From assembly GCA_043821705.1 (NCBI GenBank), contig JBDRCN010000001.1, positions 8,851-72,850 on the forward strand: 64,000 nucleotides of DNA, read 5' to 3'. Below the pieces are notes generated by a model. That model ran no database searches. It was given only the letters and a program-made list of their open reading frames with translations, and had not been told where the DNA came from. Numbering within the stretch: the stretch's first letter is position 1; each line of letters begins with the position of its first letter. The translations under genes were made by a program, and so were the position numbers. Of this stretch, positions 1 through 64,000 are shown one piece after another. The stretch comes from Candidatus Omnitrophota bacterium (GTDB taxonomy: Bacteria; Omnitrophota; Gorgyraeia; Gorgyraeales; Gorgyraeaceae).

Positions 1-207
1 TTCCATAGTGATGTTCATCACCTTTAGAGGCACACCAAGATCTTTACTGGCTTTCGTAGCCTGATGCATGCAACCTTTGGACGTACAAGTGCAGAACACT
101 GTCAAAAAATTCAGCGCATGCACTTCTATCCCCTGCTCCAGCATAAGTTTTATCGCCAGCATACTATCCAATCCACCAGAAAATAACGCCACAGCTTTTC
201 TATTCAT
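1..207 (-). CDS. PP-loop superfamily ATP pyrophosphatase (ThiI/QueC/MnmA-like), N-terminal 69 aa only; gene runs off window start
   Basis: Reverse translation from ATG at 205-207 gives MNRKAVALFSGGLDSMLAIKLMLEQGIEVHALNF... with the SGGxDS PP-loop motif. The ORF is open to position 1. Confidence 0.6.
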   Translation of the reverse strand, partial: MNRKAVALFSGGLDSMLAIKLMLEQGIEVHALNFLTVFCTCTSKGCMHQATKASKDLGVPLKVMNITME

Positions 208-223
208 ATAATTTCTTTCTTAT

Positions 224-311
224 AGCAGCGGGTCCTGTCCAAGATTCACCCCGCAAGTGCTCGCAAAACTCCTGCGCGCTTGCAGGGACCCCAATCTCGG
301 CCACCCGCTGC
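224..311 (-). repeat. Repeat family B copy B1 (~85 nt palindromic element, terminal IR agcagcgggt/acccgctgct)
   Basis: Reverse complement matches 57194-57272 at about 90% identity. It has nested inverted repeats (ccctgcaag / cttgcgggg). Confidence 0.8.
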
Positions 312-399
312 CACAATAATAATTTAAATGCCTCTTTCAGATACAGTTAAACAAAGTCGCGAACAAGCTCCTGAATAGCTTCTAACTATAAGTAAAAAG

Positions 400-554
400 A
401 GCAGCTTGGTTGGTTCTAGAAGCATCTTGAAAATTCGAGCGGGCATGGTCCCCGCCTATTTTAGCACGATGCGGGGGAGCGAGAATTTTCATGAAGCGCA
501 GGATTCCCACGCTGGGGGAATCCAAGCGGTGCTGATAGAATCAGCCAAGCTGCT
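400..554 (+). mobile_element. Repeat family A copy A1 (MITE-like, ~155 nt, about 10-bp terminal inverted repeats agcagcttgg / ccaagctgct)
   Basis: Shares a conserved core with 2184-2338, 19526-19803 and the reverse complement of 56868-57044. The core reads ctagaagcatcttgaaaatt-gagcgggca...gagaattttcatgaagcg-aggattYcc-Ncgctgg-ggRaatcc-Ragcggtgctgatag. Confidence 0.85.
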
Positions 555-1878
555 CCTTTTCTTTACCAGAAATGTTCCGTATCTTCTCGAGATACTCCTT
601 TAACTTCTTTTCGTAGCCGATGTCTGTCGGCTCATAATATATCTTTTTCTCTGGTATATAGTCCTGCTCTACATAATGGTCTTTGTAACTATGTGCATAT
701 TTATAGCCTTCACCTTTACCTAGTTTTTTCTCTCCGCTATAAACAGCATTTTTTAAATGCTTTGGCACTTCCATGGTCCTGCCTTCCTCAACATCCTTCA
801 TCGCTTTATTTATCCCTAGATAACTTGCATTACTTTTTGGCGCGCATGCTATGTAACACACTGCTTGAGCCAGAGGGATCCTGCATTCAGGCATACCTAC
901 AAAATCAGCTACCTGGAATGCTGCATTCGCCAGCACCAAGGCCTGCGGGTCAGCATTTCCCACATCCTCACTCGCGCATATGACTATACGACGAGCAATA
1001 AATCTCGGGTCCTCTCCTCCATAAAGCATCTTTGCAAGCCAGTAAAGAGCTGCATCTGGATCAGAACCTCGCATACTCTTAATAAAAGCTGATATAGTAT
1101 CATAGTGTTCATCTTCATCCCTGTCATAGGCAATAGCTTTTTTCTGTATACTTTCTTCTGCAACCTTTAGTGTAAAATCTATCGCACCACTCTTGCCAGG
1201 TTTTGTGGTCAAAACTCCTACCTCTAATGCGTTCAAGGCCCTTCTAGCATCCCCGTCAGAGACATCACCTAAAAATTCCAAGGCCTTTTTTTCTACATTT
1301 ATTTTTTTATTACCAAAACCTCTCTCTTGATCTTTCAGGGCATTCTCCAATATTTTAACGATCTCGGGTTTAGCTAATTTTTTTAGTTCAAAGACTATTG
1401 AGCGTGATATTAAAGGTGAGACAAGTGAAAAAAATGGATTGTGCGTCGTAGCGCCTATCAAGACAGGGTTGCCTTTTTCCACATCCCCCATCAGGACATC
1501 CTGTTGCGCTTTATTGAACCTATGGATCTCATCTATAAAAAGGATGGTCTTCTTGTTGGTAGACGACTCTCTTTCCTTTGCAGAACGAAGAGCATCCCTT
1601 AACTCCTGCACATTCGAAGAGACTGCATTTATATCATGAAAGTAACTACCTGTGATCCTGGCTACCACATGGGCAAGCGTGGTCTTGCCTGTGCCAGGAG
1701 GCCCATAAAGTATAAGAGAGGATATTCTGTCAGCGTCTATTGCGCGACGCAGAAGCTTCTCTTCTCCCAATATATGTTCCTGTCCTATAAATTCATCCAG
1801 GTTCACAGGACGCATCCTGACAGCTAAAGGAGAGAACTTACTTATAGAGTTTTTTTGAGAATAAAATAGATCCGCCAT
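541..1878 (-). CDS. rarA: Recombination factor RarA/MgsA (AAA+ ATPase)
   Basis: 445-aa ORF with a Walker A motif (GPPGTGKTT) and the MgsA C-terminal domain. The last 4 codons and the stop lie inside the A1 repeat. Confidence 0.9.
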   Translation of the reverse strand: MADLFYSQKNSISKFSPLAVRMRPVNLDEFIGQEHILGEEKLLRRAIDADRISSLILYGPPGTGKTTLAHVVARITGSYFHDINAVSSNVQELRDALRSAKERESSTNKKTILFIDEIHRFNKAQQDVLMGDVEKGNPVLIGATTHNPFFSLVSPLISRSIVFELKKLAKPEIVKILENALKDQERGFGNKKINVEKKALEFLGDVSDGDARRALNALEVGVLTTKPGKSGAIDFTLKVAEESIQKKAIAYDRDEDEHYDTISAFIKSMRGSDPDAALYWLAKMLYGGEDPRFIARRIVICASEDVGNADPQALVLANAAFQVADFVGMPECRIPLAQAVCYIACAPKSNASYLGINKAMKDVEEGRTMEVPKHLKNAVYSGEKKLGKGEGYKYAHSYKDHYVEQDYIPEKKIYYEPTDIGYEKKLKEYLEKIRNISGKEKEQLG

Positions 1879-2136
1879 GATAAGTGTTTAAAAAAAATCC
1901 CCACTGATGCCGCAAGAAAGAACGTTTTACGAACCCTTCGATCAAGTGGGCTCCTTCTTAGATATTTATTGTTTCCCTGCTCAGTTCCTGCAAGGCCTAC
2001 AGCCATATCTAAAGTCAGGCTCCCATTAACATAGTGTTGGTTCAAAAACTCTTCATTCCTGCGCACATCGTAGGGACAGTTTAATTATAACATAACTTTG
2101 ACTGTAAAGCAAAATCTTAAAATAACTCCCTTACTT

Positions 2137-2153
2137 AGCAGCCACCCGCTGCT
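2137..2153. repeat. Family B remnant (joined terminal IRs agcagc|cacccgctgct, footprint-like)
   Basis: gccacccgctgct equals the B-family terminus, and only the two ends are present back to back. Confidence 0.5.
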
Positions 2154-2183
2154 AAGCGAAAAGTTGTATGACGCTATATAGTA

Positions 2184-2338
2184 GCTGTCTTGGCTCAGAC
2201 CTAGAAGCATCTTGAAAATTAGAGCGGGCACGGTTGCCCTAGACCATACATGTCTTGCAGAGCGAGAATTTTCATGAAGCGAAGGATTTCCTCGCTGGGG
2301 AAATCCGAGCGGTGCTTATAGGGCTGAGCCAAGACAGC
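2184..2338 (+). mobile_element. Repeat family A copy A2 (15-bp TIR gctgtcttggctcag / ctgagccaagacagc)
   Basis: Core identical to A1 except for compensatory changes in the ggatttcc/ggaaatcc stem. Its 3' end abuts the pheT stop codon. Confidence 0.85.
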
Positions 2339-4399
2339 CTAACGTATCTCTACGCCCAGCTTTTTTACAAGCGCTTCTTGTACTTTCATATGAAGAGCCT
2401 GGACATCTTCATCTTTCAGGGTTTTTTCATCCGAACGATATTCTACGCTATAAGCTAAACTCTTTTTGCCATCTTGTATCTGTTGGCCCTTATATATATC
2501 AAAGATGTCAATGGAAGTTACTAGCCCTCCTCCTTCAGCCCTTATGACATTAAATATGTTTTCAGCGCTTAGATCATTACTAGCGATCATCGATATATCT
2601 CTCTTCATGGAGGGATATTTAGGAAGTGCCTTGAACCTGGTAGGTATTACGTGATCTATTAGTTCTTCAAAATCTATCTCAGCAATATAAACCTTGTCCT
2701 TGATATCGAAGAACCTGGCTGTCTTTTCCTTGACCTCTCCGAGACTACCTATCTTGATATTCCCGATCTTTAAGTCTAAGGCCATGTCTTCCCTAAAGAT
2801 AGTGTACTCGCCTTTTTCCAGCTTATAGTCTTTCACACCTAAAGAGACCAAGAATTTTTCTACCACGCCTTTCATGTCGAAGAAATCTATCTCTCGAGAA
2901 TGTTCTTTCCAATTGCCAGGAGTATTCCCGAATATAGCCATAGAGACCATGTTTTTTTCTTTTATCTCGTTCTTGGCCCTGTCTATACTATAGACCTTAT
3001 TGATCTCAAAAAGTTTGACAAGAGAATTTCTTCTATTTATATTCCAGCTTAATACCTCGAGCATCTCTGCGACAAGGGTTGGCCTCATGAATGCCTGATT
3101 CGCACTTAATGGATTTTGTAAGCGAACTACATTGTCAAATGATATGCCCAATGTCTCAATGCTAGCACGACTCGTAAGAGTATAAGTGACTACTTCGTTA
3201 AGCCCGAGTCTTGTCAATATCTCTTTTGATCTTTTTTTCAAGGCAGTGAGTGTCTTCTTTTCTTCTTCGTATAACTTCCCTATAGAAAGTCTTGGCAGTT
3301 TTGAAGGTACCTTATCATAGCCATATATACGGACGATCTCCTCTATGAGATCAATATCTCTTTCCAGATCCTGCCTATATATAGGTACTTTTACTGTTAT
3401 CTTATTCTTTGTCTTCTTGGAGATCTTAAGATCTAATCCTGCTAAAGATGCAATAACATCTTTTCTACTGATATCTATCCCTAATATCCTGGGTATCTCG
3501 CCTAGATCTAAAGATATCTCTTTTTCTTTTAAGATCTTTCCTCCTACATCAGTAAGATTTCCTGAGCACCTAGCTTTGGCAATATTCTTTATCATCTCCT
3601 GCGCTCTCATACTAGCTGAATAGACCATTGCAGGATCCACTCCTCTTTCAAATCTATAGCTTGATTCAGATGCTAGAGCTAATTTTCGTTGTGTCTTTCT
3701 TACGCTGACTGGGTCAAAATATGCGCTCTCTAAAAATATTGTCTTGGTCTCTTCAGTGATCTCAGTGTCCAGGCCTCCCATAATACCTGCTACTGCAACT
3801 GGTTTTACATCATCAGCTATTATAAGCATTGTAGGGTCAAGCTCTCTTCTTACACCGTCAATAGTGGTAAGCTCTTCTCCTTTTCTAGCGCGCCTGACAA
3901 TGATCCTTTGTTTTTCTAATTTCTCCAAGTCAAATGCATGGAGGGGCTGGCCTGTCTCAAATAATACATAATTAGTTATATCAACTATATTATTTACGCT
4001 TCTTACTCCCATGGCATTCAGTCTCTCGACGAGCCATTCAGGAGAAGGCCCTACTTTTACATTTTTCATAATGCATCCTACATACCTAGGGCAGGCTTTT
4101 TTATCCTCTATCTCTACTTTTGCCTTGCCCCTGGCTGGACCCTTTTTCATGTAAGATTTTTTTATAGACGCTGGCAGATTAAGAGTCTTCTTAGTAGCAC
4201 TGGCTAGTTCTCTAGCTACACCTATAATAGACAGGCAATCAGGCCTATTGGGCGTGATCTCTATATCCATGACATGGTCTTTACCCGTCTCTAAAGAACC
4301 TTCTACTTCAAGGCCTGTCATGGTAAGAGCTTGTTTTATCTCTTCAAGCCCTGCTTTTATATGGACAAAATCCTTTAACCAGTTTAATGTAACTCGCAT
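2339..4399 (-). CDS. pheT: Phenylalanine--tRNA ligase beta subunit (no N-terminal OB/tRNA-binding domain)
   Basis: 686-aa ORF whose N-terminus is MRVTLNWLKDFV and which has B3/4, B5 and FDX-ACB domain signatures. Confidence 0.9.
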   Translation of the reverse strand: MRVTLNWLKDFVHIKAGLEEIKQALTMTGLEVEGSLETGKDHVMDIEITPNRPDCLSIIGVARELASATKKTLNLPASIKKSYMKKGPARGKAKVEIEDKKACPRYVGCIMKNVKVGPSPEWLVERLNAMGVRSVNNIVDITNYVLFETGQPLHAFDLEKLEKQRIIVRRARKGEELTTIDGVRRELDPTMLIIADDVKPVAVAGIMGGLDTEITEETKTIFLESAYFDPVSVRKTQRKLALASESSYRFERGVDPAMVYSASMRAQEMIKNIAKARCSGNLTDVGGKILKEKEISLDLGEIPRILGIDISRKDVIASLAGLDLKISKKTKNKITVKVPIYRQDLERDIDLIEEIVRIYGYDKVPSKLPRLSIGKLYEEEKKTLTALKKRSKEILTRLGLNEVVTYTLTSRASIETLGISFDNVVRLQNPLSANQAFMRPTLVAEMLEVLSWNINRRNSLVKLFEINKVYSIDRAKNEIKEKNMVSMAIFGNTPGNWKEHSREIDFFDMKGVVEKFLVSLGVKDYKLEKGEYTIFREDMALDLKIGNIKIGSLGEVKEKTARFFDIKDKVYIAEIDFEELIDHVIPTRFKALPKYPSMKRDISMIASNDLSAENIFNVIRAEGGGLVTSIDIFDIYKGQQIQDGKKSLAYSVEYRSDEKTLKDEDVQALHMKVQEALVKKLGVEIR

Positions 4400-4441
4400 A
4401 AAAACCTACCTCTCTGGATTTAACATAAAATAAAAACCTTA

Positions 4442-4867
4442 TTACGGAGTAGTAATATCCGTAATAAGCCCGTCTTTAATAACTAGAGTTCTGGTATTTG
4501 TTATTAATGGGCCTATAACTACTTGTCGACTTGTTGTAATGCCTTGAGAATTGTCTCCTGAATAATAGTCTGCTGCTCTTACATATCCACTAGCAGTCAC
4601 ATCCCCACTAGCAGTTATAGCGCCACTAACTGTCAAGCTGCCAGGGTCGCCCGCATCTCCTATCAATACATCTCCTGGATTAGTAGTAGGATCCGGCGCA
4701 GCAGTATTAACACCTAATGTAACTGTCTGGAGTTGAGTGTACACCCCATGTGGCGATGGATAATAAGTTGTAAGCCGAAGCTCTTCTCTTGCCATAGTCT
4801 CCATGCCGAATGATAAAAGAACTGCTAAAGCCAAACAAGCTGTAAATATCTTTTTCTCTTTACTCAT
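4442..4867 (-). CDS. Hypothetical secreted Thr/Gly-rich protein (signal peptide)
   Basis: 141-aa ORF with an N-terminal hydrophobic signal. The local GC content is higher than the surroundings. Confidence 0.5.
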   Translation of the reverse strand: MSKEKKIFTACLALAVLLSFGMETMAREELRLTTYYPSPHGVYTQLQTVTLGVNTAAPDPTTNPGDVLIGDAGDPGSLTVSGAITASGDVTASGYVRAADYYSGDNSQGITTSRQVVIGPLITNTRTLVIKDGLITDITTP

Positions 4868-4891
4868 ATCCCCCTCCTTAAATGAGCACTT

Positions 4892-5060
4892 GAATTACAG
4901 TAAATTTATTTACTGTAATTCAATCTCCTCTGGTTAGCACCTCCCGAAGGTGCGAATTTAATCCCGCTCTTTTGGTAGCAACTACTAGCGTTACGGCCAA
5001 AAGGGCGGGATTAGTTCGGACAGTGACTTATGTTCACTCACTTCGTTCGTTCCATAAGTC
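4892..5060. repeat. Cluster of perfect palindromes (gaattacagtaaat/atttactgtaattc; aatcccgctcttttgg/ccaaaagggcgggatt; gtgacttatg/cataagtcac)
   Basis: Three strong inverted repeats lie in the 200-bp spacer between pheS and the upstream gene and are candidate terminators. Confidence 0.6.
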
Positions 5061-5069
5061 ACGTCCTCA

Positions 5070-6089
5070 CTAAAACTGTTTTAGAAATCTAATATCATTT
5101 TCATAAAAAAGCCTTATATCATCTATCCCGTGCTTAAGCATACAGATCCTGTCAATACCCATGCCAAACGCAAAACCAGTATATTTTAAAGGGTCATATT
5201 TTACGCATTCAAAGACCCTGGGGTTTATCATCCCGCATCCTAGTATCTCCAGCCATCCTTTATGAGAACAGACCCTGCAGCCCTTGCCTCCGCATATAAA
5301 ACATGATATATCCACTTCAGCTGATGGCTCTGTAAAAGGAAAATAATGCGGCCTGAACCTCATCTTAACATTATCCCCAAAATATTCTTTAGCGAATTTT
5401 TCTAGTAACCCCTTCAGGTCGCTGAACACTATTCCCTCATCCACCATAAATCCCTCTATCTGATAGAACATGAATGAATGCGATGCATCTACTGCATCAG
5501 GCCTATATACCTTCCCAGCATGTACTATCTGTATAGGTGGTTTTTCTTTTTCCATGATCCTGATCTGAGCAGTAGAGGTCTGGCTTCTAAGGAGCATGCC
5601 ATTTTCTACATAAAATGTATGGAATGTCTCTCGTGAAGGATGGTTGCTTGGTATGTTAAGTGCTTCAAAATTATAAAACTCTGTTTCTATCTCGGGAGAA
5701 TCCACTGATTTAAACCCAATAGAAGTAAATATGTTTATTATATCCTCCATGGTCTTCATCAGGGGATGAGCATGCCCTATCTCATTTTTTATACCAGGAA
5801 GCGATGTGTCTTTATATTCAAAGCGCGATCTCTCTTCTTCCTTGAAGGCATTTTCCTTTTCCTCTATCAAGCCGGAAACCTTGTTCTTCATCTCATTTAT
5901 AAACTGCCCTACTTTTGGTTTATCTTTTTTTGGCACGTTCTTGAGACCTTTAAAAGAAAGCGTGATCTCGCCCTTTCTGCCAAGATATTTTATCCTAAGC
6001 TCTTCAATGCCTGCTAAAGAACTTGCTTCCATCACTTCTTTCAGCGCGCTCTTTTCTATATTTTTAAATTTTTCCATTGCCTTCATCAT
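5070..6089 (-). CDS. pheS: Phenylalanine--tRNA ligase alpha subunit
   Basis: 339-aa ORF with class II aaRS motifs (FRPHYFPFTEP, GMGIDR). Confidence 0.95.
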   Translation of the reverse strand: MMKAMEKFKNIEKSALKEVMEASSLAGIEELRIKYLGRKGEITLSFKGLKNVPKKDKPKVGQFINEMKNKVSGLIEEKENAFKEEERSRFEYKDTSLPGIKNEIGHAHPLMKTMEDIINIFTSIGFKSVDSPEIETEFYNFEALNIPSNHPSRETFHTFYVENGMLLRSQTSTAQIRIMEKEKPPIQIVHAGKVYRPDAVDASHSFMFYQIEGFMVDEGIVFSDLKGLLEKFAKEYFGDNVKMRFRPHYFPFTEPSAEVDISCFICGGKGCRVCSHKGWLEILGCGMINPRVFECVKYDPLKYTGFAFGMGIDRICMLKHGIDDIRLFYENDIRFLKQF

Positions 6090-6098
6090 TACCTCCGG

Positions 6099-6776
6099 CT
6101 ATTTTTCAATATGATACTTTTTCTTGAACTTATCTAGGTGATCGTTTGAACCTATGATGATAAACACATCCTCATCTTTTACTATATAATCTGCTTTTGG
6201 CGCTACATTGATCTCTGCCTTTTCATCCGGGCCCTTTTTTCTGACTGCTATGATATTCAGATCATGCTCTGCCCTGACATCTAGATCCCTTATGGATTTA
6301 CCTATATATTCTTTTGGTACTACTGTCTCCATGATCCCGAATTCAGGAGAAAGCTCTATGTGCTCCAAGACAGAAGGAGAGACTAATGAATTAGCGACCC
6401 TGACGCCCATATCTTTTTCAAGATTAACAACCTTACTCGCCCCTACTTTCTCGAGGACCTTGCTGTGTTCATCTGTAACTGCTCTTGCTACTATATATGC
6501 AACCCCGAGCTCCTTTAAAAGAAGGGTTGTCAGCACTGATGCTTCAAGATTCGTGCCTATAGCGACTACTGCTACATCCACGTTCATAATGCCTACAGCC
6601 CTTAATGCCTTCTCGTCTGTAGAATCCACCTGGACACTTTCCGTGACAGTATCTGAAACACTCTGCACTAGTTCTTCATCTTTATCTATTGCAAGCACCT
6701 GATGGCCTTTTTCACTTAAGGTCTTAGCTACGCTTAATCCAAACCTTCCCAAGCCTATTACTGCGAACTGTCTCAT
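6099..6776 (-). CDS. trkA: Potassium uptake protein TrkA (KTN NAD-binding plus C-terminal domain)
   Basis: 225-aa ORF; the GLGRFG Rossmann motif supports the call. Confidence 0.85.
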   Translation of the reverse strand: MRQFAVIGLGRFGLSVAKTLSEKGHQVLAIDKDEELVQSVSDTVTESVQVDSTDEKALRAVGIMNVDVAVVAIGTNLEASVLTTLLLKELGVAYIVARAVTDEHSKVLEKVGASKVVNLEKDMGVRVANSLVSPSVLEHIELSPEFGIMETVVPKEYIGKSIRDLDVRAEHDLNIIAVRKKGPDEKAEINVAPKADYIVKDEDVFIIIGSNDHLDKFKKKYHIEK

Positions 6777-6793
6777 AAAAGATCTCCTTTTTA

Positions 6794-8152
6794 TTATCCT
6801 ACCATTACCTTCTCTGTAGGATATTTATAAAAGATTTTATCCTCTTTCATTGCTACTGCTAATGCGAGCGTAAGAGGGCCAACCCTCCCTACGAACATAG
6901 TTATCATTATAACTATCTTCCCAAGAACACTGAGAAGCGGGGTGATGCCTGTTGAAAGCCCTACTGTCCCAAATGCTGATGTCACTTCAAATAATATCCT
7001 TAAAAAATAATTCGGCATCAATAGATTCTTTTCTTCGATAAAACACAGTAGCATTGTGACCACTACTATCCATGTGAGCGATAATCCAGCTATCATAACT
7101 GCTTTTCTAAATATAGGCTTTGGTATAGTGCGTTTAAAGATCTGTATATGGTTCCTATTTTTTATCATGCTGAGCGCGCCTGCTATCAAGACACCGAATG
7201 TGCAGGTCTTTATGCCTCCTCCTGTAGAACCAGGAGAAGCCCCTATGAACATAAGTAAAATCATAAAAAATAACGTAGGGCTCGTAAGAGCCATCATAGG
7301 TATTGTATTGAACCCTGCTGTCCTAGTAGTCGTGGACTGAAAGAATGAAGTAAGGAATTTTTCCTTCCACGACAAACCTTCTAAAGAATAACTATTTTCC
7401 AGTATAAGAAACGCTACTGCACCCACCACCAAAAGAGACACGCTTACACTAAAAGCTATTTTTGTCTGTAAGCTCAATTTTGACATGAGCTGCTTTATGT
7501 CTTCATTCGTCCTTAAGAATATTTTTTTAAAGAACCACTTGAATATCTTTGGGATATCGATAAGTACTATAAAACCTATGCCGCCTAATATAATAAGCGC
7601 CATCATCACAATGTTCACGAACATATCAGATCTATAATTTATAAAACTGCTACTATTGAGAGAAAAACCAGCATTGCAAAAACTAGATATAGAATGGAAC
7701 ACTGAGCTATCTATGTCAGCGAACCTTCTATTGAATAATACTGCGCCTATTGCCTCTATCCCGAACGTTATCCCTAACACATAAAGGATAAGGCTCTTTA
7801 AACCCACTACGCTATGATGGTCCATTGCGCTTTTTACAACAATGTTCTCACGTAAAGTAAGCTTTCTGCCTAAAAGTATAGCAAAGAACGTGGACATGGT
7901 CATTATGCCAAGCCCGCCTATCTGCATAAGAAAGAGTATTATTCCCTTACCAAATCTCGAAAAATCCTTGCCAGTATCTCTTACTATCAGGCCTGTCACA
8001 CAAGTAGCGCTCGTTGCAGTGAACAATGCATCCACTCCACCTATAGATCTCCCATTCGCAGAACTCTGCGGCAGGGAAAGGAGGATAGCGCCTATGCATA
8101 TTGCAACAAGAAAGCTTATTAAGACCACTTGTGCTGGTTTAAGTTTACGCAT
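6794..8152 (-). CDS. trkH: Potassium transporter TrkH/KtrB family
   Basis: 452-aa polytopic membrane protein with repeated GGxG selectivity-like motifs. Confidence 0.85.
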   Translation of the reverse strand: MRKLKPAQVVLISFLVAICIGAILLSLPQSSANGRSIGGVDALFTATSATCVTGLIVRDTGKDFSRFGKGIILFLMQIGGLGIMTMSTFFAILLGRKLTLRENIVVKSAMDHHSVVGLKSLILYVLGITFGIEAIGAVLFNRRFADIDSSVFHSISSFCNAGFSLNSSSFINYRSDMFVNIVMMALIILGGIGFIVLIDIPKIFKWFFKKIFLRTNEDIKQLMSKLSLQTKIAFSVSVSLLVVGAVAFLILENSYSLEGLSWKEKFLTSFFQSTTTRTAGFNTIPMMALTSPTLFFMILLMFIGASPGSTGGGIKTCTFGVLIAGALSMIKNRNHIQIFKRTIPKPIFRKAVMIAGLSLTWIVVVTMLLCFIEEKNLLMPNYFLRILFEVTSAFGTVGLSTGITPLLSVLGKIVIMITMFVGRVGPLTLALAVAMKEDKIFYKYPTEKVMVG

Positions 8153-8502
8153 TATTTTTTATTTGCGATCTCTACTATCTTCTTAAAAGTGCTCTTATCA
8201 TTAGCTGCTATATCAGCTAAGACTTTTCTATTTAAGGCTATCTTAGAATCCTTAAGGGACTTTATAAATTTACTATATGATACCCCTAGTTCCTTACATG
8301 CATTCGAGATCCTAAGTATCCAGAGATTTCTAAATGTCCTCTTCTTTGCCCTTCTATCTCTCGTGGCATACATCAGAGCCTTGTTCACTGACTCCATTGC
8401 ATTCCTGTGCCACTTACTTCTTCCAGCCCTCTGGCCCTTAGCAAGTTTTGAGACCTTTTTTCTGCGAGCCCTTGATGCTGGGCCGTATTTTACACGTGCC
8501 AT
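8152..8502 (-). CDS. rplT: 50S ribosomal protein L20
   Basis: The 116-aa ORF begins MARVKYGPASRARRKK. Confidence 0.95.
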   Translation of the reverse strand: MARVKYGPASRARRKKVSKLAKGQRAGRSKWHRNAMESVNKALMYATRDRRAKKRTFRNLWILRISNACKELGVSYSKFIKSLKDSKIALNRKVLADIAANDKSTFKKIVEIANKK

Positions 8503-8521
8503 CTTCGTTACCTCCTAATTT

Positions 8522-8719
8522 TCAACCGTATGGTAATAATTTCTTTGTTATTCGCGCGACCTTACCTGTGATCGTGATGCCTTTTCTAAGGTGGCGCTTT
8601 CTGTTCTTTGATTTTGATGTTAAAAGATGTCTTTTTCCACCTTTATGTGCCTGCAACTTCCCCCTCTTTGATAGTTTAAAGCGTTTCCTAGCGCTCTTGT
8701 TAGTCTTTAATTTCGGCAT
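8522..8719 (-). CDS. rpmI: 50S ribosomal protein L35
   Basis: The 65-aa ORF begins MPKLKTNKSARKRFK. Confidence 0.95.
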   Translation of the reverse strand: MPKLKTNKSARKRFKLSKRGKLQAHKGGKRHLLTSKSKNRKRHLRKGITITGKVARITKKLLPYG

Positions 8720-8731
8720 TATCTTCTCCTT

Positions 8732-9268
8732 TTAATCAGCTGCTTTGGCTGAACCTCGTGTCATAAAATATGCTATTATGTTCCTTCCATCCCTGGTAGG
8801 GCCTTTTTCTATCTCACCTACATCTGATAGGTCAGCTACTATCCTGTCCATTATCTTTTTACCTAGATCTATATGGGACATCTGTCTTCCCCTGAATGTC
8901 ATTGTGACCTTCGCCTTGTCCCCTCTTCCTAAAAACCTCTTAAGGTGGTGTAGTTTCACCTGATAGTCATGCTCTTCGATGTTGGGTTTTAATTTTATCT
9001 CTTTTAGATGTATTATCTTTTGATGTTTTTTAGCTTCTTTAGCTTTTTTCTCCTGCTCGTATTTATATTTACTATAATCCATGATCCTGCAGACTGGAGG
9101 AGATGAAGCACCAGAAACCTCTACAAGGTCCAACCCTACATCCTGTGCCTTCTGTATCGCATCTTGAGTAGCTACTATCCCCATCTGTTCACCATCTGGC
9201 CCTATGAGCCTGACTTCTTTGATCCTGATCCTTTGATTGATCCTTAATTCACGTGAAATAACTACCAC
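8732..9268 (-). CDS. infC: Translation initiation factor IF-3
   Basis: 178-aa ORF with a GTG start directly after AGGAGG and an IF3 N/C domain sequence. Confidence 0.9.
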   Translation of the reverse strand: MVVISRELRINQRIRIKEVRLIGPDGEQMGIVATQDAIQKAQDVGLDLVEVSGASSPPVCRIMDYSKYKYEQEKKAKEAKKHQKIIHLKEIKLKPNIEEHDYQVKLHHLKRFLGRGDKAKVTMTFRGRQMSHIDLGKKIMDRIVADLSDVGEIEKGPTRDGRNIIAYFMTRGSAKAAD

Positions 9269-9274
9269 CTCCTG

Positions 9275-9318
9275 TTTTCGTGATTCGTAATCCGTGATTC
9301 GTGATTCGTAATCAACGT
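9275..9318 (-). promoter_or_regulatory. Tandem heptamer repeats (ACGAATC-like x4) in the thrS-infC spacer
   Basis: On the minus strand the sequence gattACGAATCACGAATCACGGATTACGAATCACGAaaacaggagg sits immediately 5' of the infC RBS. A related copy lies upstream of prs at 37925-37956. Confidence 0.5.
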
Positions 9319-9322
9319 TGGG

Positions 9323-11038
9323 TCATATTTTCTTTTCCTTAATCTCCTTTTCTATCCTAGTTAAAAATTCCTCTAGTTTTATTGTACCGGCGTTCCCGCC
9401 TTTTCTAGTCCTTAAAGAAATGGTCTTGTTCTCTTGTTCCTTGTCCCCGACGATAACTGCGTAAGGGATCTTTTGTAGTTCTATCTCTCTGATCTTATAC
9501 TGGAGTTTTTCATTCCTTTTATCAATAGTGGCGCGTATGTCTTTTGCCTGAAGCACGTTCAATATCTCATCAGCATAATCATGGGACCTGTCAGTTATAG
9601 GGATCACACTTACTTGCACTGGGCTTAGCCATACTGGAAAAGCGCCTGCGTAATGTTCTATCAGCGTACCCATAAAGCGTTCCATGCTTCCTAAAACTAC
9701 CCTATGGAGCATAACTGGTCTTTCTTTTTTGCCTTCCTTTGTCACGTAATGGAGATTAAACCTCTCGGGAAGGGCAAAGTCACACTGCACAGTCGCGCAC
9801 TGCCAAGGCCTGCCTAAAGCATCCTTGACCATGATATCTATCTTAGGCCCATAAAAAGCACCTTCACCTTTGTTCACTTCATATTGCATGCCTTTATCAT
9901 CAAGTGATTTCTTAAGCGCATCTGTAGCCCTGTCCCACATCTTCAGGTCCCCGATATATTTCGGAGGCCTTGTAGAAAGATCTATTTTATAATCTGTAAA
10001 ACCAAACACTTTCATGACATCCATTACAAAGTCTATTACTTTTTTTATCTCACTCTCTGCCTGTTCAGGGAGACAAAATATATGAGCATCATCCTGAGTA
10101 AAGCCCCTTACTCTTAAAAGCCCATGGAGAACACCTGACTTTTCTCTTCTGTGCACATTCCCTAATTCAAAATATCTTATCGGCAAATCTCTATAGCTTC
10201 TTATATCTGACTTATAGATAATCATATGAGCTGGGCAATTCATTGGTTTTATAGCATACTCTTCGCCTTCGACTTTAAAGATATACATATTTTCTTTATA
10301 GTATTCATAGTGGCCTGAGGTCACCCAGATATCTGATTTTAATATATGAGGGCCTTGGACTAGCTGATACCCTCTTTTCAAATGTTCTTTTTTCACATAA
10401 TCTTCTATGAGCATCCTTAGAAGAGCCCCTTTTGGATGGTAAAACACAAGGCCTGCGCCTACTTCTTCATGGATACTAAAAAGATCTAATTCTTTCCCTA
10501 GTTTTCTATGATCTCTTTTCTTTGCTTCTTCTCTTAAATTTAAGAATTTTTCCAGGGCTTCTTTGTCTTTAAAGCAAGTCCCATATATTCTCTGAAGCAT
10601 TGGATTTGTCTCGATCCCATGCCAGTAAGCTCCTGCAATGTTTAAAAGCTTAAATGCCTTTACTTCACTTGTCCTAGATACATGAGGGCCTTTACATAAG
10701 TCGACAAATTTTCCATGTTTATAAATAGATACCTTATCCCCTTCAATCTTTTCTATAAGTTCTTTTTTATATGGTTCGCTTTTAAATATGTTTAGAGCCT
10801 CTTTCTTGGGGATCTCTTCATGTACAAACTCAATGTCAGATCTTATAATGCTCTTCATCTCTTTTTCGATCCTTGCCAGGTCTTCTGGCTTAAATCCATC
10901 AGCAAGGTCAAAATCATAATAGAACCCGTCTTCAATAGATGGACCAATAGCGAATTTAGCTTTTGGAAAAAGCCTCTTCACTGCATCTGCCATTATATGC
11001 GAACAACTGTGTCTTAAAGCGTGTAAATCTTCTTGCAT
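9323..11038 (-). CDS. thrS: Threonine--tRNA ligase
   Basis: 571-aa ORF with TGS/second-additional domains and a class II core. Confidence 0.95.
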   Translation of the reverse strand: MQEDLHALRHSCSHIMADAVKRLFPKAKFAIGPSIEDGFYYDFDLADGFKPEDLARIEKEMKSIIRSDIEFVHEEIPKKEALNIFKSEPYKKELIEKIEGDKVSIYKHGKFVDLCKGPHVSRTSEVKAFKLLNIAGAYWHGIETNPMLQRIYGTCFKDKEALEKFLNLREEAKKRDHRKLGKELDLFSIHEEVGAGLVFYHPKGALLRMLIEDYVKKEHLKRGYQLVQGPHILKSDIWVTSGHYEYYKENMYIFKVEGEEYAIKPMNCPAHMIIYKSDIRSYRDLPIRYFELGNVHRREKSGVLHGLLRVRGFTQDDAHIFCLPEQAESEIKKVIDFVMDVMKVFGFTDYKIDLSTRPPKYIGDLKMWDRATDALKKSLDDKGMQYEVNKGEGAFYGPKIDIMVKDALGRPWQCATVQCDFALPERFNLHYVTKEGKKERPVMLHRVVLGSMERFMGTLIEHYAGAFPVWLSPVQVSVIPITDRSHDYADEILNVLQAKDIRATIDKRNEKLQYKIREIELQKIPYAVIVGDKEQENKTISLRTRKGGNAGTIKLEEFLTRIEKEIKEKKI

Positions 11039-11069
11039 ATACCTTTCTCTTCTTCTATTCTAACCATGT

Positions 11070-11121
11070 GGCCTGCCATCCGAAGCCAGACTTTCAAATC
11101 GCCTTTCGTAAAGGCGTAGGA
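11070..11121 (-). repeat. Repeat family D copy D1 (tcctacgccttt-CGAAAGGC-...-ctggcttcggatggc), immediately 3' of tRNA-Val
   Basis: Matches 36348-36399 (3' of tRNA-Gln) and 45661-45714 (3' of bamA). It contains the hairpin cgccttt-acg-aaaggcg. Confidence 0.7.
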
Positions 11122-11198
11122 TGGTGGGCTCAAGAGGACTCGAACCTCTGACCTCTTCCATGTCAAGGAAGCGCGCTATCCAACTGCGCCATGAGCCC
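11122..11198 (-). tRNA. tRNA-Val (anticodon GAC)
   Basis: Minus-strand cloverleaf with the anticodon loop ccttGACatgg and a T-arm ggttcgagtcc ending in CCA. Confidence 0.8.
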
Positions 11199-11199
11199 A

Positions 11200-11309
11200 T
11201 CAAATTTGTTCTACTTCGCTCTTCGACCTACTAATCGATGGTAGAGCTTCGTAGGAATCATTCTTCGAAGCCCCACCGGAATATTTTATACTCAAAGGGC
11301 GTAGAAGAA
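11200..11309 (-). repeat. Repeat family E copy E1 (~105 nt tRNA-trailer element)
   Basis: Its reverse complement aligns with 36534-36640 (ttcttcttcgccctttgagtataaaatactccggtggggcttcgaagaatgattcctacgaagc...). This alignment is why the six-frame ORFs 11200..11391 and 36482..36691 share the peptide ILLRPLSIKYSGGASKNDSYEA. Confidence 0.75.
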
Positions 11310-11397
11310 TGGTGCCGGGGGTGGGACTCGAACCCACAAGACCTTTTGGGCCACAGGATTTTAAGTCCTGCGTGTTTGCCAATTTCACCACCCCGGC
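11310..11397 (-). tRNA. tRNA-Leu (anticodon TAA), long variable arm
   Basis: Minus-strand sequence gccggggtggtgaaattggc...ggacTTAAaatcc...ggttcgagtcccacccccggcacca. Confidence 0.8.
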
Positions 11398-11398
11398 A

Positions 11399-11479
11399 TT
11401 CAGTTATTAGATTTTAGTTATTAGTTGTTAGAAAAACATGCAATTCTAAAAACTAAAAACTGACAACTAAAAACTAGTT
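11399..11479 (+). repeat. Repeat family F copy F1 (imperfect palindrome built of agttgttag / ctaaaaact units)
   Basis: Second copy at 41360-41457, with shared core agttgttagaaaaa-N-ttctaaaaactaaaaactgacaactaaaaact. Confidence 0.7.
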
Positions 11480-11554
11480 TGGAGGCGACGATCGGAATCG
11501 AACCGATGAATAAGAGTTTTGCAGACTCCTGCCTTCCCCCTTGGCTACGCCGCC
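11480..11554 (-). tRNA. tRNA-Cys (anticodon GCA)
   Basis: Minus-strand sequence ggcggcgtagccaaggggg...ctGCAaa...ggttcgattccgatcgtcgcctcca. Confidence 0.75.
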
Positions 11555-11573
11555 GATAAAAAAACGTGCAGTA

Positions 11574-12239
11574 TCAGGCTACACGTAACTTACTTTCATA
11601 CCATAGCTTCTGTATCTTGTCAAGCAAAACGAGCGCAATATGAGGCTTACTTTTCTTAAAAACCCTCTCTATAGCGCCTTTTTTATCAATGATCAAAACA
11701 TCTAACTTATTATCACCAAATATGTTACGTTCTTTTCTAGCCTGATTTGCCACGATCAAGTCTAATCTTTTGTCTTTTAGCTTTTTTATAGACCTGTTTT
11801 TTAGATCCTCTGTCTCAAGGCTGAACCCTACGAATATCTTCTTAGCCTTATTTTTTGACAGTTCTTTTAGCAGATCTTTGTTCGGTATAAGCTCCAGGAT
11901 CAATTTATTTTTTCTTTTTATCTTTTTCTTACATATTTTCTTTACTTTAAAATCACCTACAGCTGCGCACATTATAAGGCAATCTGAATTTTTTAAGCTT
12001 TTTTTTGTTTCTCTCAACAATTCATCCGCGGTCTCTATTTTTATAAATCTCGCGACTTTCGGTTGTTTCAGTTTAGTAGGCCCGCTGATAAGAGTGACTT
12101 TATGCCCTTTCCTAGAAGCTCCCTCAGCAATACTATAACCCATGTAACCAGTAGATCTATTTGTAATAAACCTGACTGGGTCTATTCTTTCTATTGTTGG
12201 ACCAGCTGTAACTATTATCTTAATAACCTGTTTACCTCT
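11574..12239 (-). CDS. coaB: Phosphopantothenate--cysteine ligase CoaB domain (N-terminal part has no start codon; frame-shifted relative to coaC)
   Basis: The track ORF 11574..12143 continues in frame upstream as RGKQVIKIIVTAGPTIERIDPVRFITNRSTGYM back to a stop at 12240-12242. The canonical ITAGPT motif lies in this ATG-less extension. Confidence 0.7.
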   Translation of the reverse strand, partial: RGKQVIKIIVTAGPTIERIDPVRFITNRSTGYMGYSIAEGASRKGHKVTLISGPTKLKQPKVARFIKIETADELLRETKKSLKNSDCLIMCAAVGDFKVKKICKKKIKRKNKLILELIPNKDLLKELSKNKAKKIFVGFSLETEDLKNRSIKKLKDKRLDLIVANQARKERNIFGDNKLDVLIIDKKGAIERVFKKSKPHIALVLLDKIQKLWYESKLRVA

Positions 12240-12760
12240 TTAACTACTATTTCTACGTCCTGTATATGGCCCAATCCTTCATCCCCGCAAGCTAATTTAC
12301 CTTTTATAGGACCGCTGAAGAAATAACCGAGCTTCTTAAGCTTAGCTATGTTCTCCTGCACGATCTTGTTTTTATACATGCCCTTATTCATAGCTGGGAC
12401 GAACAATACAGGAGCTTCACTAGCGCATATAGTACAAGTAAGCATATCATCACATATGCCTGCTGCGACCTTAGCGATAATATTAGCTGTTGCAGGCATT
12501 ACCACGACAAGATCTGCTTTTTTAGCAAGTGATACATGCTCTATATCCCATTTATCAGGCGTATCAAACATGTTATATGTCACTACCTTATTGCCTGATA
12601 AACCTTGGAACAATAATGGCCTTATAAATTCTTCTGTTTCTTTTGTAAGAACAATGTGTACTGATATATTCTTTTTACATAAAGACCTGACCAGCTCAGC
12701 TGATCTATAACAAGCTATGCTCCCTGTCACGCCTATCAGTACATTTTTTTTATTCATCAC
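12215..12760 (-). CDS. coaC: Phosphopantothenoylcysteine decarboxylase CoaC flavoprotein domain
   Basis: 181-aa ORF beginning NVLIGVTGSIACYRSAELVRSL; its stop overlaps the CoaB frame. Confidence 0.85.
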   Translation of the reverse strand: MMNKKNVLIGVTGSIACYRSAELVRSLCKKNISVHIVLTKETEEFIRPLLFQGLSGNKVVTYNMFDTPDKWDIEHVSLAKKADLVVVMPATANIIAKVAAGICDDMLTCTICASEAPVLFVPAMNKGMYKNKIVQENIAKLKKLGYFFSGPIKGKLACGDEGLGHIQDVEIVVKEVNRLLR

Positions 12761-12967
12761 CTATTTCTCTTCTAGTTTGATTATCTTATAACTTACTTTC
12801 CCTTGGGCTATCTCTTCTAGTGCGATCGTTGAGAATTTCTTGGAATTTGTCACTATCAGTTTCTGAGCACCATTGCTAAGCTCTACTGCCCTCTTTGCAG
12901 CTAAGAGTGTCAACTTAAAGACACTGGTCCCGTTCGGTAAAACTTGTTCCCTTGGAATATACGACAT
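12761..12967 (-). CDS. rpoZ: DNA-directed RNA polymerase subunit omega
   Basis: 68-aa ORF with the KFELVLLAAKRA-like motif, located next to gmk. Confidence 0.85.
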   Translation of the reverse strand: MSYIPREQVLPNGTSVFKLTLLAAKRAVELSNGAQKLIVTNSKKFSTIALEEIAQGKVSYKIIKLEEK

Positions 12968-13570
12968 TCACTTCCTCCTTATTCTACAGCGTTCTGCAAC
13001 TATAATAGCCCTAAGTTCATCCAGGGCTGATTTTAAAACATTATTGACGACCACATAATCATATTTTGGAAGGTCCTTTAATTCTTTCTTCGCGACTCTA
13101 AGCCTTTTTGCTATCTCTGTTTTGGTATCTGTCGATCTATTAAAAAGCCTTTCTTTTAGCATGGCCATAGACGGTGGCAGGATAAATATATACACTGCCT
13201 GAAGTTTTTTCATGCGCTTTATCTTCATGGCTCCCTGCACATCAATGCTCACAATCACGTCCTGGCCTTTTGATATAAGATGTGTCACGTATTTTTTTGG
13301 GGTGCCATAATATTCATCAAACACCTTTGCCCATTCTAAGAATTCATTCCTATTCTTTCTTTTTAGGAATTCGTCTTTTTCTATGAAAATATAATCCATC
13401 CCGTCGCGTTCTCCTGCTCTAGGAGACCTTGTGGTCATTGATATGGAACGGCCAACGCTGTCTAGAGACTCCACTAACCTGCTGCATAGAGTGGTCTTGC
13501 CTGAACCTGACGGAGCTGAGATCACAAAAAGTATGCCTTTTCTCTTCTTATCTAATGTCCTACTCAACAT
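12968..13570 (-). CDS. gmk: Guanylate kinase
   Basis: 200-aa ORF with a SAPSGSGKTT P-loop. Confidence 0.95.
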   Translation of the reverse strand: MLSRTLDKKRKGILFVISAPSGSGKTTLCSRLVESLDSVGRSISMTTRSPRAGERDGMDYIFIEKDEFLKRKNRNEFLEWAKVFDEYYGTPKKYVTHLISKGQDVIVSIDVQGAMKIKRMKKLQAVYIFILPPSMAMLKERLFNRSTDTKTEIAKRLRVAKKELKDLPKYDYVVVNNVLKSALDELRAIIVAERCRIRRK

Positions 13571-14444
13571 TCTGCACCTGCTCCCTTATTTTTTCTATCT
13601 CGCTCTTTATGTCCACGACTAGATCAGATATCTTGGTATATCCTACTTTAGAGCCAAGTGTGTTTATCTCTCTCTGGAGTTCCTGCAAGATAAATTCCAG
13701 CTTTCTTCCAACCTCTTGGTTTGAAAAAAAAGTATTTTTTAAAGAAGCTAAATGGCTCTTTGCCCTCACTATCTCCTCAGAGACATCACTCTGTCTTGCA
13801 AATAAAGCGATCTCCGTCTCAAGACGAGCCCTGTCTACTGGGATATTCTTGCCTTTTAAGAGATCATTTATCCTGGAGTCTAATTTACGTTTGTATCTAG
13901 ATATTGTAGCTGGTATATATCTAGAGATCGCATTTACATTTCTGGATATTTTTTCTACTCTATTTTCCATATCTCTATATATCGCTTTGCCCTCTTTCTC
14001 CCTCATCTTATTGCATCCGATAAGCGCTATGTCTATCGCCTGTTCTATGATAGGCCACGTCGTAGATATATTATAATCTTTCTGCTCCTGTATTATTACG
14101 TCCGGGAAAGAAAGTAGGTGCGATAAAGAGATATTTTCTCTCAGGTTGAGTTTATTCTTAAGTTTTGAGAGCATATTATAGTATGACCTTACCTTTTCCT
14201 CGTCGAGCTTTGTATAATCAAGGTTCTTCCCGTTCTTCTTGTGAGAGATGGAAAAATTCACTTTTCCTCTTTTTATACGCTTATGTAGATAGATCTTTAT
14301 CTTGTCTTCTAGCTGGCTCAGGCTGTTCGGTATCCTGGAAGACAGGTCAAAATATCTATGGTTCACTGTCCTTATCTCTACCGTAAACCTGCCTATTTTA
14401 CTTAAGGCCTCTCCTTTGCCAAAACCAGTCATGCTTTTTATCAT
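13560..14444 (-). CDS. yicC: YicC family stress-induced protein
   Basis: 294-aa ORF whose N-terminus is MIKSMTGFGKGE. Confidence 0.85.
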   Translation of the reverse strand: MIKSMTGFGKGEALSKIGRFTVEIRTVNHRYFDLSSRIPNSLSQLEDKIKIYLHKRIKRGKVNFSISHKKNGKNLDYTKLDEEKVRSYYNMLSKLKNKLNLRENISLSHLLSFPDVIIQEQKDYNISTTWPIIEQAIDIALIGCNKMREKEGKAIYRDMENRVEKISRNVNAISRYIPATISRYKRKLDSRINDLLKGKNIPVDRARLETEIALFARQSDVSEEIVRAKSHLASLKNTFFSNQEVGRKLEFILQELQREINTLGSKVGYTKISDLVVDIKSEIEKIREQVQNVE

Positions 14445-14450
14445 AAGTCC

Positions 14451-14954
14451 CTACGCCCAAACATGTTTTTTAATATTATTGAATTCTTGTATCTTTGTGG
14501 GATATAGATTTACTATTATATCATCTGGTTCAAACCACAGTTTTATTTCCCTTTCAGCATCTTCTTTATTAGCTGAAGCATGCAGCACATTCTCGTACAC
14601 GCCCCTGGTAGTGATCCTCCCGAACGAACCCCTTATGCTAGTAGAATCTGCTTCTTCTGGGTTTGTTGAGCCTGCAAGCGCTTTAACCTTACTGATCGCA
14701 TCAACCCCCCAATATACCATAGCCATGACTTTTCTGCGGTCATGATACTCACCTTGTATATATTGGACAAGTTCACTAAAGAAAGGTTTATCCTTCAAAT
14801 GCCTATAATGTTCTTCAGCAAGCTCCTTATTTACCCTAACCATTTTAGCTGCCACTATTTCCAGCTTTGTCTCTGAAAGCCTGGTTAATATATTGCCAGT
14901 TAAAGATTTTTTAAGGCCATCTGGCTTTACTAAGACAAGGGTTTGTTGTTCCAT
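14451..14954 (-). CDS. ndk: Nucleoside diphosphate kinase
   Basis: 167-aa ORF beginning TLVLVKPDG with an NDK fold. Confidence 0.85.
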   Translation of the reverse strand: MEQQTLVLVKPDGLKKSLTGNILTRLSETKLEIVAAKMVRVNKELAEEHYRHLKDKPFFSELVQYIQGEYHDRRKVMAMVYWGVDAISKVKALAGSTNPEEADSTSIRGSFGRITTRGVYENVLHASANKEDAEREIKLWFEPDDIIVNLYPTKIQEFNNIKKHVWA

Positions 14955-14978
14955 AGTTCTTTCCTCCAGAAATTTGTT

Positions 14979-15845
14979 CTATCTATTTGATTTTAAAAGA
15001 GTTATAATCTTTTCCAGATCATTATCCGAGTAAAATTCTATCTCTATCTTCCCACCTTTTTTTGATCTTATGATCTTTACTTTTGTGCCTAATGCATTTC
15101 TAAGCTCTTCTTCAAGAGAAGTCAAGTTTGGATCTTTTTCTTTGATAGTCTTCTTTTGTCCAGTTGATATATTTTTTGCGTATCTCTCTGTGTCTCTTAC
15201 AGATAGGTCATTTTTTACTAATTTTGTAAAAAGCCTCATCTGCTCTTGCGGATCTTGCAATCCAAGAATAGCTTTTGCATGCCCCATTGAAATTGTTCCA
15301 CGTGAAACATTTTCCTGTATCTTCTGAGGAAGCTTAAGAAGCCTCACGATATTAGCTACAGTAGCTCTATCCTTGCCAATAGTGTCAGCTATCTTTTCCT
15401 GTGTAAGGTTAAACTCATCTATAAGGCGTTTATAAGCTTTTGCCTGGTCAATAGGATTAAGGTTCTCACGTTGGACATTCTCGATAATAGCTAACTCAAA
15501 AGAATCCAGGTCCGATACATCCTTGATAATAGCTGGGATATGTGTTAGATTAAGTGATTTCGCAGCTCTATACCTTCTCTCGCCTGCTATTAACTCATAT
15601 TCACTGCCTTTTGCCCTTACAAGAACAGGCTGTATGACTCCTTTTTCGCGTATTGAAGCAGCTAGGTCTTCAAGCGATTGCTTGTCAAAGCCTTCTCTAG
15701 GCTGATATTTGTTAGCATTGATCTTGTCGATCGGTATATTAGCTATGCCTTGTATGATGCTTGAATCTAGTATCTTTGATTGACTTTGGGATGCTTTATC
15801 TGGTATTAAAGCTCCTAAACCTCTTCCGAGAACTCTTTTTTCCAT
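14979..15845 (-). CDS. parB: Chromosome partitioning protein ParB
   Basis: 288-aa ORF with the ParB box GERRYRAA. Confidence 0.9.
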   Translation of the reverse strand: MEKRVLGRGLGALIPDKASQSQSKILDSSIIQGIANIPIDKINANKYQPREGFDKQSLEDLAASIREKGVIQPVLVRAKGSEYELIAGERRYRAAKSLNLTHIPAIIKDVSDLDSFELAIIENVQRENLNPIDQAKAYKRLIDEFNLTQEKIADTIGKDRATVANIVRLLKLPQKIQENVSRGTISMGHAKAILGLQDPQEQMRLFTKLVKNDLSVRDTERYAKNISTGQKKTIKEKDPNLTSLEEELRNALGTKVKIIRSKKGGKIEIEFYSDNDLEKIITLLKSNR

Positions 15846-16663
15846 TCTTGTTCTCCTCCTTCAGTTATGGGCTCTGTAGTTTCTGTAGTTATGTTAGATC
15901 CTGATCGTTCCCCTAAAACTTCCTTAGCAAGGCTTTCATATGTCTTCGCCCCACTAGAATTCTTATCGTATAAGTGTATTGGCCTGCCAAACCCAGGTGC
16001 TTCGCTTAATCTTATGCTACGTGGTATAGTAGTAACAAAAACCTTTTCTTTAAAATAATCCCTAGCTTCTTTAATTACCTCTGCTGTCAGATTAGTCCTA
16101 AAATCTGCCATAGTGAGAAGCACTCCTTCTACTTCCAGTTCTGGGTTAAGATTCTCTCTTGCTATATTAATTGTATTGAGCAATTGGCTAAGTCCTTCAA
16201 GTGCATAATATTCACATTGTATTGGGATTAAAACAGAATTACATGCAGCTAGAGCATTGATCGTCAATAATCCTAGTGATGGTGGAGAATCAATAATAAT
16301 AAAATCAAACTCATCCTCAAGGCCTTTAAGAGCATTCTTCAAACGATATTCTCTATTCATCAAACTGATAAGTTCGATCTCAGCGCCTGTTAAATTAATA
16401 TTAGAAGGTGCTAATTTTAGATACTCACTATGCACTTCAAGTATTATATCTTTAATGTTCACATTATTAATCAATACATCATATATGTTTTCAGATATAT
16501 CTGCTTTATTAATGCCAAGACCGCTAGTAGCATTCCCTTGAGGGTCAAAATCTATCAACAGGACCTTTTTCTGATTAAGCGCTAGATAAAAGCTTAGATT
16601 GATCGCAGTAGTTGTTTTTCCTACTCCGCCCTTTTGATTACATATAGCTATAATTTTGCCCAT
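15815..16663 (-). CDS. parA: Chromosome partitioning ATPase ParA/Soj (acidic C-terminal extension)
   Basis: The 282-aa ORF carries the deviant Walker A motif KGGVGKTT. Confidence 0.9.
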   Translation of the reverse strand: MGKIIAICNQKGGVGKTTTAINLSFYLALNQKKVLLIDFDPQGNATSGLGINKADISENIYDVLINNVNIKDIILEVHSEYLKLAPSNINLTGAEIELISLMNREYRLKNALKGLEDEFDFIIIDSPPSLGLLTINALAACNSVLIPIQCEYYALEGLSQLLNTINIARENLNPELEVEGVLLTMADFRTNLTAEVIKEARDYFKEKVFVTTIPRSIRLSEAPGFGRPIHLYDKNSSGAKTYESLAKEVLGERSGSNITTETTEPITEGGEQEWKKEFSEEV

Positions 16664-16690
16664 AAAAACCGTATCAAAACCGTATCAAAA

Positions 16691-16903
16691 TTAATGTAAC
16701 TTCTTTTTAACATTAACCTTAGCAAGTTTCGCCCCATGCATGCTAAAAAGGCCTTTATTTTCTTCCCTAAGCACCCTTATGTCAACTTGCGACTTCTCTG
16801 CCTTAAGCTCAGTCAATGCTATTCTTATAGCTTCCTGAGCTGTGCTTGCTTCTACTTCAAGCTCTAAGTCTTCTTTTATAATACTTACTTTATTCCTATT
16901 CAT
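16691..16903 (-). CDS. jag: Jag/KhpB N-terminal domain protein (truncated form)
   Basis: Located downstream of yidC. Likely start MNRNKVSIIKEDLELEV; only about 70 aa; the tandem 11-mer ccgtatcaaaa x2 follows. Confidence 0.55.
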   Translation of the reverse strand: MNRNKVSIIKEDLELEVEASTAQEAIRIALTELKAEKSQVDIRVLREENKGLFSMHGAKLAKVNVKKKLH

Positions 16904-18498
16904 GACCTTGTCTTTCTTAAAAGTATTGACTGCATTGAACTGCTTAAGACAGTGTTTATCAGCCAATACATGACCAGCCCCGACGGTAATGAATAGAAGA
17001 TAAACCCAAACATAACCGGCATTATCGAAGACATCATCTTCTGTTGGTCAGTCTGAACACTTGCCTTAGCCATTGAAAGCTTTTGTTGTAATATCATAGC
17101 ACCGATCATCAAAATTGGCAACACATTTATTGCATCCCCCAATAAAGGCAGGGTAACTGGCAAGGTAAACGCTCTATCAGGCATTGATAGGTCCTTTATC
17201 CATAAAAAGCTGGAGCCCTTAAGCTCTACTGATCTCATAAGCGTCTGGTAGAGCGCAATAAAGATCGGCATCTGTAGAAGCATTGGGAAGCACCCACCCA
17301 TGGGATTTACTTTATGCTTTTTATATAACTCCATCATTTCCTTATTTAGTTTCTGATGGTTATCTTTATAGTCTGCCCTAAGCTTTTCCATCTTCGGCTG
17401 AAGCTCCTGCATCTTGCGCATTGACTGCATGCTCTTAAATGAAAGAGGGAAGAGGAGTACGCTTACGCAACACGTGAGGAAAATTATTGCTAACCCATAG
17501 TTATGAAATATGTTATAGAAAAACTTAAGTACGCTTAAAAGCACCATGCTGATGCCTGTAAGCATCCCAAAATTTAATGCCTTACCAAAAGACTGCTCAA
17601 CTTTTTCTAATTCATCCACATCAGTTGGCCCAATATACACTAACATATTATATTGTCTTGTCTCCCCAGGCATAATAACTTCTTCGCCTGAAGACAGCCC
17701 GATGATCGGCTTATTATCTATATTATTTGTAAAGACCCCACTTATTTTAAAATCAGGCTTTGCGATAATAGAATAATATTTATTTTTTAAAGCAACCCAT
17801 TCTATGTTCTCTGGGTAAGTAAAATAGCTATCTTTAAATTTACCTCCAGCTATTTTTTTGAACTTACTGCTGGAAAAATACACATCACCCTCTATATATC
17901 TTCCTTCAAATTTTTCCTTGTTTGATATGTTAGATGCAGTCACTAGATCAAATGAATAAGGCCTAGCCGTGTTACTTGTGTTTGTGATCTCTACAGAAGA
18001 CCTAAGAGCATAATTGTCTTCGATAAAGTCTATGGTTTTCTCAACCAATAGACCATTTATAGATGCTACAAAAGTATTCGTATCTTCTTTTATAGTAAAG
18101 AGTTGCGTATCTATGCCTAACAGGGAACCACGTCCTTTCATGGAAAAAACACCAGCTTGATTCAATGCATCTTCGACCAACAGGACATCAAACCTAGTAT
18201 GGTCCTTTATTTCGATAGACGACACAGAAGCTCCTAGATTGGTCATATTAATAACATATCTGTTGTTAGATAGAACTTTTTCCGCCACATTTAAATCAAA
18301 TAAAACCTTATCATTAACTATGGGTTTTTCCTCATCTATAGCGAGCTTTGTTTGTTTTATAGGCTCTGCCAATGACTCACTATCTGAGATGTCTTCATAA
18401 AGGACTTCTTGTGGAGGATAGAACTTTGATACGAACATGGGATAGAAGATGAGCATTAAGATCGAGATAACTATTGCAATAATTGTCCGTTTTTCCAT
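16900..18498 (-). CDS. yidC: Membrane protein insertase YidC
   Basis: 532-aa ORF with an N-terminal TM segment, a periplasmic domain and a C-terminal 5-TM core. Confidence 0.9.
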   Translation of the reverse strand: MEKRTIIAIVISILMLIFYPMFVSKFYPPQEVLYEDISDSESLAEPIKQTKLAIDEEKPIVNDKVLFDLNVAEKVLSNNRYVINMTNLGASVSSIEIKDHTRFDVLLVEDALNQAGVFSMKGRGSLLGIDTQLFTIKEDTNTFVASINGLLVEKTIDFIEDNYALRSSVEITNTSNTARPYSFDLVTASNISNKEKFEGRYIEGDVYFSSSKFKKIAGGKFKDSYFTYPENIEWVALKNKYYSIIAKPDFKISGVFTNNIDNKPIIGLSSGEEVIMPGETRQYNMLVYIGPTDVDELEKVEQSFGKALNFGMLTGISMVLLSVLKFFYNIFHNYGLAIIFLTCCVSVLLFPLSFKSMQSMRKMQELQPKMEKLRADYKDNHQKLNKEMMELYKKHKVNPMGGCFPMLLQMPIFIALYQTLMRSVELKGSSFLWIKDLSMPDRAFTLPVTLPLLGDAINVLPILMIGAMILQQKLSMAKASVQTDQQKMMSSIMPVMFGFIFYSLPSGLVMYWLINTVLSSSMQSILLRKTRS

Positions 18499-18508
18499 TA
18501 TAAACCTT

Positions 18509-18730
18509 TCACTGTTTTTTGTAAGGATCTGGGCCGCCTTTAAAAAATGGGTTGCACTTCATGATCCTTTTAAGTCCTATTAATAGTCCTAAGAAAATAC
18601 CTTTATCATCTATTGCTTCTATAGTATATTGAGAGCATGATGGGTAATATCTGCATTTATATAACATTAATGGAGATAAGTAGTTATGATAAAAATTAAT
18701 CGCTTTTTTTAATAAATTTCTTAAAAACAT
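18509..18730 (-). CDS. yidD: Membrane protein insertion efficiency factor YidD
   Basis: 73-aa ORF with the YPSCSQY motif. Confidence 0.85.
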   Translation of the reverse strand: MFLRNLLKKAINFYHNYLSPLMLYKCRYYPSCSQYTIEAIDDKGIFLGLLIGLKRIMKCNPFFKGGPDPYKKQ

Positions 18731-19061
18731 TTTCTAGGTCCTTTTGGACTTCAGGGCCTCTAGTATTTTCTTGCAGGCTTTGAGCCAATATGACAATATC
18801 TAAAGGTCTATTTAAAACATGCTTGTTTAATCTATACGCTTCTCTTAAAAGGCGCCTGTAGCGATTCCTTAGAACTGAATTTTTATTACATAAGCGCTTG
18901 CTTATTACAAAAGCAACCCGCTTTTTAGGTAAGCCGTCATCTCTCTTATGGATATATAGCTTTAGGAACCTGCCTTTTATTGGGGTACCAGTACGGAAAA
19001 TATCCTTGATCTGGTCATATTTTCGTAGGCGTTCTTCTTTTAAGAAGGCGTTTCGCTTCAT
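18696..19061 (-). CDS. rnpA: RNase P protein component
   Basis: 121-aa basic ORF placed between rpmH and yidD. Confidence 0.85.
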   Translation of the reverse strand: MKRNAFLKEERLRKYDQIKDIFRTGTPIKGRFLKLYIHKRDDGLPKKRVAFVISKRLCNKNSVLRNRYRRLLREAYRLNKHVLNRPLDIVILAQSLQENTRGPEVQKDLENVFKKFIKKSD

Positions 19062-19198
19062 TAAACTGTAAGCTTTTTCTTGCCTTTTCGCCTTCGGCGC
19101 TTCAGTACTCTTCTGCCGTTAGCGCTTTTCATCTTGCGTCTAAAACCATGCTTACGCTTACGTTTTAAATTGCTTTTCCTGGTAAGATTCTTTTTCAC
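19061..19198 (-). CDS. rpmH: 50S ribosomal protein L34 (GTG start; absent from ORF track because <60 aa)
   Basis: Reverse-complement translation gives [45 protein letters not shown]. Its stop overlaps the rnpA ATG by 1 nt. Confidence 0.9.
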
Positions 19199-19278
19199 GT
19201 TATTCTCCTTGTAAGGGTAGCATTATAACACAATGCGTTTTATCGTCAAGAAAAAAATGGTTGCTTTACATCAAGGAA

Positions 19279-19290
19279 CGGGTCCTGTCC
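19279..19290. repeat. Family B terminal fragment (cgggtcctgtcc)
   Basis: Matches the B1/B2 terminus and lies adjacent to C1. Confidence 0.45.
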
Positions 19291-19309
19291 GCCTTAATAG
19301 CCACACCAA

Positions 19310-19492
19310 CCTAACCCTAGCCTGTGACCTTTGGCGCTGGAACACCGCGCCGTGTTCTACGGTTTAGAGCTCGCTCTACGAATAGAGCTTTCGCCTTTAG
19401 TCAGGCTCGATCTCGCTCTAAAGCCTTGAACACTTCATGTTTAAATACTACGGGATGCCGCTATGTTCCTGATGCGCCAAAGGCTCTCAGCC
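19310..19492 (+). mobile_element. Repeat family C copy C1 (~185 nt, 28-bp TIR cctaaacccagcctgtgacctttggcgc)
   Basis: About 90% identical to 53469-53660. Internal hairpins include gaacac-cgcgcc-gtgttc and ctcgctcta direct repeats. Confidence 0.85.
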
Positions 19493-19525
19493 TAGGTTTG
19501 GTTAGCATATAGCTATTAGCGGATG

Positions 19526-19803
19526 GCTTGGCTCATCCCTAGAAGCATCTTGAAAATTTAGAGCGGCCTGCCCGCCGAAGCTTTAGCGTAGGAGGGGCAC
19601 GGTTGATAAAGCGAAGTTTCCTGCTCTTACGCATTAGTTATTTGAAGATTATTGCACTGTAAAAGCTATTATTAATTGTATATCAGTAACCATGGTTCGC
19701 AGGGAACCAGCATATCTATTAATTATAAGGCTGGTTTCATGAAGCGCAGGATTCCCACGCTGGGGGAATCCAAGCGGTGCTGATAGGGGTGAGACAAGAC
19801 AGG
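19526..19803 (+). mobile_element. Repeat family A copy A3 (with ~150-nt internal insertion)
   Basis: The 5' and 3' conserved blocks are identical to A1/A2, and the middle is expanded (19563-19735). Confidence 0.8.
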
Positions 19804-19825
19804 CCGCTAATAAATATATTTTCCT

Positions 19826-19853
19826 TGAAATGGAAAAATCTTACTGTTATAAT
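19826..19853 (+). promoter_or_regulatory. Candidate sigma70 promoter for dnaA (TTGAAA-16/17-TATAAT)
   Basis: The sequence ttgaaatggaaaaatcttactgttataat ends about 10 nt before the dnaA ATG, which implies a near-leaderless transcript. Confidence 0.5.
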
Positions 19854-19862
19854 GTTTGACCT

Positions 19863-21203
19863 ATGGCAATAGACATAATAGATATATGGGATAAAATCCT
19901 GGCGCGCACAAAGGACGAGATAGGGGAAAGGGCTTTTGAGAACTGGTTCACCCAGACCAATCTCCAGACTTTAAACGATGACAGCATCGTTGTCGAGACC
20001 CCGTCTAATTTTATAAAAGATTGGATATACGACCATTACCGCGATGCATTGAACATTGCTATTCTAAAAACCATCGGTAAGATAGTCCCTGTAAAATTCG
20101 AAGTAAGGCCATCCAGCGCCCCTGGGAAAAACCGCAGCATTGAGAAAAATAATCCCCCAGCACCCCAATCCATCACTAAAAAAGCTTCTTATTTAAACCC
20201 AAGTTATACATTTGAAGGTTTTGTAGTAGGGTCTTCAAATCGTTTTGCGCACGCAGCTACAATGGCTATCGCAGAATCTCCTGCAAAAGCATACAACCCT
20301 TTGTTTATATACGGAGGGGTCGGGCTAGGAAAAACCCACCTTATGCAAGCTGCCTGCCATTATATCTCCGAGATGCACAAGGGGCTCAAGACGTTTTATA
20401 CTTCGAGCGAAAGCTTTACTAACGAATTGATAAACTCCATAAAAAATAGAACTTCTTCTAATTTCAGGGAAAAATACAGAAAAGTAGATGTCCTTCTTAT
20501 AGATGATGTACATTTTATTGCTGGGAAAGAATCCACCCAGGAAGAGTTTTTTCATACGTTTAATGCTCTTTACGACGCGCACAAACAGATCGTGCTTTCA
20601 AGTGATAGGCCGCCCAAGACCATTCCAGGCCTTGAAGAAAGGCTTGTCTCAAGGTTTGAATGGGGGCTCGTAACTGATGTACAGCCACCGGACCTCGAGA
20701 CTCGTATGGCTATCATAAATAAAAAAGCTGAAAAGACAAACGCCCAACTTCCTTCTGATGTGATGTACTTGATAGCTGAGAAGATCCGTACAAATATACG
20801 TGAGCTTGAAGGAGCTCTTATAAAGGTCATCGCCTATGCATCTCTCCAAAACAAAAAAATAGACCTGGCGCTTGCCCAAGATGTCTTAAAAGATGTGATA
20901 TCGGAAAAAGAAAAAAGAATATCGGTTGAACTCATCCAAAAAAAGGTCGCAGACTATTTTGGCATCAAGACCTCTGATCTTAAGGCAAAGAAGCGAAGTA
21001 GGCAGGTCGTCTACCCTAGGCAAATAGCTATGTATCTTACCAGGGAACTTACTAGTCTCACGCTCCCGGATATTGGCGCAAATTTTGGCGGCAGGGATCA
21101 TTCTACGGTCATACATTCTTGCGATAAGATACAGAAGGAATTGAAGAAGAGCCAGAATGTTAAGAATGTTATCAACCGCTTGACATTGGAGATAAATAGT
21201 TAA
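19863..21203 (+). CDS. dnaA: Chromosomal replication initiator DnaA
   Basis: 446-aa ORF with AAA+ Walker A (GGVGLGKTHL) and a C-terminal DnaA-box-binding HTH. Confidence 0.95.
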   Translation: MAIDIIDIWDKILARTKDEIGERAFENWFTQTNLQTLNDDSIVVETPSNFIKDWIYDHYRDALNIAILKTIGKIVPVKFEVRPSSAPGKNRSIEKNNPPAPQSITKKASYLNPSYTFEGFVVGSSNRFAHAATMAIAESPAKAYNPLFIYGGVGLGKTHLMQAACHYISEMHKGLKTFYTSSESFTNELINSIKNRTSSNFREKYRKVDVLLIDDVHFIAGKESTQEEFFHTFNALYDAHKQIVLSSDRPPKTIPGLEERLVSRFEWGLVTDVQPPDLETRMAIINKKAEKTNAQLPSDVMYLIAEKIRTNIRELEGALIKVIAYASLQNKKIDLALAQDVLKDVISEKEKRISVELIQKKVADYFGIKTSDLKAKKRSRQVVYPRQIAMYLTRELTSLTLPDIGANFGGRDHSTVIHSCDKIQKELKKSQNVKNVINRLTLEINS

Positions 21204-21358
21204 TAGTGTTGATAATATGTATTTTTTTGTGGATTATTTTTGAATTGTAACTATAATAGGATAATTGAGTTTGGGATTTATCAACATATCAACACTACTT
21301 AGTATTACGACTACTACTTTTCAATATAAAAGATAAGTAGAAAGGCTTAGGAGGGACT
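21204..21358. other. Candidate oriC/DUE segment between dnaA and dnaN with three DnaA-box-like 9-mers
   Basis: tgttgataa and ttatcaaca (TTATCAACA, 1 mismatch, inverted pair) plus tgtggatta (TAATCCACA) in an AT-rich context. Confidence 0.45.
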
Positions 21359-22446
21359 GTGAAAGTAAAAGTACTTAAAAACGACCTTATTAAAAACATA
21401 CAGAACGTGCAGAATGTGATATCTGCCAAAAGCAGCCTCCCAATACTTTCGAATATCTTAATAGAGACAAAAGATAATAAATTACAACTTACAAGTACAG
21501 ACCTTGACATAGGCATATCATCTGTAGTTTCAGCTGAGATAGAAGAAGAAGGGGCTATAACAGTTCCTGCAAAAAGATTTAATGATATTATAAAGGAACT
21601 TCCTAATGAAGATATATCTATAGCTACAATGAAAAATAATTCTGTGGTTATAAAATGTAGTAAATGTTTTTTTAAGATACTTGGCCTTCCAAAAGAAGAT
21701 TTTCCTAAACTACCTGAATTTAAAGACGAAAAGAGCGTGGTTATTAAACAAGATATATTAAAAAAGATGATCTCTATGACACATTTTTCTATATCACACG
21801 ACGAGGCTAGGTATATACTTAATGGGGCTTTGTTTTTATTTACCCCACAGAAATTTATAATAGTCACCACAGACGGAAAAAGATTAAGCCTTATAAAACA
21901 AGACCTGGAGAACTGCACATTGAATAGATCTATTATTGTCCCGTCTAAAACAATATATGAATTAAACAGAGTCCTGCAGGATGAGGGAGAAGTAGGTGTG
22001 ACTCTCAGTGAAAACCAAGCAAGGTTTGAATTGGGGAATGTCACCATAATATCCCGTCTCATAGAAGGGGAGTTCCCTAATTACGAACAGGTGATACCAA
22101 ATGAAAGCAAAGATAAGGCATTAGTACAAAGAGAAGGATTTTTATCCAGCGTGAGAAGAGCAGCACTTCTTACTACACAAGATTCAAGGTCTATAAAGAT
22201 AGATGTTTTAAAAAATAAGATGGTCATCTCAAAGACCAGCCCTAACATAGGCGAAGTAAAGGAAGAGTTGGAGATAAGTTATAAAGGCCACGAGACCACA
22301 ATAGGTTTCAACCCTGGCTATCTTATAGATGTATTGAAAGTACTACCCAAAGACGAGTTTGAGATAGATATAGTCGGTTCTGATAAACCAGCAGTTATCA
22401 GGATAGATGATTGGTATGTCTACCTAGTACTTCCTATGCAGTTAGC

Positions 22447-22450
<4 letters not shown>
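21359..22450 (+). CDS. dnaN: DNA polymerase III beta sliding clamp
   Basis: 363-aa three-domain clamp. Confidence 0.9.
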
Positions 22451-25184
<2,734 letters not shown>

Positions 25185-25362
25185 TGAGGCCATAACTTAC
25201 GGAGCACGAAGTGTGACGTAAGTTATTTGGCCGAACATACCCCACACCCAACATTTATTGTGTCTGTTTTAAGGGGTATTGAAAATAACTAAAACACCAC
25301 GCTCAAGCATTAACAACAAAATGATAAATGCTGGGTGTGGGGTTTAACTCGCGCATTGACTT
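25185..25362 (+). other. Structured gyrB-gyrA spacer (hairpin ataacttacg...cgtaagttat; long-range IR ccccacacccaac...ctgggtgtgggg)
   Basis: Inverted repeats were read directly from the sequence. Confidence 0.5.
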
Positions 25363-28300
25363 ATGTCGCATTTTATGCTCCATAAGCCAAGCGCTCGTAA
25401 AATGTACACACAAAATGAAAAATTAGTCCCAGTCTATATTGAAGATGAAATGAAGAATTCCTATATTACGTATGCAATGAGCGTAATAGTAGGAAGAGCT
25501 CTTCCTGATGTCAGGGATGGTCTAAAGCCAGTACATAGAAGGATCCTCTATGCAATGAGAGAGCTGGGGCTGGAACATAGCAAGGCTTATAAAAAATCAG
25601 CCAGGATCGTTGGAGAATGCTTTGTAAAAGATACTCTGGTATTGACACAAAAGGGCCTGGTCCCTATTCAGGAAATCGAGCGGGGCGACAAGGTATTCAC
25701 GCAAAACGCGGCAAGGAGTGTTAGCGAGTTATACGAGATGCCAAAGAGAGAACTCCTTAAAATCACACTGGAAAACGGTACCAGCAACATAGCTACATTT
25801 TCGCAAAAATTTAAGGTATTGAATAAAAATCTAGAGTTTGTATGGAAAGAGGCAAAGGAACTCAATAAAAATGATTATATTGTTATAAGAGCGCATTATC
25901 CTGAAATTAAAGATATGGCAGGTTTGAAGCGCTCGGCAGCAAGGCATCCGTTTTATTTGAATGAAGATATAGCGTATATTTTAGGGCTTTTAATATCAGA
26001 TGGCTGGATCGAGAGGCCCAACGGAAGGCAGCGGAACAGGATGTGCTTTTATTCTGCCAATAGAAAAGTTATGGAGAAAGTGAGTTCGATGTTCGAAAGA
26101 GCGTTTGGTTATAGGCCGAATATCGAGGAGAAGATACATAAAGGAACCACAAAGGACGGCAAGCCATTAAAGAAGGGATATTCAGTAAGGATTAATAGGC
26201 AGGCTATAAATGATTTCTTTGCGGCAAATTTTCACTTGGAAGGACTTAAGGCGAAAACCAAGATAATCCCGCAACAGATATTTGTTTCTCCAAAGAGAAT
26301 AATATTTGCTTTTGTTGCGGGGCTTCTTGAAGGAGATGGCAGCATTCATCGCGGAAGAAATGTTGTACATTATGGATCTATTTCAGAGAAATTGATAGAT
26401 GGTTTGGCAGTGCTTTTACAGCACCAGGGTATTTTTGGCAGGAAATACAAGGCAAGATCTTCAGCGTCTAGTAGTTATATAGGAGGCAGGCTAGTTGCAC
26501 GCAGAGAGGTTTTTTATAGCTTGGAATTCAGAAGCTCTAACGCATTACTATTAGCGTCCAATATTAATCTTGTTGATAAAAAGAAGAACGCCAGGCTGCG
26601 CAACCTTTTTACCAATAGAATAATTCCTTCGGGCCAGGATATTATACCTTATGGAGGGGCCAGGATATTTGAAGAACTTAGCGCAAGACATATAGGAGGC
26701 GGCTGGTACAAGGGGGTTAATGGCAGCAAATTTAAACAAGGCATAAAATATCCTGATGGAGCTAAGATAAGATATTCGCATAATCTTCTAGAAAAACCTT
26801 TGAGAAAATCTCAAGTTCTAGAATGGGGGATTAAAGAAAAATTAGAAAGATTAGGATCGCCCCTCTCTGTTTTTATTGACAATATAGTAGATAATAAAAT
26901 TTATTTCTCGAAAGTTTCATCGGTAGAAAAATCAGCCCCGCAAGTAACATACGATATCCAGGTTGAACAGGATCACGAGTTTATCGCAAACGGGATGATT
27001 TCTCATAATTGTCTTGGTAAATATCATCCTCATGGAGATACAGCAGTATATGACTCGCTAGTCAGGATGGTGCAGGATTTTTCATTGAGGTATCCTTTGG
27101 TGGATGGACAGGGGAACTTCGGGTCTGTCGACGGTGATGCTCCTGCAGCAATGAGGTATACTGAAGCTCGCATGGCATCTATCGCGGATGAGATGCTCTC
27201 GGATATTGACAAAGGCACAGTAGATTTTACTCCTAATTTCGATGAAACACTGGAAGAACCGACTGTCCTGCCTGCGAAATTGCCAGGGCTATTAGTAAAT
27301 GGCTCCAGCGGTATAGCTGTGGGCATGGCAACTAATGTCCCACCACATAATCTATCTGAGATAGTGGATGCTATTGTAAAATTGATCAGCGACCCAGGGT
27401 GTTCTATTAAAGATCTGATGAAAATTGTTAAAGGGCCTGATTTTCCAACAGGAGGGATCATCTGCGGCAGAGAAGGCATTAAAAAAGCTTATGAAACAGG
27501 CAGAGGCCTTTTAAAGCTTCATGCAAAAGCAGCAATAGAGCAGCAAAAAGGCAACAAAGAAGCTATTATTATTACAGAGATCCCTTACCAAGTAAATAAA
27601 TCAAAGCTCATTGAGAATATGGCAAGCCTTGTACAGGATAAAAAAATAGAAGGCATTGCTGACATAAGGGACGAGTCCGATAAAGATGGTATGAGGATAG
27701 TAGTCGATCTAAAGAGAGACCAGAACGCACAGATCGTTTTAAACCAACTCTATAAACGTACCCAGATGGAGATGACCTTTGGCGTCATCACATTAGCATT
27801 AGTGGATCTCAGGCCAAAGGTATTGAACTTAAAAGAAGTACTTGAATTATACATAAAACATAGAATTGAGATCATAAAAAGAAGAACACAATTCGAACTG
27901 AATAAAGCTGAAAGAAGAGCTCATATATTAGAAGGGCTGAAAATAGCAATAGACAATCTCACTAAGATCATAAAGACCATAAGAGAATCAAAAGATCCTA
28001 AGATAGCCAAAGACGCATTAATGAAAAATTTTGATCTTTCAGAGGTCCAGGCGCAGGCTATTTTAGAGATGCAGCTTCAGCGTCTTACTGCACTTGAGAG
28101 AGGGAAGATAGAAAAAGAATACCTGGAGCTATTAAAGAGAATAGAGATGTTAAAATCTATATTAAAGAGCGAGAAGAAGATATTAGAGATCATAAAGGAC
28201 GAAGCATTAGAGGTTAAGAAAAAATACGGGGATGAACGTAGAACTGAAATAGTAGCGAGGCAGGAAGAGATCGAGATAGAAGACCTGATAGCAGAAGAAG

Positions 28301-29223
28301 ACATGGTTATCACAATAAGCCATTCTGGTTATATAAAACGCCTCCCAACAGGTTCTTACAAAAAACAAAAACGAGGGGGAGTAGGCGTAACAGGCATGGA
28401 TATGAAAGATGAAGATTTTATCGAGCATCTTTTTATCGCTTCTACTCATGAATATATACTATTTTTTACTAATCAAGGGAGAGTGCATTGGTTAAAGGTA
28501 TATGAGATACCACAGGCTTCCCGCTCCGGAAGAGGCAAGGCAGTAGTAAACTTATTACAGCTTTCATCAGGGGAAAAGATCTCTTCTTATGTCAGGGTAA
28601 AAGAATTCAAAGAAGGATTATATCTTGTGATGGCTACCAAGAACGGCCTTATCAAGAAGACAGATCTGATGGCTTATTCAAACCCAAGAAAAGGCGGGAT
28701 AATAGGCATTACTATCGAGAAGGATGACGAACTTATAGAAGTTAAGTGGACAGATGGCAGCCATGAAATAATGTTGGCGTCCAAAGAAGGAAAGGCTATC
28801 TGTTTTTCAGAAAAGCAAGTCAGGGATATGGGTAGAGGCGCAAAAGGAGTAAAAGGGATAAAGCTTGGTAAGAAGGATGAGCTTATAGCAATGGACATAG
28901 CGAGAAAAGACGCGACTGTCTTAACAGTTGCTTCTCAAGGTTTTGCAAAGCGTACATCTATAAACGAATATAGAAAACAGTCTAGGGGCGGCAAGGGTGT
29001 AAAGAATATAAGCGTTACGAGTAAAACCGGAGAAGCTGTAGGTGTATTGATGGTACATGACAATGACGAGCTTATGGTCATGACTGTGAAAGGAATGATC
29101 GTAAGGTTCGCTGTGAAAGATGTCCGCGCTACAGGCAGAAGCACCCAGGGGGTCCGCATAATAAAACTTGATCCTGGCGACAAGGTAGCAAATGTTGCTC
29201 GAGTGATCCCAGAAGAAGAATAG
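25363..29223 (+). CDS. gyrA: DNA gyrase subunit A containing an in-frame intein (mature GyrA is 822 aa)
   Basis: 1286-aa ORF. Extein motifs: [44 protein letters not shown]. The true start is probably M14 (25402). Confidence 0.95.
25618..27009 (+). other. GyrA intein (464 aa) with LAGLIDADG homing-endonuclease domain
   Basis: Begins with Cys ([10 protein letters not shown]) right after RIVGE and ends in ...ISHN followed by +1 Cys ([10 protein letters not shown]). Two LAGLIDADG blocks are present: [11 protein letters not shown] and [10 protein letters not shown]. Confidence 0.9.
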
Positions 29224-29332
29224 CCTTGACAATAAGTTCTTTTTATTTTAAACTTTAAACCTTTGGACATATTTTGAGGCGCTTTAGTGTCCTAAAGCTA
29301 TAAACTATAAACCATCAACTATCAACTAAAGT

Positions 29333-29410
29333 GTCCCCATCGTCTAGCCTGGCCTAGGACATCAGATTTTCGATCTGACGACCGGGGTTCAAATCCCCGT
29401 GGGGACGCCA
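29333..29410 (+). tRNA. tRNA-Glu (anticodon TTC)
   Basis: Sequence gtccccatcgtctagcctggcctaggacatcagatTTCgatctga...ggttcaaatccccgtggggacgcca. Confidence 0.8.
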
Positions 29411-29487
29411 TTTCTTTTATCTCAAAGTTGTTGACGCATCAACATCAAATATACTATAATCTAGAAAATAACCTACGGAGGTGTTGT

Positions 29488-30273
29488 ATGAAAAGACTTG
29501 TGATAGTCTTTACTGCTTTATTTTTATTATGCGCGTTTACTGTCTATGTAAATGCTGCGCCTGTGACTTGTCCTGCCAGTGTTAAAGAGATGAAAGGGAA
29601 TGATTATATAGACAAGGATTCTAACATAGCTTTTTTAGTATCTCTCGAATCTGATTTTATAACTGAGAAAGACTTAGACGAAAGCGATGGACAAGTAGAA
29701 GGAACTATGCACGTAGGCAAATTAGTAGTAAGCTTTGACAAAGTTGATTTTTATGCACTTTTAGGGGGAACTGGGAACCTAGAATACAGCGCAAGCATTT
29801 CTGGTGCGAATGTTTTATATGAATTAGAAGATAAATTTTTATGGGGCCTAGGAGCAAGTGGTCTGATCAAGAAATGGGACAAACACGGTATACAGCTTTT
29901 TGGGGACCTTTCTTATAGAACAACAGGCGATATGGAATATGACATAGTGACTTTAAATGGTACCCAGTTTTCTAAATCACAGCTTACACCTGCGACAGAT
30001 GCCAAATATGAAGAATGGCAGATAGCTCTTAGTGTGGCAAAAAAGTTCCAGTATATGACACCTTACGCTGGTATTAAATATTCAAATCTTGATGCATCAG
30101 CTGATGTAACGATCTCCAGTACTCGCTACGCATTAAGCGATGCTGAAAACGATAATCCTGTGGGTATATTTTTAGGGTGCGCTCTCATGCCTTTGGACAA
30201 TATGTCCATAGACCTAGAAGGCCGCTTTATTGACGAAGAGGCTTTTAGCGTATCTCTGAACTACGAGTTCTAA
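29488..30273 (+). CDS. Outer-membrane beta-barrel protein (signal peptide, C-terminal ...LNYEF)
   Basis: RBS ggagg lies upstream of the ATG at 29488; the track ORF starts at 29428. The terminal aromatic Phe is typical of BamA substrates. Confidence 0.65.
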   Translation: MKRLVIVFTALFLLCAFTVYVNAAPVTCPASVKEMKGNDYIDKDSNIAFLVSLESDFITEKDLDESDGQVEGTMHVGKLVVSFDKVDFYALLGGTGNLEYSASISGANVLYELEDKFLWGLGASGLIKKWDKHGIQLFGDLSYRTTGDMEYDIVTLNGTQFSKSQLTPATDAKYEEWQIALSVAKKFQYMTPYAGIKYSNLDASADVTISSTRYALSDAENDNPVGIFLGCALMPLDNMSIDLEGRFIDEEAFSVSLNYEF

Positions 30274-30421
30274 TGGATGAAGAAAAAACATCGTTTTTTT
30301 AGGCTGAACAGGGTAAGAGCCTATTTATTGGTAAAAAACATAAAAGAAAGACTAAGAAAACAGGAAGCAAAGCTTAGAAAAAACCATAAAGCCTAAGAGA
30401 TATATTCTCTAACTTTCCTCT

Positions 30422-30450
30422 TTACAAAGTCTTACCCGCCTTGTATAATA
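30422..30450 (+). promoter_or_regulatory. Near-consensus sigma70 promoter TTTACA-17-TATAAT
   Basis: The sequence ctttacaaagtcttacccgccttgtataat lies about 125 nt upstream of hisG. Confidence 0.6.
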
Positions 30451-30576
30451 ACTTCGCTATGCGGAAAAAGGCTAAAAAGCCCAAAATACGTAAGTCTTGG
30501 TCTATAAACCCTAAGACTAAGGTAAAAAAGAGTAAAAAACTTTATAGTAGGCATGAAAAAAAGAAGGAATTAAAAG

Positions 30577-31449
30577 ATGAAGTTAAAATTTGGTCTTCCA
30601 AAAGGCAGCCTCCAAGAAGCTACAACTAGGATGTTCAAAAAAGCAGGTTTTAATGTATCTATAAGCTCAAGAAGCTATTTCCCATCTATAGATGATAAAT
30701 ATATAGAGCCTTTTCTCCTAAGAGCTCAGGAGATGGCTAGGTATGTTGCTGATGGCGTGCTTGACTGCGGCATAACAGGAGATGATTGGTCAAATGAGAG
30801 CGGTAGAGAGGTCGTCAAGGTCTGTAAGCTTATATATAGCAAGCAAGGCCTAAGGCCAGTCCGGTGGGTATTAGCAGTACCTAATGACTCTAAGATAAAA
30901 AGTGTAAAAGACATGAAAGGAAAGAGAATAGCAACAGAGCTGGTTAATGTGACGAAAGAATATTTTAAGAAAAAAAAGATAGATATTGATATAGAATTCA
31001 GCTGGGGAGCAACTGAGGCAAAGGTCAGCGCAGGATTAGTGGACGCTATAGTAGAACTGACTGAGACAGGGGCAAGCCTTAGAGCAAATAATCTGAGGAT
31101 AGTTGATACTGTTTGTGAATCAACGACTCTTATAGTTGCAAATAAAAAAAGCTGGGAAAACAATTGGAAAAGACAGAAGATAGAACAGATAGCGCTTCTT
31201 CTCCAAGGCGCATTAGCTGCTGAAGAAAAAGTAGGACTTAAGATGAACATACAAGAAAAGGACCTAAAAAAGATCCTTGCTATCTTGCCAGCTATGAAGA
31301 AGCCGACCATCTCAAAGCTTACAGAAGCAAATTGGTGTGCTATTGAGACGATCGTTGATGAGGCTATAGTCAGAAAGATCATACCAGAACTAAAAAAAGA
31401 AGGGGCTCAAGGGATCATAGAGTACCCTCTTAATAAAGTAATAGATTAA
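30577..31449 (+). CDS. hisG: ATP phosphoribosyltransferase, long form
   Basis: 290-aa ORF beginning [12 protein letters not shown] with a C-terminal regulatory domain. Confidence 0.85.
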
Positions 31450-31471
31450 AAAAATTTCAGGAGGTAGTAAA

Positions 31472-31567
31472 ATGCCTTGTGGGCGCAAAAGAAAACGACG
31501 TAAGATATCTACACATAAGAGAAAAAAGAGACGAAGAAGAGACAGACACAAGAAGAAGAATAGATAA
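31472..31567 (+). CDS. Tiny highly basic protein, ribosomal bS22-like (31 aa)
   Basis: aggaggtagtaaa precedes the ATG. The translation MPCGRKRKRRKISTHKRKKRRRRDRHKKKNR* resembles the mycobacterial/Bacteroidetes bS22 pattern KRRKxMSxKKHRKLLRRTR. Confidence 0.5.
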   Translation: MPCGRKRKRRKISTHKRKKRRRRDRHKKKNR

Positions 31568-31601
31568 GATAGTTTAGTTTAATATTAGATTATCTTCATC
31601 A

Positions 31602-33167
31602 GTGATAATGACTTCTAGAACGTTTTTTATATCAGCATTAATTGGAATCTTAGCTATAGAGCTATGCGGCTGTGCATCTAGCGGAAGGCTTAAAAAGACT
31701 GCAATAAAAAGCCCTACGAAAGAGATCAAAAGGATAGCAGAAGGGAAAAGAACATTCCCCCCGATATCCCCTAAGGCCTATGCCCATTATTCGATGGGCA
31801 TGATATATGACAATGAAGGCGCTACAGATAAGGCATTGACAGAATATCTAAAGGCTAGTGATCTTGATCCTGTCTCGAGTCAGATCTATTATCAATTAGG
31901 CGCTTCATATGTAAAGCTTGGCAAAATTAAAGAGGCCATGGCTTCTTTAAGCAAGGCAATTGAATATAATGAGTTTCATGCAAAGGCAAGGTTCTTGCTG
32001 GCACTTGTATACATGTCAGAGAAGCGTTTTGATGAAGCTAGCAAGCAGTATGAAGAGATCTTAAAGCATGACCCAGGGGATCTAGCTGTCTTGACATCTC
32101 TTGCTGATCTGTATATTTTAGGGGATGATCTAGAAAAGGCCATAGGGTTATATGAAAACCTGGTCAAAGAAAAAGAGGATTCTTCAATAATCCATTTTAA
32201 TCTGGCAATACTTTACACCAGGGCATCTAGGATAGAAGATGGCATAAAAGAACTTAAAAAAGCAATAGAATTAAAACCAGATTACCTTGAAGCTCATCTA
32301 GCGCTTGCTGTACTTTATGAGCTGGATAAGAACCTGGGGGATGCTACAAAATATTATAAAGAGGCCTTGAAATTAGACCCTACTAATACTAGGCTTCGTC
32401 GTCAGCTGGGGCAACTTTATTTTAGAATGGACGAGCCTGAAGAAGCAATAGTAGAATACAGGTCTTTGTTAAAATATTATCCAGAAGACGTGGTGCCTTA
32501 TATAGAGCTTAGTTATATGTATGTCTCGATCTCCAGGATAGAGGATGCGATAAAAGTCCTGGAAGAGGCATTTATATTGGACCAGAGAAGAGAAGATGTG
32601 CATATTGCGCTGGGTTTTTGTTACAATGAAAAAGGGGATAAGGCAAGGGCAATAGAAGAATACGAAAAGAGCATAGAGATAGATTCTTTTAATCCAAAAG
32701 CCTACTTTTATCTGGGGGCCATGCTTGAAGAGTCTGGGAAAACAAAAGAAGCAATAGAGAGATTAAAGAAGGCAGTAGAACTTGACCCATATGATGCAGA
32801 GTCGCTTAATTATCTTGGTTATATTTATGCTGAAGAGAACATGGCGCTTGATGAAGCAGGCAGTTTAATAAAAAGGGCTTTGGAATTAGACCCTGACAAT
32901 GGGGCTTATATAGATAGTTTAGGATGGGTCTATTTTAAACAAGGCCTGTTCGAGGAAGCTAAAGAAAATCTTGAAAAAGCGAGCGGGATCATTGGAGAAG
33001 ATCCTGTGATCTATGATCATCTTGGGGAGGTATATTTTACGATCGGTAGCTACGATAAAGCAAAAGAGGCTTGGGAAAGATCCCTAAACTTAAAACACAG
33101 TGAGGATGTTAAGAAAAAGATAGATAAACTAGAAGAGAACCACAACGTGAGGATAGATAAAAAATGA
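31602..33167 (+). CDS. TPR-repeat protein with signal/lipoprotein-like N-terminus
   Basis: 521-aa ORF with more than 10 TPR units. Confidence 0.8.
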   Translation: MIMTSRTFFISALIGILAIELCGCASSGRLKKTAIKSPTKEIKRIAEGKRTFPPISPKAYAHYSMGMIYDNEGATDKALTEYLKASDLDPVSSQIYYQLGASYVKLGKIKEAMASLSKAIEYNEFHAKARFLLALVYMSEKRFDEASKQYEEILKHDPGDLAVLTSLADLYILGDDLEKAIGLYENLVKEKEDSSIIHFNLAILYTRASRIEDGIKELKKAIELKPDYLEAHLALAVLYELDKNLGDATKYYKEALKLDPTNTRLRRQLGQLYFRMDEPEEAIVEYRSLLKYYPEDVVPYIELSYMYVSISRIEDAIKVLEEAFILDQRREDVHIALGFCYNEKGDKARAIEEYEKSIEIDSFNPKAYFYLGAMLEESGKTKEAIERLKKAVELDPYDAESLNYLGYIYAEENMALDEAGSLIKRALELDPDNGAYIDSLGWVYFKQGLFEEAKENLEKASGIIGEDPVIYDHLGEVYFTIGSYDKAKEAWERSLNLKHSEDVKKKIDKLEENHNVRIDKK

Positions 33168-33994
33168 AAAAAAGACCTCAGCTAAAAACATTGGAAAAAA
33201 TAGCCAGAGACATCCGTATTGAGATCGTGACTATGTTGCATTGTGCTGGTTCAGGCCATACAGGAGGGTCGCTTTCTTTGGTAGAGATATTGGTCAGTCT
33301 GTATTTTTATAAATTTAAATGTGAACCAGATAAACCGCTTTGCGACACTAGAGACATATTTATTTTATCAAAGGGCCATGGCTGTCCAGCGCTTTATTCA
33401 GTCCTAGCTCACATGAATTTTTTTGATAAAAAAGAATTATGCACTCTTAGACAGACAGGTACCCGTCTTCAGGGCCATCCTCAAAGAGGATTGCCTGGGA
33501 TAGAGGTTTCCAGTGGTTCTTTAGGCCAAGGCCTTTCCATAGCTAATGGTTTTGCACTAGGTTCCAGACTAAACAAAGATAGTAGAAATATCTATTGCGT
33601 AATGGGCGATGGAGAGCTTGATGAAGGCCAAGTCTGGGAAGCTGCTTTAACAAGTGCTCATCATAAACTAGACAAAGTGTGCGCTATAGTGGATTTTAAT
33701 AAGTTTCAAATAGACGGCCCAATAAAAGAAGTTAAAAATTTAGAACCCCTAGGTAAAAAGTGGCTTGCTTTTGGTTGGAATGTGATCGAAGTAAATGGGC
33801 ATAAGATAACTGAACTTATGGATGCATATGATAAAGCAGAAAAAGTAAAAGGTAGACCTACGATCATCCTAGCGCACACAGTCAAAGGAAAAGGTGTTTC
33901 TTTTTTTGAAAATCAGAACAAATATCATGGGGTTGCTCCTACAAAAGAAGAGCTGGAGAAAGCGATAAAAGAACTAACAAAAGAAGGTAATTAA
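33164..33994 (+). CDS. tktA: Transketolase, N-terminal (TPP-binding) subunit
   Basis: 276-aa ORF with GHTGGSLS and GDGELDEG motifs. Confidence 0.9.
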   Translation: MKKRPQLKTLEKIARDIRIEIVTMLHCAGSGHTGGSLSLVEILVSLYFYKFKCEPDKPLCDTRDIFILSKGHGCPALYSVLAHMNFFDKKELCTLRQTGTRLQGHPQRGLPGIEVSSGSLGQGLSIANGFALGSRLNKDSRNIYCVMGDGELDEGQVWEAALTSAHHKLDKVCAIVDFNKFQIDGPIKEVKNLEPLGKKWLAFGWNVIEVNGHKITELMDAYDKAEKVKGRPTIILAHTVKGKGVSFFENQNKYHGVAPTKEELEKAIKELTKEGN

Positions 33995-33998
33995 TCTT

Positions 33999-34937
33999 AT
34001 GGATAAAAAACCAACAAGAGATGGGTTTGGCGAGGGAGTAGTAGAGCTAGGAGAACAGAGAGAGGACATCGTAGTTCTTTCAGCAGACCTAACAGAGTCT
34101 ACGAGAGCAGGATGGTTTAAGAAGAGATTTCCTGATAGATTTTTTTCTATGGGAGTGAGCGAACAGGACATGATCTCTACTGCAGCAGGGCTTGCTCTTT
34201 CAGGTAAGGTGCCTTTTGCGTGTACGTTTGGCGTATTTGCTGCTGGCAGGGCTTGGGACCAGATAAGAGTGTCAGTAGCGTATATGAATTTAAATGTAAA
34301 TATAATTGGTACCCATGGGGGTATTTCTGTAGGCCCAGATGGCCCAACTCATCAGGCAATAGAAGAGATAACGCTTATGAGAGTTTTACCCAATATGACA
34401 GTGATAGTCCCTTGCGATGCTGTAGAAGCAAAGAAAGCGACTATTGAAAGCGCTTCACTCGAAGGGCCGTGTTATCATAGATTAGGCAGAAGCGGGGTCC
34501 CTATCATCACAAAACCCGAAGATGATTTTAAGATAGGTAAGGCCTCGATCCTGAAAGAAGGAAGTGATGTTTCGATCTTTGCTTGCGGGCAGGAAGTATA
34601 CGAAGCATTGTTAGCGCACGATATCCTAAAAAAAGATGGGATATCGTCAAGTGTTATCAATCTACATACATTAAAACCAATTGACCGAGACGCGATCATA
34701 AAAGAAGCTAAAAAGACAGGAGCGATAGTTACTGCAGAGGAGCATTCAATATTAGGCGGACTTGGAGGCGCTGTCAGTGAAGTGATAGTCCAAGAGTTCC
34801 CTGTGCCTATGGAATTTATAGGAGTCAATGATAGGTTTGGTGAATCAGGTTCTGCAGAAGAACTCTTCAAGATATTTGGCCTTACTGCAGAGGATATTGC
34901 TAAAAAAGCAAAAAAGGCCATCAGTAGAAAGAAGTAA
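33999..34937 (+). CDS. tktB: Transketolase, C-terminal (pyrimidine-binding) subunit
   Basis: 312 aa, in the split two-gene arrangement. Confidence 0.9.
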   Translation: MDKKPTRDGFGEGVVELGEQREDIVVLSADLTESTRAGWFKKRFPDRFFSMGVSEQDMISTAAGLALSGKVPFACTFGVFAAGRAWDQIRVSVAYMNLNVNIIGTHGGISVGPDGPTHQAIEEITLMRVLPNMTVIVPCDAVEAKKATIESASLEGPCYHRLGRSGVPIITKPEDDFKIGKASILKEGSDVSIFACGQEVYEALLAHDILKKDGISSSVINLHTLKPIDRDAIIKEAKKTGAIVTAEEHSILGGLGGAVSEVIVQEFPVPMEFIGVNDRFGESGSAEELFKIFGLTAEDIAKKAKKAISRKK

Positions 34938-34952
34938 TACAAATAGTTCTTT

Positions 34953-35837
34953 ATGCAAGAATTTAAAGTTTATGCACCAGCAAAATTAAATCTATATCTG
35001 GATGTAGTAGGGAAAAGGCCAGATGGAAATCATAATATAGAAACGCTCTTTGAAAAAATAGATCTAAAGGATGAGATAGTTATAAAAGAATCCAAGGAAG
35101 GTATAAAAGTAGATGTCTTTAATTCATCTTGTCCTTCTGGAGAAAAGAATATTGTTTACAAAGCCCTTGTCGCGCTTTTAAATGAGGCAGACATTAAACT
35201 TGGCTTGGAAGTGTCAATAAATAAGAAAATCCCAGTTTCAGCTGGGCTTGGAGGCGGTTCTAGTGATGCTGCGTCAGCATTACGTTCAGTTAATGATAAG
35301 TTTAAACTGGGGGTTCCAAAAGCAAGACTCTTAGATATAGCGAAAGGACTAGGAAAAGATGTGCCTTTTTTTATGATCGATGAGCCTTTTGCTATAGGGA
35401 CAGAGTGTGGGGACGAGTTGAAAATAATTGATAGTGATATCTCCCTCGCGCATGTAGTGATAAAACCAGATACCTCTATATCAACAGCTTTAGCATATAG
35501 CAGAGTTGACCTAGGAAAAAGACAGAAAATAGACAAAGGTATCAATAAACTGATCACTGCTCTTAAAAGCAAAGACATATCTTCCATAGAAAAGAATTGT
35601 TATAATATCTTTGAAGAAGCATTGGGCGAGGACAAAGATAACATAGAAAGTATTAAAGGCCAGGCCTCTAGAGATACTAAAAAAGAATTTTTCTTATCCG
35701 GAAGCGGGCCGGCTATATTTTGTATCATAGAAGGAAGAGATATGGCAAAAGCTATTTTGGGGAATGTGCAAAAAATAAACAACATGGAATATTTTTTAGC
35801 AACAACTTACAAAGGAGGCATCTATGGAGATAACTGA
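34953..35837 (+). CDS. ispE: 4-diphosphocytidyl-2-C-methyl-D-erythritol kinase
   Basis: 294-aa ORF with a GHMP kinase motif (PVSAGLGGGSSDAA). Confidence 0.9.
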   Translation: MQEFKVYAPAKLNLYLDVVGKRPDGNHNIETLFEKIDLKDEIVIKESKEGIKVDVFNSSCPSGEKNIVYKALVALLNEADIKLGLEVSINKKIPVSAGLGGGSSDAASALRSVNDKFKLGVPKARLLDIAKGLGKDVPFFMIDEPFAIGTECGDELKIIDSDISLAHVVIKPDTSISTALAYSRVDLGKRQKIDKGINKLITALKSKDISSIEKNCYNIFEEALGEDKDNIESIKGQASRDTKKEFFLSGSGPAIFCIIEGRDMAKAILGNVQKINNMEYFLATTYKGGIYGDN

Positions 35838-36249
35838 AGTCAGGATATTTCCTAAGGAGGGGCTTAACAACAAGCTGCGCGCGTATGCTACTATAACTAT
35901 AGAAAACGCATTTGTTGTAAGAAACATCAAGGTTATAGAAGGCAAGAGCGGACTTTTTGTTGCAATGCCATCGCGCAAGATGAAATACTCTTGCCCAAAA
36001 TGCAACCATAAGAACGAGGTAAGGAGTAAATTTTGCAATTCATGCGGAGGCAGCCTTCCTCAAGCGCATCATGAGCCCAAGACGCCAGAAGAACAACAAG
36101 ACGCAAGGCAGTCAGAACATAAGGATATTGCGCATCCCATAAGTGTCCAGTGCAGGGAATACATACAGAAAAAAGTACTGGATGCCTATGAAGCTGAAAA
36201 GAAAAAAGGCCCTGGCGTACCTAGAATGAGCGAAGAGTACCACGAATAA
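35824..36249 (+). CDS. spoVG: SpoVG family protein with inserted CxxC...CxxC zinc-ribbon and extended C-terminus
   Basis: MEITEVRIFP...GLFVAMPSRK, then the insert MKYSCPKCNHKNEVRSKFCNSCGG, then DIAHPI. Canonical SpoVG is about 95 aa; this ORF is 141 aa. Confidence 0.8.
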   Translation: MEITEVRIFPKEGLNNKLRAYATITIENAFVVRNIKVIEGKSGLFVAMPSRKMKYSCPKCNHKNEVRSKFCNSCGGSLPQAHHEPKTPEEQQDARQSEHKDIAHPISVQCREYIQKKVLDAYEAEKKKGPGVPRMSEEYHE

Positions 36250-36273
36250 TCGCACGACGCAATACGGATACAT

Positions 36274-36347
36274 TGCCTGGTAGTGTAATGGTAACACATC
36301 AGCTTTTGGAGCTGAGTTTCTAGGTTCGAATCCTAGCCGGGCAGCCA
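36274..36347 (+). tRNA. tRNA-Gln (anticodon TTG)
   Basis: Sequence tgcctggtagtgtaatggtaacacatcagctTTTGgagctga...ggttcgaatcctagccgggcagcca. Confidence 0.8.
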
Positions 36348-36399
36348 TCCTACGCCTTTCACGAATAGCGAATAGAACGTCTGGCTTCGGATGGCGAGG
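36348..36399 (+). repeat. Repeat family D copy D2 (immediately 3' of tRNA-Gln)
   Basis: The sequence tcctacgcctttcacgaatagcgaatagaacgtctggcttcggatggcgagg aligns with D1 and D3. Confidence 0.7.
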
Positions 36400-36512
36400 T
36401 AGTATTAGGATTCGAATGGAGTCCCGCGCTGACGAATAGGAAGAAAAGCTACGACGAAAAGGAGTAGCACCAGCGGGACGGATGGCCGACCCTGAGCGGA
36501 TGCGAAGGGCGC

Positions 36513-36533
36513 CGAATCCTAGCCGGGCAGCCA
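36513..36533 (+). repeat. 21-nt duplicate of the tRNA-Gln 3' end (cgaatcctagccgggcagcca)
   Basis: Identical to 36327-36347 but without the upstream T-stem or the remainder of a tRNA. The result is direct repeats 166 bp apart, resembling attL/attR. Confidence 0.7.
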
Positions 36534-36640
36534 TTCTTCTTCGCCCTTTGAGTATAAAATACTCCGGTGGGGCTTCGAAGAATGATTCCTACGAAGCCAT
36601 ACCGTCGATTAATAAGTTGAATGGCGTAGTAGAACATATT
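36534..36640 (+). repeat. Repeat family E copy E2
   Basis: Aligns with the reverse complement of 11200-11309. Confidence 0.75.
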
Positions 36641-36653
36641 AAAAAGGTGAATT

Positions 36654-37916
36654 ATGCAAAAGATTGCGTCAATTATACTTGCTGCGGGTGAAGGGACAAG
36701 GATGAAATCATCCATGTCTAAGGTCTTACATCCAGTATGCAATAGGCCAATGATAAATCATTCTATAGATGCTATAAATTCTATAGGAATAAAAAATATT
36801 ATCTTGGTAGTGGGGCACAAGGCAGATCAGGTAAAGAAGGCTTTGCCAGGTTTTAGCTTTGTAATGCAAAAAGAGATGCTCGGTACAGGAGATGCAGTCT
36901 TGCGTACTAAAAATATTGTTTTAAAGGATAGATCAATAGATTCTGTTCTTGTATCATGCGGGGATTCTCCTCTTTTAACAGGGGCTACCTTGAAAAAGGT
37001 CGTTGATAAACATATTGCTACTAGATCCGGGTGCACGCTTCTTACAGCAAAATTGAAAAATCCCACTGGGTACGGGAGGATCTTGCGCAGAGAAGATGAT
37101 AAAGTTGTTGGGATAGTAGAGGAACTAGATGCGGATATTTACAGTAAAGTAAATGAAGAGATAAACGTAGGGGTGTATTGCTTTAAAAAAGACATGCTTT
37201 TTGATGCCTTAAGTAAGCTCAAGCCTAACAATAAAAAGAACGAATATTATTTAACAGATGTCATAGAAATACTAGCAAAAACAGACATCTTAGTTAATTC
37301 AGTCTCAACAGATGATATAGATGAGTTTTTAGGAGTAAATACAAGGAAAGATCTAGCTAAAGCAAATCATGTAGCCAATATCAGGATAATGAACCGTCTT
37401 ATGGAAGAAGGCGTGACCATAGTGGACCCATTGAATACCTACATAGAAGAGGGGGTAGAAGTTGGCAAAGATACCATAATATATCCCTATACTTTTATAG
37501 AGAAAAATGTTAAAATAGGTTCGCGCTGTAAAATAGGCCCATCTGCAAGGCTGCGCCCTGGAACAGTTATCGATGATGAGGTTAAAATAGGAAATTTCGC
37601 AGAGCTTGTTCGTTCTCATGTAGGCAAGCATTCAAGGGTCAATCATCAGTGCTATATCGGGGACACTACTATAGGAAAACATGTGAATATAGGCGCTGGA
37701 ACCATAATAGCTAATTATGACGGGAAACATAAGTACAAGACTATTATAGAAGACAAGGCATTTATAGGTTCAGGGAGTATCTTAGTAGCACCTGTTAAAG
37801 TAGGCAAAGGCGCTGTGACTGGCGCGGGAAGCGTGCTTACAAAGAATAAGAATGTTCCTCCAGGAAAGATAGTAGTGGGGGTCCCTGCAAGAATTTTAAA
37901 GAAACATAACGTATAG
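36654..37916 (+). CDS. glmU: Bifunctional GlcNAc-1-P uridyltransferase / GlcN-1-P acetyltransferase
   Basis: 420-aa ORF with an N-terminal nucleotidyltransferase domain (LAAGEGTRMKS) and C-terminal hexapeptide repeats. Confidence 0.9.
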   Translation: MQKIASIILAAGEGTRMKSSMSKVLHPVCNRPMINHSIDAINSIGIKNIILVVGHKADQVKKALPGFSFVMQKEMLGTGDAVLRTKNIVLKDRSIDSVLVSCGDSPLLTGATLKKVVDKHIATRSGCTLLTAKLKNPTGYGRILRREDDKVVGIVEELDADIYSKVNEEINVGVYCFKKDMLFDALSKLKPNNKKNEYYLTDVIEILAKTDILVNSVSTDDIDEFLGVNTRKDLAKANHVANIRIMNRLMEEGVTIVDPLNTYIEEGVEVGKDTIIYPYTFIEKNVKIGSRCKIGPSARLRPGTVIDDEVKIGNFAELVRSHVGKHSRVNHQCYIGDTTIGKHVNIGAGTIIANYDGKHKYKTIIEDKAFIGSGSILVAPVKVGKGAVTGAGSVLTKNKNVPPGKIVVGVPARILKKHNV

Positions 37917-37924
37917 CTCTATTA

Positions 37925-37956
37925 CTGATTACGGTTCACGAATTACGAATCACGAT
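37925..37956 (+). promoter_or_regulatory. Tandem heptamer repeats upstream of prs (gattACGGTTCACGAATTACGAATCACGAtaaaaggag)
   Basis: Same motif family as 9275-9318 and the same position relative to the RBS. Confidence 0.5.
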
Positions 37957-37970
37957 AAAAGGAGAGACGT

Positions 37971-38915
37971 ATGAATAGAACTGCTGCTATATTTACTGGT
38001 AATTCAAATCCGGAATTAGCAAAAGAGATAGTACGTTATTTAAGTATGAGTCTCGGCAAGGCATATGTCGGTGCTTTTAGCGAAGGGGAGCTAAAGGTCA
38101 TGATAGATGAGAATGTAAGAGGCAAGGATGTATTCATCGTTCAATCCACATGCACCCCTCCAAACAGAAATCTTATGGAGCTTCTTATCCTGATAGATGC
38201 CTTAAGAAGGGCTTCTGCAAAAAGGATCACAGCAGTCCTCCCGTATTTTGGATATGCAAGGCAGGACAGAAAAGATCAGCCGAGAGTTCCGATCACTGCT
38301 AAGTTAGTAGCAAACCTTTTGACAACCGCAGGCGCTGACAGGGTGTTGACAGTGGACTTACACGCAGGACAGATCCAAGGGTTTTTTGATATACCATTAG
38401 ACCATCTATACGCTGTGACTACATTTGTCAATTATCTGACCAAGTTGAAATTAAAGGACCTTGTAGTAGTATCCCCTGATGTGGGCGGCATAAAAACAGC
38501 AAGGTCTTATGCTAAGAGACTAGGAGTACCTTTAGCTATCGTTGATAAACGGAGAGTTAATGGAGAGGATACTGCTGTTATGAATATATTAGGAGAAGAA
38601 GAGATAAAAAAGAAGAATGTTCTTTTAATAGACGACATCGTAGCAACAGCAGGTTCTCTGGTAGAAGCTGCAACTGCGCTGAAGAAAAAAGGCGCTAAAG
38701 ACGTGTACGCTGCTATAACCCATGCTGTGCTTTCAGGCCCAGCAATACAACGTATCAACAGTTCTCCTATAAAAAAGATCTTTGTTACAAATAGTATACC
38801 GCTAGGTAGAAAAGAAAAGAATAAAAAGATAAAAGTATTGACTATCGCACCTCTTTTAGCAGAGGCTATAAGAAGGATACACAATGAAGAATCAGTAAGT
38901 TGTTTATTTGATTAA
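37971..38915 (+). CDS. prs: Ribose-phosphate pyrophosphokinase
   Basis: The 314-aa ORF contains the PRPP-binding loop. Confidence 0.95.
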   Translation: MNRTAAIFTGNSNPELAKEIVRYLSMSLGKAYVGAFSEGELKVMIDENVRGKDVFIVQSTCTPPNRNLMELLILIDALRRASAKRITAVLPYFGYARQDRKDQPRVPITAKLVANLLTTAGADRVLTVDLHAGQIQGFFDIPLDHLYAVTTFVNYLTKLKLKDLVVVSPDVGGIKTARSYAKRLGVPLAIVDKRRVNGEDTAVMNILGEEEIKKKNVLLIDDIVATAGSLVEAATALKKKGAKDVYAAITHAVLSGPAIQRINSSPIKKIFVTNSIPLGRKEKNKKIKVLTIAPLLAEAIRRIHNEESVSCLFD

Positions 38916-38935
38916 TAGAAAGGAAGTGTTTAGTT

Positions 38936-39652
38936 ATGGAGTTTGTAGATCTAAATGTTAGCTTGAGAGAAGGAACAGGTAAAGAGAAAAATAAAAAATT
39001 GCGTCAATCCGGGCTTGTCCCAGCTGTTGTGTACAGAAAAGGCGAGGAGACTGTAATCCTTAAGATAGACAAAAAGATACTTGGCAAAGCCCTTCACACA
39101 GAAGCAGGAGAGAACGTAATATTAAAGCTTCACATAGAAGGAGCAAAGAAGAAAAAAGAGAGGACAGTTGTCATAAAAGAGATACAGAGAGATCCAGTAA
39201 AAGATATAGTCCTTCATGCAGATTTTCAGGAAATATCTCTGACTGAAAAACTTAAGGTAAAGGTCCAGATCTTGTCAAAAGGCGAAGCTAAAGGCGTAAA
39301 ACAAGACGGAGGAGTGCTACAGCATGTATTGTGGGAGGCAGAGGTAGAGTGCCTACCTACTAACATACCTGAAAAGATAGAAGTCGATATAAAAGACCTT
39401 AAAATTGGGGACTCTATACACGTAAAAGATGTTATAGCCCCAGAAGGTGTCGCGATCTTGAATGACCCAGAAGAAGTAGTCTTTAGCGTAGAACATCCTA
39501 AGAGTGTAGAAGATCTTGTAGCTGCTGAGCCAGTTGAAGGCGAAGCGCAGGAACCTGAGCTTATAAGAGAAAAGAAAGAAAAGGAGCTTGAGGCAGAAGA
39601 AGAAGCACAAGAACCTGAAACGAAGAAAGAAAAAGAAGAGGGTTCTAAATAA
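38936..39652 (+). CDS. rplY: 50S ribosomal protein L25 / general stress protein Ctc (long form, acidic tail)
   Basis: 238-aa ORF with an L25 beta-barrel N-terminus and an E/K-rich C-terminus. Confidence 0.85.
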   Translation: MEFVDLNVSLREGTGKEKNKKLRQSGLVPAVVYRKGEETVILKIDKKILGKALHTEAGENVILKLHIEGAKKKKERTVVIKEIQRDPVKDIVLHADFQEISLTEKLKVKVQILSKGEAKGVKQDGGVLQHVLWEAEVECLPTNIPEKIEVDIKDLKIGDSIHVKDVIAPEGVAILNDPEEVVFSVEHPKSVEDLVAAEPVEGEAQEPELIREKKEKELEAEEEAQEPETKKEKEEGSK

Positions 39653-39775
39653 CAAATGTCAAATTTCAAATGTCAAATCAATTACTAAATTCCAATGCCA
39701 AATTGGAAATTAAGAAATTTGGATTTTATTTGGTTTTTGTCATTAGACATTTAGAATTAACAGGAATTTATAATA

Positions 39776-40360
39776 ATGAAGCTTATCGTTGGCCTGGGAA
39801 ACCCTGGGGAAGAATACACTCTTACTCGTCATAATATAGGGTTTTTAGTAGTCGAAGATATAGCCAGATCCAATAATCTAGATTTAAAAAAAAAGAAGAA
39901 ATTTGAAGGGGAGACAGGCGAAGGTGTAATAAAAGGTGAGATGTCCATTATATTCAAGCCTCACACTTACATGAATCTTTCAGGAAACAGCGTGCATAAG
40001 CTCATAAATTGGCTCTCGCTGGACCTAAATGATCTTTTGGTTATTTTTGACGACATATCTCTTTTTTTCGAAGATATAAGGATAAGGCCAAAAGGCAGTG
40101 ACGGAGGCCATAAAGGGCTGAGGTCGATAATAGATTGTCTTGGCACAGATGAATTTTCCAGGATCAGGGTAGGGATAAAAGGCAACAAAGAGATCAGTAA
40201 CTACCCGAGATATGTTTTGAACAGGTTCACTAAAAAGGAACAGATAATTTTACCTGATATTATCAAAAGGACTGCTTCAGCATGCGAATGTTGGGTTAAA
40301 GAAGGAGTTGAAGAGACAATGAATACATTTAATATGAAAAAATTAAAGGGGAGGAACTAG
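39776..40360 (+). CDS. pth: Peptidyl-tRNA hydrolase
   Basis: 194-aa ORF beginning MKLIVGLGNPG. Confidence 0.9.
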   Translation: MKLIVGLGNPGEEYTLTRHNIGFLVVEDIARSNNLDLKKKKKFEGETGEGVIKGEMSIIFKPHTYMNLSGNSVHKLINWLSLDLNDLLVIFDDISLFFEDIRIRPKGSDGGHKGLRSIIDCLGTDEFSRIRVGIKGNKEISNYPRYVLNRFTKKEQIILPDIIKRTASACECWVKEGVEETMNTFNMKKLKGRN

Positions 40361-40641
40361 TGAAAAGTTATGAAGCAATGTTTATACTGAGAAGTGATCT
40401 ACCTGAGGACAAGTTTGATAAGACCTTGACCCAGATCAAAGATGTCCTATCAAAGCATAAAACTTCTGTTGATGAGATGAAAGAATGGGGCAAGCAAAAG
40501 TTAGCTTATCCCATCAAGAAAAAAGAAGAAGGTATCTATTATCTTGTAAATTTTCATGCTGACACAGATACTATCAATAAGATGAGGAAGATATTCAACC
40601 TCAATGATGCGATACTAAGGACACTGATCATTGCAGTATAA
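40360..40641 (+). CDS. rpsF: 30S ribosomal protein S6
   Basis: The 93-aa ORF begins YEAMFIL. Confidence 0.9.
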   Translation: MKSYEAMFILRSDLPEDKFDKTLTQIKDVLSKHKTSVDEMKEWGKQKLAYPIKKKEEGIYYLVNFHADTDTINKMRKIFNLNDAILRTLIIAV

Positions 40642-40661
40642 AGTGAGGACCGAAGGAGGAT

Positions 40662-41075
40662 ATGATGGCGAGTCTTAATAAGGTATTTTTAATAGGCAAC
40701 TTAACAAGAGATCCTGAACTTAGATATGTACCGAGCGGAGCTCCTGTAGCTACTTTTGGTCTAGCTGTAAATAGGCGCTATGTAATGCAGAGCGGAGAAA
40801 AGAAAGACGAAGTATGTTTTGTGCGCATAGTTGTCTTTGGGAAACAAGCAGAGAGCTGTAGCCAGCATTTAAGCAAAGGCCGCCTTATCTTTGTAGAAGG
40901 CAGGCTCCAATATCGTTCATGGGAACAGGAAGGACAGAAAAGAAGTACTCTGGATATTATAGCAGACAGGGTGCAGTTTTTAGGAAGCCCGAAACCACAA
41001 GGTCAGGAACAAGAAGAATCCATGGATTCTATGAAAGAAGTAGAGATAAAAACCGACGAAGAAGTCCCGTTTTAA
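40662..41075 (+). CDS. ssb: Single-stranded DNA-binding protein
   Basis: 137-aa OB fold with an acidic C-terminal tip (DEEVPF). Confidence 0.9.
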   Translation: MMASLNKVFLIGNLTRDPELRYVPSGAPVATFGLAVNRRYVMQSGEKKDEVCFVRIVVFGKQAESCSQHLSKGRLIFVEGRLQYRSWEQEGQKRSTLDIIADRVQFLGSPKPQGQEQEESMDSMKEVEIKTDEEVPF

Positions 41076-41086
41076 GGAGGAGTTAG

Positions 41087-41359
41087 ATGTTTAAGCCGTT
41101 CAAGCCGAAGGATAAGAAATTTGATAAAAAAAGACCATCTAAGAAGAAGATCTTTATCAAGAAAAGCTGTAGGTTTTGCACAGAGAATCTTCCAGATATA
41201 GATTATAAGGACGCTGCAAGGCTTAGAAGGTTTACAACTGAAAAGGGAAAGATACTACCTAGCCGCATTACCGGAAATTGCGCTAAACATCAGAGGGCGA
41301 CCGCTGAGTCTATAAAAAAATCAAGGTTTATAGCGCTTCTACCGTATGTAGCAGAATGA
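41087..41359 (+). CDS. rpsR: 30S ribosomal protein S18
   Basis: 90-aa ORF; gene order S6-SSB-S18-L9. Confidence 0.9.
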   Translation: MFKPFKPKDKKFDKKRPSKKKIFIKKSCRFCTENLPDIDYKDAARLRRFTTEKGKILPSRITGNCAKHQRATAESIKKSRFIALLPYVAE

Positions 41360-41457
41360 AACAGTTGTTAGTTTTTAGTTGTTAGAAAAAAACAGGTACT
41401 TCTAAAAACTAAAAACTGACAACTAAAAACTGATTAACTGACAACTAACAACTAAAA
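41360..41457 (+). repeat. Repeat family F copy F2
   Basis: See F1. Confidence 0.7.
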
Positions 41458-41469
41458 CGAGGTATAGAC

Positions 41470-41913
41470 ATGAAAGTAATACTTATAGAGAATGTAGAAA
41501 AGGTAGGTTCTATGGGAGATGTAGTGCAGGTGAAGGATGGTTATGCTAGGAATTTTTTATTCCCTAACAATCTAGCAAAGCCAGCCACAGGCTCTAATCT
41601 AAAGATCATAGATCAGATAAAGAAGAAGCAGGCATTGGCGCTAGAAAAAGAGAAAAAACTGCAGGAAGAGCTTAGGGATAAACTTACTAGTGTATCTTGT
41701 ACTCTAGCAGTGGAGGCAGGAGACGATGATAAGATATTTGGTAGTGTAAACAATCAAGATATATCCCAGGCACTAGAGCAGGAAGGTTATGATATAGATA
41801 AAAGAAAGATCTCTCTTCTAGAGCCGATCAAAAAACTCGGGGTTTACCACGTCTTTGTGAAACTTCATCCTGAAGTCACAGCAGATGTAAAGGTGTGGGT
41901 TGTAAAAAAATGA
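41470..41913 (+). CDS. rplI: 50S ribosomal protein L9
   Basis: The 147-aa ORF begins MKVILIENVEKVG. Confidence 0.9.
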   Translation: MKVILIENVEKVGSMGDVVQVKDGYARNFLFPNNLAKPATGSNLKIIDQIKKKQALALEKEKKLQEELRDKLTSVSCTLAVEAGDDDKIFGSVNNQDISQALEQEGYDIDKRKISLLEPIKKLGVYHVFVKLHPEVTADVKVWVVKK

Positions 41914-43268
41914 CAATGGATAGGATAGATATAAATCTTGAAAAGATGCCTCCCCAAAATCTAGAGGCAGAAATGGCTGTTCTGGGCTCCATGCTGATAG
42001 AAGAGCATGCTATAGCAGATGCTATAGAGTTTTTAGAGTCAACTTCTTTCTACAGCGATAAGAACCGCAAGGTATTTGAAAGTATTTTAAAGCTTTATGC
42101 TGAAAATAAGGCTGTTGATATCCTTACATTGACAGAAGAGCTTAAAAGGATAAAAGAGCTGGAAAACGTAGGTGCGACTTACATAACAAACTTGACAACA
42201 GTAGTGCCTACAGCAGCTAATATAAAACACTACGCCAGTATAGTAAAAGAAAAAAGCATATTGCGCAATCTGATATCTACCGCGACCAGCATAATCTCTG
42301 AAAGCTATGATTCGCAAGGAGATGTAGAAAAGATACTCGATAGAGCAGAAAGAACTATTTTTGAGATCTCTAGCAAAAAAATAGATACGAATTTTTCCAC
42401 GATAAAAGAGATCATAAAAGACAGCATAGAGACCATAGATAACCTATATCAGAAAAAAGCCCATGTGACTGGCATAGGGACTGGTTTTACTGATCTAGAC
42501 GCACTTACTGCAGGGCTTCATCCATCGGATCTCATAATATTTGCAGGCAGGCCTAGTATGGGCAAGAGCGCGTTCTTAGCCTCACTTGCAGAACATGTAG
42601 GGCTTGTGGAGAAAAAACCATTAGTGCTTTTTAGTCTTGAAATGTCCAAAGAACAACTTGTACAGAGAATGCTGTGTTCTCACGCCAGGGTAAATGCCCA
42701 TAATGTAAGGACTGGTTTTCTTTCTCAATCTGATTGGCCGCGCCTTACTAATGCTGCGGGAAAACTTTCAGAAGCCCAGATATTCATAGATGATACAGCT
42801 GGACTTTCTGTCCTGGAGCTCAGGGCAAAGGCAAGGAGATTAAAATCACAGCATGATATCCAACTTATAATGGTCGATTATCTGCAACTTATGCAGGGGC
42901 CGCCTGGTTCTGAGAACAGGCAGCAGGAGATCTCTGAGATATCTCGTTCTTTAAAAGCGCTTGCAAGGGAACTCAGGGTACCTCTTATAGCAGTAAGTCA
43001 ATTGTCAAGGGCAGTTGAGAGCAGGCAGGACCATAGGCCACAGTTGTCTGACCTAAGAGAATCAGGAGCAATAGAACAGGATGCTGATCTGGTCGGTCTT
43101 TTATTAAGAGAAGAATATTACAATCCCACTGAAGAAAACAGGGGCATAGGAGAACTGATCATTGCTAAGCAAAGAAATGGACCAATAGGTTCAGTCAAGC
43201 TTACTTTTATCAGGGATTATGCGCGCTTTGAGAACATGACAAGGGAGGGCGAAGAAATTATTGAATAA
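41910..43268 (+). CDS. dnaB: Replicative DNA helicase DnaB (no intein)
   Basis: ATG overlaps the rplI stop (ATGA). Walker A (GRPSMGKSA) and RecA-like fold are present. Confidence 0.9.
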   Translation: MTMDRIDINLEKMPPQNLEAEMAVLGSMLIEEHAIADAIEFLESTSFYSDKNRKVFESILKLYAENKAVDILTLTEELKRIKELENVGATYITNLTTVVPTAANIKHYASIVKEKSILRNLISTATSIISESYDSQGDVEKILDRAERTIFEISSKKIDTNFSTIKEIIKDSIETIDNLYQKKAHVTGIGTGFTDLDALTAGLHPSDLIIFAGRPSMGKSAFLASLAEHVGLVEKKPLVLFSLEMSKEQLVQRMLCSHARVNAHNVRTGFLSQSDWPRLTNAAGKLSEAQIFIDDTAGLSVLELRAKARRLKSQHDIQLIMVDYLQLMQGPPGSENRQQEISEISRSLKALARELRVPLIAVSQLSRAVESRQDHRPQLSDLRESGAIEQDADLVGLLLREEYYNPTEENRGIGELIIAKQRNGPIGSVKLTFIRDYARFENMTREGEEIIE

Positions 43269-43325
43269 GATACCTTAGTTTGCATTGACAGTATCTTATA
43301 TCTATGATATATTCGTAATAATAAG

Positions 43326-45659
43326 ATGAAAATAAAAAGTTTTTTTAGTGCAACTTGCTTGGTTTTATTTATCTCGCTGATACTTTCTATCAGTTTCTGC
43401 CATACCTCCTTTTCCGAAGAAGAATATGCAAACAAGATCATAAAATATGTAAGCGTAAAAAACAATAAGACTATTTCTGAGGCCAAGATCTTATCAAAGC
43501 TGAAGACCAAAAAGGGAGAACTCTTTCTAGAAAAGGTAGTAAATGAAGATGTAAAAAGATTATACCTTTTAGGGTTCTTTAGTGATGTAGAGGTCTCTAT
43601 AGAAGAGGTCTATGATGGCATAGGGATTGTTTTTATAGTCACAGAAAAATCCCCATTAAGTTCGATCACCTTTAAAGGCAACAAGGTGTATAACGCACAG
43701 AAATTGTTAGCTGTTGTAAAATCCAAATCAAGCGAACTAGTGGATGAGAAAAAGCTTAGAAAGGATTCTGAAGCAATAGAGGATCTTTATAAAAGAGCTG
43801 GGTATCCCTGGATCACTGTACACCACGAGTTAAAGTCTATTAACGAACAAGGGGAAGGCGAGGTAGTGTTTGTAATAGATGAAGGACCAAAGGCAGTGGT
43901 GAGGGGGATAAGCATACTTGATAATGTGGCTTTCAGTGACAAGAGGATCTTGAAAATAATAAAAAGCAGGACCTCTGGGTTCTTTAGGTCAGGTGTTTAC
44001 AAGCAGGATGTGATAGAAGATGATATGGAGCGTATCAAGGCATTTTATAGGAATGAGGGTTTTCTTGATGTAGAGTCAAATTACGAATTATTGTCCCATG
44101 AAAAAAGAAGCAAAAAGTGGATAGAACTTGTTATGAGGATAGATGAGGGAAAGCAATATATAACAGGAGAGACTAAGATAACTGGGAATTCAATATTTTC
44201 CCAAGAAGAACTGAAAAGCCTTCTTAAATTAAGAAGAGATGATGTGTTTACTGAGAGTGCGTTACATAAAGAAGTCACGACGCTTCAGGAGAATTATTTT
44301 GACAAAGGCTATATCATGGCAAAGGTCAAACCTGACACTGTCCTCAACATAGAGACCGATAAAGTGGATGTTATCTATAATATTTTTGAAGGAGAGGTAT
44401 GCTACGTCAACAAGGTCAATATACAAGGGAACACCAAGACAAAAGATATTGTTGTCAGGAGAGAACTAAGGCTCAATCCAGGGGACAGGTATGACGGGAA
44501 TAAACTTAGAAAGAGTAAAGAACGCCTTTATAATCTGGGATTTTTTGAGGACATAGCGTTCAATATAGACGACACAGAAACATCCAATAAAAAAGATATG
44601 GAGATAGAAGTAAAGGAGTCCAAGACAGGAGAATTTAGTTTCGGTGGTGGATTTTCATCTATAGATAAGCTGATCGGATTTATTGAAATTGAGCAGAAAA
44701 ATTTTGATCTCTTTAACTTTCCTACTTTTACCGGTGATGGGCAAGACCTTAAGCTAAGAGCAGAACTCGGAAGTGTGCGCAAGAATTATCTATTAAGCTG
44801 GACAGAGCCATGGATATTTGATCATCCTGTTTCATTCGGTTTCGACCTCTATGCTACAGAGAGGAGCAGGAGTGGTTCTACTGGCTATGCATATGATGAA
44901 GCAAAAGAAGGGGTAACGCTAAGGCTTGCGAAATGGTTCAATGATTTCCTGAGAGGGGACCTTTCTTATAGGCTAGAGTCAGTTGACATATCAGACCTGT
45001 CTGTAGACGCATCCCAGTCGCTGAAAGATGAAGCAGGTAAGAATACTATTAGCAGTGTCTTTATGCAGCTTACAAGAGATACAAGGGACAATAGATTTAA
45101 TCCTTCAAAAGGGCTTCTTGTGAGTGGTGCTTTTGAAGTAGCAGGGGGGGCCATAGGAGGAGATAAAGATTTTGCAAAATTCTCAGATTCTATAAGCCGT
45201 TATTCTACAATAGGTCCTTTTGTCTTAGAGTTAAAGGGGAGAAGCGGGGTGGTCACATCTTTTGGCGACTCGACAACAGTCCCTATATATGAAAGATTTT
45301 TTGCAGGAGGTACTTACACTGTCCGTGGCTATAAAGAAAGAGACATAGGCCCTAAAGATGTTTCAGGAGACCCTGTTGGTGGCGGAACAATGGTAGTGGG
45401 TAATGCAGAGCTGACTATGTCGATAATAGAAAATTTAAAAGGTGCTATATTTCTTGATGCTGGAAATGTTTGGGCTACACCTGACAGCAAGCCAAAGGAA
45501 GGCATGTTGACTAGAGGTATAAAAGTTGGTACTGGCGTAGGCGTGAGGATAAAGACTCCTATAGGGCCAGTAAAGCTTGATTATGGATTCCCCATGAATC
45601 CTGATGATAATCAGGAGGATACAGGTAGGTTCCATTTTAGTATGAGTAGAGGATTTTAA
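43326..45659 (+). CDS. bamA: Outer membrane protein assembly factor BamA
   Basis: 777-aa ORF with a signal peptide, five POTRA repeats and a C-terminal barrel ending HFSMSRGF. Confidence 0.9.
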   Translation: MKIKSFFSATCLVLFISLILSISFCHTSFSEEEYANKIIKYVSVKNNKTISEAKILSKLKTKKGELFLEKVVNEDVKRLYLLGFFSDVEVSIEEVYDGIGIVFIVTEKSPLSSITFKGNKVYNAQKLLAVVKSKSSELVDEKKLRKDSEAIEDLYKRAGYPWITVHHELKSINEQGEGEVVFVIDEGPKAVVRGISILDNVAFSDKRILKIIKSRTSGFFRSGVYKQDVIEDDMERIKAFYRNEGFLDVESNYELLSHEKRSKKWIELVMRIDEGKQYITGETKITGNSIFSQEELKSLLKLRRDDVFTESALHKEVTTLQENYFDKGYIMAKVKPDTVLNIETDKVDVIYNIFEGEVCYVNKVNIQGNTKTKDIVVRRELRLNPGDRYDGNKLRKSKERLYNLGFFEDIAFNIDDTETSNKKDMEIEVKESKTGEFSFGGGFSSIDKLIGFIEIEQKNFDLFNFPTFTGDGQDLKLRAELGSVRKNYLLSWTEPWIFDHPVSFGFDLYATERSRSGSTGYAYDEAKEGVTLRLAKWFNDFLRGDLSYRLESVDISDLSVDASQSLKDEAGKNTISSVFMQLTRDTRDNRFNPSKGLLVSGAFEVAGGAIGGDKDFAKFSDSISRYSTIGPFVLELKGRSGVVTSFGDSTTVPIYERFFAGGTYTVRGYKERDIGPKDVSGDPVGGGTMVVGNAELTMSIIENLKGAIFLDAGNVWATPDSKPKEGMLTRGIKVGTGVGVRIKTPIGPVKLDYGFPMNPDDNQEDTGRFHFSMSRGF

Positions 45660-45660
45660 C

Positions 45661-45714
45661 CCTCCTACGCCTTTGCGAAAGGCTATTCGAAAGGCTGGCT
45701 TCGGAGGGTAGGCG
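45661..45714 (+). repeat. Repeat family D copy D3 (immediately 3' of bamA)
   Basis: The sequence cctcctacgcctttgcgaaaggctattcgaaaggctggcttcggagggtaggcgg aligns with D1 and D2. Confidence 0.7.
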
Positions 45715-45750
45715 GATTAGAAAAAATCAATGTAATGTCAGGAGGATTTG

Positions 45751-46257
45751 ATGAAGAAATTTTTAATTGCCGGTATAATTTTTATTTTTACATTTTGTTT
45801 GTTGGCATCAGCTTGTGTGGCTGAAGAAAAGATTGGCTTTGTGGATCTTTCAAAGGCATTCGACGAGTATCAAAAGACAAAAGATTTTGATAAATCACTT
45901 GAACAAAAAGGATCGACAAAACAGGATCAAAGAGAAAAATTAGTCAAAGATATAAGAAAGATGAGAGATGAGTTAGAGCTCCTCAATGAAGTAACCAGAA
46001 AATCAAAAGAGGGAGATATCGAATCTAAGATGAAGATTCTCCAGGAATTTGACCAAGAGGCAAAGACAGAACTAGTAAAAGAAAGAGATAATATGGTAAG
46101 AGACATCTTGGGAGAGATGAACGATGTCATAGAAGAGTATGGCAAGCAAAATGGATATTCTATGATATTAAATGACAGGGTCCTTCTTTACGGCAAGGAT
46201 ACGTTTAATATTACTGACGAGATAATAAATATCCTCAATGCAAAGTATAAAAAATAA
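45751..46257 (+). CDS. skp: Periplasmic chaperone Skp/OmpH
   Basis: 168-aa coiled-coil protein with a signal peptide. ATG at 45751 follows caggagg; the track ORF begins 1 codon earlier, at 45748. Confidence 0.8.
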   Translation: MKKFLIAGIIFIFTFCLLASACVAEEKIGFVDLSKAFDEYQKTKDFDKSLEQKGSTKQDQREKLVKDIRKMRDELELLNEVTRKSKEGDIESKMKILQEFDQEAKTELVKERDNMVRDILGEMNDVIEEYGKQNGYSMILNDRVLLYGKDTFNITDEIINILNAKYKK

Positions 46258-46272
46258 GGGAATCAAAAGAAG

Positions 46273-47307
46273 ATGAAAAAGACATTAGAAGAAATAGCTG
46301 CGATCGTTGATGGGGAAATAATAGGGGACAAGGATACAATAGTAACCGGCATATGCGGGATAAAAGAGGCTCAAAAAGGAGACCTTACATTTGTTGCAAA
46401 TTCCAGATATGTATCCCTCATGAACCAGACCAAGGCATCAGCTATAATTACATCTAAGGATGTGAAATCTTCTCCCAAGCCGATCATACGTACAGAAAAC
46501 CCTTCGATCGCCTTTGCTAAAATGGTATCACTTATGGCCCCCAATGAGAACAAGAGGCCTAAAGGCATACATCCAACAGCTGTTATAGGAGAAAAAGTAA
46601 AACTTGGGAGGAATGTAGCTATACAGCCATATGTAGTCATAGAAGATAATGTTGAGATAAAAGATAATACTATAATTTATGCAGGGGTCTACATAGGGCA
46701 TCATTCAAAGATAGGGAAAGATTGCAAACTTTACCCTTATGTGATAATAAGAGAAAGAGTAGAGATAGCAGATAGGGTCATAATACACAGCGGCACTGTG
46801 ATAGGTAGTGATGGTTTTGGGTTTTCAACAGTAAAGGGAGTACATCATAGAATACCGCAGATAGGAAATGTGATTATAGAAGATGATGTAGAAATAGGAG
46901 TTAATGTTAGCATTGATAGAGCTAGATTTGACAAGACCTTGATTAAAAAAGGAACAAAGATAGATAATCTTGTCCAGATCGCACATAATGTTATAGTGGG
47001 AGAACATTCTATAATAGTGGCCCAAAGCGGCATATCAGGCAGTACGACAATCGGAAATAACGTTACGCTGGCTGGCCAATCAGGTGTGATCGGCCATGTC
47101 TCTATAGGAGACAATACAGTAGTTGCTGGAAGGGCAGGTGTAACAAAAGCTGTGCCTCCGAATTCGTGCGTTTCTGGATTCCCAGCAAAACCGCATAGCA
47201 TAGCAAAGAGGATCAATGCATGCGTGCAAACCCTTCCGGATATGTATAAGAGAGTGAAGTGCCTGGAAGAAGAAATAGATAAATTAAAATCAAAAAAATT
47301 AGACTAA
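46273..47307 (+). CDS. lpxD: UDP-3-O-acylglucosamine N-acyltransferase
   Basis: The 344-aa ORF contains left-handed beta-helix hexapeptide repeats. Confidence 0.9.
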   Translation: MKKTLEEIAAIVDGEIIGDKDTIVTGICGIKEAQKGDLTFVANSRYVSLMNQTKASAIITSKDVKSSPKPIIRTENPSIAFAKMVSLMAPNENKRPKGIHPTAVIGEKVKLGRNVAIQPYVVIEDNVEIKDNTIIYAGVYIGHHSKIGKDCKLYPYVIIRERVEIADRVIIHSGTVIGSDGFGFSTVKGVHHRIPQIGNVIIEDDVEIGVNVSIDRARFDKTLIKKGTKIDNLVQIAHNVIVGEHSIIVAQSGISGSTTIGNNVTLAGQSGVIGHVSIGDNTVVAGRAGVTKAVPPNSCVSGFPAKPHSIAKRINACVQTLPDMYKRVKCLEEEIDKLKSKKLD

Positions 47308-47376
47308 TGAACCATTTTGCGATAGATAGCTCCTTAAAAGATAGAGGGCTATCTATCGTTATCTAAAAAGGAAATT

Positions 47377-48690
47377 ATGGAACAGAAGACAATAAAAAAA
47401 CCTATTAAACTTAGCGGCATAGGCCTGCACACAGGTGTGAAGGTAAACCTTAAATTTAAACCAGCCCCGTCTAATACAGGAATAAATTTTATCAGGATAG
47501 ATGAACCAGATTCTCCGATGATAAAGGCTGATATATTGAATATATTAGACCAGGAAAAAAGTCCAAGACGTACTTCTATCGGGAATGGTTCTGTAGAAGT
47601 ACATACTATAGAACATCTCATGGCAGCATTATTTGCCCTTGGCATAGATAATATGCTTATAGAGATCGATGGCCCAGAACTACCAGGGCTCGATGGCAGT
47701 GCAATAGGTTTTATAGAGAGCTTGAGAGAAGCTGGGATAGAATCACAAGGCGTGTCTAAAAAAGTATATCAAGTGCGTTCTCCTATATGGGATGAACAAA
47801 ATGGGGCTATGATAATGGTGCTTCCTGATAATCAGTTTAGAGTGTCATATACCTTAAATTATGAGCACCCGCTTTTACAAGCGCAGTATATCTCCTTCGT
47901 GATGAACGAGGGAACATTTGAAAAAGAGATAGCGACTTCCAGGACATTTTGCCTCGAGAGAGAAGTAAGGGAGCTGAAAGGACAAGGTCTTGGCAAAGGC
48001 GCTAATTATGAAAATACTGTTGTGGTAGGGCAAGATAGGGTCATAGATAATAAACTTAGATTTGACGATGAATTTGCAAGACATAAGATATTGGATCTAT
48101 TAGGGGACCTATATCTACTTGGTAGCAGCATAACAGGACACATTATAGCAGTTCGTAGTGGACATCCTTTAAACATAAGACTTGTCAGCAAGATCAATAA
48201 ACAGCGTGGGAAAACCCAAGCTGGAGGCCTTAAAGGTGTATATGTCGAGACAGACGGCAATACTCTAGATACTAGTGATATACAGAAAATACTTCCGCAC
48301 CGCTATCCGTTTCTGTTAGTAGATAAGATAATAGAATTAGAACCTGACAAAAGAGCTGTTGGTATAAAAAATGTAACATTTAATGAGCATTTTTTTACAG
48401 GACATTTCCCAGGAAAACCTGTTATGCCGGGTGTTTTGATAATTGAGGCAATGGCTCAGGTTGCAGGAGTTTTGATGCTCAATAAGAAAGAAAACGTTGG
48501 AAAGATCGCTTATTTTGTAAGTTTAGATAAGGCAAAGTTCAGGAAGATGGTTGTTCCTGGAGATCAATTAAGATTAGAGGCCGAGGTAATAAAATTACGT
48601 TCAAAGACAGGCCAGGTACGTACAAAGGCATTAGTAGATGGGCAGGTTGTTAGCGAAGCAGAACTTATGTTCGCTTTAGGTGATGCTTAA
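47377..48690 (+). CDS. lpxC-fabZ: Bifunctional LpxC deacetylase / FabZ dehydratase fusion
   Basis: N-terminal LpxC motifs ([16 protein letters not shown], HxxxD) are followed by the FabZ hot-dog domain ([13 protein letters not shown]...[12 protein letters not shown]). Confidence 0.9.
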
Positions 48691-48700
48691 TGAAGGAAAA

Positions 48701-49480
48701 ATGAAGATCCATCCGACAGCAGTGATAGAAAAAGGGGCGAAGTTGGCCGACCAAATAAAAGTCGGCCCTTATGCTATTATAGGGCCCAATGTAGAAATAG
48801 GCAAAGGTACAGTAGTGGGCTCTCATGTAGTTTTAGAGGGCTATACTATTATAGGAGAGAATTGCCGGATCTTTACAGGCGCGTGCGTAGGCACTCCTCC
48901 ACAGGACCTTAAATATAAAGGTGTTAAGAGTTTTTTAAAGATAGGGAACAATAATACCATCAGAGAGTATGTCACTATTAATCCAGGGACAAGCGAAGGT
49001 AGTGATACTAAGATAGGAAATGATAATCTATTGATGGCATATTCTCATGTAGCGCATGACTGTAGTGTCGGAGATGGGTGTGTAATAGCTAATTCCGGGA
49101 CATTGGCTGGCCATGTAACACTTCAAGATAAGATTGTCATAGGAGGCCTTACAGCTATACATCAATTTGTAAAGATCGGAAGCCTAGCAATATTAGGAGG
49201 GTGTTCCAAGGTAGTCAAAGATATCCCTCCTTTTTCAACATGTGATGGCCACCCTGCAAGGGTCTATGGCCTCAATGTTATAGGGCTGGACAGGTCAGGC
49301 GTATCAAAAGAAACACAGAATGCACTTAAAAAAGCTTTTAAGATATTGTTCCATTCAAAACTTTCTTTTAAAAATGGGATAGAGAAAGTTAGGGCCGAGA
49401 TAAAAGGCAATAAAGAAGTCGATTACCTGATAGATTTCATTGAGAATTCAGAGAGAGGGATGTCTAGAGGTGACAAATAG
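48701..49480 (+). CDS. lpxA: Acyl-ACP--UDP-GlcNAc O-acyltransferase
   Basis: Likely start MKIHPTAVIEKGA after aggaaaa; the track ORF begins at 48680. Confidence 0.9.
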   Translation: MKIHPTAVIEKGAKLADQIKVGPYAIIGPNVEIGKGTVVGSHVVLEGYTIIGENCRIFTGACVGTPPQDLKYKGVKSFLKIGNNNTIREYVTINPGTSEGSDTKIGNDNLLMAYSHVAHDCSVGDGCVIANSGTLAGHVTLQDKIVIGGLTAIHQFVKIGSLAILGGCSKVVKDIPPFSTCDGHPARVYGLNVIGLDRSGVSKETQNALKKAFKILFHSKLSFKNGIEKVRAEIKGNKEVDYLIDFIENSERGMSRGDK

Positions 49481-50276
49481 AATAGGTCTTTTAGCAGGCA
49501 ATGGAAGATTCCCTATACTCTTTGCTAAAGAAGCAAAGAAAAAAGCTGTAGAAGTAATAGCTATAGCTATAAACGAAGAGACTTCAAAGGACCTTTCAAA
49601 ATATGTAGATAAGATATATTGGCTAGGAGTAGGAGAGCTAGAAAAACTTTTTATAATCCTCGCTCAAGAAAAACTCACCTCGATAATAATGGCAGGGCAG
49701 GTAAGGCATAAGCTTATCTTCGATAAAAGTATAAAACTTGACTCTAAGATGTCAGAGCTTTTAGGGAGCGTAAAGAATAAAAAGACAGATTCTCTTATAG
49801 GCGCAGTAGCTGGTATCTTGGAGTCCAAAGGCATTAAAGTACTTGATTCAACATCATTTTTAAGCGACTATCTTCCAAAAAAAGGACTATTGACAAGAGC
49901 TCCTTTAGACAAAGATATATTGTCTGATATTGATTTTGGACTGAATATTGCAAAAGAGATAGCAGGCCTGGATATTGGGCAGAGTATTGTCGTAAAAGAT
50001 AAAACAGTCCTGGCAGTAGAGAGTATTGAAGGCACTGATGAAGCTATAAAAAGGGGAGCTCATTACGGCAGAGAAGGTATTGTAGTTATCAAGGTAAGTA
50101 AACCTGGCCAGGATATGAGGTTCGATGTGCCAGTGATCGGGCCAGAGACCATAAATCTATTAAGTGAAGTGAAAGCAAAGGCGATCTCAATAGAAGCTAA
50201 TAGAACACTTATAATCGATAAGGATGAAACATTAAAGTTAGCGAATGATCTAGGCATAGGGATAATTGCTGTATGA
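49440..50276 (+). CDS. lpxI: UDP-2,3-diacylglucosamine hydrolase LpxI (DUF1009)
   Basis: 278-aa ORF with GLLAGNGRFP N-terminus; an alternative GTG start lies at about 49470. Confidence 0.75.
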   Translation: MRIQREGCLEVTNRIGLLAGNGRFPILFAKEAKKKAVEVIAIAINEETSKDLSKYVDKIYWLGVGELEKLFIILAQEKLTSIIMAGQVRHKLIFDKSIKLDSKMSELLGSVKNKKTDSLIGAVAGILESKGIKVLDSTSFLSDYLPKKGLLTRAPLDKDILSDIDFGLNIAKEIAGLDIGQSIVVKDKTVLAVESIEGTDEAIKRGAHYGREGIVVIKVSKPGQDMRFDVPVIGPETINLLSEVKAKAISIEANRTLIIDKDETLKLANDLGIGIIAV

Positions 50277-50983
50277 CAAAGAAAAAAAAGAAAGTTAGAG
50301 TGACAGACACTATAGAGGCTCTTTCAAAGATCTCTAGAGCTATATCAAGTGAATTATATCTAGAAGACATTCTAAAGCTCATAGTAACTGTTACAGCTGA
50401 AGTAATGAATTCAAGGATCTGCACTCTTATGCTTCTTGATGAGAAGAAAGAACATTTAGTGATAAGAGCCACCCAGAGTATAAGCGAAGAGTATATAAAG
50501 AAAAACCCTTTAAGAAGGAACGAAGGCATAGCATGGGAAGTTGTAAAGAAAAACAAACCTTTAGTAGTAGCAGATGTATTGAAGGAAAAGGAATATAAAT
50601 ATAAAGATATTGCTAAAAAAGAAGGACTCGTGTCCCTTCTATGTGTACCAATGGCAGTTAAAAATAGAGCGATAGGAGTGCTTAACTGTTATACTTCAAA
50701 GCCTCATAAATTTTCAAAGACAGAGATAAATGTTCTTATAAGCGTAGCTAATCAAGCAGCCATATCTATCGAGAATACAGAACTCTTAGTAAAGACAAAA
50801 GTAATACAGGAAGAACTTGAGACGAGAAAAGTCGTTGAGAAAGCAAAAGGTATCTTGATGAAAGAAGAAAATCTTTCAGAAGAAGAGGCTTTTCGAAAAA
50901 TACAGAAATTCAGCATGGATAGGCGTAAGCCCATGAAAGAAGTTGCTGAGGCAATAGTAATAATGCATGACATGAAGCAATGA
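50273..50983 (+). CDS. GAF-ANTAR RNA-binding antitermination regulator
   Basis: The N-terminal GAF domain is followed by a C-terminal ANTAR signature (ETRKVVEKAKGILMKEENLSEEEAFRKIQKFSMDRRKPMKEVAEAIV). Confidence 0.8.
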   Translation: MTKKKKKVRVTDTIEALSKISRAISSELYLEDILKLIVTVTAEVMNSRICTLMLLDEKKEHLVIRATQSISEEYIKKNPLRRNEGIAWEVVKKNKPLVVADVLKEKEYKYKDIAKKEGLVSLLCVPMAVKNRAIGVLNCYTSKPHKFSKTEINVLISVANQAAISIENTELLVKTKVIQEELETRKVVEKAKGILMKEENLSEEEAFRKIQKFSMDRRKPMKEVAEAIVIMHDMKQ

Positions 50984-51381
50984 AAAAGAAAACATACAAA
51001 AACCTACAAAATAATATACGCACTTTAAAGACGCCTAATATAGATGTCTGGAAGAATCAATACTCTGATAAGGATTATGTTATTGAACTCGAGAACCGTG
51101 AATTTACTTGTGTATGCCCTAAGACAGGTCTTCCTGATTTTGCAACTATAACTTTAAGATATAGTCCAGATAAAACTTGTATTGAATTGAAGTCTTTAAA
51201 GATGTATATGCTTAGTTTTAGGAATATGGGCATATTCCATGAACACGTGATAAACAGGATATTGGATGATCTTGTCAAGGCCTGTAAGCCACGCTATGTA
51301 TATATTAAAGGAGAGTTTGGTGTAAGAGGTGGGATAAAAACAGTAGTTGAAAGTGAATATAAGGGGAGTGGAGCATGTTAG
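50980..51381 (+). CDS. queF: NADPH-dependent 7-cyano-7-deazaguanine reductase
   Basis: 133-aa ORF with the Cys motif FTCVCPKTGLPDF. Confidence 0.85.
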   Translation: MKKKTYKNLQNNIRTLKTPNIDVWKNQYSDKDYVIELENREFTCVCPKTGLPDFATITLRYSPDKTCIELKSLKMYMLSFRNMGIFHEHVINRILDDLVKACKPRYVYIKGEFGVRGGIKTVVESEYKGSGAC

Positions 51382-52709
51382 TAAAAACTAAAAAAGATGT
51401 CATAAAATTAGTAAAAAAACATAATGTTAGATTTATAAAACTCTGGTTCACAGATGTTCTGGGGTTTCAAAAAGGTGTTTCTATTACAAGGAGTGAACTT
51501 GAGAGGGCTCTTTATGATGGTATGGGATTTGATGGTTCATCCATAGAAGGGTTCGCCCGTATTGAAGAAAGCGATATGGTAGCAATGCCTGATGTATCGA
51601 CTTTTCAGATGATACCTTGGAGGTCTAAAAAAGAAGGGCTTTCTGCAAGGATGTTCTGTGATGTGCTCCAGCCAAATGGAAAACCTTTTGAAGGAGACCC
51701 AAGATTTGTATTAAAGAAGAATTTGAAGTTAGCAAATGACATGGGATATACGAATTATTATGTAGGGCCTGAACTGGAGTATTTTTATTTCAACAACCCC
51801 AAGAATACTATCATATTGGACAGGGGAGGATATTTTGACCTTACGCCTTTAGATGTGGCGCAAGATCTGAGAAGAGATACAGTCTTGATGCTGGAAAAGA
51901 TGGGGATAGACGTAGAATATTCTCATCATGAAGTAGCTACATCACAGCACGAGATAGATCTTAGATATAATGATGTGCTCAAGATGGCAGACAATGTAAT
52001 GACCTATCGCATGGTCGTAAAAGAAGTAGCGAGGAAGAATGGGGCCTACGCGACATTTATGCCTAAGCCGATACACGGGATAAATGGAAGTGGTATGCAT
52101 GTACACCAATCTTTATTTAAAGGCAAGAAAAATGCTTTTTTTAGCAAGACTGACAAGAGGCATCTTTCTAACGAAGCCAAATATTTTATAGCAGGCATAT
52201 TAAAGCATGCACCTGAGATGGCAGCAGTAACGAATCAGTGGGTCAATTCTTATAAGAGACTTATCCCTGGTTATGAAGCGCCAGTATACATATGCTGGGC
52301 ACAGATGAATAGAAGTGCTCTTGTGAGAGTACCTATGTATAAGCCTGGGAAAGAACATGCTACTAGGATAGAATTCCGCTCGCCTGACCCAGCTTGCAAT
52401 CCTTACCTTGCGTTTTCAGTCATGCTTAGGGCTGGATTAGAAGGAATAAAGAATAAATATAAATTACAGGAACCTTCAGAAGATAATATTTATCATATGA
52501 CAGAGGAGGCAAGAGAAAAGGCCAACATAAAGTCTCTGCCTGAAGATCTATACGAAGCTATCAAGATCGCAGAAAAAAGCCAGCTTTTAAAGGACGCATT
52601 AGGAGATAAGGTCTTCAAATACTTCATAAGAAATAAATATATGGAATGGGACGAGTATAAGGCTCAAGTATCCCAATATGAAATAGACAAATATCTCCCT
52701 ATACTTTAA
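51375..52709 (+). CDS. glnA: Glutamine synthetase (copy 1)
   Basis: 444-aa ORF with GS beta-grasp and catalytic domains. Confidence 0.9.
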   Translation: MLVKTKKDVIKLVKKHNVRFIKLWFTDVLGFQKGVSITRSELERALYDGMGFDGSSIEGFARIEESDMVAMPDVSTFQMIPWRSKKEGLSARMFCDVLQPNGKPFEGDPRFVLKKNLKLANDMGYTNYYVGPELEYFYFNNPKNTIILDRGGYFDLTPLDVAQDLRRDTVLMLEKMGIDVEYSHHEVATSQHEIDLRYNDVLKMADNVMTYRMVVKEVARKNGAYATFMPKPIHGINGSGMHVHQSLFKGKKNAFFSKTDKRHLSNEAKYFIAGILKHAPEMAAVTNQWVNSYKRLIPGYEAPVYICWAQMNRSALVRVPMYKPGKEHATRIEFRSPDPACNPYLAFSVMLRAGLEGIKNKYKLQEPSEDNIYHMTEEAREKANIKSLPEDLYEAIKIAEKSQLLKDALGDKVFKYFIRNKYMEWDEYKAQVSQYEIDKYLPIL

Positions 52710-52721
52710 TACCAATAAAAA

Positions 52722-53459
52722 ATGAAAAAACTTATCACATTTTCACTAATAATATTATCTTGCCTGATCTTGTATTCTACGATAGATTTTAGCAAGAATG
52801 GCCATGCATTAGAAGGGATATTAAATAGCAGCTCAGGGGAATTACCTTTCTCAAAAGGCGAGAGATTAATGTATGATGTTAAGTTGAACGGTGTAACGAT
52901 AGGCAGCTCGATACTTACATTTTACGGAGAAAAAGAGATAAATGGAAAGGCTGCGCATCACATTAATTTTTATACCCTTATCCCATCTCTTAAGGATTCA
53001 GAAGATATTTACGGAGATACTGAAAGTTTTTTACCAATGGAGGTTCATAGAAACCTTAAGAAGAAGCTGGGATTTAATGAGACAATAATAGAGGTATATG
53101 ATCAGGAGAATTTTAGGATAGATATCACCTCAAAGAGCAAGCTTCGCAGCAGAAAACTTTCTATTGAAAGAGATGCTCCGGTCCACAATCCCATACTCTT
53201 AAGTTATTTCTGTAGAGCTAAAGCGAGCTTTACTAAAGAAGATAGCTTCGACATTACTTTATCAAGGACAAAGTTTCAAGTTTATTATGATGGGAAGAAA
53301 GAGATAAAAACACCTTTAGGAAAACAGCTTGCCCATGTATTTACAAGTGACCCCAAGAAGTTTACGCTCTACCTAAGTGATGATGATAGGAAGACCCCAC
53401 TCATGATAGATAGCCCTGGCACCCTCGGCTACTCCCTTGTAATCCGCTCCATCGAATAA
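52722..53459 (+). CDS. Hypothetical secreted protein
   Basis: 245-aa ORF with an N-terminal signal/TM segment. Confidence 0.5.
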   Translation: MKKLITFSLIILSCLILYSTIDFSKNGHALEGILNSSSGELPFSKGERLMYDVKLNGVTIGSSILTFYGEKEINGKAAHHINFYTLIPSLKDSEDIYGDTESFLPMEVHRNLKKKLGFNETIIEVYDQENFRIDITSKSKLRSRKLSIERDAPVHNPILLSYFCRAKASFTKEDSFDITLSRTKFQVYYDGKKEIKTPLGKQLAHVFTSDPKKFTLYLSDDDRKTPLMIDSPGTLGYSLVIRSIE

Positions 53460-53468
53460 CTACCTTAA

Positions 53469-53660
53469 CCTAAACCCAGCCTGTGACCTTTGGCGCTGGA
53501 ACACCGCGCCGTGTTCTACGGTTTAGAGCTCGCTCTACGAATAGAGCTTTCGCCTTTAGTTAGGCTCGATCTCGCTCTAAAGCCTTGAACACTTCATGCT
53601 TAAATATTACTGGATGCCGCTATGTTCCTTATGCGCCAAAGGTCACAGGCTGGGTTTAGG
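53469..53660 (+). mobile_element. Repeat family C copy C2 (perfect 28-bp TIRs)
   Basis: cctaaacccagcctgtgacctttggcgc ... gcgccaaaggtcacaggctgggtttagg. Confidence 0.85.
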
Positions 53661-53728
53661 TTGCTATGGCTTTAAGCTATAATTACATTGACTCAATGGC
53701 TGGGGTGTGGTATATTTATAATATAAGG

Positions 53729-53799
53729 GCACAAAGTATGTGCTATAAGAGATAATGAAGTCCTTTTTGGTAGTAAGAGACTACTGAAAAGGACTTTTT
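53729..53799 (+). promoter_or_regulatory. Leader L1: palindrome GCACAAAGTATGTGC plus intrinsic terminator (gtccttttt...aaaaggac-TTTTT) upstream of sigma-like gene
   Basis: The palindrome is at 53729-53743 and the terminator at 53760-53799. The block gatAATGAAgtccttttt is paralogous to the glnA2 leader. Confidence 0.6.
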
Positions 53800-53811
53800 G
53801 CTTTAGAGAAG

Positions 53812-54330
53812 GTGATCTTAATGGATCTTAGGATATTACTTGAGAGAATAACCCCTACGCTTAGGCTTATTGCTAGAAGACACCTCTTGAGAGGGTTTTA
53901 TAGTGAAGATGACCTCTATCAGGAGATGTGCTTATATCTATTAGAGCATTATAAATATGGTCTTCCTATAGGCAAGAATGAGAGTTATGTTATTAAGGGG
54001 TGTGAGTTTCATCTGCAGAATTTTTTGAGAAAAGGTCGCTCTAAGGTATCATTCTCTAGCCTTGATCAGGTCATATCTCCTAGAGGTCTTACATTGGGTG
54101 AGATCCTTGAAGATAAAAGAGAGGATCTTTCTTCAAGCCTATCTAATAGACTGACAGTCGATGAATTAAATTCTATAGGGCTAACTGAGATGGAAAAAAA
54201 AGTCATAACATCTCTCTTAAAAGGAAATACTGTCCGTGAAGTAGGAAAAGAGCTTGGCATTTCTCATGTAATGGTGTTAAAGTATAAGAAGAATATTAAG
54301 AAAAAATGGCAAAAGAAGTTTAATCAGTAA
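53812..54330 (+). CDS. ECF-type sigma-70 family factor (regions 2 and 4)
   Basis: 172-aa ORF. Region 2-like DLYQEMCLYLLEHY; C-terminal HTH VREVGKELGISHVMVLKYKKN. GTG start at 53812 or ATG at 53821. Confidence 0.6.
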   Translation: MILMDLRILLERITPTLRLIARRHLLRGFYSEDDLYQEMCLYLLEHYKYGLPIGKNESYVIKGCEFHLQNFLRKGRSKVSFSSLDQVISPRGLTLGEILEDKREDLSSSLSNRLTVDELNSIGLTEMEKKVITSLLKGNTVREVGKELGISHVMVLKYKKNIKKKWQKKFNQ

Positions 54331-54346
54331 ACAGAAAGGAACTAAT

Positions 54347-55099
54347 ATGAAACACGTTAAAAATCTAGCATTAATAACTATGCTGTTTTCAATTATCATC
54401 TTAGCTGGAACTGTTTTTGCTGGGGAGGTGCTTTTAGAAGAAACTGATATAAGCATATCCTCTGATATAGGTTTTTTCTCAAAGTATATGTGGAGAGGCA
54501 TGAAGCTAGATGATGATCCTGTAATGCAACCAGGAGTTTATATCTCGGGTTATGGATTTGAGGTAAGTGTTTGGGGCAATATTGACATGGATTCAGATGA
54601 TTCTTTGACAAGCGAAGAAGTGGATTATGCAATAAGTTATAGTTACTCTATTCCTGAAACACCAGTTTCATTATCAGGAGGCTTTACATATTATGATTTC
54701 CCAAAAGCGGATTCAGCTAGCAGGGAGTGGTTTGTGGGAGTAAGTCTAGATACTATACTTTCTCCTTCTTTGACACTGTATCATGATTTCGGAGAAGAAG
54801 ATTCAGGAGGGGGAAGCGGTGATTATTTATACTTAGGGCTTAGTCATTCTGAACCTATAGGTGATTCCCCAGTCAGTTTAGACCTATCTGGGGGGATCGG
54901 ATATAACGAAGAGCTATTTATTAATGGAGAAGGCGGCCATGTTAATCTGGGAGCAGGTTTTACTATACAATTGACAGATATTTGTTCAGTTTCTCCAACT
55001 GTAAACTACGATATACCATTTGGAGATATGGAAGATGAAGATGATGGTAATTATGACGATGAGTTTTATGGCGGAGCAACTGTGGCTTTTAGTCTATAA
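54347..55099 (+). CDS. Secreted outer-membrane beta-barrel-like protein adjacent to amt (acidic Gly/Asp-rich loops)
   Basis: 250-aa ORF with signal peptide, YMWRG motif and alternating beta-strand pattern. Confidence 0.55.
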   Translation: MKHVKNLALITMLFSIIILAGTVFAGEVLLEETDISISSDIGFFSKYMWRGMKLDDDPVMQPGVYISGYGFEVSVWGNIDMDSDDSLTSEEVDYAISYSYSIPETPVSLSGGFTYYDFPKADSASREWFVGVSLDTILSPSLTLYHDFGEEDSGGGSGDYLYLGLSHSEPIGDSPVSLDLSGGIGYNEELFINGEGGHVNLGAGFTIQLTDICSVSPTVNYDIPFGDMEDEDDGNYDDEFYGGATVAFSL

Positions 55100-55177
55100 A
55101 GGCACAAAAGCAATAGATTAGAACTTATTAAGGGGTTACCAAAATAAGCCAATTTTTACTTGTATAAGTGACGGAAG

Positions 55178-55233
55178 ACACATAGTTGTGTTTATACAAA
55201 GGCGTTCTTTATTGGAAAGAACGCCTTTTTTAT
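55178..55233 (+). promoter_or_regulatory. Leader L2: hairpin acac-ATAGTT-gtgt plus intrinsic terminator ggcgttcttt-attgg-aaagaacgcc-TTTTTT upstream of amt
   Basis: The upstream block ggttaccaaaaTaagcc..tttttacttgtataagt (55136-55170) is shared with the glnA2 leader. Confidence 0.65.
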
Positions 55234-55247
55234 TTAAGGAGGATATT

Positions 55248-56504
55248 GTGGAAAATTTAGCTAGTTTTACGAGAGGTCTTGATACCATGTGGGTCCTGAT
55301 AGCAGCATTTCTAGTGTTCTTTATGCAAGCAGGATTTGGCATGGTAGAAGCAGGATTTATAAGAGCAAAGAACACTTGCAATATATTGACAAAGAATTTC
55401 TTGGATTTTTGCATGGCATCTTTAGGGTTTTTCGTTTTTGGTTATGCAATAATGTTCGGAGAAGGAAATCCTTTTATAGGAATGAAGGGATGGTTTCTGA
55501 GCGGGGCGGTATCTGGTGCAGGCGTACCTTTATATGCATTTTGGCTGTTTCAGGCAGCATTCTGCGGAGCTGCTGCGACTATAGTCGCAGGAGGCATGGC
55601 TGAACGTATGAAATTTCAAGCTTACTTAATATATTCCTTTCTGATTTCCGCTTTTATTTACCCGATCGTCGGCCATTGGATATGGGGAGGAGGATGGTTA
55701 GCTGGATTAGGTTTTAGTGATTTTGCAGGTTCTACAGTTGTACATTTAGTAGGCGGAGTTGCTGCTCTTATCGGGACTATTATGCTTGGCCCTAGAATGG
55801 GAAAATATAGTCCTGATGGGTCAGCGAATGCTATTGCGGGGCACAGTATACCATTAGCATCTTTAGGAGTGTTTATACTCTGGTTCGGATGGTTTGGTTT
55901 TAACCCAGGGTCTACATTGAGCGTAGGAAATGGAGATCTGATAGCAAGGGTAGCTATAAATACTAACCTGGCAGCTGCGCTCGGAGGGATAGCAGCTATG
56001 TTAACTGTATGGAAGATGTTTGGAAAACCTGATCTATCTATGGCAATGAATGGCGCGCTTGCAGGACTTGTAGCGATAACAGCACCATGCGCTTTTGTAG
56101 ACCCATGGGCAGCTATTATTATAGGTATAGTAGCTGGAATTATCGTTGTTTTAGGAGTAACTCTATTAGATAGATTACATATAGACGATCCAGTAGGGGC
56201 TTTTCCAGTACACGGTATCAATGGTATTTGGGGAACTCTTGCCATAGGATTGTTTGGTCAAAAAGCGCTTGGCCTTGCAAATAATGGCCTCTTTTATGGA
56301 GGGGGATTTCTGCAACTCGGTATCCAGGTTTTAGGTGTATTATCAGTAGCAGGATTTATTATTGTTTCAATGGGCCTAATCTTTAAGGCAATAAATTCCA
56401 CTATTGGTTTAAGGGTGTCAAAAGAAGAAGAGCTAAAAGGCCTAGATATAGGAGAGCATGGGATGGAGTCGTATTCTGGGTTCCAGGTTTTTACTACTCA
56501 GTAA
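55248..56504 (+). CDS. amt: Ammonium transporter
   Basis: Amt/MEP 11-TM protein. A GTG at 55248 follows aaggagg; the track ORF begins at 55188, but the terminator hairpin lies inside that extension. Confidence 0.85.
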   Translation: MENLASFTRGLDTMWVLIAAFLVFFMQAGFGMVEAGFIRAKNTCNILTKNFLDFCMASLGFFVFGYAIMFGEGNPFIGMKGWFLSGAVSGAGVPLYAFWLFQAAFCGAAATIVAGGMAERMKFQAYLIYSFLISAFIYPIVGHWIWGGGWLAGLGFSDFAGSTVVHLVGGVAALIGTIMLGPRMGKYSPDGSANAIAGHSIPLASLGVFILWFGWFGFNPGSTLSVGNGDLIARVAINTNLAAALGGIAAMLTVWKMFGKPDLSMAMNGALAGLVAITAPCAFVDPWAAIIIGIVAGIIVVLGVTLLDRLHIDDPVGAFPVHGINGIWGTLAIGLFGQKALGLANNGLFYGGGFLQLGIQVLGVLSVAGFIIVSMGLIFKAINSTIGLRVSKEEELKGLDIGEHGMESYSGFQVFTTQ

Positions 56505-56513
56505 AAGGAGGAC

Positions 56514-56858
56514 ATGATGAAACTAATAATCGCAATGATACAACCGCATAAATTACCAGATGTAAAAAAAGCCTTATTTGATGCCGAGGTCTACAAGATG
56601 ACAGTTACAAATGCCTTAGGCTGTGGCCAGCAAAAAGGCTTTACAGAGACTTATAGAGGCGTAATACATGATGTGAATCTCCTGAAGAAAGTAAGGCTTG
56701 AGATAGCTGTCAATGAAGACTTTGTTCAACCTACTATAGATGCGATAATCAGCGGCGCTAGAACAGGTGAAATAGGAGATGGTAAGATATTTATACTTGA
56801 CCTGCCAGAATGCATCAGGATACGTACTGGAGAAAGAGGCAATGAGGCAATAGGTTAG
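56514..56858 (+). CDS. glnB: Nitrogen regulatory protein P-II
   Basis: [20 protein letters not shown]...; the T-loop region is present. Confidence 0.9.
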
Positions 56859-56867
56859 GACTTGCTG

Positions 56868-57044
56868 GCTGTCTTGGCCTGGCTCTATCAGCACCGCTCG
56901 GATTTCCCCAGCGAGGAAATCCTTCGCTTCATGATAATTTTCGCTCCCCGCCATTTTGTAACGTCTATTTGATAGTAGTTAAAATGGCGGGACCATGCCC
57001 GCTCAAATTCTCAAGATGCTGCTAGAGCCAGACCAAGCCAGCCT
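56868..57044 (-). mobile_element. Repeat family A copy A4 (minus orientation, long GC hairpin variant)
   Basis: The reverse complement reads ...ctagcagcatcttgagaatttgagcgggca...gagcgaaaattatcatgaagcgaaggatttcctcgctggggaaatccgagcggtgctgatag... Confidence 0.85.
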
Positions 57045-57193
57045 TTACTCAAACCTATAGGCTTATTGCGATTTCCAGGTCTCTTAGGCTGTCAGCATGA
57101 ATGAGATTTTCAAATTCATGAACATAGTCTTGATTTAGCTTGCTTGAACAGCATTTTGCAGATTACTTTTAACCTGATTAGAAGTAGCAGATT

Positions 57194-57272
57194 AGCAGTG
57201 GGTGGCCGAGATTGGGGTCCCTACAAGCGCGCAGGCAAATGCCGAGCACTTGCGGGGTGAATCTCGGACAGG
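57194..57272 (+). repeat. Repeat family B copy B2
   Basis: Matches the reverse complement of 224-311. Confidence 0.8.
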
Positions 57273-57310
57273 ACCCACTGCTAAGATAGTTAAAGGTGCG
57301 GAGAATACGA

Positions 57311-57336
57311 GTGGTGCTGATAGGGGTAAGACAGGG
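57311..57336 (+). repeat. Family A 3'-end fragment (gtggtgctgataggggtaagacagggc)
   Basis: Matches the A3 3' terminus. Confidence 0.5.
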
Positions 57337-57360
57337 CAGTTCGCTAGGGATAAAAAAGAG

Positions 57361-57490
57361 GTTACCAAAAAGCCTTGTTTTTTACTTGTATAAGTAGTAA
57401 TCTACCAGTGTGGGTAGATAAACACAAAGTTTGTGAATAGGATAATGGCGTCCTTTTTAGCGGCTGGTTCTAGCTAAGAAGGACTTTTTT
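57361..57490 (+). promoter_or_regulatory. Leader L3 upstream of glnA2: P1 hairpin ctacc-AGTGTG-ggtag, palindrome ACACAAAGTTTGTG, P2 hairpin aggat-AATGGC-gtcct overlapping the terminator gtcctttttagc-11nt-gctaagaaggac-TTTTTT
   Basis: Both small hairpins have hexaloops with A1/G4, and the P2 3' arm forms the 5' arm of the terminator. This is the architecture described for ANTAR target RNAs. Confidence 0.6.
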
Positions 57491-57515
57491 ATTTTAACCA
57501 AAAAAAGGAGGAAAA

Positions 57516-58844
57516 ATGGTTATGACAAAGAAAGATGTATTGAAGCTGGTAAAGGAAAATGACGTAAAATTTATCAGGCTTTGGTTCACAGATCTCTTAG
57601 GCCAGGTTAAAAGCTTTGCAATATTAGACAGTGAATTGGAAGGCGCTTTAGAAAATGGTATGGGATTTGATGGTTCATCTATTACAGGCTACCAGGATAT
57701 TGAAGAAAGCGATATGATCGCTCTTCCTGACCCTAGCACATTTTGTTTGCTTCCATGGAGGCCAGGAGAAAAAGCTGTAGCAAGGATGATATGCGATGTT
57801 CTAACGCCAGACAAACAGCCTTATGAAGGTGACCCAAGGTATGTTTTGAAAAAGGCCCTAAAAAGAGCATCTGATATGGGATTTGATCATTTTTATCTAG
57901 GGCCAGAATTAGAGTTTTTCTATTTCAGGAATGACTCAGGCACGGAGATCCTTGATAAAGGAGGGTATTTTGACCTTACGACCTTGGATGTGGCAAGTGA
58001 TCTAAGAAGAGAGACAGTCTTGGCTTTAGAGAAGATGGGTATCAAGATAGAGTATTCTCATCATGAAGTCGCACCGTCTCAACATGAAGTTGACATGAGA
58101 TACGATGATGCATTAAAAATGGCAGATAATGTCATTACCTATAGAATAGCAGTAAAAGAGATCGCTAGTAAATTCGGGGTGTACGCTACTTTTATGCCTA
58201 AACCTATTTTTGGACAGAATGGTTCAGGTATGCACACTCACCAGTCACTATTTAAAGGTGAGAAAAACGCATTTTTTGATAAAAGCACAAAGGATAACCT
58301 GTCTGATACAGCGCGTTCCTACATAGCAGGTCTATTAAAACATTCAAAAGAGATCTGTTCGATATTTGCTCAAACTACAAATTCTTATAAGAGGCTAGTG
58401 CCTGGTTACGAAGCGCCTGTATATGTCGCATGGTCTCGCAGAAACAGGTCAGCTCTTGTCAGAGTTCCTTTATATCATCCTGGTATGGAAAAAGCTACAA
58501 GGTGTGAATTCAGGGCATGTGATCCAGCATGTAACCCATATCTCACATTTGCAGCAATGCTTCACGCAGGATTAGAGGGAATAGAGAAAGGCTATAAATG
58601 CCCTGATGCAATGGAAGGCAATCTATATCATCTAAGCGACAATGAAAGAAAAGCGCGAGGTATAGAGACCTTACCTGATAACTTAGGCCAGGCTATTAAT
58701 ATTACAGAAGGAAGTGAACTAGTTAAAAAGACCCTTGGGACACATATTTTCCCGAGATTCATAGAGCTGAAGAAAAAGGAATGGGATAGTTACAGGATAC
58801 AGGTACCTCAGTACGAATTAGATAAGTATTTATCTATTCTTTAA
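57516..58844 (+). CDS. glnA: Glutamine synthetase (copy 2)
   Basis: 442-aa ORF, about 70% identical to copy 1. Confidence 0.9.
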   Translation: MVMTKKDVLKLVKENDVKFIRLWFTDLLGQVKSFAILDSELEGALENGMGFDGSSITGYQDIEESDMIALPDPSTFCLLPWRPGEKAVARMICDVLTPDKQPYEGDPRYVLKKALKRASDMGFDHFYLGPELEFFYFRNDSGTEILDKGGYFDLTTLDVASDLRRETVLALEKMGIKIEYSHHEVAPSQHEVDMRYDDALKMADNVITYRIAVKEIASKFGVYATFMPKPIFGQNGSGMHTHQSLFKGEKNAFFDKSTKDNLSDTARSYIAGLLKHSKEICSIFAQTTNSYKRLVPGYEAPVYVAWSRRNRSALVRVPLYHPGMEKATRCEFRACDPACNPYLTFAAMLHAGLEGIEKGYKCPDAMEGNLYHLSDNERKARGIETLPDNLGQAINITEGSELVKKTLGTHIFPRFIELKKKEWDSYRIQVPQYELDKYLSIL

Positions 58845-58867
58845 GTGGTAGATTTGCCTGGCGGGAA

Positions 58868-58905
58868 AAGATCCAGTTTCCCGCCAGGTGTCAAATTTTT
58901 TGTAT
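58868..58905 (+). terminator. Intrinsic terminator after glnA2 (cctggcgggaaa-agatccag-tttcccgccagg, then T-run)
   Basis: Perfect 12-bp stem. Confidence 0.7.
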
Positions 58906-58931
58906 AGCTATGCACATGATTTAAGCAGGAT

Positions 58932-59168
58932 TTGAATAAGAGGGAAGACTATATGATAGATAAGATCGATGATGATTTTTTAATGGTCAACAGAGGCCAT
59001 ATATACGAGACTGCTATGGGGAGCCTAGAAAAGCTCATCATTGAAAAAGCCCTTGAAAAATCATTTGGCAATAAGATAATAGCTGCAAAGATCCTTGGTA
59101 TCCATAGGAACACACTATATACTAAGGTAAAGAAATTATGTATTAATTCGGAGCGTTATAAGATATGA
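58932..59168 (+). CDS. Fis-family / NtrC-C-terminal-type HTH protein (stand-alone)
   Basis: The C-terminus AAKILGIHRNTLYTKVKKL is an HTH_8 motif. The stop overlaps the gltB ATG. Confidence 0.6.
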   Translation: MNKREDYMIDKIDDDFLMVNRGHIYETAMGSLEKLIIEKALEKSFGNKIIAAKILGIHRNTLYTKVKKLCINSERYKI

Positions 59169-62100
59169 AAAGGACACATTTTCCAGAAAAACAGGGGCTA
59201 TATGATCCGCAGTTCGAGAAGGATGCTTGCGGCGTAGGGTTTGTCTGCAGTATTAAAGGGGAAAAGTCCAACTCTATTGTAAAACAAGGCATAGAGGTCC
59301 TGAATCGTCTTTCTCATCGAGGCGCAGTAGGATCTGATCCAAAGACAGGGGACGGCGCTGGGATCCTTATACAAACTCCGCATGAATTTTTTGTTAAGAT
59401 AGCTAAAAGAGCTAATATCGATCTGCCAGGACCAGGCTCTTATGGTACTGGACTTATATTTTTACCTCAAGACCCTCAAGACAGAAAGTCATGTAAAGGC
59501 ATATTTGAAGATACAATAAAAGAACATGGCCAAGTCCTTTTAGGCTGGAGGGATGTGCCAGTAGATGAAACTAACATTGGGAAGACTGCAAAAGACAGCA
59601 AACCCATATTCCAGCAGATATTTATAGGTAGAAGCAAGGATGTGAACGATGTCTTGGCTTTTGAAAGAAAGCTTTATGTCATAAGAAAACATGTCGAAAG
59701 CAGTATCAGCTTGTCTGGTTTAAAGGAGAAAAGATCATTTTATATAACTAATATATCTTGCTGTACATTTTCTTATAAGGGGCTTCTGATGCCAAGCCAG
59801 CTTGAGGAATTTTTTCTTGACCTTAAAGATGATTCGCTCAAAAGTGCCTTGTGTCTAGTACATTCGCGTTATAGTACTAATACATTTCCTACTTGGGACC
59901 TCTCACAGCCGTTTAGATTTTTAGCCCACAATGGAGAGATCAATACCATCAGAGGTAATGTAAATTGGGTAAGCGCTAGGGAAAGGCTTTTAGCAAGCGG
60001 ACTATTCGATCTAGACATAGAAAAGCTTAAACCTATTATTGTTGAAGGTGGAAGTGATTCAGCGCAAATAGATAATTTTTTTGAACTTTTAGTCCTGTCA
60101 GGTAGATCTCTTGGCCATGCTATGATGATGCTTATACCAGAGGCATGGGAAGGCAATAGTTCTATCAAGAAAGAGCTTAAGGAGTTTTATAGATATCATG
60201 CATGTTTTATGGAGCCGTGGGATGGGCCTGCTGCAATAGCATTTACTGACGGCCGATCTATAGGGGCAGTTCTGGACAGGAATGGGCTTCGTCCTGCGCG
60301 CTATATTGTGACTAACAATGATTTTGTTGTAATGGCATCTGAAGTAGGGGGTGCTGGATATACCAGCGAAAGATATAAAGCTTTCAGGAAGACTTGAACC
60401 AGGGAAGATCTTCTTTATTGATACTGAGGCTGGCAAGATCATACATGATTCCGAGATCAAAGAAGGACTTTCAGCGCGCTCCCCATATGAAGAATGGAAT
60501 AAAAATAACATAGTATATCTTGATAAGATGGTCAGTAGCCGGAGAGGAGGTCAAAAATTAGATGACCTCATCTCTAATCTTAAAGCATTTGGCTATTCTC
60601 GCGAAGACCTGAAGATCATCCTAAAACCTATGGCTGAGGAAGGGAAAGAACCTGTTGGTTCTATGGGCAATGATACTCCTCACGCATTTTTATCTAACAA
60701 ATCACAGCTTATATATAATTATTTCAGACAACTCTTTGCCCAAGTCACTAATCCAGCTATAGACCCTATAAGGGAAAAACTTGTGATGAGCCTTGATAGT
60801 TTTATAGGGCCTGAACAGAATATCCTGGAAGAAACGCCGCTACATAGCCATAAGATCATGGTAAAAAACCCGATCCTCACAAACGATGAACTTGAGAAGC
60901 TGCAGGATATAAGTATGAATGGTTTTAAGGCAAAGACCATATATACATTTTTTGATAAAAATACAGGAAAAGAAGGTTTTGTAAAAGCGCTTGAAAGGAT
61001 ATGTTTTGAAGCAGAATATGCTATTGAGAAAGGATATTCCTTTATTATATTGAGCGACAGAGGAGCTGATAAAGATAATATCGCGCTTCCCTCGCTTTTA
61101 GCTACAAGCGCTGTGCATCAACATCTTGTCAGGAAAACTATACGTTCCCAGGTAGCTTTGATAGTTGAAAGCGCAGAACCAAGAGAGGTCCATCATTTTG
61201 CACTTCTCTTTGCTTATGGAGCAGGTTGTATCAATCCATATCTGGCATATGAAGCGATCGACTATCTTATCTCACAAAATGAGATCCATGTAGACATCAA
61301 AAGCGCTATAAAGAATTACAATAAGGCAATAAGGGACGGGATACTAAAGATACTCTCGAAGATGGGTATATGCACTCTCAGGAGTTATAAAGGCGCTCAG
61401 ATATTTGAAGCGCTAGGTTTAGATGACTCTGTGATAGAAAAATATTTTACTGGCACTGTCTCTAGGATAGGCGGGGTTGATATCGAGGGCATAGCAGAAG
61501 AGACTATAGATAGGCACAAAGAAGCATATCCTGCCAGGGATGTCGGGAATGACCACCTGACAAGCGGAGGGGTCTATCAATATAAAAAAGACGGAGAATT
61601 CCATCTATGGAATCCTGATACAATATCGAGCCTGCAGGATGCCACAAGAAATAATGACTATGAAAAATATAAAAAGTTCGCAGGTTTTATAAATGACCAG
61701 TCAGGAAATCCTACGACACTAAGAAGCCTTTTTAAGTTTAAAAAAACACGATCTATCCCTATAGATAAGGTAGAGCCTATTGAAGACATCATGAAACGTT
61801 TTGCAACAGGTGCGATGAGCTTTGGTTCTATCTCAAGCTCAGCTCACGAGACTATTGCTATTGCGATGAATAGGATCGGAGGAAAATCTAATACAGGAGA
61901 AGGCGGTGAAGACCCGAACAGGTTTATAACATTACCAACTGGAGATTCAAGAAGGAGTGCTATAAAACAGGTCGCATCAGGCAGGTTCGGGGTCACTATA
62001 AATTATCTTACAAACGCAGATGAGATACAGATAAAGATCGCTCAAGGTGCTAAGCCAGGAGAAGGAGGACAGCTTCCAGGGCATAAGGTAAGCGAGGTGA

Positions 62101-63698
62101 TCGCGAGGACTAGATACACCACTCAAGGAGTGACTCTTATTTCACCTCCGCCACATCACGATATATATTCTATAGAAGATCTTGCGCAGCTTATCTTTGA
62201 TCTAAAGAACGCTAATCCTTACGCAAGGATCAGCGTCAAACTTGTTTCAGAAGTAGGGGTAGGCACTGTTGCAGCTGGTGTAGCAAAAGGCCATGCTGAT
62301 ATGATCCTTATCTCAGGTGGAGATGGCGGCACAGGTGCTTCTCCCAGGAGTTCTATAAGATACGCAGGCCTTCCCTGGGAGTTAGGCCTCTCTGAAACCC
62401 ATCAGATATTAGTATTAAATAATCTGCGCTCAAGGGTCAGACTACAGACTGATGGCCAGATGAGGACAGGAAAAGATGTTGCTATCGCAGCTATGCTTGG
62501 AGCAGAGGAATATGGTTTTTGTACAGCATGTTTGATAATAATGGGTTGTGTGATGCTCAGGCATTGCCATCTGAATAATTGTTCAGTAGGTGTTGCGACT
62601 CAGGACAGCATATTGCAGAAGAAATTCATGGGAAAACCAGAACATATTGTTAATTATTTTCATTTTATAGCAAAGGAAATACGCGAGATCTTGGCTTCTC
62701 TAGGAATTGAGAAGATGGACAATCTCATAGGTAGATGTGATCTTATAGAGGTGGATAAAAGCCTAGCTCCTAAAAAAGCAAAAAATATAGATTATTCAAG
62801 GATACTTTATAGTTTAAATGTCCCTAAGAACATTGGCAGGCGTTATGAGCCTAAGAAGGAAGAGCCTTTAAAACATGTTCTTGATAGAGAGCTTATAAAG
62901 AGATGCGAGCCTCTATTTAAAGAAAACAAACCAGTGAATATATCGCTGGGGATCAATAACACAAATAGAGCTACAGGTACTATGCTCAGTGGTGAAATAA
63001 ATAGAAGATGTGGGGACGGTGTGCTTCTAGAGGATACAGTTATCTGTAAATTCAAGGGTATTGCTGGCCAGAGTTTTGGCGCATGGCTTGCAAAAGGAGT
63101 TACATTCCATCTTGAAGGCATGGCAAATGATTATACAGGAAAAGGTATTTCAGGAGGAAAGATCATTATATACCCTGACAAGGACGCAAGATATAAAAGC
63201 GATGAGAATGTAATAATAGGTAATACTACTTTTTATGGAGCTATCCAAGGAGAAGCATATATCAGAGGGATAGCTGGGGAGAGGTTCTGCATACGCAATT
63301 CTGGGCTATATGCTGTCTGCGAAGGCGTAGGAGACCACGCTTGCGAATATATGACAGGTGGAAGGGTCGTCATATTAGGAAGGACAGGAAGGAATTTTGC
63401 AGCTGGTATGTCTGGCGGGATAGCATATGTATATGATGAAGATAATTCTTTTAAGGATAGATGCAATACTGATATGGTAGAACTAGAAAGCATAAAAGAA
63501 AAAGACAAAGATACGATATATCACCTTCTCCATAACCATTTTAAATATACAGGCAGTGAGAAGGCAAAAAATATCCTCGATGACCTGAATAAAGAACTGA
63601 AAAGATTCATAAGGGTCATCCCAATGGAATATAAGAGGATAGTAGAAGGTATCGAGGTAGAAGAGAAGCTAGACTTATTGGAGGAATCTGATGGGTGA
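59165..63698 (+). CDS. gltB: Glutamate synthase large subunit GltB, interrupted by a +1 frameshift in a G5 run (ORFs 59165..60397 and 60351..63698)
   Basis: The amidotransferase domain ends ...MASEVGG, and the rest continues in the +1 frame as [18 protein letters not shown]. Removing one G from 60346-60350 restores the canonical SEVGVLDIP. Confidence 0.85.
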
Positions 63699-64000
63699 TC
63701 CAAAAGGTTTTTTAAAACTCTCCCGTAAAGAAGGAGACTATAGAGCAGTGTGTGAAAGGATCCAGGATTTCAAGGATGTCTCTAAGGTGCGCTCTCAGGC
63801 AGCATCGCAGGAGCAGGCATCGCGTTGCATGGATTGCGGGACACCATTTTGCCATTCTGCTTGTCCAATAGGGAACTATATACCAGAATGGAACGATCAT
63901 ATGTTCCATGGGCGCTGGAAAGACGCATTGCTTCTATTGGAGGCCACTAATAATCTGCCAGAAGTGACAGGAAGGGTATGTCCTGCGATCTGTGAATACG
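63691..64000 (+). CDS. gltD: Glutamate synthase small subunit GltD (5' part; continues beyond window)
   Basis: ATG overlaps the gltB stop. The translation is [15 protein letters not shown]...[11 protein letters not shown]...[10 protein letters not shown]. Confidence 0.85.

Follow-up and report, generated by a model that had tools for sequence, protein, structure and literature searches.

The window, which here means the whole 64,000-nt stretch of Omnitrophota DNA that was analysed, carries several copies of a repeat (family A) between its genes, and these raise the question of whether the copies are mobile, which part of them is conserved and what that part could do. From four copies, the original prediction had read the repeat as a MITE or as a family of mobile small-RNA genes. 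Our analysis supports this proposal, and neither of the outcomes that had been named as refuting it (copies confined to the window without empty sites or RNA signal, or a match to an element already described in Rfam) occurred.

Copies in the window and their empty sites

Gene orientation switches at about 19.5 kb: every gene to the left is encoded on the minus strand and every gene to the right on the plus strand. Since rpmH and dnaA diverge at this point, the replication origin apparently lies within the window. A search with the 20-nt 5' block CTAGAAGCATCTTGAAAATT, allowing up to two mismatches, resulted in four matches (0.01 expected), and the 23-nt 3' block also gave four (0.00 expected); the predicted copies were thus recovered beyond chance, at the positions and on the strands proposed. 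Their terminal inverted repeats (TIRs) have lengths of 15–26 bp and proved genuine in repeat and alignment analyses of the window. A covariance model made from metagenome relatives together with A1, A2, and A4, run over the whole window with filters off, matched exactly the four copy loci A1 to A4, apart from weak scores for the I2 repeats introduced below. Since A1, A2, and A4 belong to the model, their matches are partly given by construction.

Three copies are intact, each with the two arms P3 and P4 of the fold described in the next section. A1 (394..562, plus strand, 143 bits) is located between rarA (ORF 541–1878, minus strand) and a thiI-like gene; it displays a terminal palindrome at 395–409 and 545–560, the conserved loop block GAGCGGGCATGGT at 437–449, and a P4 hairpin consisting of GGATTCCC (501–508), the loop ACGCTGG (509–515), and GGGAATCC (516–523). 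A2 (2178..2346, plus strand, 152.5 bits), the best-preserved copy, lies between pheT and the gene for 6S RNA (Rfam, 94 bits), with terminal repeats at 2184–2198 and 2324–2338, P3 strands at 2213–2220 and 2267–2274, the loop block GAGCGGGCACGGT at 2222–2234, GAGCGA at 2260–2265, and P4 at 2284–2291 and 2299–2306 around a loop at 2292–2298. As predicted, it abuts the end of pheT, A2 ending at 2338 and the stop codon occupying 2339–2341. A4 (56860..57048, minus strand, 148.6 bits) starts 2–10 nt past the stop of a P-II-like ORF (56514–56858); its variable hairpin is longer, with a 12-bp GC stem, and its P4 reads on the plus strand as GGATTTCC (56900–56907), CCAGCGA (56908–56914), and GGAAATCC (56915–56922).

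The fourth predicted copy, A3 (19513..19811, plus strand), which lies between the divergent promoters of rpmH and dnaA, turned out to be rearranged and reached only 42 bits, over 19680–19811. It retained near-canonical family termini (TTAGCGGATGGCTTGG ... CAAGACAGGCCGCTAA), the 5' block (19539–19558), and P4 (19749–19771) and lost the 3' strand of helix P3 together with most of the internal loop; its middle consists of about 130 nt of unrelated AT-rich sequence. A fifth copy, a degenerate 3' fragment GGAGAATACGAGTGGTGCTGATAGGGGTAAGACAGGGCAGTTCGCTA (57295..57346, plus strand) that directly adjoins repeat I2b, had been missed. When folded as single strands and compared with shuffled sequences, the intact copies resulted in z = -6.7, -8.8, and -8.7, and A3 in z = -4.1.

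The window also harbors relatives without a core. I2a (223..311, minus strand) is an 89-nt element with the canonical termini of a metagenome subfamily (AGCGGGTGGC ... GACAGGACCCGCT), placed head-to-head with A1 at a distance of 83 nt. A second such copy, its repeat I2b (57195..57283, plus strand), stands head-to-head with A4, 146 nt apart. Both matched the covariance model only weakly (8.5 bits, E 1.3, and 10.1 bits, E 0.49, respectively). The termini of these I2 repeats are exactly those of subfamily (i) described below, though the core is absent, an indication that mobilisation acts on the termini and that the core travels as cargo. In a mini-palindrome ttagcagccacccgctgctaag (2139..2160, no strand assigned), both family termini are apparently joined with nothing between them. 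It is situated between A2 and the promoter of the 6S RNA, in about 70 extra nt that are absent from relatives, and may represent either a footprint or a minimal element.

Comparison with related genomes revealed the corresponding sites without an element. In L091, L092 (Ca. Gorgyraea atricola), and L093, the gene order pheT - 6S - rarA - thiI is preserved and no element is present; the gap between pheT and rarA measures 224–245 bp compared to 461 bp in the window, and rarA and thiI are separated by 74 bp or overlap, compared to 333 bp in the window. The covariance model gave no match at these loci in any of the three. The spacer between rpmH and dnaA comprises 100 bp in L001 (DnaA 79% identical), with both promoters conserved, and about 650 bp in the window, where it contains another repeat (D2a) and A3. 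Since related Omnitrophota lack the elements at the same three sites, the window copies are insertions, and empty-site alleles, one of the checks suggested with the prediction, are thus present at all three testable window sites. At a fourth site, between guaA and dnaE, an element was found in L044, L063, L048, L065, and L080, while the complete Aminicenantes genome L097 has an empty site with a gap of 4 bp. Mobility of the element is therefore demonstrated by insertion polymorphism at four sites. One of these insertions altered a protein: the natural C-terminus of RarA is replaced by 4–6 codons and a stop codon from the 3' arm of A1. That A1 provides the end and the stop of rarA had been predicted correctly; the extent had been given as four codons and has to be extended, as the palindrome reaches from 395 to 560.

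Elements were generally found in AT-rich spacers, very often at 0–20 nt from a stop codon (in the window, three of four copies, and also many copies from metagenomes), sometimes replacing the last codons and the stop, and in many copies it is the 3' end that lies 0–20 nt from the stop codon of a convergent gene. This location and the very stable fold are what could be expected of a host cis-element at gene 3' ends, i.e., a terminator or an mRNA-stabilising hairpin as in REP/BIME. However, the stems are not followed by a U-tract, the mRNA of the upstream gene usually does not contain the stable strand, A3 sits between two divergent promoters, and a simple hairpin role leaves the asymmetric, conserved three-way junction unexplained, so that we regard such a function as very unlikely. 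In relation to co-directional neighbours, 22 copies were antisense and 15 sense (22/37 antisense), while 13 further copies lay between divergent genes and two between convergent genes; A1, A2, and A4 all have their folded strand antisense to the genes next to them.

A strand-specific fold maintained by compensatory changes

Based on RNAalifold applied to a structure-blind MAFFT alignment, all copies have a fold in common that consists of a long terminal helix P1/P2, a three-way junction, and the arms P3 and P4. The terminal inverted repeat forms P1/P2, and its sequence defines the subfamily. Enclosed by it is a conserved, asymmetric core of about 110 nt, whose branched fold is found on one strand only. 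Arm P3 consists of a tandem G.A/A.G motif and two G-C pairs, followed by an internal loop and a capping hairpin P3a; in the internal loop, GAGCGGGCANGGU lies opposite GAGCGA with at least 95% conservation, and the loop proper, GGGCANGGU opposite GA, is nearly invariant. Arm P4 is an 8-bp hairpin with the loop NCGCUGG. An alternative local hairpin, GGGCA/UGCCC, was present only in some subfamilies and not conserved, so that the P3a pairing was preferred.

In the MAFFT alignment of 22 copies, 97.9% of the cells in paired columns could pair, compared to 88.8% in shuffles and 24–57% in slid controls, and 19 of the 40 base pairs revealed compensatory changes. Extending the alignment to 65 distinct copies led to 94.5% paired cells against 73.1% in shuffles and to compensatory changes in 32 of the 40 pairs. 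The larger alignment was fitted to the covariance model and therefore leans towards the structure of that model; in addition, the copies are related by descent, so that the changes are not independent events and cell counts overstate their independence. The predicted double change from GGATTTCC/GGAAATCC to GGATTCCC/GGGAATCC in A1 and A3 was seen in the alignments, and one metagenome copy (L047) represents its one-sided U.G intermediate. Covariation of the core across subfamilies thus goes well beyond the evidence on which it had first been proposed.

Variation is distributed unevenly over the fold. Helix P3 occurs as GAAAAUU/AAUUUUC, AGGCU/AGCCU, or GGCC/GGCC, and P4 as GGAUUUCC/GGAAAUCC, GGUUUUCC/GGAAAACC, GUUGGCC/GGCCAAC, or GGCCGCGC/GCGCGGCC with unchanged loops, while P3a is different in nearly every lineage. 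By comparison, the unpaired blocks GAGCGGGCA-GGU and GAGCGA are at least 95% identical, though neither was part of any search pattern. The tandem G.A/A.G mismatches are also conserved, whereas the Watson-Crick pairs flanking them covary, and subfamily (i) has one such motif per arm; these mismatches (e.g., YGAGC opposite GCGAR) explain the recurring word GAGCG. A candidate contact of 3 bp between G-G-C of the internal loop and G-C-U of the P4 loop was paired in 99% of cases, with one compensatory and five one-sided changes. A pseudoknot between the two loops is therefore possible, but the variation is too small to establish it.

Three observations identify the folded strand. In paired columns, G.U was counted in 84 cells of 21 columns, compared to A.C in 16 cells of 10 columns. 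Using RNA parameters, the forward strand was more stable than the reverse complement in 61 of 62 distinct copies, by 12.3 kcal/mol on average. Furthermore, the conserved mismatches are purine-purine G.A pairs, which on the opposite strand would be C.U. Based on this G.U excess, the stability difference, and the G.A mismatches, it is one strand that folds, namely the one in which the element had originally been written. A purely double-stranded DNA role predicts none of this evidence for strand specificity. With DNA parameters, the forward strand was likewise favoured in 61 of 62 copies, by 6.5 kcal/mol.

Extent of the family and its movement

The pattern of the P4 hairpin alone (GGATTNCCNCGCTGGGGNAATCC) matched at least 80 metagenome contigs, and all but two or three of them share the same modules in the order GAGCGGGCAYGGT, variable hairpin, GAGCGA, helix strand, CGAGCG, and P4; the flanks of the exceptions look unrelated. 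Model R1, comprising 19 copies of subfamily (i) as well as A1, A2, and A4, led to 97 matches in 519 kb including weak reverse-strand echoes, about 80 of them on the forward strand, and identified some copies that do not fit the original P4 pattern. The family is thus by no means confined to the window, and hosts of the model matches are Omnitrophota, Aminicenantes, and GC-rich hosts. As the 80 loci were ascertained with the P4 sequence fixed, sampling is biased, and the variation of P4 rests on about eight copies found by the model only.

The elements are non-coding and have a size of 155–300 bp, and several copies may occur per contig next to unrelated housekeeping genes, e.g., guaA, dnaE, and genes for an ABC transporter or AMMECR1. 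Copies of subfamily (i) are built like those in the window and have the termini TTAGCGGGTGGCTTGG...CAAGACAGGACCCGCTAA and the terminal inverted repeats TTAGCGGGT...ACCCGCTAA; on one of its contigs, hisG is 69% identical to an Omnitrophota hisG. Subfamily (ii) revealed quite different outer helices with the termini AAGCATCTTTTTTTCCG...CGGAAAAAAAGATGCTT, and the neighbouring GuaA is 90% identical to GuaA of MAGs named 'Candidatus Aminicenantes' at NCBI. Further variants comprise GC-rich copies (70% GC) and a variant (iii).

A 41-nt pattern consisting of P4 and its flanks resulted in no matches in GTDB genome contigs and JGI metagenome contigs, and the junction sequence TCATGAAGCG of the window lineage is private to that lineage. 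Scanning the GTDB genomes for the 5' block led to nine matches in unrelated taxa, consistent with chance; scanning viral contigs for the internal-loop motif led to 21 chance matches, none of which fitted the covariance model, and BLAST against plasmid and phage collections gave no match. A search of the whole window against Rfam 15 at gathering thresholds detected no family matching the element copies. With E up to 10, the region 150–2400 with A1 and A2 produced only a microRNA model at 19.9 bits (threshold 55), and with E up to 1, four loci with other variants produced nothing, so that the suggested Rfam check remained without a match to any variant. In the literature searched, using element sequences as well as Omnitrophota or Aminicenantes MITEs or RNA motifs, no description of the family was found. 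Altogether, the family is widespread, occurs in at least two bacterial phyla, and is absent from Rfam 15 and the searched literature.

Traces of the insertion process were detected in subfamily (ii), where direct repeats of 7–13 bp lie 0–4 nt from the inferred termini at no fewer than eight independent sites. Repeats of 12–13 bp, including the guaA stop codon, were found in L044/L065, of 10–13 bp in L055, of 10 bp each in L004 and L037, of 9 bp with one mismatch in L039, and of 7–8 bp in L052, L013, and L033. In L044/L065, L055, L004, L037, and L039, the distance to the termini is only 0–2 nt. By our estimate, the longest repeats have a chance of about 10^-4 per locus. We interpret these repeats as target-site duplications from a staggered cut. 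No target duplication was seen in the window copies or in subfamily (i). A TA duplication of the IS630/mariner type was rejected, since the outer TTA..TAA changes to TTT..AAA in other subfamilies; as these positions covary, the flanking TA is part of the helix. The ORFs up to 3 kb away from 80 copies did not include any linked gene for a transposase, a reverse transcriptase, or an HUH enzyme, and clustering of these ORFs led only to spurious ORFs over the element and small housekeeping clusters. Likewise, no autonomous or longer element with matching ends was identified in the approximately 0.96 Mb examined, which does not cover whole host genomes.

Three accounts of how the copies arose have to be weighed against transposition by the termini. 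First, the copies could be ordinary free-standing small RNA genes that were duplicated, the 'inverted repeat' being the closing helix of the RNA. The conserved core, its covarying helices, and the strand-specific fold are in line with this, as are the outermost 'TIR' positions, which covary like a helix, and the absence of a transposase near the copies. It does not account for polymorphic insertions at four sites, for the target duplications of the Aminicenantes subfamily, for the end of rarA overwritten by one copy, or for the occurrence of the same termini on coreless elements; moreover, neither promoter nor terminator was found and copies are often antisense to their neighbours. We therefore consider it unlikely.

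Second, target duplications of variable length would also be left by an RNA-mediated, SINE- or retrozyme-like element, in which a structured RNA, possibly a self-cleaving ribozyme, is reverse-transcribed in trans. A strand-specific fold is what selection on an RNA template would lead to, the conserved interior between variable ends is reminiscent of SINE cores, and the three-way junction with its conserved junction and loop nucleotides and the candidate pseudoknot is ribozyme-like. Long near-perfect TIRs, however, are a hallmark of DNA transposons, an A-rich tail is absent, no reverse transcriptase lies near any copy, no known ribozyme model matches, and the coreless elements indicate that the termini and not the core are mobilised. 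On balance, we find this account improbable.

Third, an HUH/Y1-type enzyme, as in REPIN/RAYT or IS200/IS605-like systems, could move the element as single-stranded DNA, with the fold being the DNA hairpin recognised. Points for it are the stability of the forward strand with DNA parameters, the absence of target duplications from the window subfamily, and the orientation of the window elements, which flips with the replichore; the tandem G.A mismatches and GAGC repeats presumably resemble HUH Rep-binding sites. Yet the duplications of 7–13 bp in the Aminicenantes subfamily are not made by HUH/Y1 transposition, the TIRs are unlike the ends of IS200/IS605, and neither a Y1 nor a RAYT gene adjoins any copy. 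In addition, orientation over all loci is only 22:15 with respect to gene direction, and in the window the folded strand is on the leading-strand template and not on the lagging one. This mechanism, too, has little in its favour overall.

The core and its place among known systems

Several functions of the core were checked and rejected. Neither promoter-like nor terminator-like signals above background were detected in the copies, and no U-tract follows P1 or P4; the terminator scan yielded nothing but weak internal sub-hairpins at background frequency. An intrinsic terminator was excluded, as no GC-rich stem is directly followed by a U-tract. For a guide RNA, the variable hairpin was compared with the flanks, and the mean longest match (6.07 nt) showed no excess over controls (6.18 nt). 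A micropeptide MKRRIPTLGESKRC was rejected, since the only ORF of the elements, an ATG ORF of 14–15 codons over P4, occurs in the window lineage alone; at the site of this ORF, other copies have CGAGCG in place of ATGAAGCG. A hammerhead or another known ribozyme was dismissed, since no Rfam model matched and the core motifs are absent, and no other family of Rfam 15 scored near a covariance-model threshold. An IS200/IS605 PATE with omega-RNA does not fit the TIRs, the duplications of subfamily (ii), and the lack of complementarity to the flanks.

The elements fulfil the criteria for MITEs in that they are small and non-coding, have TIRs, occur in multiple dispersed copies, and display polymorphic insertion; target duplications were seen in subfamily (ii) only. 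It counts against this reading that the interior is conserved and the termini vary, the opposite of what is usual in MITEs. Taken together, we think it probable, without regarding it as settled, that family A is the local branch of widespread small non-autonomous MITE-like elements of 155–260 bp whose cargo is a structured RNA or a single-stranded DNA module. By inference, a transposase encoded elsewhere would recognise the termini and move the element in trans, and the core would be a cargo selected for its fold. Our guess for this cargo, at somewhat less than an even chance, is a structured RNA. Such an RNA would be made by read-through or from neighbouring promoters, a double-strand RNase could release it from the long P1 rod, and it may then act by protein binding or catalysis. 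The unexplained promoter is the main weakness of an RNA; the 5' arm of P1 belongs to the covarying fold. In second place, the fold could be used in the form of single-stranded DNA while the element is mobilised, though we would not expect it. In a variant that we hold possible but rather doubtful, the core, with its length of about 110 nt, would be a functional RNA gene for a new protein-binding RNA or a new class of self-cleaving ribozymes. Two or more unrelated transposon backbones, differing in their termini and target duplications, would carry it as cargo, and it would have spread in this way to Omnitrophota, Aminicenantes, and GC-rich hosts as a truly mobile bacterial RNA gene.

The common view of bacterial MITEs is that of decayed transposons in which the interior is of no importance. 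In family A, the interior is the conserved part, common to elements with different ends in at least two uncultivated phyla. As an RNA, the core would rank with the more widespread structured RNAs that Rfam still lacks, and it would exemplify the spread of an RNA gene by transposition; as a DNA fold, it would indicate that mobilisation involves the recognition of a branched single-stranded structure. Either way, the elements reshape gene ends and promoter regions, as in the rewritten C-terminus of RarA and the enlarged origin-proximal spacer between rpmH and dnaA, and in short-read MAGs of these phyla they are likely to cause assembly breaks.

Among known systems, hammerhead-type three-way junctions are similar in having three helices, one of them extended by tandem sheared G.A pairs, as well as conserved nucleotides in the junction or the loops and possibly a loop-loop tertiary contact, but their core sequences CUGAUGA and GAAA are absent from family A. 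Eukaryotic SINEs and retrozymes share the structured RNA-like core, the variable ends, duplications of variable length, and enzymes supplied in trans, whereas family A has TIRs, no A-tail, and no evidence of a reverse transcriptase; to our knowledge, there is no bacterial precedent for such elements. PATEs of IS200/IS605 with the omega-RNA of TnpB or IscB are also non-autonomous and present in multiple copies with a structured non-coding RNA, though family A has true TIRs and no adjacent tnpB or iscB, and the Rfam models HEARO and IS605-orfB do not match it. Like family A, REP sequences and RAYT-mobilised REPINs are intergenic, non-coding repeats that fold as a long hairpin when single-stranded and reveal compensatory changes. 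REP elements have a conserved head of the GTAG type. Family A differs in its larger, branched core with conserved sequence, in the 7–13 bp duplications of subfamily (ii), and in the lack of RAYT genes adjoining the copies.

In overall organisation, family A resembles bacterial MITEs, such as Correia elements (CREE) of Neisseria, ERIC, RUP, and Nezha, which are also non-coding elements of about 100–300 bp with TIRs and many copies, intergenic and often at gene ends, with insertion polymorphism, folding into long hairpins, and target duplications, the latter seen here in the Aminicenantes subfamily. Family A is unlike them in lacking a known parent insertion sequence, in its conserved interior with termini that differ between subfamilies, and in the asymmetric three-way junction of this interior, which shows compensatory changes on one strand and is shared across phyla. 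Thus, what distinguishes family A from the MITEs known to us is a conserved, branched, and strand-specific core that is shared across phyla on different termini.

Hairpin elements paired with family-A copies

Next to copies of the MITE-like repeat family A, we identified I2, a family of 89-nt hairpin elements present at 223-311 on the minus strand and at 57195-57283 on the plus strand. Its termini, AGCGGGTGGC...GACAGGACCCGCT, are those of the metagenome subfamily, while the three-way-junction core is absent. In both cases the element is arranged head-to-head with a family-A copy, namely once with A1 and once with A4, and the same pairing was found again in locus L007. Further head-to-head pairs were detected in loci L050, L076, and L005/L079, their partner being a variant core element.

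Between rarA and pheT, a 6S RNA gene was identified on the minus strand (1894-2079; Rfam RF00013, 94.4 bits), whose position and promoter are kept in three related Omnitrophota genomes. In the vicinity, towards copy A2, about 70 nt absent from the relatives contain a mini-palindrome, ttagcagccacccgctgctaag (2139-2160), that looks like both family termini fused without any interior. It could be the footprint of an excision, or else an element of minimal size. Related termini (..ATCTTTTTTTCC..) were also observed in an element of about 540 bp, which two Aminicenantes loci (L098, 8064-8601, and L065, 3933-4470) carry in opposite orientations.

Target duplications and flanks of the Aminicenantes-type copies

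Five Aminicenantes-type copies (L044 at 4330-4400, L055, L004, L037, and L039) revealed direct repeats of 9-13 bp directly outside the termini AAGCATC...GATGCTT, which are clear target-site duplications; that of L044 includes the guaA stop codon. Nothing comparable was seen for the window subfamily. In the flanks of many copies of this Aminicenantes-type subfamily (e.g., L044, L023, L029, L064, and L067), hairpins AAAAAGGGGACAGGCCCCTTTTT directly adjoin the elements. They look like bidirectional intrinsic terminators, and their location fits an insertion preference for the 3' ends of genes.

Repeats at tRNA genes and paralogous reading frames

Apart from these elements, tRNA genes flanked by repeats (I1, I6, and I11) were observed at 11071-11330, 36322-36640, and 45659-45713, I1 being 128 nt long and 84% complementary. 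The 3' end of tRNA-Gln is present as a direct duplication, at 36327-36351 and at 36513-36537, and may thereby indicate an integration site. Moreover, two paralogous ORFs (51375-52709 and 57516-58844) encode 444 and 442 aa, respectively, with a DNA identity of about 72% across extended regions (repeats D1, D4, and D9). The ORF at 57516-58844 is located shortly downstream of the cluster formed by A4 and its I2 neighbor.

The D2 repeat and the rpmH-dnaA spacer

The D2 family, an unrelated repeat of about 200 nt at 19296-19510 and 53465-53665, has a perfect 30-nt terminal inverted repeat (AACCTAAACCCAGCCTGTGACCTTTGGCGC). The latter copy begins 6 nt past the stop codon of ORF 52722-53459, and the former adjoins A3 within the rpmH-dnaA spacer. 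Here, at about 19200-19900, the gene strand switches completely, from the minus strand for every gene on the left to the plus strand for every gene on the right, which suggests the replication origin. Two conserved divergent promoters enclose this spacer, which two element insertions have enlarged from 100 bp, its length in the Omnitrophota relative L001, to about 650 bp in the window.

Follow-up and report, generated by a model that had tools for sequence, protein, structure and literature searches.

The block at positions 19279-19803 of the 64,000-nucleotide stretch of Omnitrophota DNA analysed here (the window) is best explained as a pile-up of repeats from three families, A, B and C, each of them lineage-specific, non-coding and able to form hairpins, which would have landed between the divergent promoters of rpmH and dnaA, in the dispensable few bases that separate their -35 boxes. 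The repeats themselves are probably (at a rough probability of 0.6) new lineage-specific members of the MITE/ERIC/Correia-like intergenic palindromic repeats. Because the replication origin probably lies in the dnaA-dnaN spacer and not between rpmH and dnaA, an insertion at this site would be tolerated, and it may have been neutral or nearly neutral.

The open reading frame list and Pfam matches place yidC, yidD, rnpA and rpmH on the reverse strand and dnaA, dnaN, dciA and gyrB on the forward strand, with a spacer of 664 bp (19199-19862) between rpmH and dnaA. The top two matches of the region in a promoter scan are the predicted promoters of these two genes (Table 1), and the repeat block of ~525 bp lies exactly between them. 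Downstream of the block ~59 bp are left before dnaA, in agreement with the ~60 bp that an earlier note on this DNA had allowed for a dnaA promoter, and this remainder does contain a strong promoter match, whose -10 element ends 9 nt upstream of the ATG. The nearest homologues of the encoded DnaA after the identical protein P0001, which is encoded on a 145-kb contig, are 74-79% identical and are all from Omnitrophota, and the top match in a collection of species-representative genomes is 54% identical. In three relatives with DnaA proteins 76-79% identical to this one, the rpmH-dnaA spacer measures 99, 147 and 157 bp, and the alignment reduces it to the two divergent promoters, with almost nothing between them in the closest relative. 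None of these spacers carries the repeats, so the block is not the single conserved non-mobile region that the earlier note had named as part of a refuting outcome. Two of the relatives, L082 and L083, each have a different small palindrome where the repeat block sits here, and the gap is evidently a recurrent landing site. The short spacers of the relatives support the interpretation of the cluster as inserted repeats, and both of the predicted promoters survive intact on either side of the insert.

Table 1. Positions of the repeat copies and of the genes, promoters and probable origin near the cluster (window coordinates)
Feature	Positions	Strand	Description
A1	400-555	+	168 bits (covariance model); right arm forms the last rarA codons and stop codon
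A2	2173-2339	+	Adjoins the pheT stop codon; 160 bits (covariance model)
A3	19521-19803	+	5' arm 19521-~19585, unique core ~19586-19732, 3' part 19733-19803
A4	56867-57043	-	Begins 9 nt past the glnB stop codon; 194 bits (covariance model)
Family A 3'-end fragment, isolated	57300-57346	+	Inverted relative to A4; 81% identical to 19763-19809; nhmmer E 0.003
B1	223-311	+	89-nt hairpin (fold); 88.8% identical to 57283-57195
B2	57195-57283	-	Counterpart of B1 (88.8% identical)
B left-end remnant	19279-19291	+	GGGTCCTGTCC, exact
B remnant	2137-2153	+	AGCAGCCACCCGCTGCT; both ends kept, interior deleted; right-end 12-mer exact
C1	19296-19540	+	Core with terminal inverted repeats 19308-19520; palindromic over full length
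C2	53451-53690	+	Terminal inverted repeats perfect over 30 bp (53467-53496 and 53633-53662)
rpmH (L34)	19061-19198	-	First gene of the rpmH-rnpA-yidD-yidC operon; open reading frame; Ribosomal_L34 syntenic in L081
rpmH promoter, predicted	19222-19249	-	TTGACG-16-TATAAT, extended -10; 11/12 match; kept in L081, L082 and L083
dnaA promoter, predicted	19825-19853	+	TTGAAA-17-TATAAT, extended -10; 11/12 match; aligns with the relatives' promoters
dnaA	19863-21203	+	Open reading frame; 100% identical to P0001, an annotated DnaA of an Omnitrophota MAG
Probable oriC	21204-21358	.	DnaA boxes at 21207, 21228, 21278 and 21286, then CTACTACTT (DnaA-trio-like) and an AT-rich stretch

The earlier note described the cluster as occupying the usual place of oriC, a description which does not fit this clade: the corresponding spacer of the relatives is free of DnaA boxes, and the features of an origin are located in the dnaA-dnaN spacer. 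GC skew changes sign abruptly at the locus, being about -0.17 to its left and about +0.18 to its right, which places the chromosome origin at the rpmH-dnaA-dnaN locus and not elsewhere in the window. The exact minimum of the cumulative G-C curve is at 19492, but the curve stays flat over a valley of 19.0-21.2 kb, and skew therefore cannot separate the rpmH-dnaA spacer from the dnaA-dnaN spacer. The 155 bp of the dnaA-dnaN spacer hold three of the window's 17 DnaA boxes with at most one mismatch, against an expectation of 0.04; these boxes, which had already been seen in the earlier note, are at 21207, 21228 and 21278 and have one mismatch each, and they are joined by a fourth box with two mismatches. 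Other two-mismatch boxes stand just outside the spacer, at 21169 and 21187 in the end of dnaA and at 20932 further upstream. In the 664-bp rpmH-dnaA spacer there is no box with at most one mismatch, either in the window or in the relatives, and the three boxes with two mismatches which it contains correspond to the background rate.

The dnaA-dnaN spacer is 73% AT, has a length of 155-163 bp in all relatives with 81% column identity, and is far more conserved than the rpmH-dnaA spacer outside the promoters. The segment TTTTTTTGTGGAT is invariant among the relatives, and TTATCAACATATCAACA is found in full only in the closest of them, L081, with one or two positions differing in L082 and L083. 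The last DnaA box is followed by GACTACTACTT and then by an AT-rich stretch. A DnaA-trio model involving 3'-GAT-5' repeats is said to have been proposed by Richardson and colleagues in 2016, and we take GACTACTACTT to have the look of such a DnaA-trio array. When the sequence criteria of a box cluster, an AT-rich region, a skew switch and conservation are applied, all four are found at the dnaA-dnaN spacer, which is probably a compact, continuous oriC throughout the clade, in every relative examined. The block at 19279-19803 was rejected as an oriC, having no boxes with at most one mismatch and a sequence absent from the relatives. As judged by the alignments, the repeat cluster displaced no origin, since the rpmH-dnaA spacer of the clade is a short promoter region without boxes. 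For annotation this means that oriC of this Omnitrophota clade would be placed in the dnaA-dnaN spacer, and that a long rpmH-dnaA spacer is not to be equated with an origin. An oriC normally flanks dnaA and can be either continuous or bipartite (Wolanski et al. 2015, PMC4285127). The location predicted here is shared with the continuous dnaA-dnaN origin of many bacteria that have the gene order rnpA-rpmH-dnaA-dnaN-gyrB (Wolanski et al. 2015, PMC4285127), and the predicted origin resembles known continuous origins in its boxes (TGTGGATTA, TTATCAACA and others), in the CTACTACTT run by the last box and in its AT-rich stretch; unlike them, it is only 155 bp long and has no perfect consensus box.

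The cluster itself begins with the remains of a family-B element. Family B is an 89-nt hairpin with arms of 9-12 bp, and the 11-mer GGGTCCTGTCC occurs exactly three times in the 64 kb, at 19280, in B1 (230) and in B2 (57266), where the expectation by chance is 0.32 even with one mismatch allowed, which bears out the terminal fragment of B that had been recognized in the spacer from the letters alone. For the remnant at 2137-2153, the chance expectation of the right-end 12-mer is 0.07. Next in the cluster is C1, a member of a foldback family of ~215-245 nt with 30-bp terminal inverted repeats. In BLAST, C1 is 91.5% identical at 19308-19520 to 53467-53677 over 213 nt (E 1.6e-80), its nhmmer profile match reaches 19296-19538 (E 2e-91) with a reverse-strand self-match in addition, and its fold z-score is -4.7. 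The complete family-C element of the earlier note is thus present, but the length of 28 bp ascribed to its terminal inverted repeats is approximate, those of C1 being imperfect and those of C2 30 bp long.

The third component, A3, had been described as an expanded family-A element. Family A elements are ~155-177 nt long and are predicted to fold into a three-way junction, in which a long outer stem with arms of ~20-29 bp encloses two inner hairpins. The description is confirmed by a covariance model derived from A1, A2 and A4, the three intact copies, which gives 19521-19804 a score of 79 bits and treats it as full-length apart from a large insertion. The 5' part of A3 (19512-19566) is 86% identical to 2173-2227 in A2, the 3' part (19735-19786) is identical at 52 of 52 positions to 487-538 in A1 and 88% identical to 2270-2337 in A2, and the arms of the outer inverted repeat reach as far as 19507-19522 and 19804-19819. 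The core of ~150 bp is without a match elsewhere in the window or in the other searched sequences. Because the expansion replaces the 3' strand of the inner stem P2, A3 is regarded as a disrupted copy. The 11-mer CCGCTAATAGC, which seemed to bracket C1 and A3, was discarded, as it occurs elsewhere at chance frequency and is just the extended inverted repeat of A3.

Profile searches of the 64 kb give a census of four copies of A with one 3' fragment, two copies of B with two remnants, and two copies of C, and neither nhmmer nor the covariance model detects any further copy of A, B or C within the window. The elements are 89-283 bp in size and non-coding, their only open reading frame, one of 62 aa in C1, being broken in C2 by a change of TCAGG to TTAGG. 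They have fold z-scores from -3.4 to -6.6 and are confined to the DNA between genes, where a copy typically follows directly on a stop codon or lies shortly before a promoter. Copies at different loci have diverged to 76-92% identity. All three families are absent from 90 fetched loci, both related and unrelated, by BLAST, nhmmer and the covariance model. A metagenome collection scanned with the conserved family-A motifs gives no match, viral contigs scanned for the motifs of A, B and C give none, and plasmid and phage collections give no BLAST match to the repeat families. Among the Rfam 15 covariance models, none matches a repeat copy at its gathering score or at E<=1-10, and the Rfam matches in the window are to 6S RNA and tRNAs only. 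The genes of the window were checked with Pfam, for 40 of the 56 open reading frames of at least 90 aa, and by synteny with annotated relatives, for most of the others; the reading frames annotated in this way are housekeeping genes only, and no transposase, integrase, HUH enzyme, RAYT gene or related IS element is present in the 64 kb.

The distribution of the repeats can be set against the sites that lack them in relatives, with the limitation that this empty-site comparison is one between species. All four family-A loci are empty in the relatives. The distance from the pheT stop codon to the rarA start is 460 bp in the window and 223 bp in L084, where it consists essentially of the 6S RNA gene and its promoter; the additional 206 bp, comprising A2 and the B remnant, are placed exactly after the TAG stop codon and ahead of the 6S promoter, and the empty site in L084 reads TAG^ATTTTG. 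Between rarA and the next gene, a ThiI-like tRNA-modification gene, the relatives have 68-73 bp and the window has 333 bp. The A1 site within this interval is empty in L084, L085 and L087, and RarA is 445 aa long here and 437-442 aa long in the relatives, its last residues being supplied by the arm of A1. From the glnB stop codon to the conserved glnA promoter block the distance is 14-75 bp in the relatives and 490 bp in the window. At two of the four family-A sites the relatives carry small palindromes of their own, unrelated to A; in L085 a palindrome of 37-47 bp recurs at least 10 times within 21 kb, and in L087 there are several palindrome families of 30-68 bp. Palindromes of 30-60 bp in the relatives look REP-like, and two of them have a GTAG tag. 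The presence in related Omnitrophota lineages of private intergenic palindrome families, some of them at the same positions, implies that intergenic colonization is a habit of the clade, and the A, B and C repeats of the window are larger examples of the clade's private palindromic repeats.

The repeats share with MITEs their terminal inverted repeats, small size, non-coding nature and empty sites in relatives. No target-site duplication of 3 bp or more is found at any copy when filled sites are compared with empty ones and the flanks are inspected by eye; TA dinucleotides flank B2, a B remnant, A2 and A3, but they are indistinguishable from an extension of the inverted repeats. Because no duplication appears despite exact empty sites, the strict MITE label is unproven, and the earlier note's use of it goes beyond the data, since a clear target-site duplication, a transposase in the 64 kb and a related IS are all missing. 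The properties generally ascribed to Correia- and ERIC-like repeats also describe A, B and C: a length of 90-250 bp with inverted repeats or foldback, an intergenic location often next to stop codons or promoters, several diverged copies per genome, and variation in presence and absence. The stems of the enterobacterial ERIC (IRU) elements have been reported to be kept by compensatory changes, much as in family A. The Correia elements of Neisseria duplicate TA, whereas A, B and C have no clear target-site duplication. In further contrast to the MITE, Correia and ERIC repeats, A, B and C have no sequence similarity to any described family and no parent IS was found, family A is a three-way junction and not a simple hairpin, and A and B are always paired.

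The repeats were also compared with the REP and IS200/IS605 types. REPs are palindromes of 20-40 bp with a terminal GTAG or CGTC tag (PMC3733652), and the REP/BIME/REPIN elements, which are mobilized by RAYT tyrosine transposases, are extragenic and lie for the most part 3' of genes (Di Nocera et al. 2013, PMC3733652). A, B and C resemble REP/BIME elements in forming species-specific families, in clustering into larger mosaics and in lying downstream of genes, but their lengths of 89-245 bp and their lack of a terminal GTAG or CGTC tag set them outside the REP definition, and the 64-kb window has no REP-associated RAYT gene. IS200/IS605-type elements have different subterminal hairpins at their two ends, a conserved target of 4-5 nt at the left end and an orientation tied to replication, and they are without terminal inverted repeats, unlike A and C. 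In the order B, intervening DNA, A (B-x-A), the hairpins at the two ends differ and all four loci face the same way with respect to replication, an orientation which is confounded here with gene direction. The left flanks of the B-x-A blocks (CTTAT, ATCTT, TACTT and AAGGA) have no fixed motif in common, and an IS91-type target was rejected, CTTG or GTTC being seen by eye at the block ends at two junctions only.

According to the preferred explanation, A, B and C would be non-autonomous mobile or self-propagating palindromes of the MITE/ERIC/Correia class which are mobilized in trans by an enzyme whose gene is located in another part of the genome. They would accumulate in shared gaps, since the only harmless DNA that a second insertion can find nearby is that brought by the first. 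The packed origin neighbourhood of a streamlined genome can evidently absorb repeats, provided that they land between divergent promoters. Two observations that count against this explanation are that there is no convincing target-site duplication and that no autonomous partner or transposase was found in the 64 kb. The cluster is best regarded as ordinary genomic clutter, which constitutes no new system and leaves current understanding unchanged; only two features could open up something new, namely the pairing of A with B and the asymmetry between the strands of family A.

A and B are non-randomly associated. They co-occur in the same order, as the earlier note had said, at 223-555, 2137-2339 and 56867-57346 in addition to the rpmH-dnaA locus; at each of the four loci A is accompanied on one constant side, and in one relative orientation, by B or its remnant, and neither family is found unpaired within the 64 kb. 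Under independent, unconstrained insertion, the sharing of order and orientation by four of four loci would have a probability of about 1/64, which is a further observation that counts against the best explanation. It is conceivable, but on present evidence rather doubtful, that B and A mark the two different ends of one non-autonomous composite, which moves as a unit with variable filler between these ends, the filler being either carried or acquired, with a copy of C as the filler at the dnaA locus. Besides the constant arrangement, a composite would be consistent with the second locus, where the whole 206-bp block occupies a gap of ~5 bp that separates the 6S promoter from the pheT stop codon, and with the block at 56867-57346, which is bounded by inverted family-A termini. 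The possibility that the DNA between B and A is ancestral intergenic spacer, A having inserted behind the stop codon and B ahead of the following gene, was rejected at that fourth locus, where the 14-75 bp of the relatives are unrelated to the 151 bp between A4 and B2, a result that speaks against plain independent insertion. However, the intervening DNA (21, 88, 151 and ~230 bp) is unrelated across the loci, with shuffle-level scores, B consists of remnants of only 11-17 nt at two of the four loci and lies 13-63 nt inside the block boundary and not at its edge, and no conserved target sequence or duplication flanks the blocks. A uniform orientation would arise equally well if insertions were tolerated in just one orientation relative to transcription, and, because all of the genes in the window are co-oriented with replication, a separate orientation preference in each family would give the same uniformity. 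Since permissive targets are only a few bp wide, second insertions would also be forced into or next to the first. The interpretation favoured here is therefore one of independent, orientation-constrained elements which accumulate in safe havens, with the composite, which the earlier note had put forward beside a MITE nest, as its main rival. It is unlikely that A and B form an undescribed two-ended element whose activity depends on the strand-specific folding of the three-way junction, as single-stranded DNA or as RNA, but if such an element did exist it would explain the G.U bias, the compensatory changes, the uniform orientation and the obligatory pairing of A with B, and it would point to an unrecognized mobilization system in Omnitrophota.

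The strand asymmetry raises the related possibility, also an improbable one, that family A is a functional forward-strand structure under selection, either a three-way-junction RNA or a single-stranded DNA hairpin recognized by an HUH enzyme. In the three intact copies, 14 of the 57 predicted pairs are kept by changes on both sides, one of the 14 falls in the local P3 hairpin, and one U.G pair is invariant. Taken as RNA, the forward strand of all four copies is more stably folded than the reverse strand, by 8-23 kcal/mol, and richer in G.U pairs, the fold z-scores of the family are -5 to -6.6, and the asymmetry is not explained by mRNA structure, lagging-template hairpins or C-to-T mutation bias. 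Compensatory stem changes and a forward G.U bias are not obviously expected of purely selfish, decaying MITEs, and they too count against the preferred explanation. Scans around the copies nevertheless reveal no forward promoter and no consistent terminator, and the forward strand, which is on the leading-strand template, runs antisense to each of the neighbouring genes. The copies are all recent insertions that the relatives lack, and there is no homologue in the relatives or in the other searched collections, even with the covariance model, nor any Rfam match at E<=1. Template-switch repair of quasi-palindromes can generate compensatory changes without selection, and, because of this route and because only three intact sequences are available, the compensatory changes and the asymmetry are not taken as evidence for an RNA gene.

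Less probable than any of these is a role for the cluster in oriC or in dnaA regulation, for example as the upstream half of a bipartite oriC with the core of A3 as its unwinding element. The exact minimum of cumulative G-C does fall inside the cluster, the A3 core is 28-35% GC (~19620-19730) with one two-mismatch DnaA box at 19601, and bipartite origins that flank dnaA are known (PMC4285127). But the flatness of the skew valley deprives the exact minimum of its force, the box content of the 664-bp spacer is that of background, the sequence is missing from every relative and the upstream spacers of the relatives are box-free as well, and the conserved dnaA-dnaN spacer has every expected feature of an origin. 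The remaining alternative, that the cluster is an artefact of MAG assembly produced by repeat-induced mis-joining or collapse, is hardly credible: the contig does come from a MAG, and repeats are classic sites of misassembly, but for more than 20 kb the gene order on both sides is exactly syntenic with that of the relatives, intact ancestral promoter sequences directly flank the insert, and collapse is not expected of copies that have diverged to the extent reported above.

Several genes adjoin or overlap copies of the hairpin-forming intergenic repeat families A, B and C. The right arm of the family A copy A1 encodes the terminal residues of RarA together with the stop codon; the RarA proteins of relatives are 437-442 aa long, and the alignment covers only 98% of the 445-aa query from the window. 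Directly downstream of the insertion formed by a second family A copy, A2, and family B, the promoter of the 6S RNA gene (TTGCTT-17-TATAAT) is kept. The family C copy C2 is located between a DUF3108 gene and a gene for a GerE-type regulator, and in the closest relative, at locus L089 (3444-4244), an additional gene for a 266-aa DUF748/AsmA-like protein is found at the exact position of C2. This comparison suggests that C2 may be associated either with the loss of a gene or with the gain of the DUF748/AsmA-like gene in the relative.

Related Omnitrophota contain abundant families of intergenic palindromes of 30-68 bp which are unrelated to the repeats of the window, and some of these palindromes occupy the same intergenic positions as A and B do in the window. 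Examples from L085 and L087, two of the loci compared around rarA, are listed in the table (others exist in L087), along with the GTAG-tagged palindromes, of which L087 and L081, a locus compared at rpmH-dnaA, have one each.

Coordinates of genes, promoter elements and repeats in the window and in relatives' loci
Feature	Location	Strand	Detail
RarA terminal residues and stop codon in A1	window 541-567		
6S RNA gene	window 1894-2079	-	Rfam, 94 bits; between pheT and rarA
dnaA promoter -10 to start	window 19848-19865		-10 TATAAT, ending 9 nt ahead of ATG
gyrA	window 25363-29223	+	product 1286 aa, intein-bearing
C2	window 53451-53690		
Palindromes	L085 2479-2515, 3702-3738, 7034-7070, 9708-9741, 12387-12423, 16263-16299		examples
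Palindromes	L087 5948-6003, 12395-12450, 15643-15698		examples
GTAG-tagged palindrome	L081 16288-16319		
GTAG-tagged palindrome	L087 14813-14843		

No Shine-Dalgarno sequence is present in the interval between the dnaA -10 element and the ATG, and the geometry of this interval is likewise kept in three relatives (L081-L083), so that the dnaA mRNA appears to be leaderless or almost leaderless. Throughout the window, the genes with Pfam support lie on the minus strand to the left of the replication origin at dnaA and on the plus strand to its right, and are therefore fully co-oriented with replication; the lone exception is a doubtful 129-aa ORF (8129-8518) without a Pfam match.

The Intein_splicing domain of GyrA comprises residues 115-549, inside the topoisomerase domain, and includes a LAGLIDADG homing endonuclease (residues 314-381). 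GyrA in L081 and L082 is 808-809 aa long and is therefore intein-free.

The final 20 nt of tRNA-Gln (GAATCCTAGCCGGGCAGCCA, 36328-36347) recur as an exact second copy 166 bp downstream (36514-36533), a duplication resembling the trace that an element leaves on integrating at a tRNA gene's 3' end. Additional small repeat families, separate from A, B and C, are found at 11071-11475, 36322-36640, 41363-41433 and 45659-45713, their sites being the spacers of the tRNA-Val/Leu/Cys cluster, with recurrences in the region downstream of tRNA-Gln, the rpsR-rplI gap and the region after bamA; one pair (11203-11319 and 36640-36523) is inverted, with 88% identity across 118 nt.

Upstream of glnA (57349-57440), the window shares with L089 and L090, the loci compared around glnB-glnA, a conserved block that reads GATAAAAAAGAGGTTACCAAAAAG...TTTTTTACTTGTATAA and then the palindrome CACAAAGTTTGTG, and that probably represents a promoter and a nitrogen regulator's binding site.

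What the first reader, a model, noticed from the sequence alone, without database searches (positions are those of the whole stretch)
25618..27009. 464-aa LAGLIDADG intein in GyrA at a site upstream of the catalytic tyrosine
The insertion splits RIVGE | [10 protein letters not shown], while AAMRYTEAR, the insertion site of the well-known mycobacterial GyrA inteins, is intact further downstream. The intein has all splicing hallmarks (Cys1, terminal HN, Cys+1) and a full homing-endonuclease domain, so it is probably active and mobile. The gyrA inteins I recall all sit at the Tyr site, so this may be a second GyrA insertion site.
Basis: partly seen in the sequence, partly recalled or inferred. 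Interest (0 to 1): 0.6.

Follow-up and report, generated by a model that had tools for sequence, protein, structure and literature searches.

The report
GyrA intein lacking the conserved histidine
The gyrase A gene of this uncultured Omnitrophota-like bacterium is interrupted by a real, probably active 464-residue self-splicing intein at a site that differs from the textbook mycobacterial one; the site is common in public genomes of uncultured microbes, and this whole intein family has glutamine in place of the histidine described as the most conserved intein residue.

Summary
Nt 25618-27009 encode a 464-aa in-frame insertion (Cys1 ... His-Asn | Cys+1) in gyrA. Removing it restores a gyrase A that is colinear with E. 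coli GyrA and with intein-less Omnitrophota GyrA.

The insertion is a class-1 intein with a two-motif LAGLIDADG endonuclease (Pfam, AlphaFold plus Foldseek). It lies between E. coli residues D72 and V73, 10 residues before Ser83 and 50 before the catalytic Tyr122. This is not the classical GyrA intein site.

The site is not unique. A scan found relatives in at least 129 species genomes, and every relative whose junction could be read sits at this same site. Hosts are Omnitrophota, CPR/Patescibacteria, WOR-3, Elusimicrobiota, Thermoplasmatota, Woesearchaeota and Micrarchaeota. Related gyrA genes also carry inteins at G110|S111 and at Y122|T123.

Three results point to mobility:
- the closest GyrA relatives are mostly intein-less;
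- intein similarity does not track host similarity;
- dN/dS is about 0.1 in both the splicing and the endonuclease parts.

The reviews I read list only one functional His-less intein group.

Verdict: an ordinary kind of element, with a mechanistically non-canonical variant.

The parts
25363..29223 (+). gyrA precursor ORF (1286 aa from the first ATG; the probable true start is ATG 25402)
   Evidence: It lies in the yidC(-) | dnaA dnaN gyrB gyrA origin-region cluster.
25363..25617 (+). N-extein, ending ...KKSARIVGE. The -1 residue Glu corresponds to E. coli Asp72.
25618..27009 (+). Intein, 464 aa (Cys1 ... His463-Asn464)
25618..25932 (+). N-terminal splicing (HINT) part, intein residues 1-105. 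Block A is Cys1-Phe2.
   Evidence: The model is beta-rich with pLDDT 93-97 here. phmmer aligns it to HINT/intein structures 2lwy and 6qaz.
25795..25806 (+). Block B reads T60-F-S-Q63. Thr B:7 is present. The B:10 position is Gln (codon CAA) instead of the canonical His.
   Evidence: Q63 aligns with the His of TFDH in 2lwy and of SEEH in gp41-1, and with His in 135 other inteins. Q is invariant in 76/76 members, encoded by CAG 39 times and CAA 37 times.
25975..26007 (+). LAGLIDADG motif 1 ([11 protein letters not shown]). The catalytic acid is Asp128.
   Evidence: Asp or Glu in 76/76 members.
26311..26343 (+). LAGLIDADG motif 2 ([11 protein letters not shown]). The catalytic acid is Asp240.
   Evidence: Asp in 75/76 members.
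26635..26892 (+). Conserved region between the endonuclease core and block F. It holds the invariant H358-x-G-G-G-W-Y motif and K371, K383, R385 and Y386. I infer that it recognises DNA.
   Evidence: Invariant columns. Function was not tested.
26947..27009 (+). Blocks F and G ([21 protein letters not shown]): Asp446 (F:4), His453 (F:13), His463 (G:6), Asn464 (G:7)
   Evidence: All four residues are invariant in 76/76 members. TIGR01443 intein_Cterm matches.
27010..27012 (+). Cys+1 (TGT), the first C-extein residue. It corresponds to E. coli Val73.
   Evidence: Intein-less relatives have Val here in 93 of 120 cases.
27010..29223 (+). C-extein: [10 protein letters not shown]..., the catalytic-Tyr motif and the GyrA C-terminal beta-pinwheel
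27106..27138 (+). GQGNFG|SVDGD. This is an empty copy of a second GyrA intein site (E. coli G110|S111) that is occupied in 10 of 80 related loci.
27145..27171 (+). AAMRY|TEAR. This is an empty copy of the classical GyrA intein site at the catalytic tyrosine. It is occupied in 3 of 80 related loci.

Best explanation
This is a functional class-1 intein with a nested two-motif LAGLIDADG homing endonuclease. It sits in the essential chromosomal gyrA gene of an Omnitrophota-like bacterium, between the residues equivalent to E. coli GyrA Asp72 and Val73. That position is inside the quinolone-resistance-determining region, 10 residues before Ser83.

Inferred mechanism:
- gyrA is translated as a precursor of about 1270-1286 aa.
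- Cys1 attacks the Glu(-1)-Cys1 peptide bond (N-S acyl shift).
- Cys+1 takes over the N-extein by trans-thioesterification.
- Asn464 cyclises, helped by His463, and releases the intein.
- An S-N shift leaves ...[13 protein letters not shown]... in mature gyrase A.
- The freed intein acts as a site-specific endonuclease. It cuts intein-less gyrA alleles at the highly conserved SARx[13 protein letters not shown] coding sequence, so the intein gene is copied in by repair (homing).

This allelic family has spread by homing across many uncultured bacterial and archaeal phyla.

The first splicing step must be activated unusually. The block B histidine that normally strains or protonates the scissile bond is an invariant glutamine, paired with an invariant Phe2. 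I infer that the Gln amide keeps a hydrogen-bonding role at the scissile peptide. The rest of the activation would come from steric strain (Phe2, bulky acidic -1 residue), Thr60 (B:7), Asp446 (F:4) and possibly Lys66.

Shown here: anatomy, site, family distribution, conservation, selection and patchy presence. Inferred: splicing, nuclease activity and the role of Gln63.
For: - Boundaries and reading frame.
- Domains: Intein_splicing plus two LAGLIDADG_3 stretches, intein_Cterm.
- Fold: pLDDT 88.8, with best PDB matches to endonuclease-containing inteins at E=1e-24 to 1e-12.
- The host is the real gyrase A, in a dnaA-dnaN-gyrB-gyrA cluster.
- Site numbering comes from an alignment with E. coli K-12 GyrA.
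- Same site in all relatives examined. These were 23 protein hits and the 78 of the 80 kept genomic loci in which the C-junction could be read (both junctions in 66). The 43 representative clusters at E<1e-30 almost all begin at residues 70-95 of roughly 1200-1350-aa proteins.
- Catalytic residues in 76 members: C1, T60, D446, H453, H463 and N464 are invariant, all 76 have Cys at +1, and the LAGLIDADG acids are kept in 76/76 and 75/76.
- Purifying selection: dN/dS is 0.04-0.34 for the splicing part and 0.06-0.14 for the endonuclease part in 10 closely related pairs.
- Patchy presence: none of the 120 closest GyrA N-termini listed carries an intein at this site. The best of them (P0172, 88% identical) is intein-less but keeps Cys at +1, as expected after precise loss. 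P0173 (87%) has Val.
- Horizontal spread: L080 has an extein 86% identical to the window but an intein only 49% identical. In CPR, WOR-3 and archaeal hosts the extein is 46-53% identical and the intein 51-54%.
- Gln at B:10. In the model, T60 ends a strand and residues 61-63 form the following turn. This matches the beta-turn location of Thr B:7 and His B:10 described in PMC4031507.
Against: - No experiment shows splicing or DNA cleavage.
- Mutating His B:10 blocks the first splicing step in most studied inteins (PMC7765530), so the Gln63 form might splice slowly or only under some conditions.
- I could not get model coordinates, so the geometry of Gln63 relative to the scissile bond is unverified.
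- The window is only 64 kb. A second, intein-free gyrA or parC elsewhere in the genome cannot be excluded.
- Strong purifying selection on the endonuclease part could also reflect a structural role in splicing rather than nuclease activity.
- The intein's G+C content (39.4%) equals that of the host, so there is no sign of recent arrival in this particular genome.
Confidence: 0.85

Rival explanations
1. The intein still splices but its endonuclease is dead. On this view the intein is fixed and inherited vertically, and no longer homes.
For: No nuclease assay exists. The intein's base composition equals the host's. Within the closest Omnitrophota group (L001-L009), intein identity (66-68%) and extein identity (77-86%) are both high, which could be vertical descent.
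Against: Both LAGLIDADG catalytic acids are kept in 75-76 of 76 members. dN/dS in the endonuclease part is 0.06-0.14, as low as in the splicing part. The closest relatives are mostly intein-less. Intein similarity and extein similarity are decoupled across phyla and domains.
Confidence: 0.1
2. Conditional or regulatory intein. Loss of the block B histidine, together with the Cys1/Cys+1 pair, makes splicing slow or dependent on conditions such as redox state, DNA or temperature. The intein would then gate gyrase maturation instead of being purely selfish.
For: Gln is invariant at the catalytic B:10 position. The intein sits in the DNA-gate/QRDR region of an essential replication enzyme. Conditional protein splicing in replication proteins has been proposed (PMC4760082; PMC7360933, listed).
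Against: There is no direct evidence. Most close relatives do without the intein, which argues against an indispensable regulatory role. The distribution looks like that of a mobile selfish element.
Confidence: 0.15
3. Decaying, non-splicing insertion in a gyrA pseudogene, or an assembly artefact.
For: The canonical block B histidine is missing. One of the two His-less inteins known in 2014 was a pseudogene (PMC4031507).
Against: The 1286-codon frame is uninterrupted. All other catalytic residues are intact. The same architecture recurs in at least 129 independently assembled genomes. Both Gln codons are used, and a His codon never appears. dN/dS is about 0.1. The gene is in the canonical dnaA-dnaN-gyrB-gyrA cluster.
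Confidence: 0.02

Closest known systems
Mycobacterial GyrA inteins (Mxe, Mle, Mka and others; PDB 1AM2; NCBIfam NF038098 GyrA_w_intein)
   Same: Same host protein. Class-1 chemistry with Cys1 and a C-terminal His-Asn. Weak sequence similarity in blocks F and G (1am2 E=4.5e-5). The full-length mycobacterial versions also carry a LAGLIDADG endonuclease.
   Different: - Insertion site: the mycobacterial inteins sit after the catalytic Tyr (Y122|T123 in E. coli numbering) with Thr at +1. This one sits at D72|V73 with Cys at +1.
- The NF038098 score of 991 is below its 1850 cut-off.
- Block B is TxxH in Mxe GyrA (TANH, from my memory of the sequence) and TxxQ here.
- Hosts are cultured Actinobacteria there, and uncultured Omnitrophota, CPR and DPANN-like lineages here.
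Endonuclease-containing archaeal inteins of known structure: TliVMA/PhoVMA (7qss, 7qst), PI-PfuI (1dq3), PI-TkoII (2cw7), PI-SceI (1vde)
   Same: Same overall architecture: a HINT splicing domain interrupted by a two-motif LAGLIDADG endonuclease plus an extra DNA-binding region. These are the best structural matches (TM 0.46-0.64, E=1e-24 to 1e-12) and the best sequence matches in the PDB.
   Different: Different host genes (VMA ATPase, RNR, DNA polymerase). Only 13-20% sequence identity. To my knowledge those inteins have the canonical block B His.
Tko CDC21-1 intein and its orthologues (Tori et al. 2012, as cited in PMC4031507, PMC6333167 and PMC7765530)
   Same: A natural, functional class-1 intein group that lacks the block B histidine and must activate the N-terminal splice junction in another way.
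   Different: A different host (archaeal CDC21/MCM) and a small thermophile group. Compensation there is by Lys58, outside the conserved motifs, with Leu at -1. Here the replacement is an invariant Gln, with invariant Phe2, Lys/Arg at B:13 and Glu/Asp at -1. The family is large and spans both prokaryotic domains. No homology between the two groups was shown here.
Other GyrA intein alleles seen in the related loci: G110|S111 and Y122|T123
   Same: Same host, within the same 50-residue stretch around the DNA-cleavage centre. They can co-occur with the D72|V73 intein in one gene (for example L008, L010, P0007).
   Different: The G110|S111 inteins have Ser at +1. They are either minis (166-178 aa) or carry an HNH-like insert instead of LAGLIDADG. 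Their block B keeps His, as do the Y122|T123 inteins aligned (for example TLDHPFML in L008; TSNHPLL in P0036).

Membership tests
Intein (class 1, HINT superfamily) | An in-frame insertion in a conserved host protein whose removal restores a colinear host sequence | tested here: met
   The spliced sequence aligns without a gap at the junction to E. coli GyrA and to intein-less Omnitrophota GyrA. It passes the gyrA equivalog cut-offs.
Intein (class 1, HINT superfamily) | Nucleophile at position 1 (Cys/Ser), C-terminal Asn (usually preceded by His), and a Cys/Ser/Thr nucleophile at +1 | tested here: met
   Cys1, His463-Asn464 and Cys+1 are present and invariant in 76/76 relatives.
Intein (class 1, HINT superfamily) | HINT fold with blocks A, B, F and G, including Asp at F:4 and His at F:13 | tested here: met
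   Pfam Intein_splicing E=9.7e-19. The AlphaFold model matches inteins in the PDB. D446 and H453 are invariant.
Intein (class 1, HINT superfamily) | Block B TxxH motif (Thr B:7 and His B:10). This is a highly conserved assisting motif, not a formal requirement: Tko CDC21-1 splices without the His. | tested here: not met
   Thr60 is present, but B:10 is Gln63. Because a functional His-less precedent exists, this marks a mechanistic variant and does not exclude the element from the inteins.
Intein (class 1, HINT superfamily) | Autocatalytic protein splicing | not testable with these tools
   Inferred from conservation, from purifying selection and from the essential nature of gyrA.
Class 3 inteins (WCT motif) | No position-1 nucleophile, Trp at B:12, Cys at F:4 and Thr at G:5 | tested here: not met
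   Cys1 is present. F:4 is Asp446. B:12 is Phe65.
LAGLIDADG homing endonuclease (monomeric, two motifs) | Two LAGLIDADG helices, each ending in a catalytic Asp or Glu, within the alpha-beta-beta-alpha-beta-beta-alpha fold | tested here: met
   Pfam LAGLIDADG_3 matches twice. Motifs LGLLISDG (D128) and AGLLEGDG (D240) are present. Foldseek matches I-DmoI, I-SceI and PI-SceI.
LAGLIDADG homing endonuclease (monomeric, two motifs) | Site-specific DNA cleavage of the intein-less allele | not testable with these tools
   Supported indirectly by dN/dS of 0.06-0.14 in this domain and by the patchy, host-discordant distribution.
Classical GyrA intein allele (mycobacterial; NCBIfam NF038098) | Insertion immediately after the catalytic tyrosine (AAMRY|T) and a score above the family cut-off | tested here: not met
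   AAMRYTEAR is intact at nt 27145-27171. The insertion lies 50 residues upstream. NF038098 scores 991 bits against a cut-off of 1850.
DNA gyrase subunit A (host protein) | Passes the NCBIfam gyrA equivalog models and has the GyrA C-terminal beta-pinwheel repeats | tested here: met
   NF004043 scores 1221 bits (cut-off 902) and TIGR01063 scores 1189 (cut-off 877). DNA_gyraseA_C matches six times. The gene is adjacent to gyrB.

The most novel reading that the evidence does not exclude
The D72|V73 GyrA inteins would be a large natural class-1 intein lineage, spanning both prokaryotic domains, that has permanently replaced the 'most conserved intein residue' (His B:10) with glutamine. It would splice by a distinct activation mechanism for the N-S acyl shift: a Gln63 amide hydrogen bond plus strain from Phe2 and the acidic -1 residue. 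Splicing might be conditional, gating maturation of gyrase at its DNA-cleavage and quinolone-binding centre. This would give a new natural scaffold for histidine-independent, and so possibly pH-insensitive, intein tools. It would also be a second, much larger exception to the TxxH rule.
Probability: 0.3. Interest if true: 0.65.

Novelty: new variant of a known kind. Interest (0 to 1): 0.45.

Why it matters
Inteins in GyrA are textbook material and tool material (the Mxe GyrA intein), but only the catalytic-tyrosine site has been characterised.

This window, with its relatives, shows that gyrase A has at least three intein homing sites packed into the 50 residues around its DNA-cleavage and quinolone-binding centre. 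The D72|V73 allele is widespread in uncultured Bacteria and Archaea. Genome surveys have met such sequences and discarded them: 23 archaeal GyrA intein sequences were removed in PMC9348778.

The more useful point is mechanistic. An entire, strongly constrained family works, presumably, with Gln in place of the block B histidine that the reviews call the most conserved and usually essential intein residue. That gives protein-splicing researchers a natural system for studying histidine-independent activation of the first splicing step. It may also give protein engineers a new scaffold.

For annotation, it explains why these gyrA genes are mis-split or labelled 'LAGLIDADG family homing endonuclease', 'hypothetical protein' or 'topoisomerase 4 subunit A, partial'.

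Tried and rejected
- Literature on GyrA intein sites. Five searches and readings of PMC4760082, PMC3359363, PMC5874633, PMC6390638 and PMC9348778 found no paper that maps GyrA inteins to D72|V73 or to G110|S111. Novikova et al. 2016 count 50 GyrA inteins in Actinobacteria, Aquificae, Chloroflexi and Proteobacteria but give no sites in the text, and their supplements are not held. InBase cannot be reached. So 'undescribed site' is unproven.
- Literature on TxxQ inteins. Only Tko CDC21-1 and a pseudogene are cited as His-less. Nothing was found on Gln at B:10.
- Viral vector. The IMG/VR scan found no close relative. The best hit is 27% identical. That hit (L083) is nevertheless a GyrA-like gene with a divergent member of the family at the same site.
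- Polarity of the His-to-Gln change. A quick NJ tree did not resolve whether the few TxxH inteins at the same site (P0047, P0054, P0144) are ancestral or revertants. There are no support values, so I did not rely on it.
- Phe2 as the compensating residue. Phe2 goes with Gln at B:10 in 56 of 58 cases, against Leu, Val or Ile in 101 of 116 inteins with His. The Gln set is essentially one clade, so this is not independent covariation.
- Recent arrival from a foreign genome. Rejected for this window, because the intein (39.4% G+C) and the host (39.4-40.8%) have the same composition.
- Class 3 intein, BIL domain or pretoxin-HINT. Rejected: Cys1, Asp at F:4, His-Asn plus Cys+1, and insertion in a conserved host motif. 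The Pfam PT-HINT and Hint_2 matches are below their cut-offs.
- RNA element in the gyrB-gyrA spacer. Rfam gave only chance hairpin matches.
Full report
**1. The observation**

The + strand ORF 25363..29223 encodes 1286 aa. Residues 86-549 (nt 25618-27009, 464 aa) begin with CFVKDT and end with ISHN.

Deleting them leaves an 822-aa protein. It aligns without a gap at the junction to E. coli K-12 GyrA, read from NC_000913.3, and to intein-less Omnitrophota GyrA. The precursor passes the NCBIfam gyrA equivalogs.

The gene lies in a yidC(-) | dnaA-dnaN-gyrB-gyrA arrangement typical of a chromosomal origin region. Homologues start at MYAQNEKL, so the true start is probably ATG 25402 rather than 25363.

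**2. What the insertion is**

- The 464 aa match Pfam Intein_splicing (E=9.7e-19) and LAGLIDADG_3 twice (E=1.9e-20). They also match TIGR01443 intein_Cterm.
- An AlphaFold2 model built from a 12-sequence family alignment is confident (mean pLDDT 88.8, pTM 0.89).
- Its best PDB matches are all endonuclease-containing inteins: TliVMA 7qss at E=1e-24, then PI-PfuI, PI-TkoII and PI-SceI. Free-standing LAGLIDADG enzymes follow.
- The two LAGLIDADG motifs, [11 protein letters not shown] and [11 protein letters not shown], keep their catalytic Asp residues.

So this is a full-length class-1 intein with a nested two-motif LAGLIDADG homing endonuclease.

**3. Where it sits**

In E. coli numbering the insertion lies between Asp72 and Val73. 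That is inside the quinolone-resistance-determining region, 10 residues before Ser83 and 50 before the catalytic Tyr122. The region's limits (residues 67-106) are from my own knowledge.

The classical mycobacterial GyrA intein site, AAMRY|T, is intact here at nt 27145-27171. NCBIfam's mycobacterial model GyrA_w_intein scores only 991 bits against a cut-off of 1850.

**4. The site is not unique to this window**

- A protein search with the intein alone returned 23 relatives at 35-56% identity. All are in GyrA fragments and all are at SARxVGE|C[LM]GK[YF]HPHGD.
- A full HMMER scan of 1.84 billion representatives found 43 clusters at E<1e-30. Almost all begin at residues 70-95 of roughly 1200-1350-aa proteins.
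- A scan of one genome per GTDB species found 129 genomes that encode a relative. All 78 of the 80 kept loci in which the C-junction could be read are at this same site (both junctions were readable in 66).
- Hosts are Omnitrophota (closest, 66-68% intein identity), Patescibacteria/CPR, WOR-3/Stahlbacteria, Elusimicrobiota and Desantisbacteria. Archaeal hosts are Thermoplasmatota, Woesearchaeota/Nanoarchaeota and Micrarchaeota.
- Sources label these genes 'DNA gyrase subunit A, partial', 'LAGLIDADG family homing endonuclease' or 'hypothetical protein'.
- Villain et al. 2022 (PMC9348778) noted 23 intein-containing archaeal GyrA sequences and simply removed them from their data set.

Some of the same genes carry further inteins. 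Ten of 80 loci have one at GNFG|S (E. coli G110|S111). Three of 80 have one at the classical Y122|T123 site. GyrA therefore has at least three intein sites within 50 residues, and the window has only the first occupied.

**5. Evidence that it is active and mobile (indirect)**

- In 76 full-length family members, C1, T60 (B:7), D446 (F:4), H453 (F:13), H463, N464 and Cys+1 are invariant. The LAGLIDADG acids are kept in 76/76 and 75/76.
- dN/dS in ten closely related pairs is 0.04-0.34 for the splicing part and 0.06-0.14 for the endonuclease part. Both functions are under purifying selection.
- None of the 120 closest GyrA N-termini listed carries an intein at this site. Position +1 is Val in 93, Thr in 13, Ile in 4 and Cys in 10.
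- The single best hit (P0172, 88% identical) lacks the intein but has [13 protein letters not shown]. That is the footprint expected from precise intein loss. P0173 (87%) has Val.
- Intein and host similarity are decoupled. L080 has an extein 86% identical to the window's but an intein only 49% identical. In CPR, WOR-3 and archaeal hosts the extein is 46-53% identical and the intein 51-54%.
- Together these results fit repeated gain, loss and horizontal transfer by homing.
- The intein's G+C content equals that of the host, so it is not a recent arrival in this genome.
- A viral-contig scan found no close relative. One IMG/VR contig (L083) does encode a GyrA-like protein with a divergent member of the family at the same site.

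**6.

The block B motif, normally T-x-x-H, reads T60-F-S-Q63.

- phmmer aligns Q63 with the histidine of TFDH in the bacterial intein-like domain 2lwy, and with that of SEEH in the gp41-1 intein.
- I aligned 226 intein N-terminal domains from the retrieved proteins to a family HMM. Column 63 is His in 135 of them, nearly all at other sites or in other hosts. It is Gln in 68, almost all at the GyrA D72|V73 site.
- In the model, T60 ends a strand and residues 61-63 form the next turn. This matches the beta-turn position described for Thr B:7 and His B:10 (PMC4031507).
- Gln is invariant in 76/76 family members. It is encoded by CAG 39 times and CAA 37 times, and never by a His codon, which is one substitution away. 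The residue is therefore actively maintained.

[quoted passage not shown] They list only two inteins without it, a pseudogene and Tko CDC21-1, which compensates with Lys58 (PMC4031507, PMC7765530). Engineered loss of the His can be rescued by bulky -1 residues (PMC6333167).

In this family Gln at B:10 goes with invariant Phe2, where other inteins have Leu, Val or Ile. It also goes with Lys or Arg at B:13 and Glu or Asp at -1. These sequences are essentially one clade, so that is a lead and not proof of compensation.

A few inteins at the same GyrA site keep TxxH with Leu2 (P0047, P0054, P0144). Pfam confirmed P0047 and P0144 as GyrA. A quick NJ tree did not resolve which state is ancestral.

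**7. Most likely mechanism**

The precursor is translated whole. Splicing then follows the standard class-1 route:
- Cys1 performs the N-S acyl shift.
- Cys+1 performs the trans-thioesterification.
- Asn464 cyclises, assisted by His463.
- An S-N shift completes the peptide bond and yields mature GyrA with Cys in place of the usual Val73.

The free intein then cuts intein-less gyrA at the very conserved SARx[13 protein letters not shown] coding sequence and is copied in by repair.

Step 1 must be activated without the usual imidazole. I infer that the Gln63 amide keeps the hydrogen bond to the scissile peptide. The rest would come from strain (Phe2 and the acidic -1 residue), Thr60 and Asp446. 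All splicing and nuclease steps are inferred. Anatomy, conservation, selection and distribution are shown.

**8. Rivals**

- Dead endonuclease with vertical inheritance only: disfavoured by dN/dS, by the retained catalytic acids and by the discordant distribution.
- Conditional or regulatory intein: possible and untested. It is weakened because most close relatives lack the intein.
- Pseudogene or assembly artefact: excluded for practical purposes. The frame is intact, the architecture recurs in more than 100 independent assemblies, and selection is purifying.

**9. Comparison with the known, and novelty**

The kind of element is entirely familiar: a class-1 LAGLIDADG intein in a replication protein. 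It is not a member of the classical GyrA intein allele, because both the site and the model score were tested and not met.

I found no paper that describes the D72|V73 or G110|S111 sites. However, I could not consult InBase or the supplements of Novikova et al. 2016, which list 50 GyrA inteins in four phyla without sites in the text. The site may therefore already be catalogued, and it is abundantly present in public assemblies.

The invariant Gln at B:10 across a large, cross-domain family is not mentioned in any review I could read. It is the feature that lifts this from 'another intein' to a variant worth an experiment.

Interest is moderate, at 0.45. The element is ordinary in kind. It is useful as a natural histidine-independent splicing system and as evidence that gyrase A is a multi-site intein target.

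Noticed in passing
L008, L015, L020, L038, L040, L053, L054, L062, L066, L068 (gyrA downstream of the first intein); also P0002, P0006, P0017: A second GyrA intein allele lies at GQGNFG|S (E. coli G110|S111) with Ser at +1. It comes as minis of 166-178 aa, or as 390-527-aa forms. The insert in the long forms carries an HNH-like motif (RIRHH.DFNKLNN.P.NI.R..W..HW) followed by many W.[DN]P.[YF]R..M repeats instead of LAGLIDADG. The repeat domain is unexplained.
   Followed up: partly
L083:2851-4446 (IMGVR_UViG_3300037067_017034, a 50-kb contig classed as viral): It encodes a GyrA-like protein with a divergent member of the same intein family (27% identity) at the same site (KKSARIVGD|CFVKGELV...VVHN|[10 protein letters not shown]). 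It also has Phe2 and TPGQ in block B. This is a possible virus-borne copy, or a misclassified contig.
   Followed up: partly
P0047, P0054, P0144, P0160, P0164: GyrA inteins at the very same D72|V73 site that keep the canonical TxxH block B and start with Cys-Leu rather than Cys-Phe. Whether they are ancestral to the Gln clade or revertants from it is unresolved.
   Followed up: partly
P0078 residues 652-754, P0077 residues 850-941, P0067 residues 80-182: Three other inteins, in multi-intein proteins with no recognisable host domain in Pfam, also align Gln at the block B histidine position. TxxQ may therefore occur outside GyrA.
   Followed up: partly
window 25192-25343 (gyrB-gyrA spacer): A 20-nt inverted repeat (25239-25258 and 25324-25343, 95% complementary, 65 nt apart), plus a 10-nt perfect hairpin (25192-25201 and 25217-25226) just after the gyrB stop. 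It is unique in the window and matches no Rfam family. It could be a terminator, attenuator or regulatory structure between gyrB and gyrA.
   Followed up: partly
window 59165-63698: The glutamate synthase large subunit appears split into two overlapping ORFs (59165..60397 and 60351..63698). The second begins in the middle of the GATase_2 domain (profile positions 373-420). This could be a frameshift, a sequencing error or a pseudogene.
   Followed up: no
window 25363-25402: The longest gyrA ORF starts 13 codons upstream of the position where close homologues start (MYAQNEKL...). The real start is probably ATG 25402.
   Followed up: partly
window 29428-30273: The ORF after tRNA-Glu (281 aa, TTG start) has a signal-peptide-like N-terminus and a Pfam match to the Chlamydia major outer membrane protein family (E=3e-6, 26.6 bits against a cut-off of 20). 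It may be a porin-like beta-barrel protein.
   Followed up: no

Follow-up and report, generated by a model that had tools for sequence, protein, structure and literature searches.

The stretch of DNA analysed here (the window, 64 kb) belongs to a genome of Candidatus Omnitrophota. It has a GC content of 39% and harbours 550 open reading frames (ORFs) of at least 25 aa. Among their products the highest proportion of Lys and Arg (65%) is found in a peptide of 31 residues, MPCGRKRKRRKISTHKRKKRRRRDRHKKKNR, encoded between an ATG at 31472-31474 and a TAA at 31565-31567. The initial annotation had placed this 31-codon ORF directly after hisG and behind an aggagg ribosome binding site with a 7-nt spacer. 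Coordinates and translation were exactly as claimed, the AGGAGG was read at this distance, and the identity of hisG was confirmed by TIGR00070 and TIGR03455, the latter a model of the HisG C-terminal domain. The hisG gene ends with a TAA at 31447-31449 and the ATG of the ORF follows 22 nt further on. Because of an in-frame TAG at 31442-31444, upstream of this ATG, the N-terminus cannot be much longer. A terminator scan called no terminator-like site between the two genes, which suggests that they are most likely co-transcribed. Downstream, the ORF is followed by a gene for a TPR-repeat protein, whose N-terminus we take by eye to be lipoprotein-like, and by split transketolase genes (Table 1). 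The 16S rRNA gene of this genome is absent from the 64-kb window. The second most K/R-rich ORF of the window, 19061..19198 on the minus strand, was recognised by eye as what is presumably bL34.

Table 1. Features at and around the small ORF downstream of hisG (positions within the window)
Feature	Position	Strand	Evidence and remarks
hisG, long-form ATP phosphoribosyltransferase, upstream neighbour	30577..31449	+	TIGR00070 182.9 bits, TIGR03455 110.7 bits
Shine-Dalgarno motif AGGAGG	31459..31464	+	Read in sequence; spacer 7 nt (tagtaaa)
Putative bS22 gene, 31 aa, Bacteroidota/Borrelia type	31472..31567	+	ORF, PDB matches, shuffles, conservation
Predicted AT-rich 16-bp hairpin	31563..31600	+	MFE fold; overlaps the stop codon of the putative bS22 gene, its end lying shortly ahead of the next gene
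TPR-repeat protein, conserved downstream neighbour	31608..33167	+	TPR-family matches; split transketolase genes come next
tktN and tktC, transketolase split into N-terminal and C-terminal subunit genes	33164..33994, 33999..34937	+	

With 550 ORFs of at least 25 aa in the window, an ORF of 31 codons alone is no evidence for a gene. This ORF stands out from chance because its product specifically resembles solved bS22 chains and is conserved at the protein level in relatives. When MPCGRKRKRRKISTHKRKKRRRRDRHKKKNR was searched with phmmer against all PDB chain sequences, exactly three matches were obtained, each of which had been modelled into 30S density as bS22. These were 8FMW_V from Borrelia burgdorferi (E 1.2e-8, 23/28 residues identical; PMC10618245), 7JIL_5 from Flavobacterium johnsoniae (E 9e-7, 21/29; PMC7797042) and 9I5V_10 from Porphyromonas gingivalis (E 2e-5, 20/29; PMC12123416). 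All three alignments were ungapped, full-length and started from Met1. Since basic peptides could match by composition alone, we scored 5000 composition-preserving shuffles of MPCGRKRKRRKISTHKRKKRRRRDRHKKKNR by Smith-Waterman. The observed scores were 131, 118 and 113, against shuffle means of 43-45 and maxima of 73-79 (z 12-15). The score of 131 compares with a shuffle mean of 45 and a peak of 79, and no shuffle had more than 15 identities, against 23 observed.

Furthermore, we built a profile from an alignment of 26 distinct Omnitrophota bS22 peptides. Searched against the whole PDB, it retrieved only 8FMW_V, 7JIL_5 and 9I5V_10, with E-values of 1e-11 to 8e-11. Eight positions (M1, P2, K6, K11, H15, K19, R25 and H26) are invariant in these 26 peptides, and all eight are also present in all three solved chains. 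The window peptide carries the complete bS22 motif MPxG[KR]KRK..K[IVM]xxHKRKK..RHKK, and its 31 residues and 65% K/R fall within the about 28-36 residues and >55% that define the type. Sequence similarity, size and motif, and purifying selection together with translation signals (see below) all place the peptide within the Bacteroidota/Spirochaetota type of bS22, and they support that the ORF encodes a bS22 orthologue of the Bacteroidota/Borrelia type. The initial annotation had likewise called the peptide bS22-like, but on the pattern KRRKxxSxxKxRKxxRRxR. This pattern is that of the mycobacterial type; the real match is to MPxG[KR]KRK..K[IVM]xxHKRKK..RHKK of the Bacteroidota/Borrelia type, and the proposed likeness to the mycobacterial protein and mS38 turned out to be only faint.

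This faintness is also seen in the family models. In an NCBIfam scan of MPCGRKRKRRKISTHKRKKRRRRDRHKKKNR, ribo_bS22 (NF047430, cutoff 34 bits) gave no match even at E<=10. The Pfam model COX24_C (PF08213) reached 7.7 bits (E 4.5), below its gathering threshold of 23 bits, with profile positions 6-30 aligned to peptide positions 6-30. The absence of a family hit had been named beforehand as a result that would speak against bS22, but control searches demonstrated that this criterion is misleading. NF047430 did not match the Borrelia, Flavobacterium and Porphyromonas bS22 proteins, whereas a mycobacterial-type sequence scored 62.6 bits. COX24_C gave no match for Borrelia and Flavobacterium, 11.7 bits for Porphyromonas and 46.2 bits for the mycobacterial type. 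The family membership of the mycobacterial-type control was verified by its 62.6-bit match. Because the structurally validated proteins of Borrelia and Flavobacterium fail the same models, the NCBIfam and Pfam negatives are uninformative, and NF047430 and COX24_C cover only the actinobacterial/mitochondrial branch.

Actinobacterial bS22, mS38/COX24_C and eukaryotic eL41 share the size class and the extreme basicity of MPCGRKRKRRKISTHKRKKRRRRDRHKKKNR, but actinobacterial bS22 and mS38 showed no significant sequence relationship to it with NF047430, PF08213, hhalign or the PDB profile search. Aligned by hhalign to the mycobacterial-type sequence, the Omnitrophota profile gave a probability of 9% (E 0.0036), in register from 6-25 to 6-25, and no mycobacterial chain was retrieved when this profile was searched against the PDB even at E<=10. 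Any link to the mycobacterial/mS38 type would therefore be faint at the sequence level. The equivalence of the two bS22 branches comes from published structural superpositions, in which the Flavobacterium, Borrelia and Porphyromonas proteins occupy the same rRNA pocket as the bS22/mS38 class (PMC7797042, PMC10618245, PMC12123416), and not from the sequence tests performed here.

The closest solved relative is Borrelia burgdorferi bS22 (BB0822, PDB 8FMW chain V; PMC10618245). It has the N-terminal MPCGRKRK, the KISTHKRKK and the RHKK in common with MPCGRKRKRRKISTHKRKKRRRRDRHKKKNR, and Lys and Arg make up about 61-65% of both proteins. The Borrelia protein has 28 aa compared to 31 in the window, the difference being three extra C-terminal residues (KNR) in the latter. 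Both genes were left unannotated in their genomes. They differ in the start codon, which is GUG in Borrelia and ATG with a strong Shine-Dalgarno motif in the window, and in their surroundings, as only the window gene is located directly after hisG. The helical form of bS22 was observed in Borrelia, where the protein was seen in cryo-EM density, whereas it is predicted for the window protein. The Bacteroidota proteins (F. johnsoniae Fjoh_1533, 7JIL chain 5; P. gingivalis AAQ66340, 9I5V chain 10) align with MPCGRKRKRRKISTHKRKKRRRRDRHKKKNR in the same register from Met1, with the THKRKK core, the RHKKK tail and 20-21/29 identical residues. At position 3 they carry Ser or Asn where the window peptide has Cys, and their genes lie in a different genomic context. 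Translation initiation in Bacteroidota is largely not led by a Shine-Dalgarno sequence; in contrast, this sequence is clear at the Omnitrophota bS22 genes.

To examine the locus in relatives, the window hisG product was scanned against one genome per species, which yielded 80 loci. Most of them are from Candidatus Omnitrophota MAGs, and some are from TPA assemblies labelled Planctomycetia. The best one (L001) is 85% identical in HisG, and the distant tail consists of Nitrospirota, Desulfobacterota-like and other genomes. Using tblastn, 61/80 loci were found to have the same ORF immediately after hisG and in the same orientation, so that the conservation check proposed in the initial annotation came out positive. 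In these 61 sequences, hisG and the ORF are separated by 8-210 nt (median 25 nt). In addition, the order hisG-bS22-TPR-tktN-tktC is conserved, with the TPR gene found in 56, tktN in 41 and tktC in 37 of the 80 loci (tblastn). Identity to the window is 55-100% for the small peptide (mostly 71-97%), 62-85% for HisG and 29-64% for the TPR neighbour, the small peptide thus being conserved better than HisG and far better than the TPR protein. Because the hisG-bS22 linkage is tight and phylum-wide, it offers a handy anchor for locating the gene.

The remaining 19 loci lack this ORF after hisG. Fifteen belong to the non-Omnitrophota tail (L020, L039, L046, L062, L064-L069, L073-L075, L077 and L079), and in L044 the contig ends 2 nt past the hisG match. 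In L012, which is labelled Omnitrophota, and in the unlabelled L019 and L031, the TPR gene comes next after hisG and no such ORF separates the two; here the gene would be either located elsewhere or dispensable. In the metagenome contig L087, the bS22 ORF after hisG (from L087:3319 onward) reads MPCGRKRKRGNLLRF and then meets a stop codon. This early stop is probably due to a frameshift or an assembly error in an A-rich run, and the gene caller took a 79-aa ORF in another frame instead of bS22.

A near-identical peptide was found outside the hisG context (P0069, MPCGRKRKRRKIANHKRKKRRRLNRHKKKI; L081-L086:3001-3093). It comes from many contigs of a flagellated bacterium (124 blocks in the index) and is labelled hypothetical. 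Its gene follows a Band_7 gene, with miaA, hfq, cheW and flgM in the neighbourhood. Its location after the Band_7 gene suggests that the hisG linkage is specific to Omnitrophota and not intrinsic to bS22. Bacteria with bS22 of the MPCG type are probably spread over more phyla than reported.

We considered that the ORF is translated into something other than a ribosomal protein. It could act as a regulatory leader or coupling ORF for the TPR and transketolase genes, or its product could be a toxin, an antimicrobial peptide or a protamine-like binder of nucleic acids with no more than a resemblance to bS22. Its location 35-41 nt before the next gene, with a hairpin spanning the gap, would be in line with a leader function, and peptides rich in Arg and Lys are able to bind any nucleic acid. 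Moreover, bS22 of F. johnsoniae is present in 70S complexes but lost from isolated 30S subunits, indicating a loose association (PMC13000457). On the other hand, there is no need for a leader peptide to share 70-80% of its residues, all invariant positions among them, with proteins that Spirochaetota and Bacteroidota carry on their ribosomes. In relatives, bS22 and the TPR gene are separated by gaps of widely different length, and the occurrence of P0069 after a Band_7 gene in another lineage shows that the peptide can do without the TPR gene as a neighbour. We therefore regard a non-ribosomal product as improbable.

Next to the peptide, the DNA itself was compared. The window and L003 differ at 21 of the 81 nt of the first 27 codons without a single amino-acid change. 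All 10-15 differences to L001, L002, L005 and L006 are synonymous as well, including switches between CGN and AGR arginine codons, and one replacement (S13A) separates the window from L004. Over 1830 pairs of the 61 sequences, divergence per site at codon positions 1, 2 and 3 was 0.25, 0.21 and 0.55, respectively. Nucleotide identity across the 61 sequences was 67% within the ORF, whereas it was 26-28% in the 25-30 nt flanking it, which is the random level, and these flanks could not be aligned. The bS22 ORF is under purifying selection at the protein level. At the same distance upstream, most of the 60 relatives have a purine-rich motif resembling GGAG or GAGG, embedded in bases that show no conservation. 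The ORF of L022 starts with GTG, like that of Borrelia.

These comparisons also bear on the idea that an RNA is the conserved element, for instance an sRNA, a terminator or a structure in the 3' UTR of hisG. The 166 nt of 31445-31610 have an MFE fold somewhat more stable than that of shuffled sequences (z -2.36), and hairpins with z < -2 follow the stop codon of the ORF in 15/60 relatives, a quarter of them; GC-rich ones are found in L006, L007, L038, L063, L072, L078 and L080. The structure is predicted past the stop codon, outside the ORF; no Rfam family matches at this site, and both the third-codon-position bias and the synonymous arginine switches point to selection on the protein. As the reading frame and the peptide are preserved across relatives, we rejected an RNA element as the explanation, leaving it very little probability. 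The hairpin in the window (31563..31600) has no T-tract and was not called by the terminator scan, which found no canonical terminator after the ORF. It is possibly an element for transcript end, stability or attenuation, and we do not claim a functional role for it.

Least of all do we believe in a chance, untranslated open frame in an A-rich spacer, which the many ORFs of the window, the preference of a 39% GC genome for AAA, AAG and AGA codons and the other frames open in some relatives (the antisense frame in 43/61) could suggest, but which is refuted by a peptide conserved in 61/80 loci between unalignable flanks, by close-relative changes that are almost exclusively synonymous and unequal codon-position divergence, by the conserved Shine-Dalgarno motif, and by a similarity to solved bS22 chains far exceeding that of composition (z 12-15).

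Taken as bS22, the gene has largely escaped annotation. An exact copy of MPCGRKRKRRKISTHKRKKRRRRDRHKKKNR is absent from about 15 billion called proteins, and in an exact look-up the hisG product of the window was likewise absent from public collections. Among ten Omnitrophota orthologues from public MAGs, eight are absent from the same 15-billion called-protein collection, and the remaining two (33 and 36 aa) are labelled only 'hypothetical protein' (e.g. OQB08986.1). When 1.84 billion representative proteins were searched with phmmer, 63 relatives were obtained at E<=1e-3, none of them below 1e-10, which is the ceiling for so short a query. In 12 of the 14 relatives that were inspected, the protein was mis-called, with a spurious N-terminal extension or read-through past the stop codon. 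When the 40-codon in-frame stretch 31445-31564 was used for a homologue search, only 8 matches were found, all unnamed or hypothetical, and the source names for relatives were in general 'hypothetical protein' or none. This is in agreement with the statement in the initial annotation that gene callers routinely miss such genes. No curated HMM recognises bS22 of the Bacteroidota/Borrelia type, and a dedicated model of the MPxG type would mend this recurrent gap. The gap affects the inventories of ribosomal proteins on which phylogenomics and estimates of MAG completeness draw.

All in all, we consider it very probable that 31472-31567 on the plus strand is a real, translated gene of Candidatus Omnitrophota for ribosomal protein bS22. 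To our knowledge, the ribosome structures in which bS22 has been seen so far all come from Actinobacteria, Bacteroidota or Borrelia, and we know of no cultured representative of the Omnitrophota for ribosome work. In the literature that we searched, no paper named bS22 together with Omnitrophota. The assignment would extend bS22 to an uncultured phylum and supports the prediction of the Borrelia authors that the protein exists in other bacteria (PMC10618245). It is a real gene of an ordinary kind and, on account of that prediction, unsurprising to specialists.

For the predicted protein, AF2 gave a helix over residues 5-30 with a pLDDT of 88 and no bend resolved, which is weak evidence for a 31-mer. 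The helix fits the published helical bS22. A Foldseek search with it against the PDB returned nothing, as expected for one short helix. Regarding expression, ribosome binding and functional effect, we propose that bS22 is translated from its own Shine-Dalgarno site on an mRNA shared with hisG. The 31-residue product, 65% of which is Lys and Arg, would form a single alpha-helix, probably kinked as judged by homology. It would insert between h44 and h45 of the 16S rRNA, into a pocket to whose walls h2 and h27 also contribute and which is situated close to the decoding centre where the subunits meet, and its C-terminal lysines may reach H68/H70 of the 23S rRNA. In this position bS22 would neutralise rRNA charge, stabilise h44/h45 and add an intersubunit bridge.

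The proposed placement follows the solved structures. Borrelia bS22 is located in a pocket of 16S h2, h27, h44 and h45 and touches H68 of the 23S rRNA; its transcript is abundant, it is a candidate essential gene, and no other ribosomal protein of Borrelia escaped mass spectrometry (PMC10618245). The window peptide, of roughly 4 kDa, would be destroyed by trypsin. In Flavobacterium and Porphyromonas, bS22 is placed between h44 and h45 and touches H70, forming an extra intersubunit bridge (PMC7797042, PMC12123416). Deletion of bS22 in M. smegmatis raises the susceptibility to kanamycin, and Lys-16 of this protein contacts the h44 backbone (PMC10081302). In the register of the weak alignment described above, K16 of the window peptide would align with this lysine.

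A second conserved tiny basic ORF was observed directly upstream of hisG, at 30459..30629 (+), inside a TTG-started ORF at 30441..30629. Its product carries the motif K[IVL]R[KR]xWxINP[KR]T[KR][IV]KxSKKxYSR, which is kept in 12-13 of the 80 hisG loci, distant ones included. The metagenome contigs L087 (2151-2288) and L088 (442-579) carry counterparts, each called as a protein of 45 aa, whose ORF shares 4 nt with the start of hisG. The product of 30459..30629 had no significant match in PDB, Pfam or NCBIfam, and a set of 5.8 billion clusters contained only 3 relatives, none of them named. The best sigma-70-like site of the region (TTTACA-17-TATAAT, 30421..30449) ends 10 nt before its ATG. The product may be another small protein missed by annotation, one that binds nucleic acids or associates with the ribosome. 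With bS22 downstream, hisG of Omnitrophota has a conserved gene for a putative tiny basic protein on either side, and both of these mostly go uncalled. Omnitrophota are ultra-small bacteria. It is conceivable, but rather unlikely, that the upstream protein of about 45 aa is a second undescribed ribosomal or ribosome-associated protein and that the hisG operon ties the supply of accessory ribosomal proteins to histidine and PRPP-ATP metabolism.

Further upstream, a third small basic ORF is present at 30277..30396 (+). It encodes 39 aa, MKKKHRFFRLNRVRAYLLVKNIKERLRKQEAKLRKNHKA, that are 51-67% conserved only in L001, L002, L003 and L005 and have no match in PDB, Pfam or NCBIfam. It is preceded by an ORF of 281 aa at 29428..30273 (+) with a signal-peptide-like N-terminus. 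Its product gave a weak partial match to PF01308 (Chlamydia major outer membrane protein; 26.6 bits, residues 189-227) and was absent from all 80 related loci in a tblastn search. Elsewhere in the window, a 6S RNA (SsrS) is located at 1894..2079 (-), with a full-length match to Rfam RF00013 of 94.4 bits. The gyrA gene at 25363..29223 (+), with a product of 1286 aa, is interrupted by an intein of about 480 aa, an insert that we take by eye to be like a LAGLIDADG-type homing endonuclease. GyrA models align only over their first ~50 positions and from residue ~531 of the product onward. Further matches of the product are to TIGR01443, the C-terminal splicing motif of inteins (residues 529-550), and to the model 'GyrA_w_intein' (NF038098).
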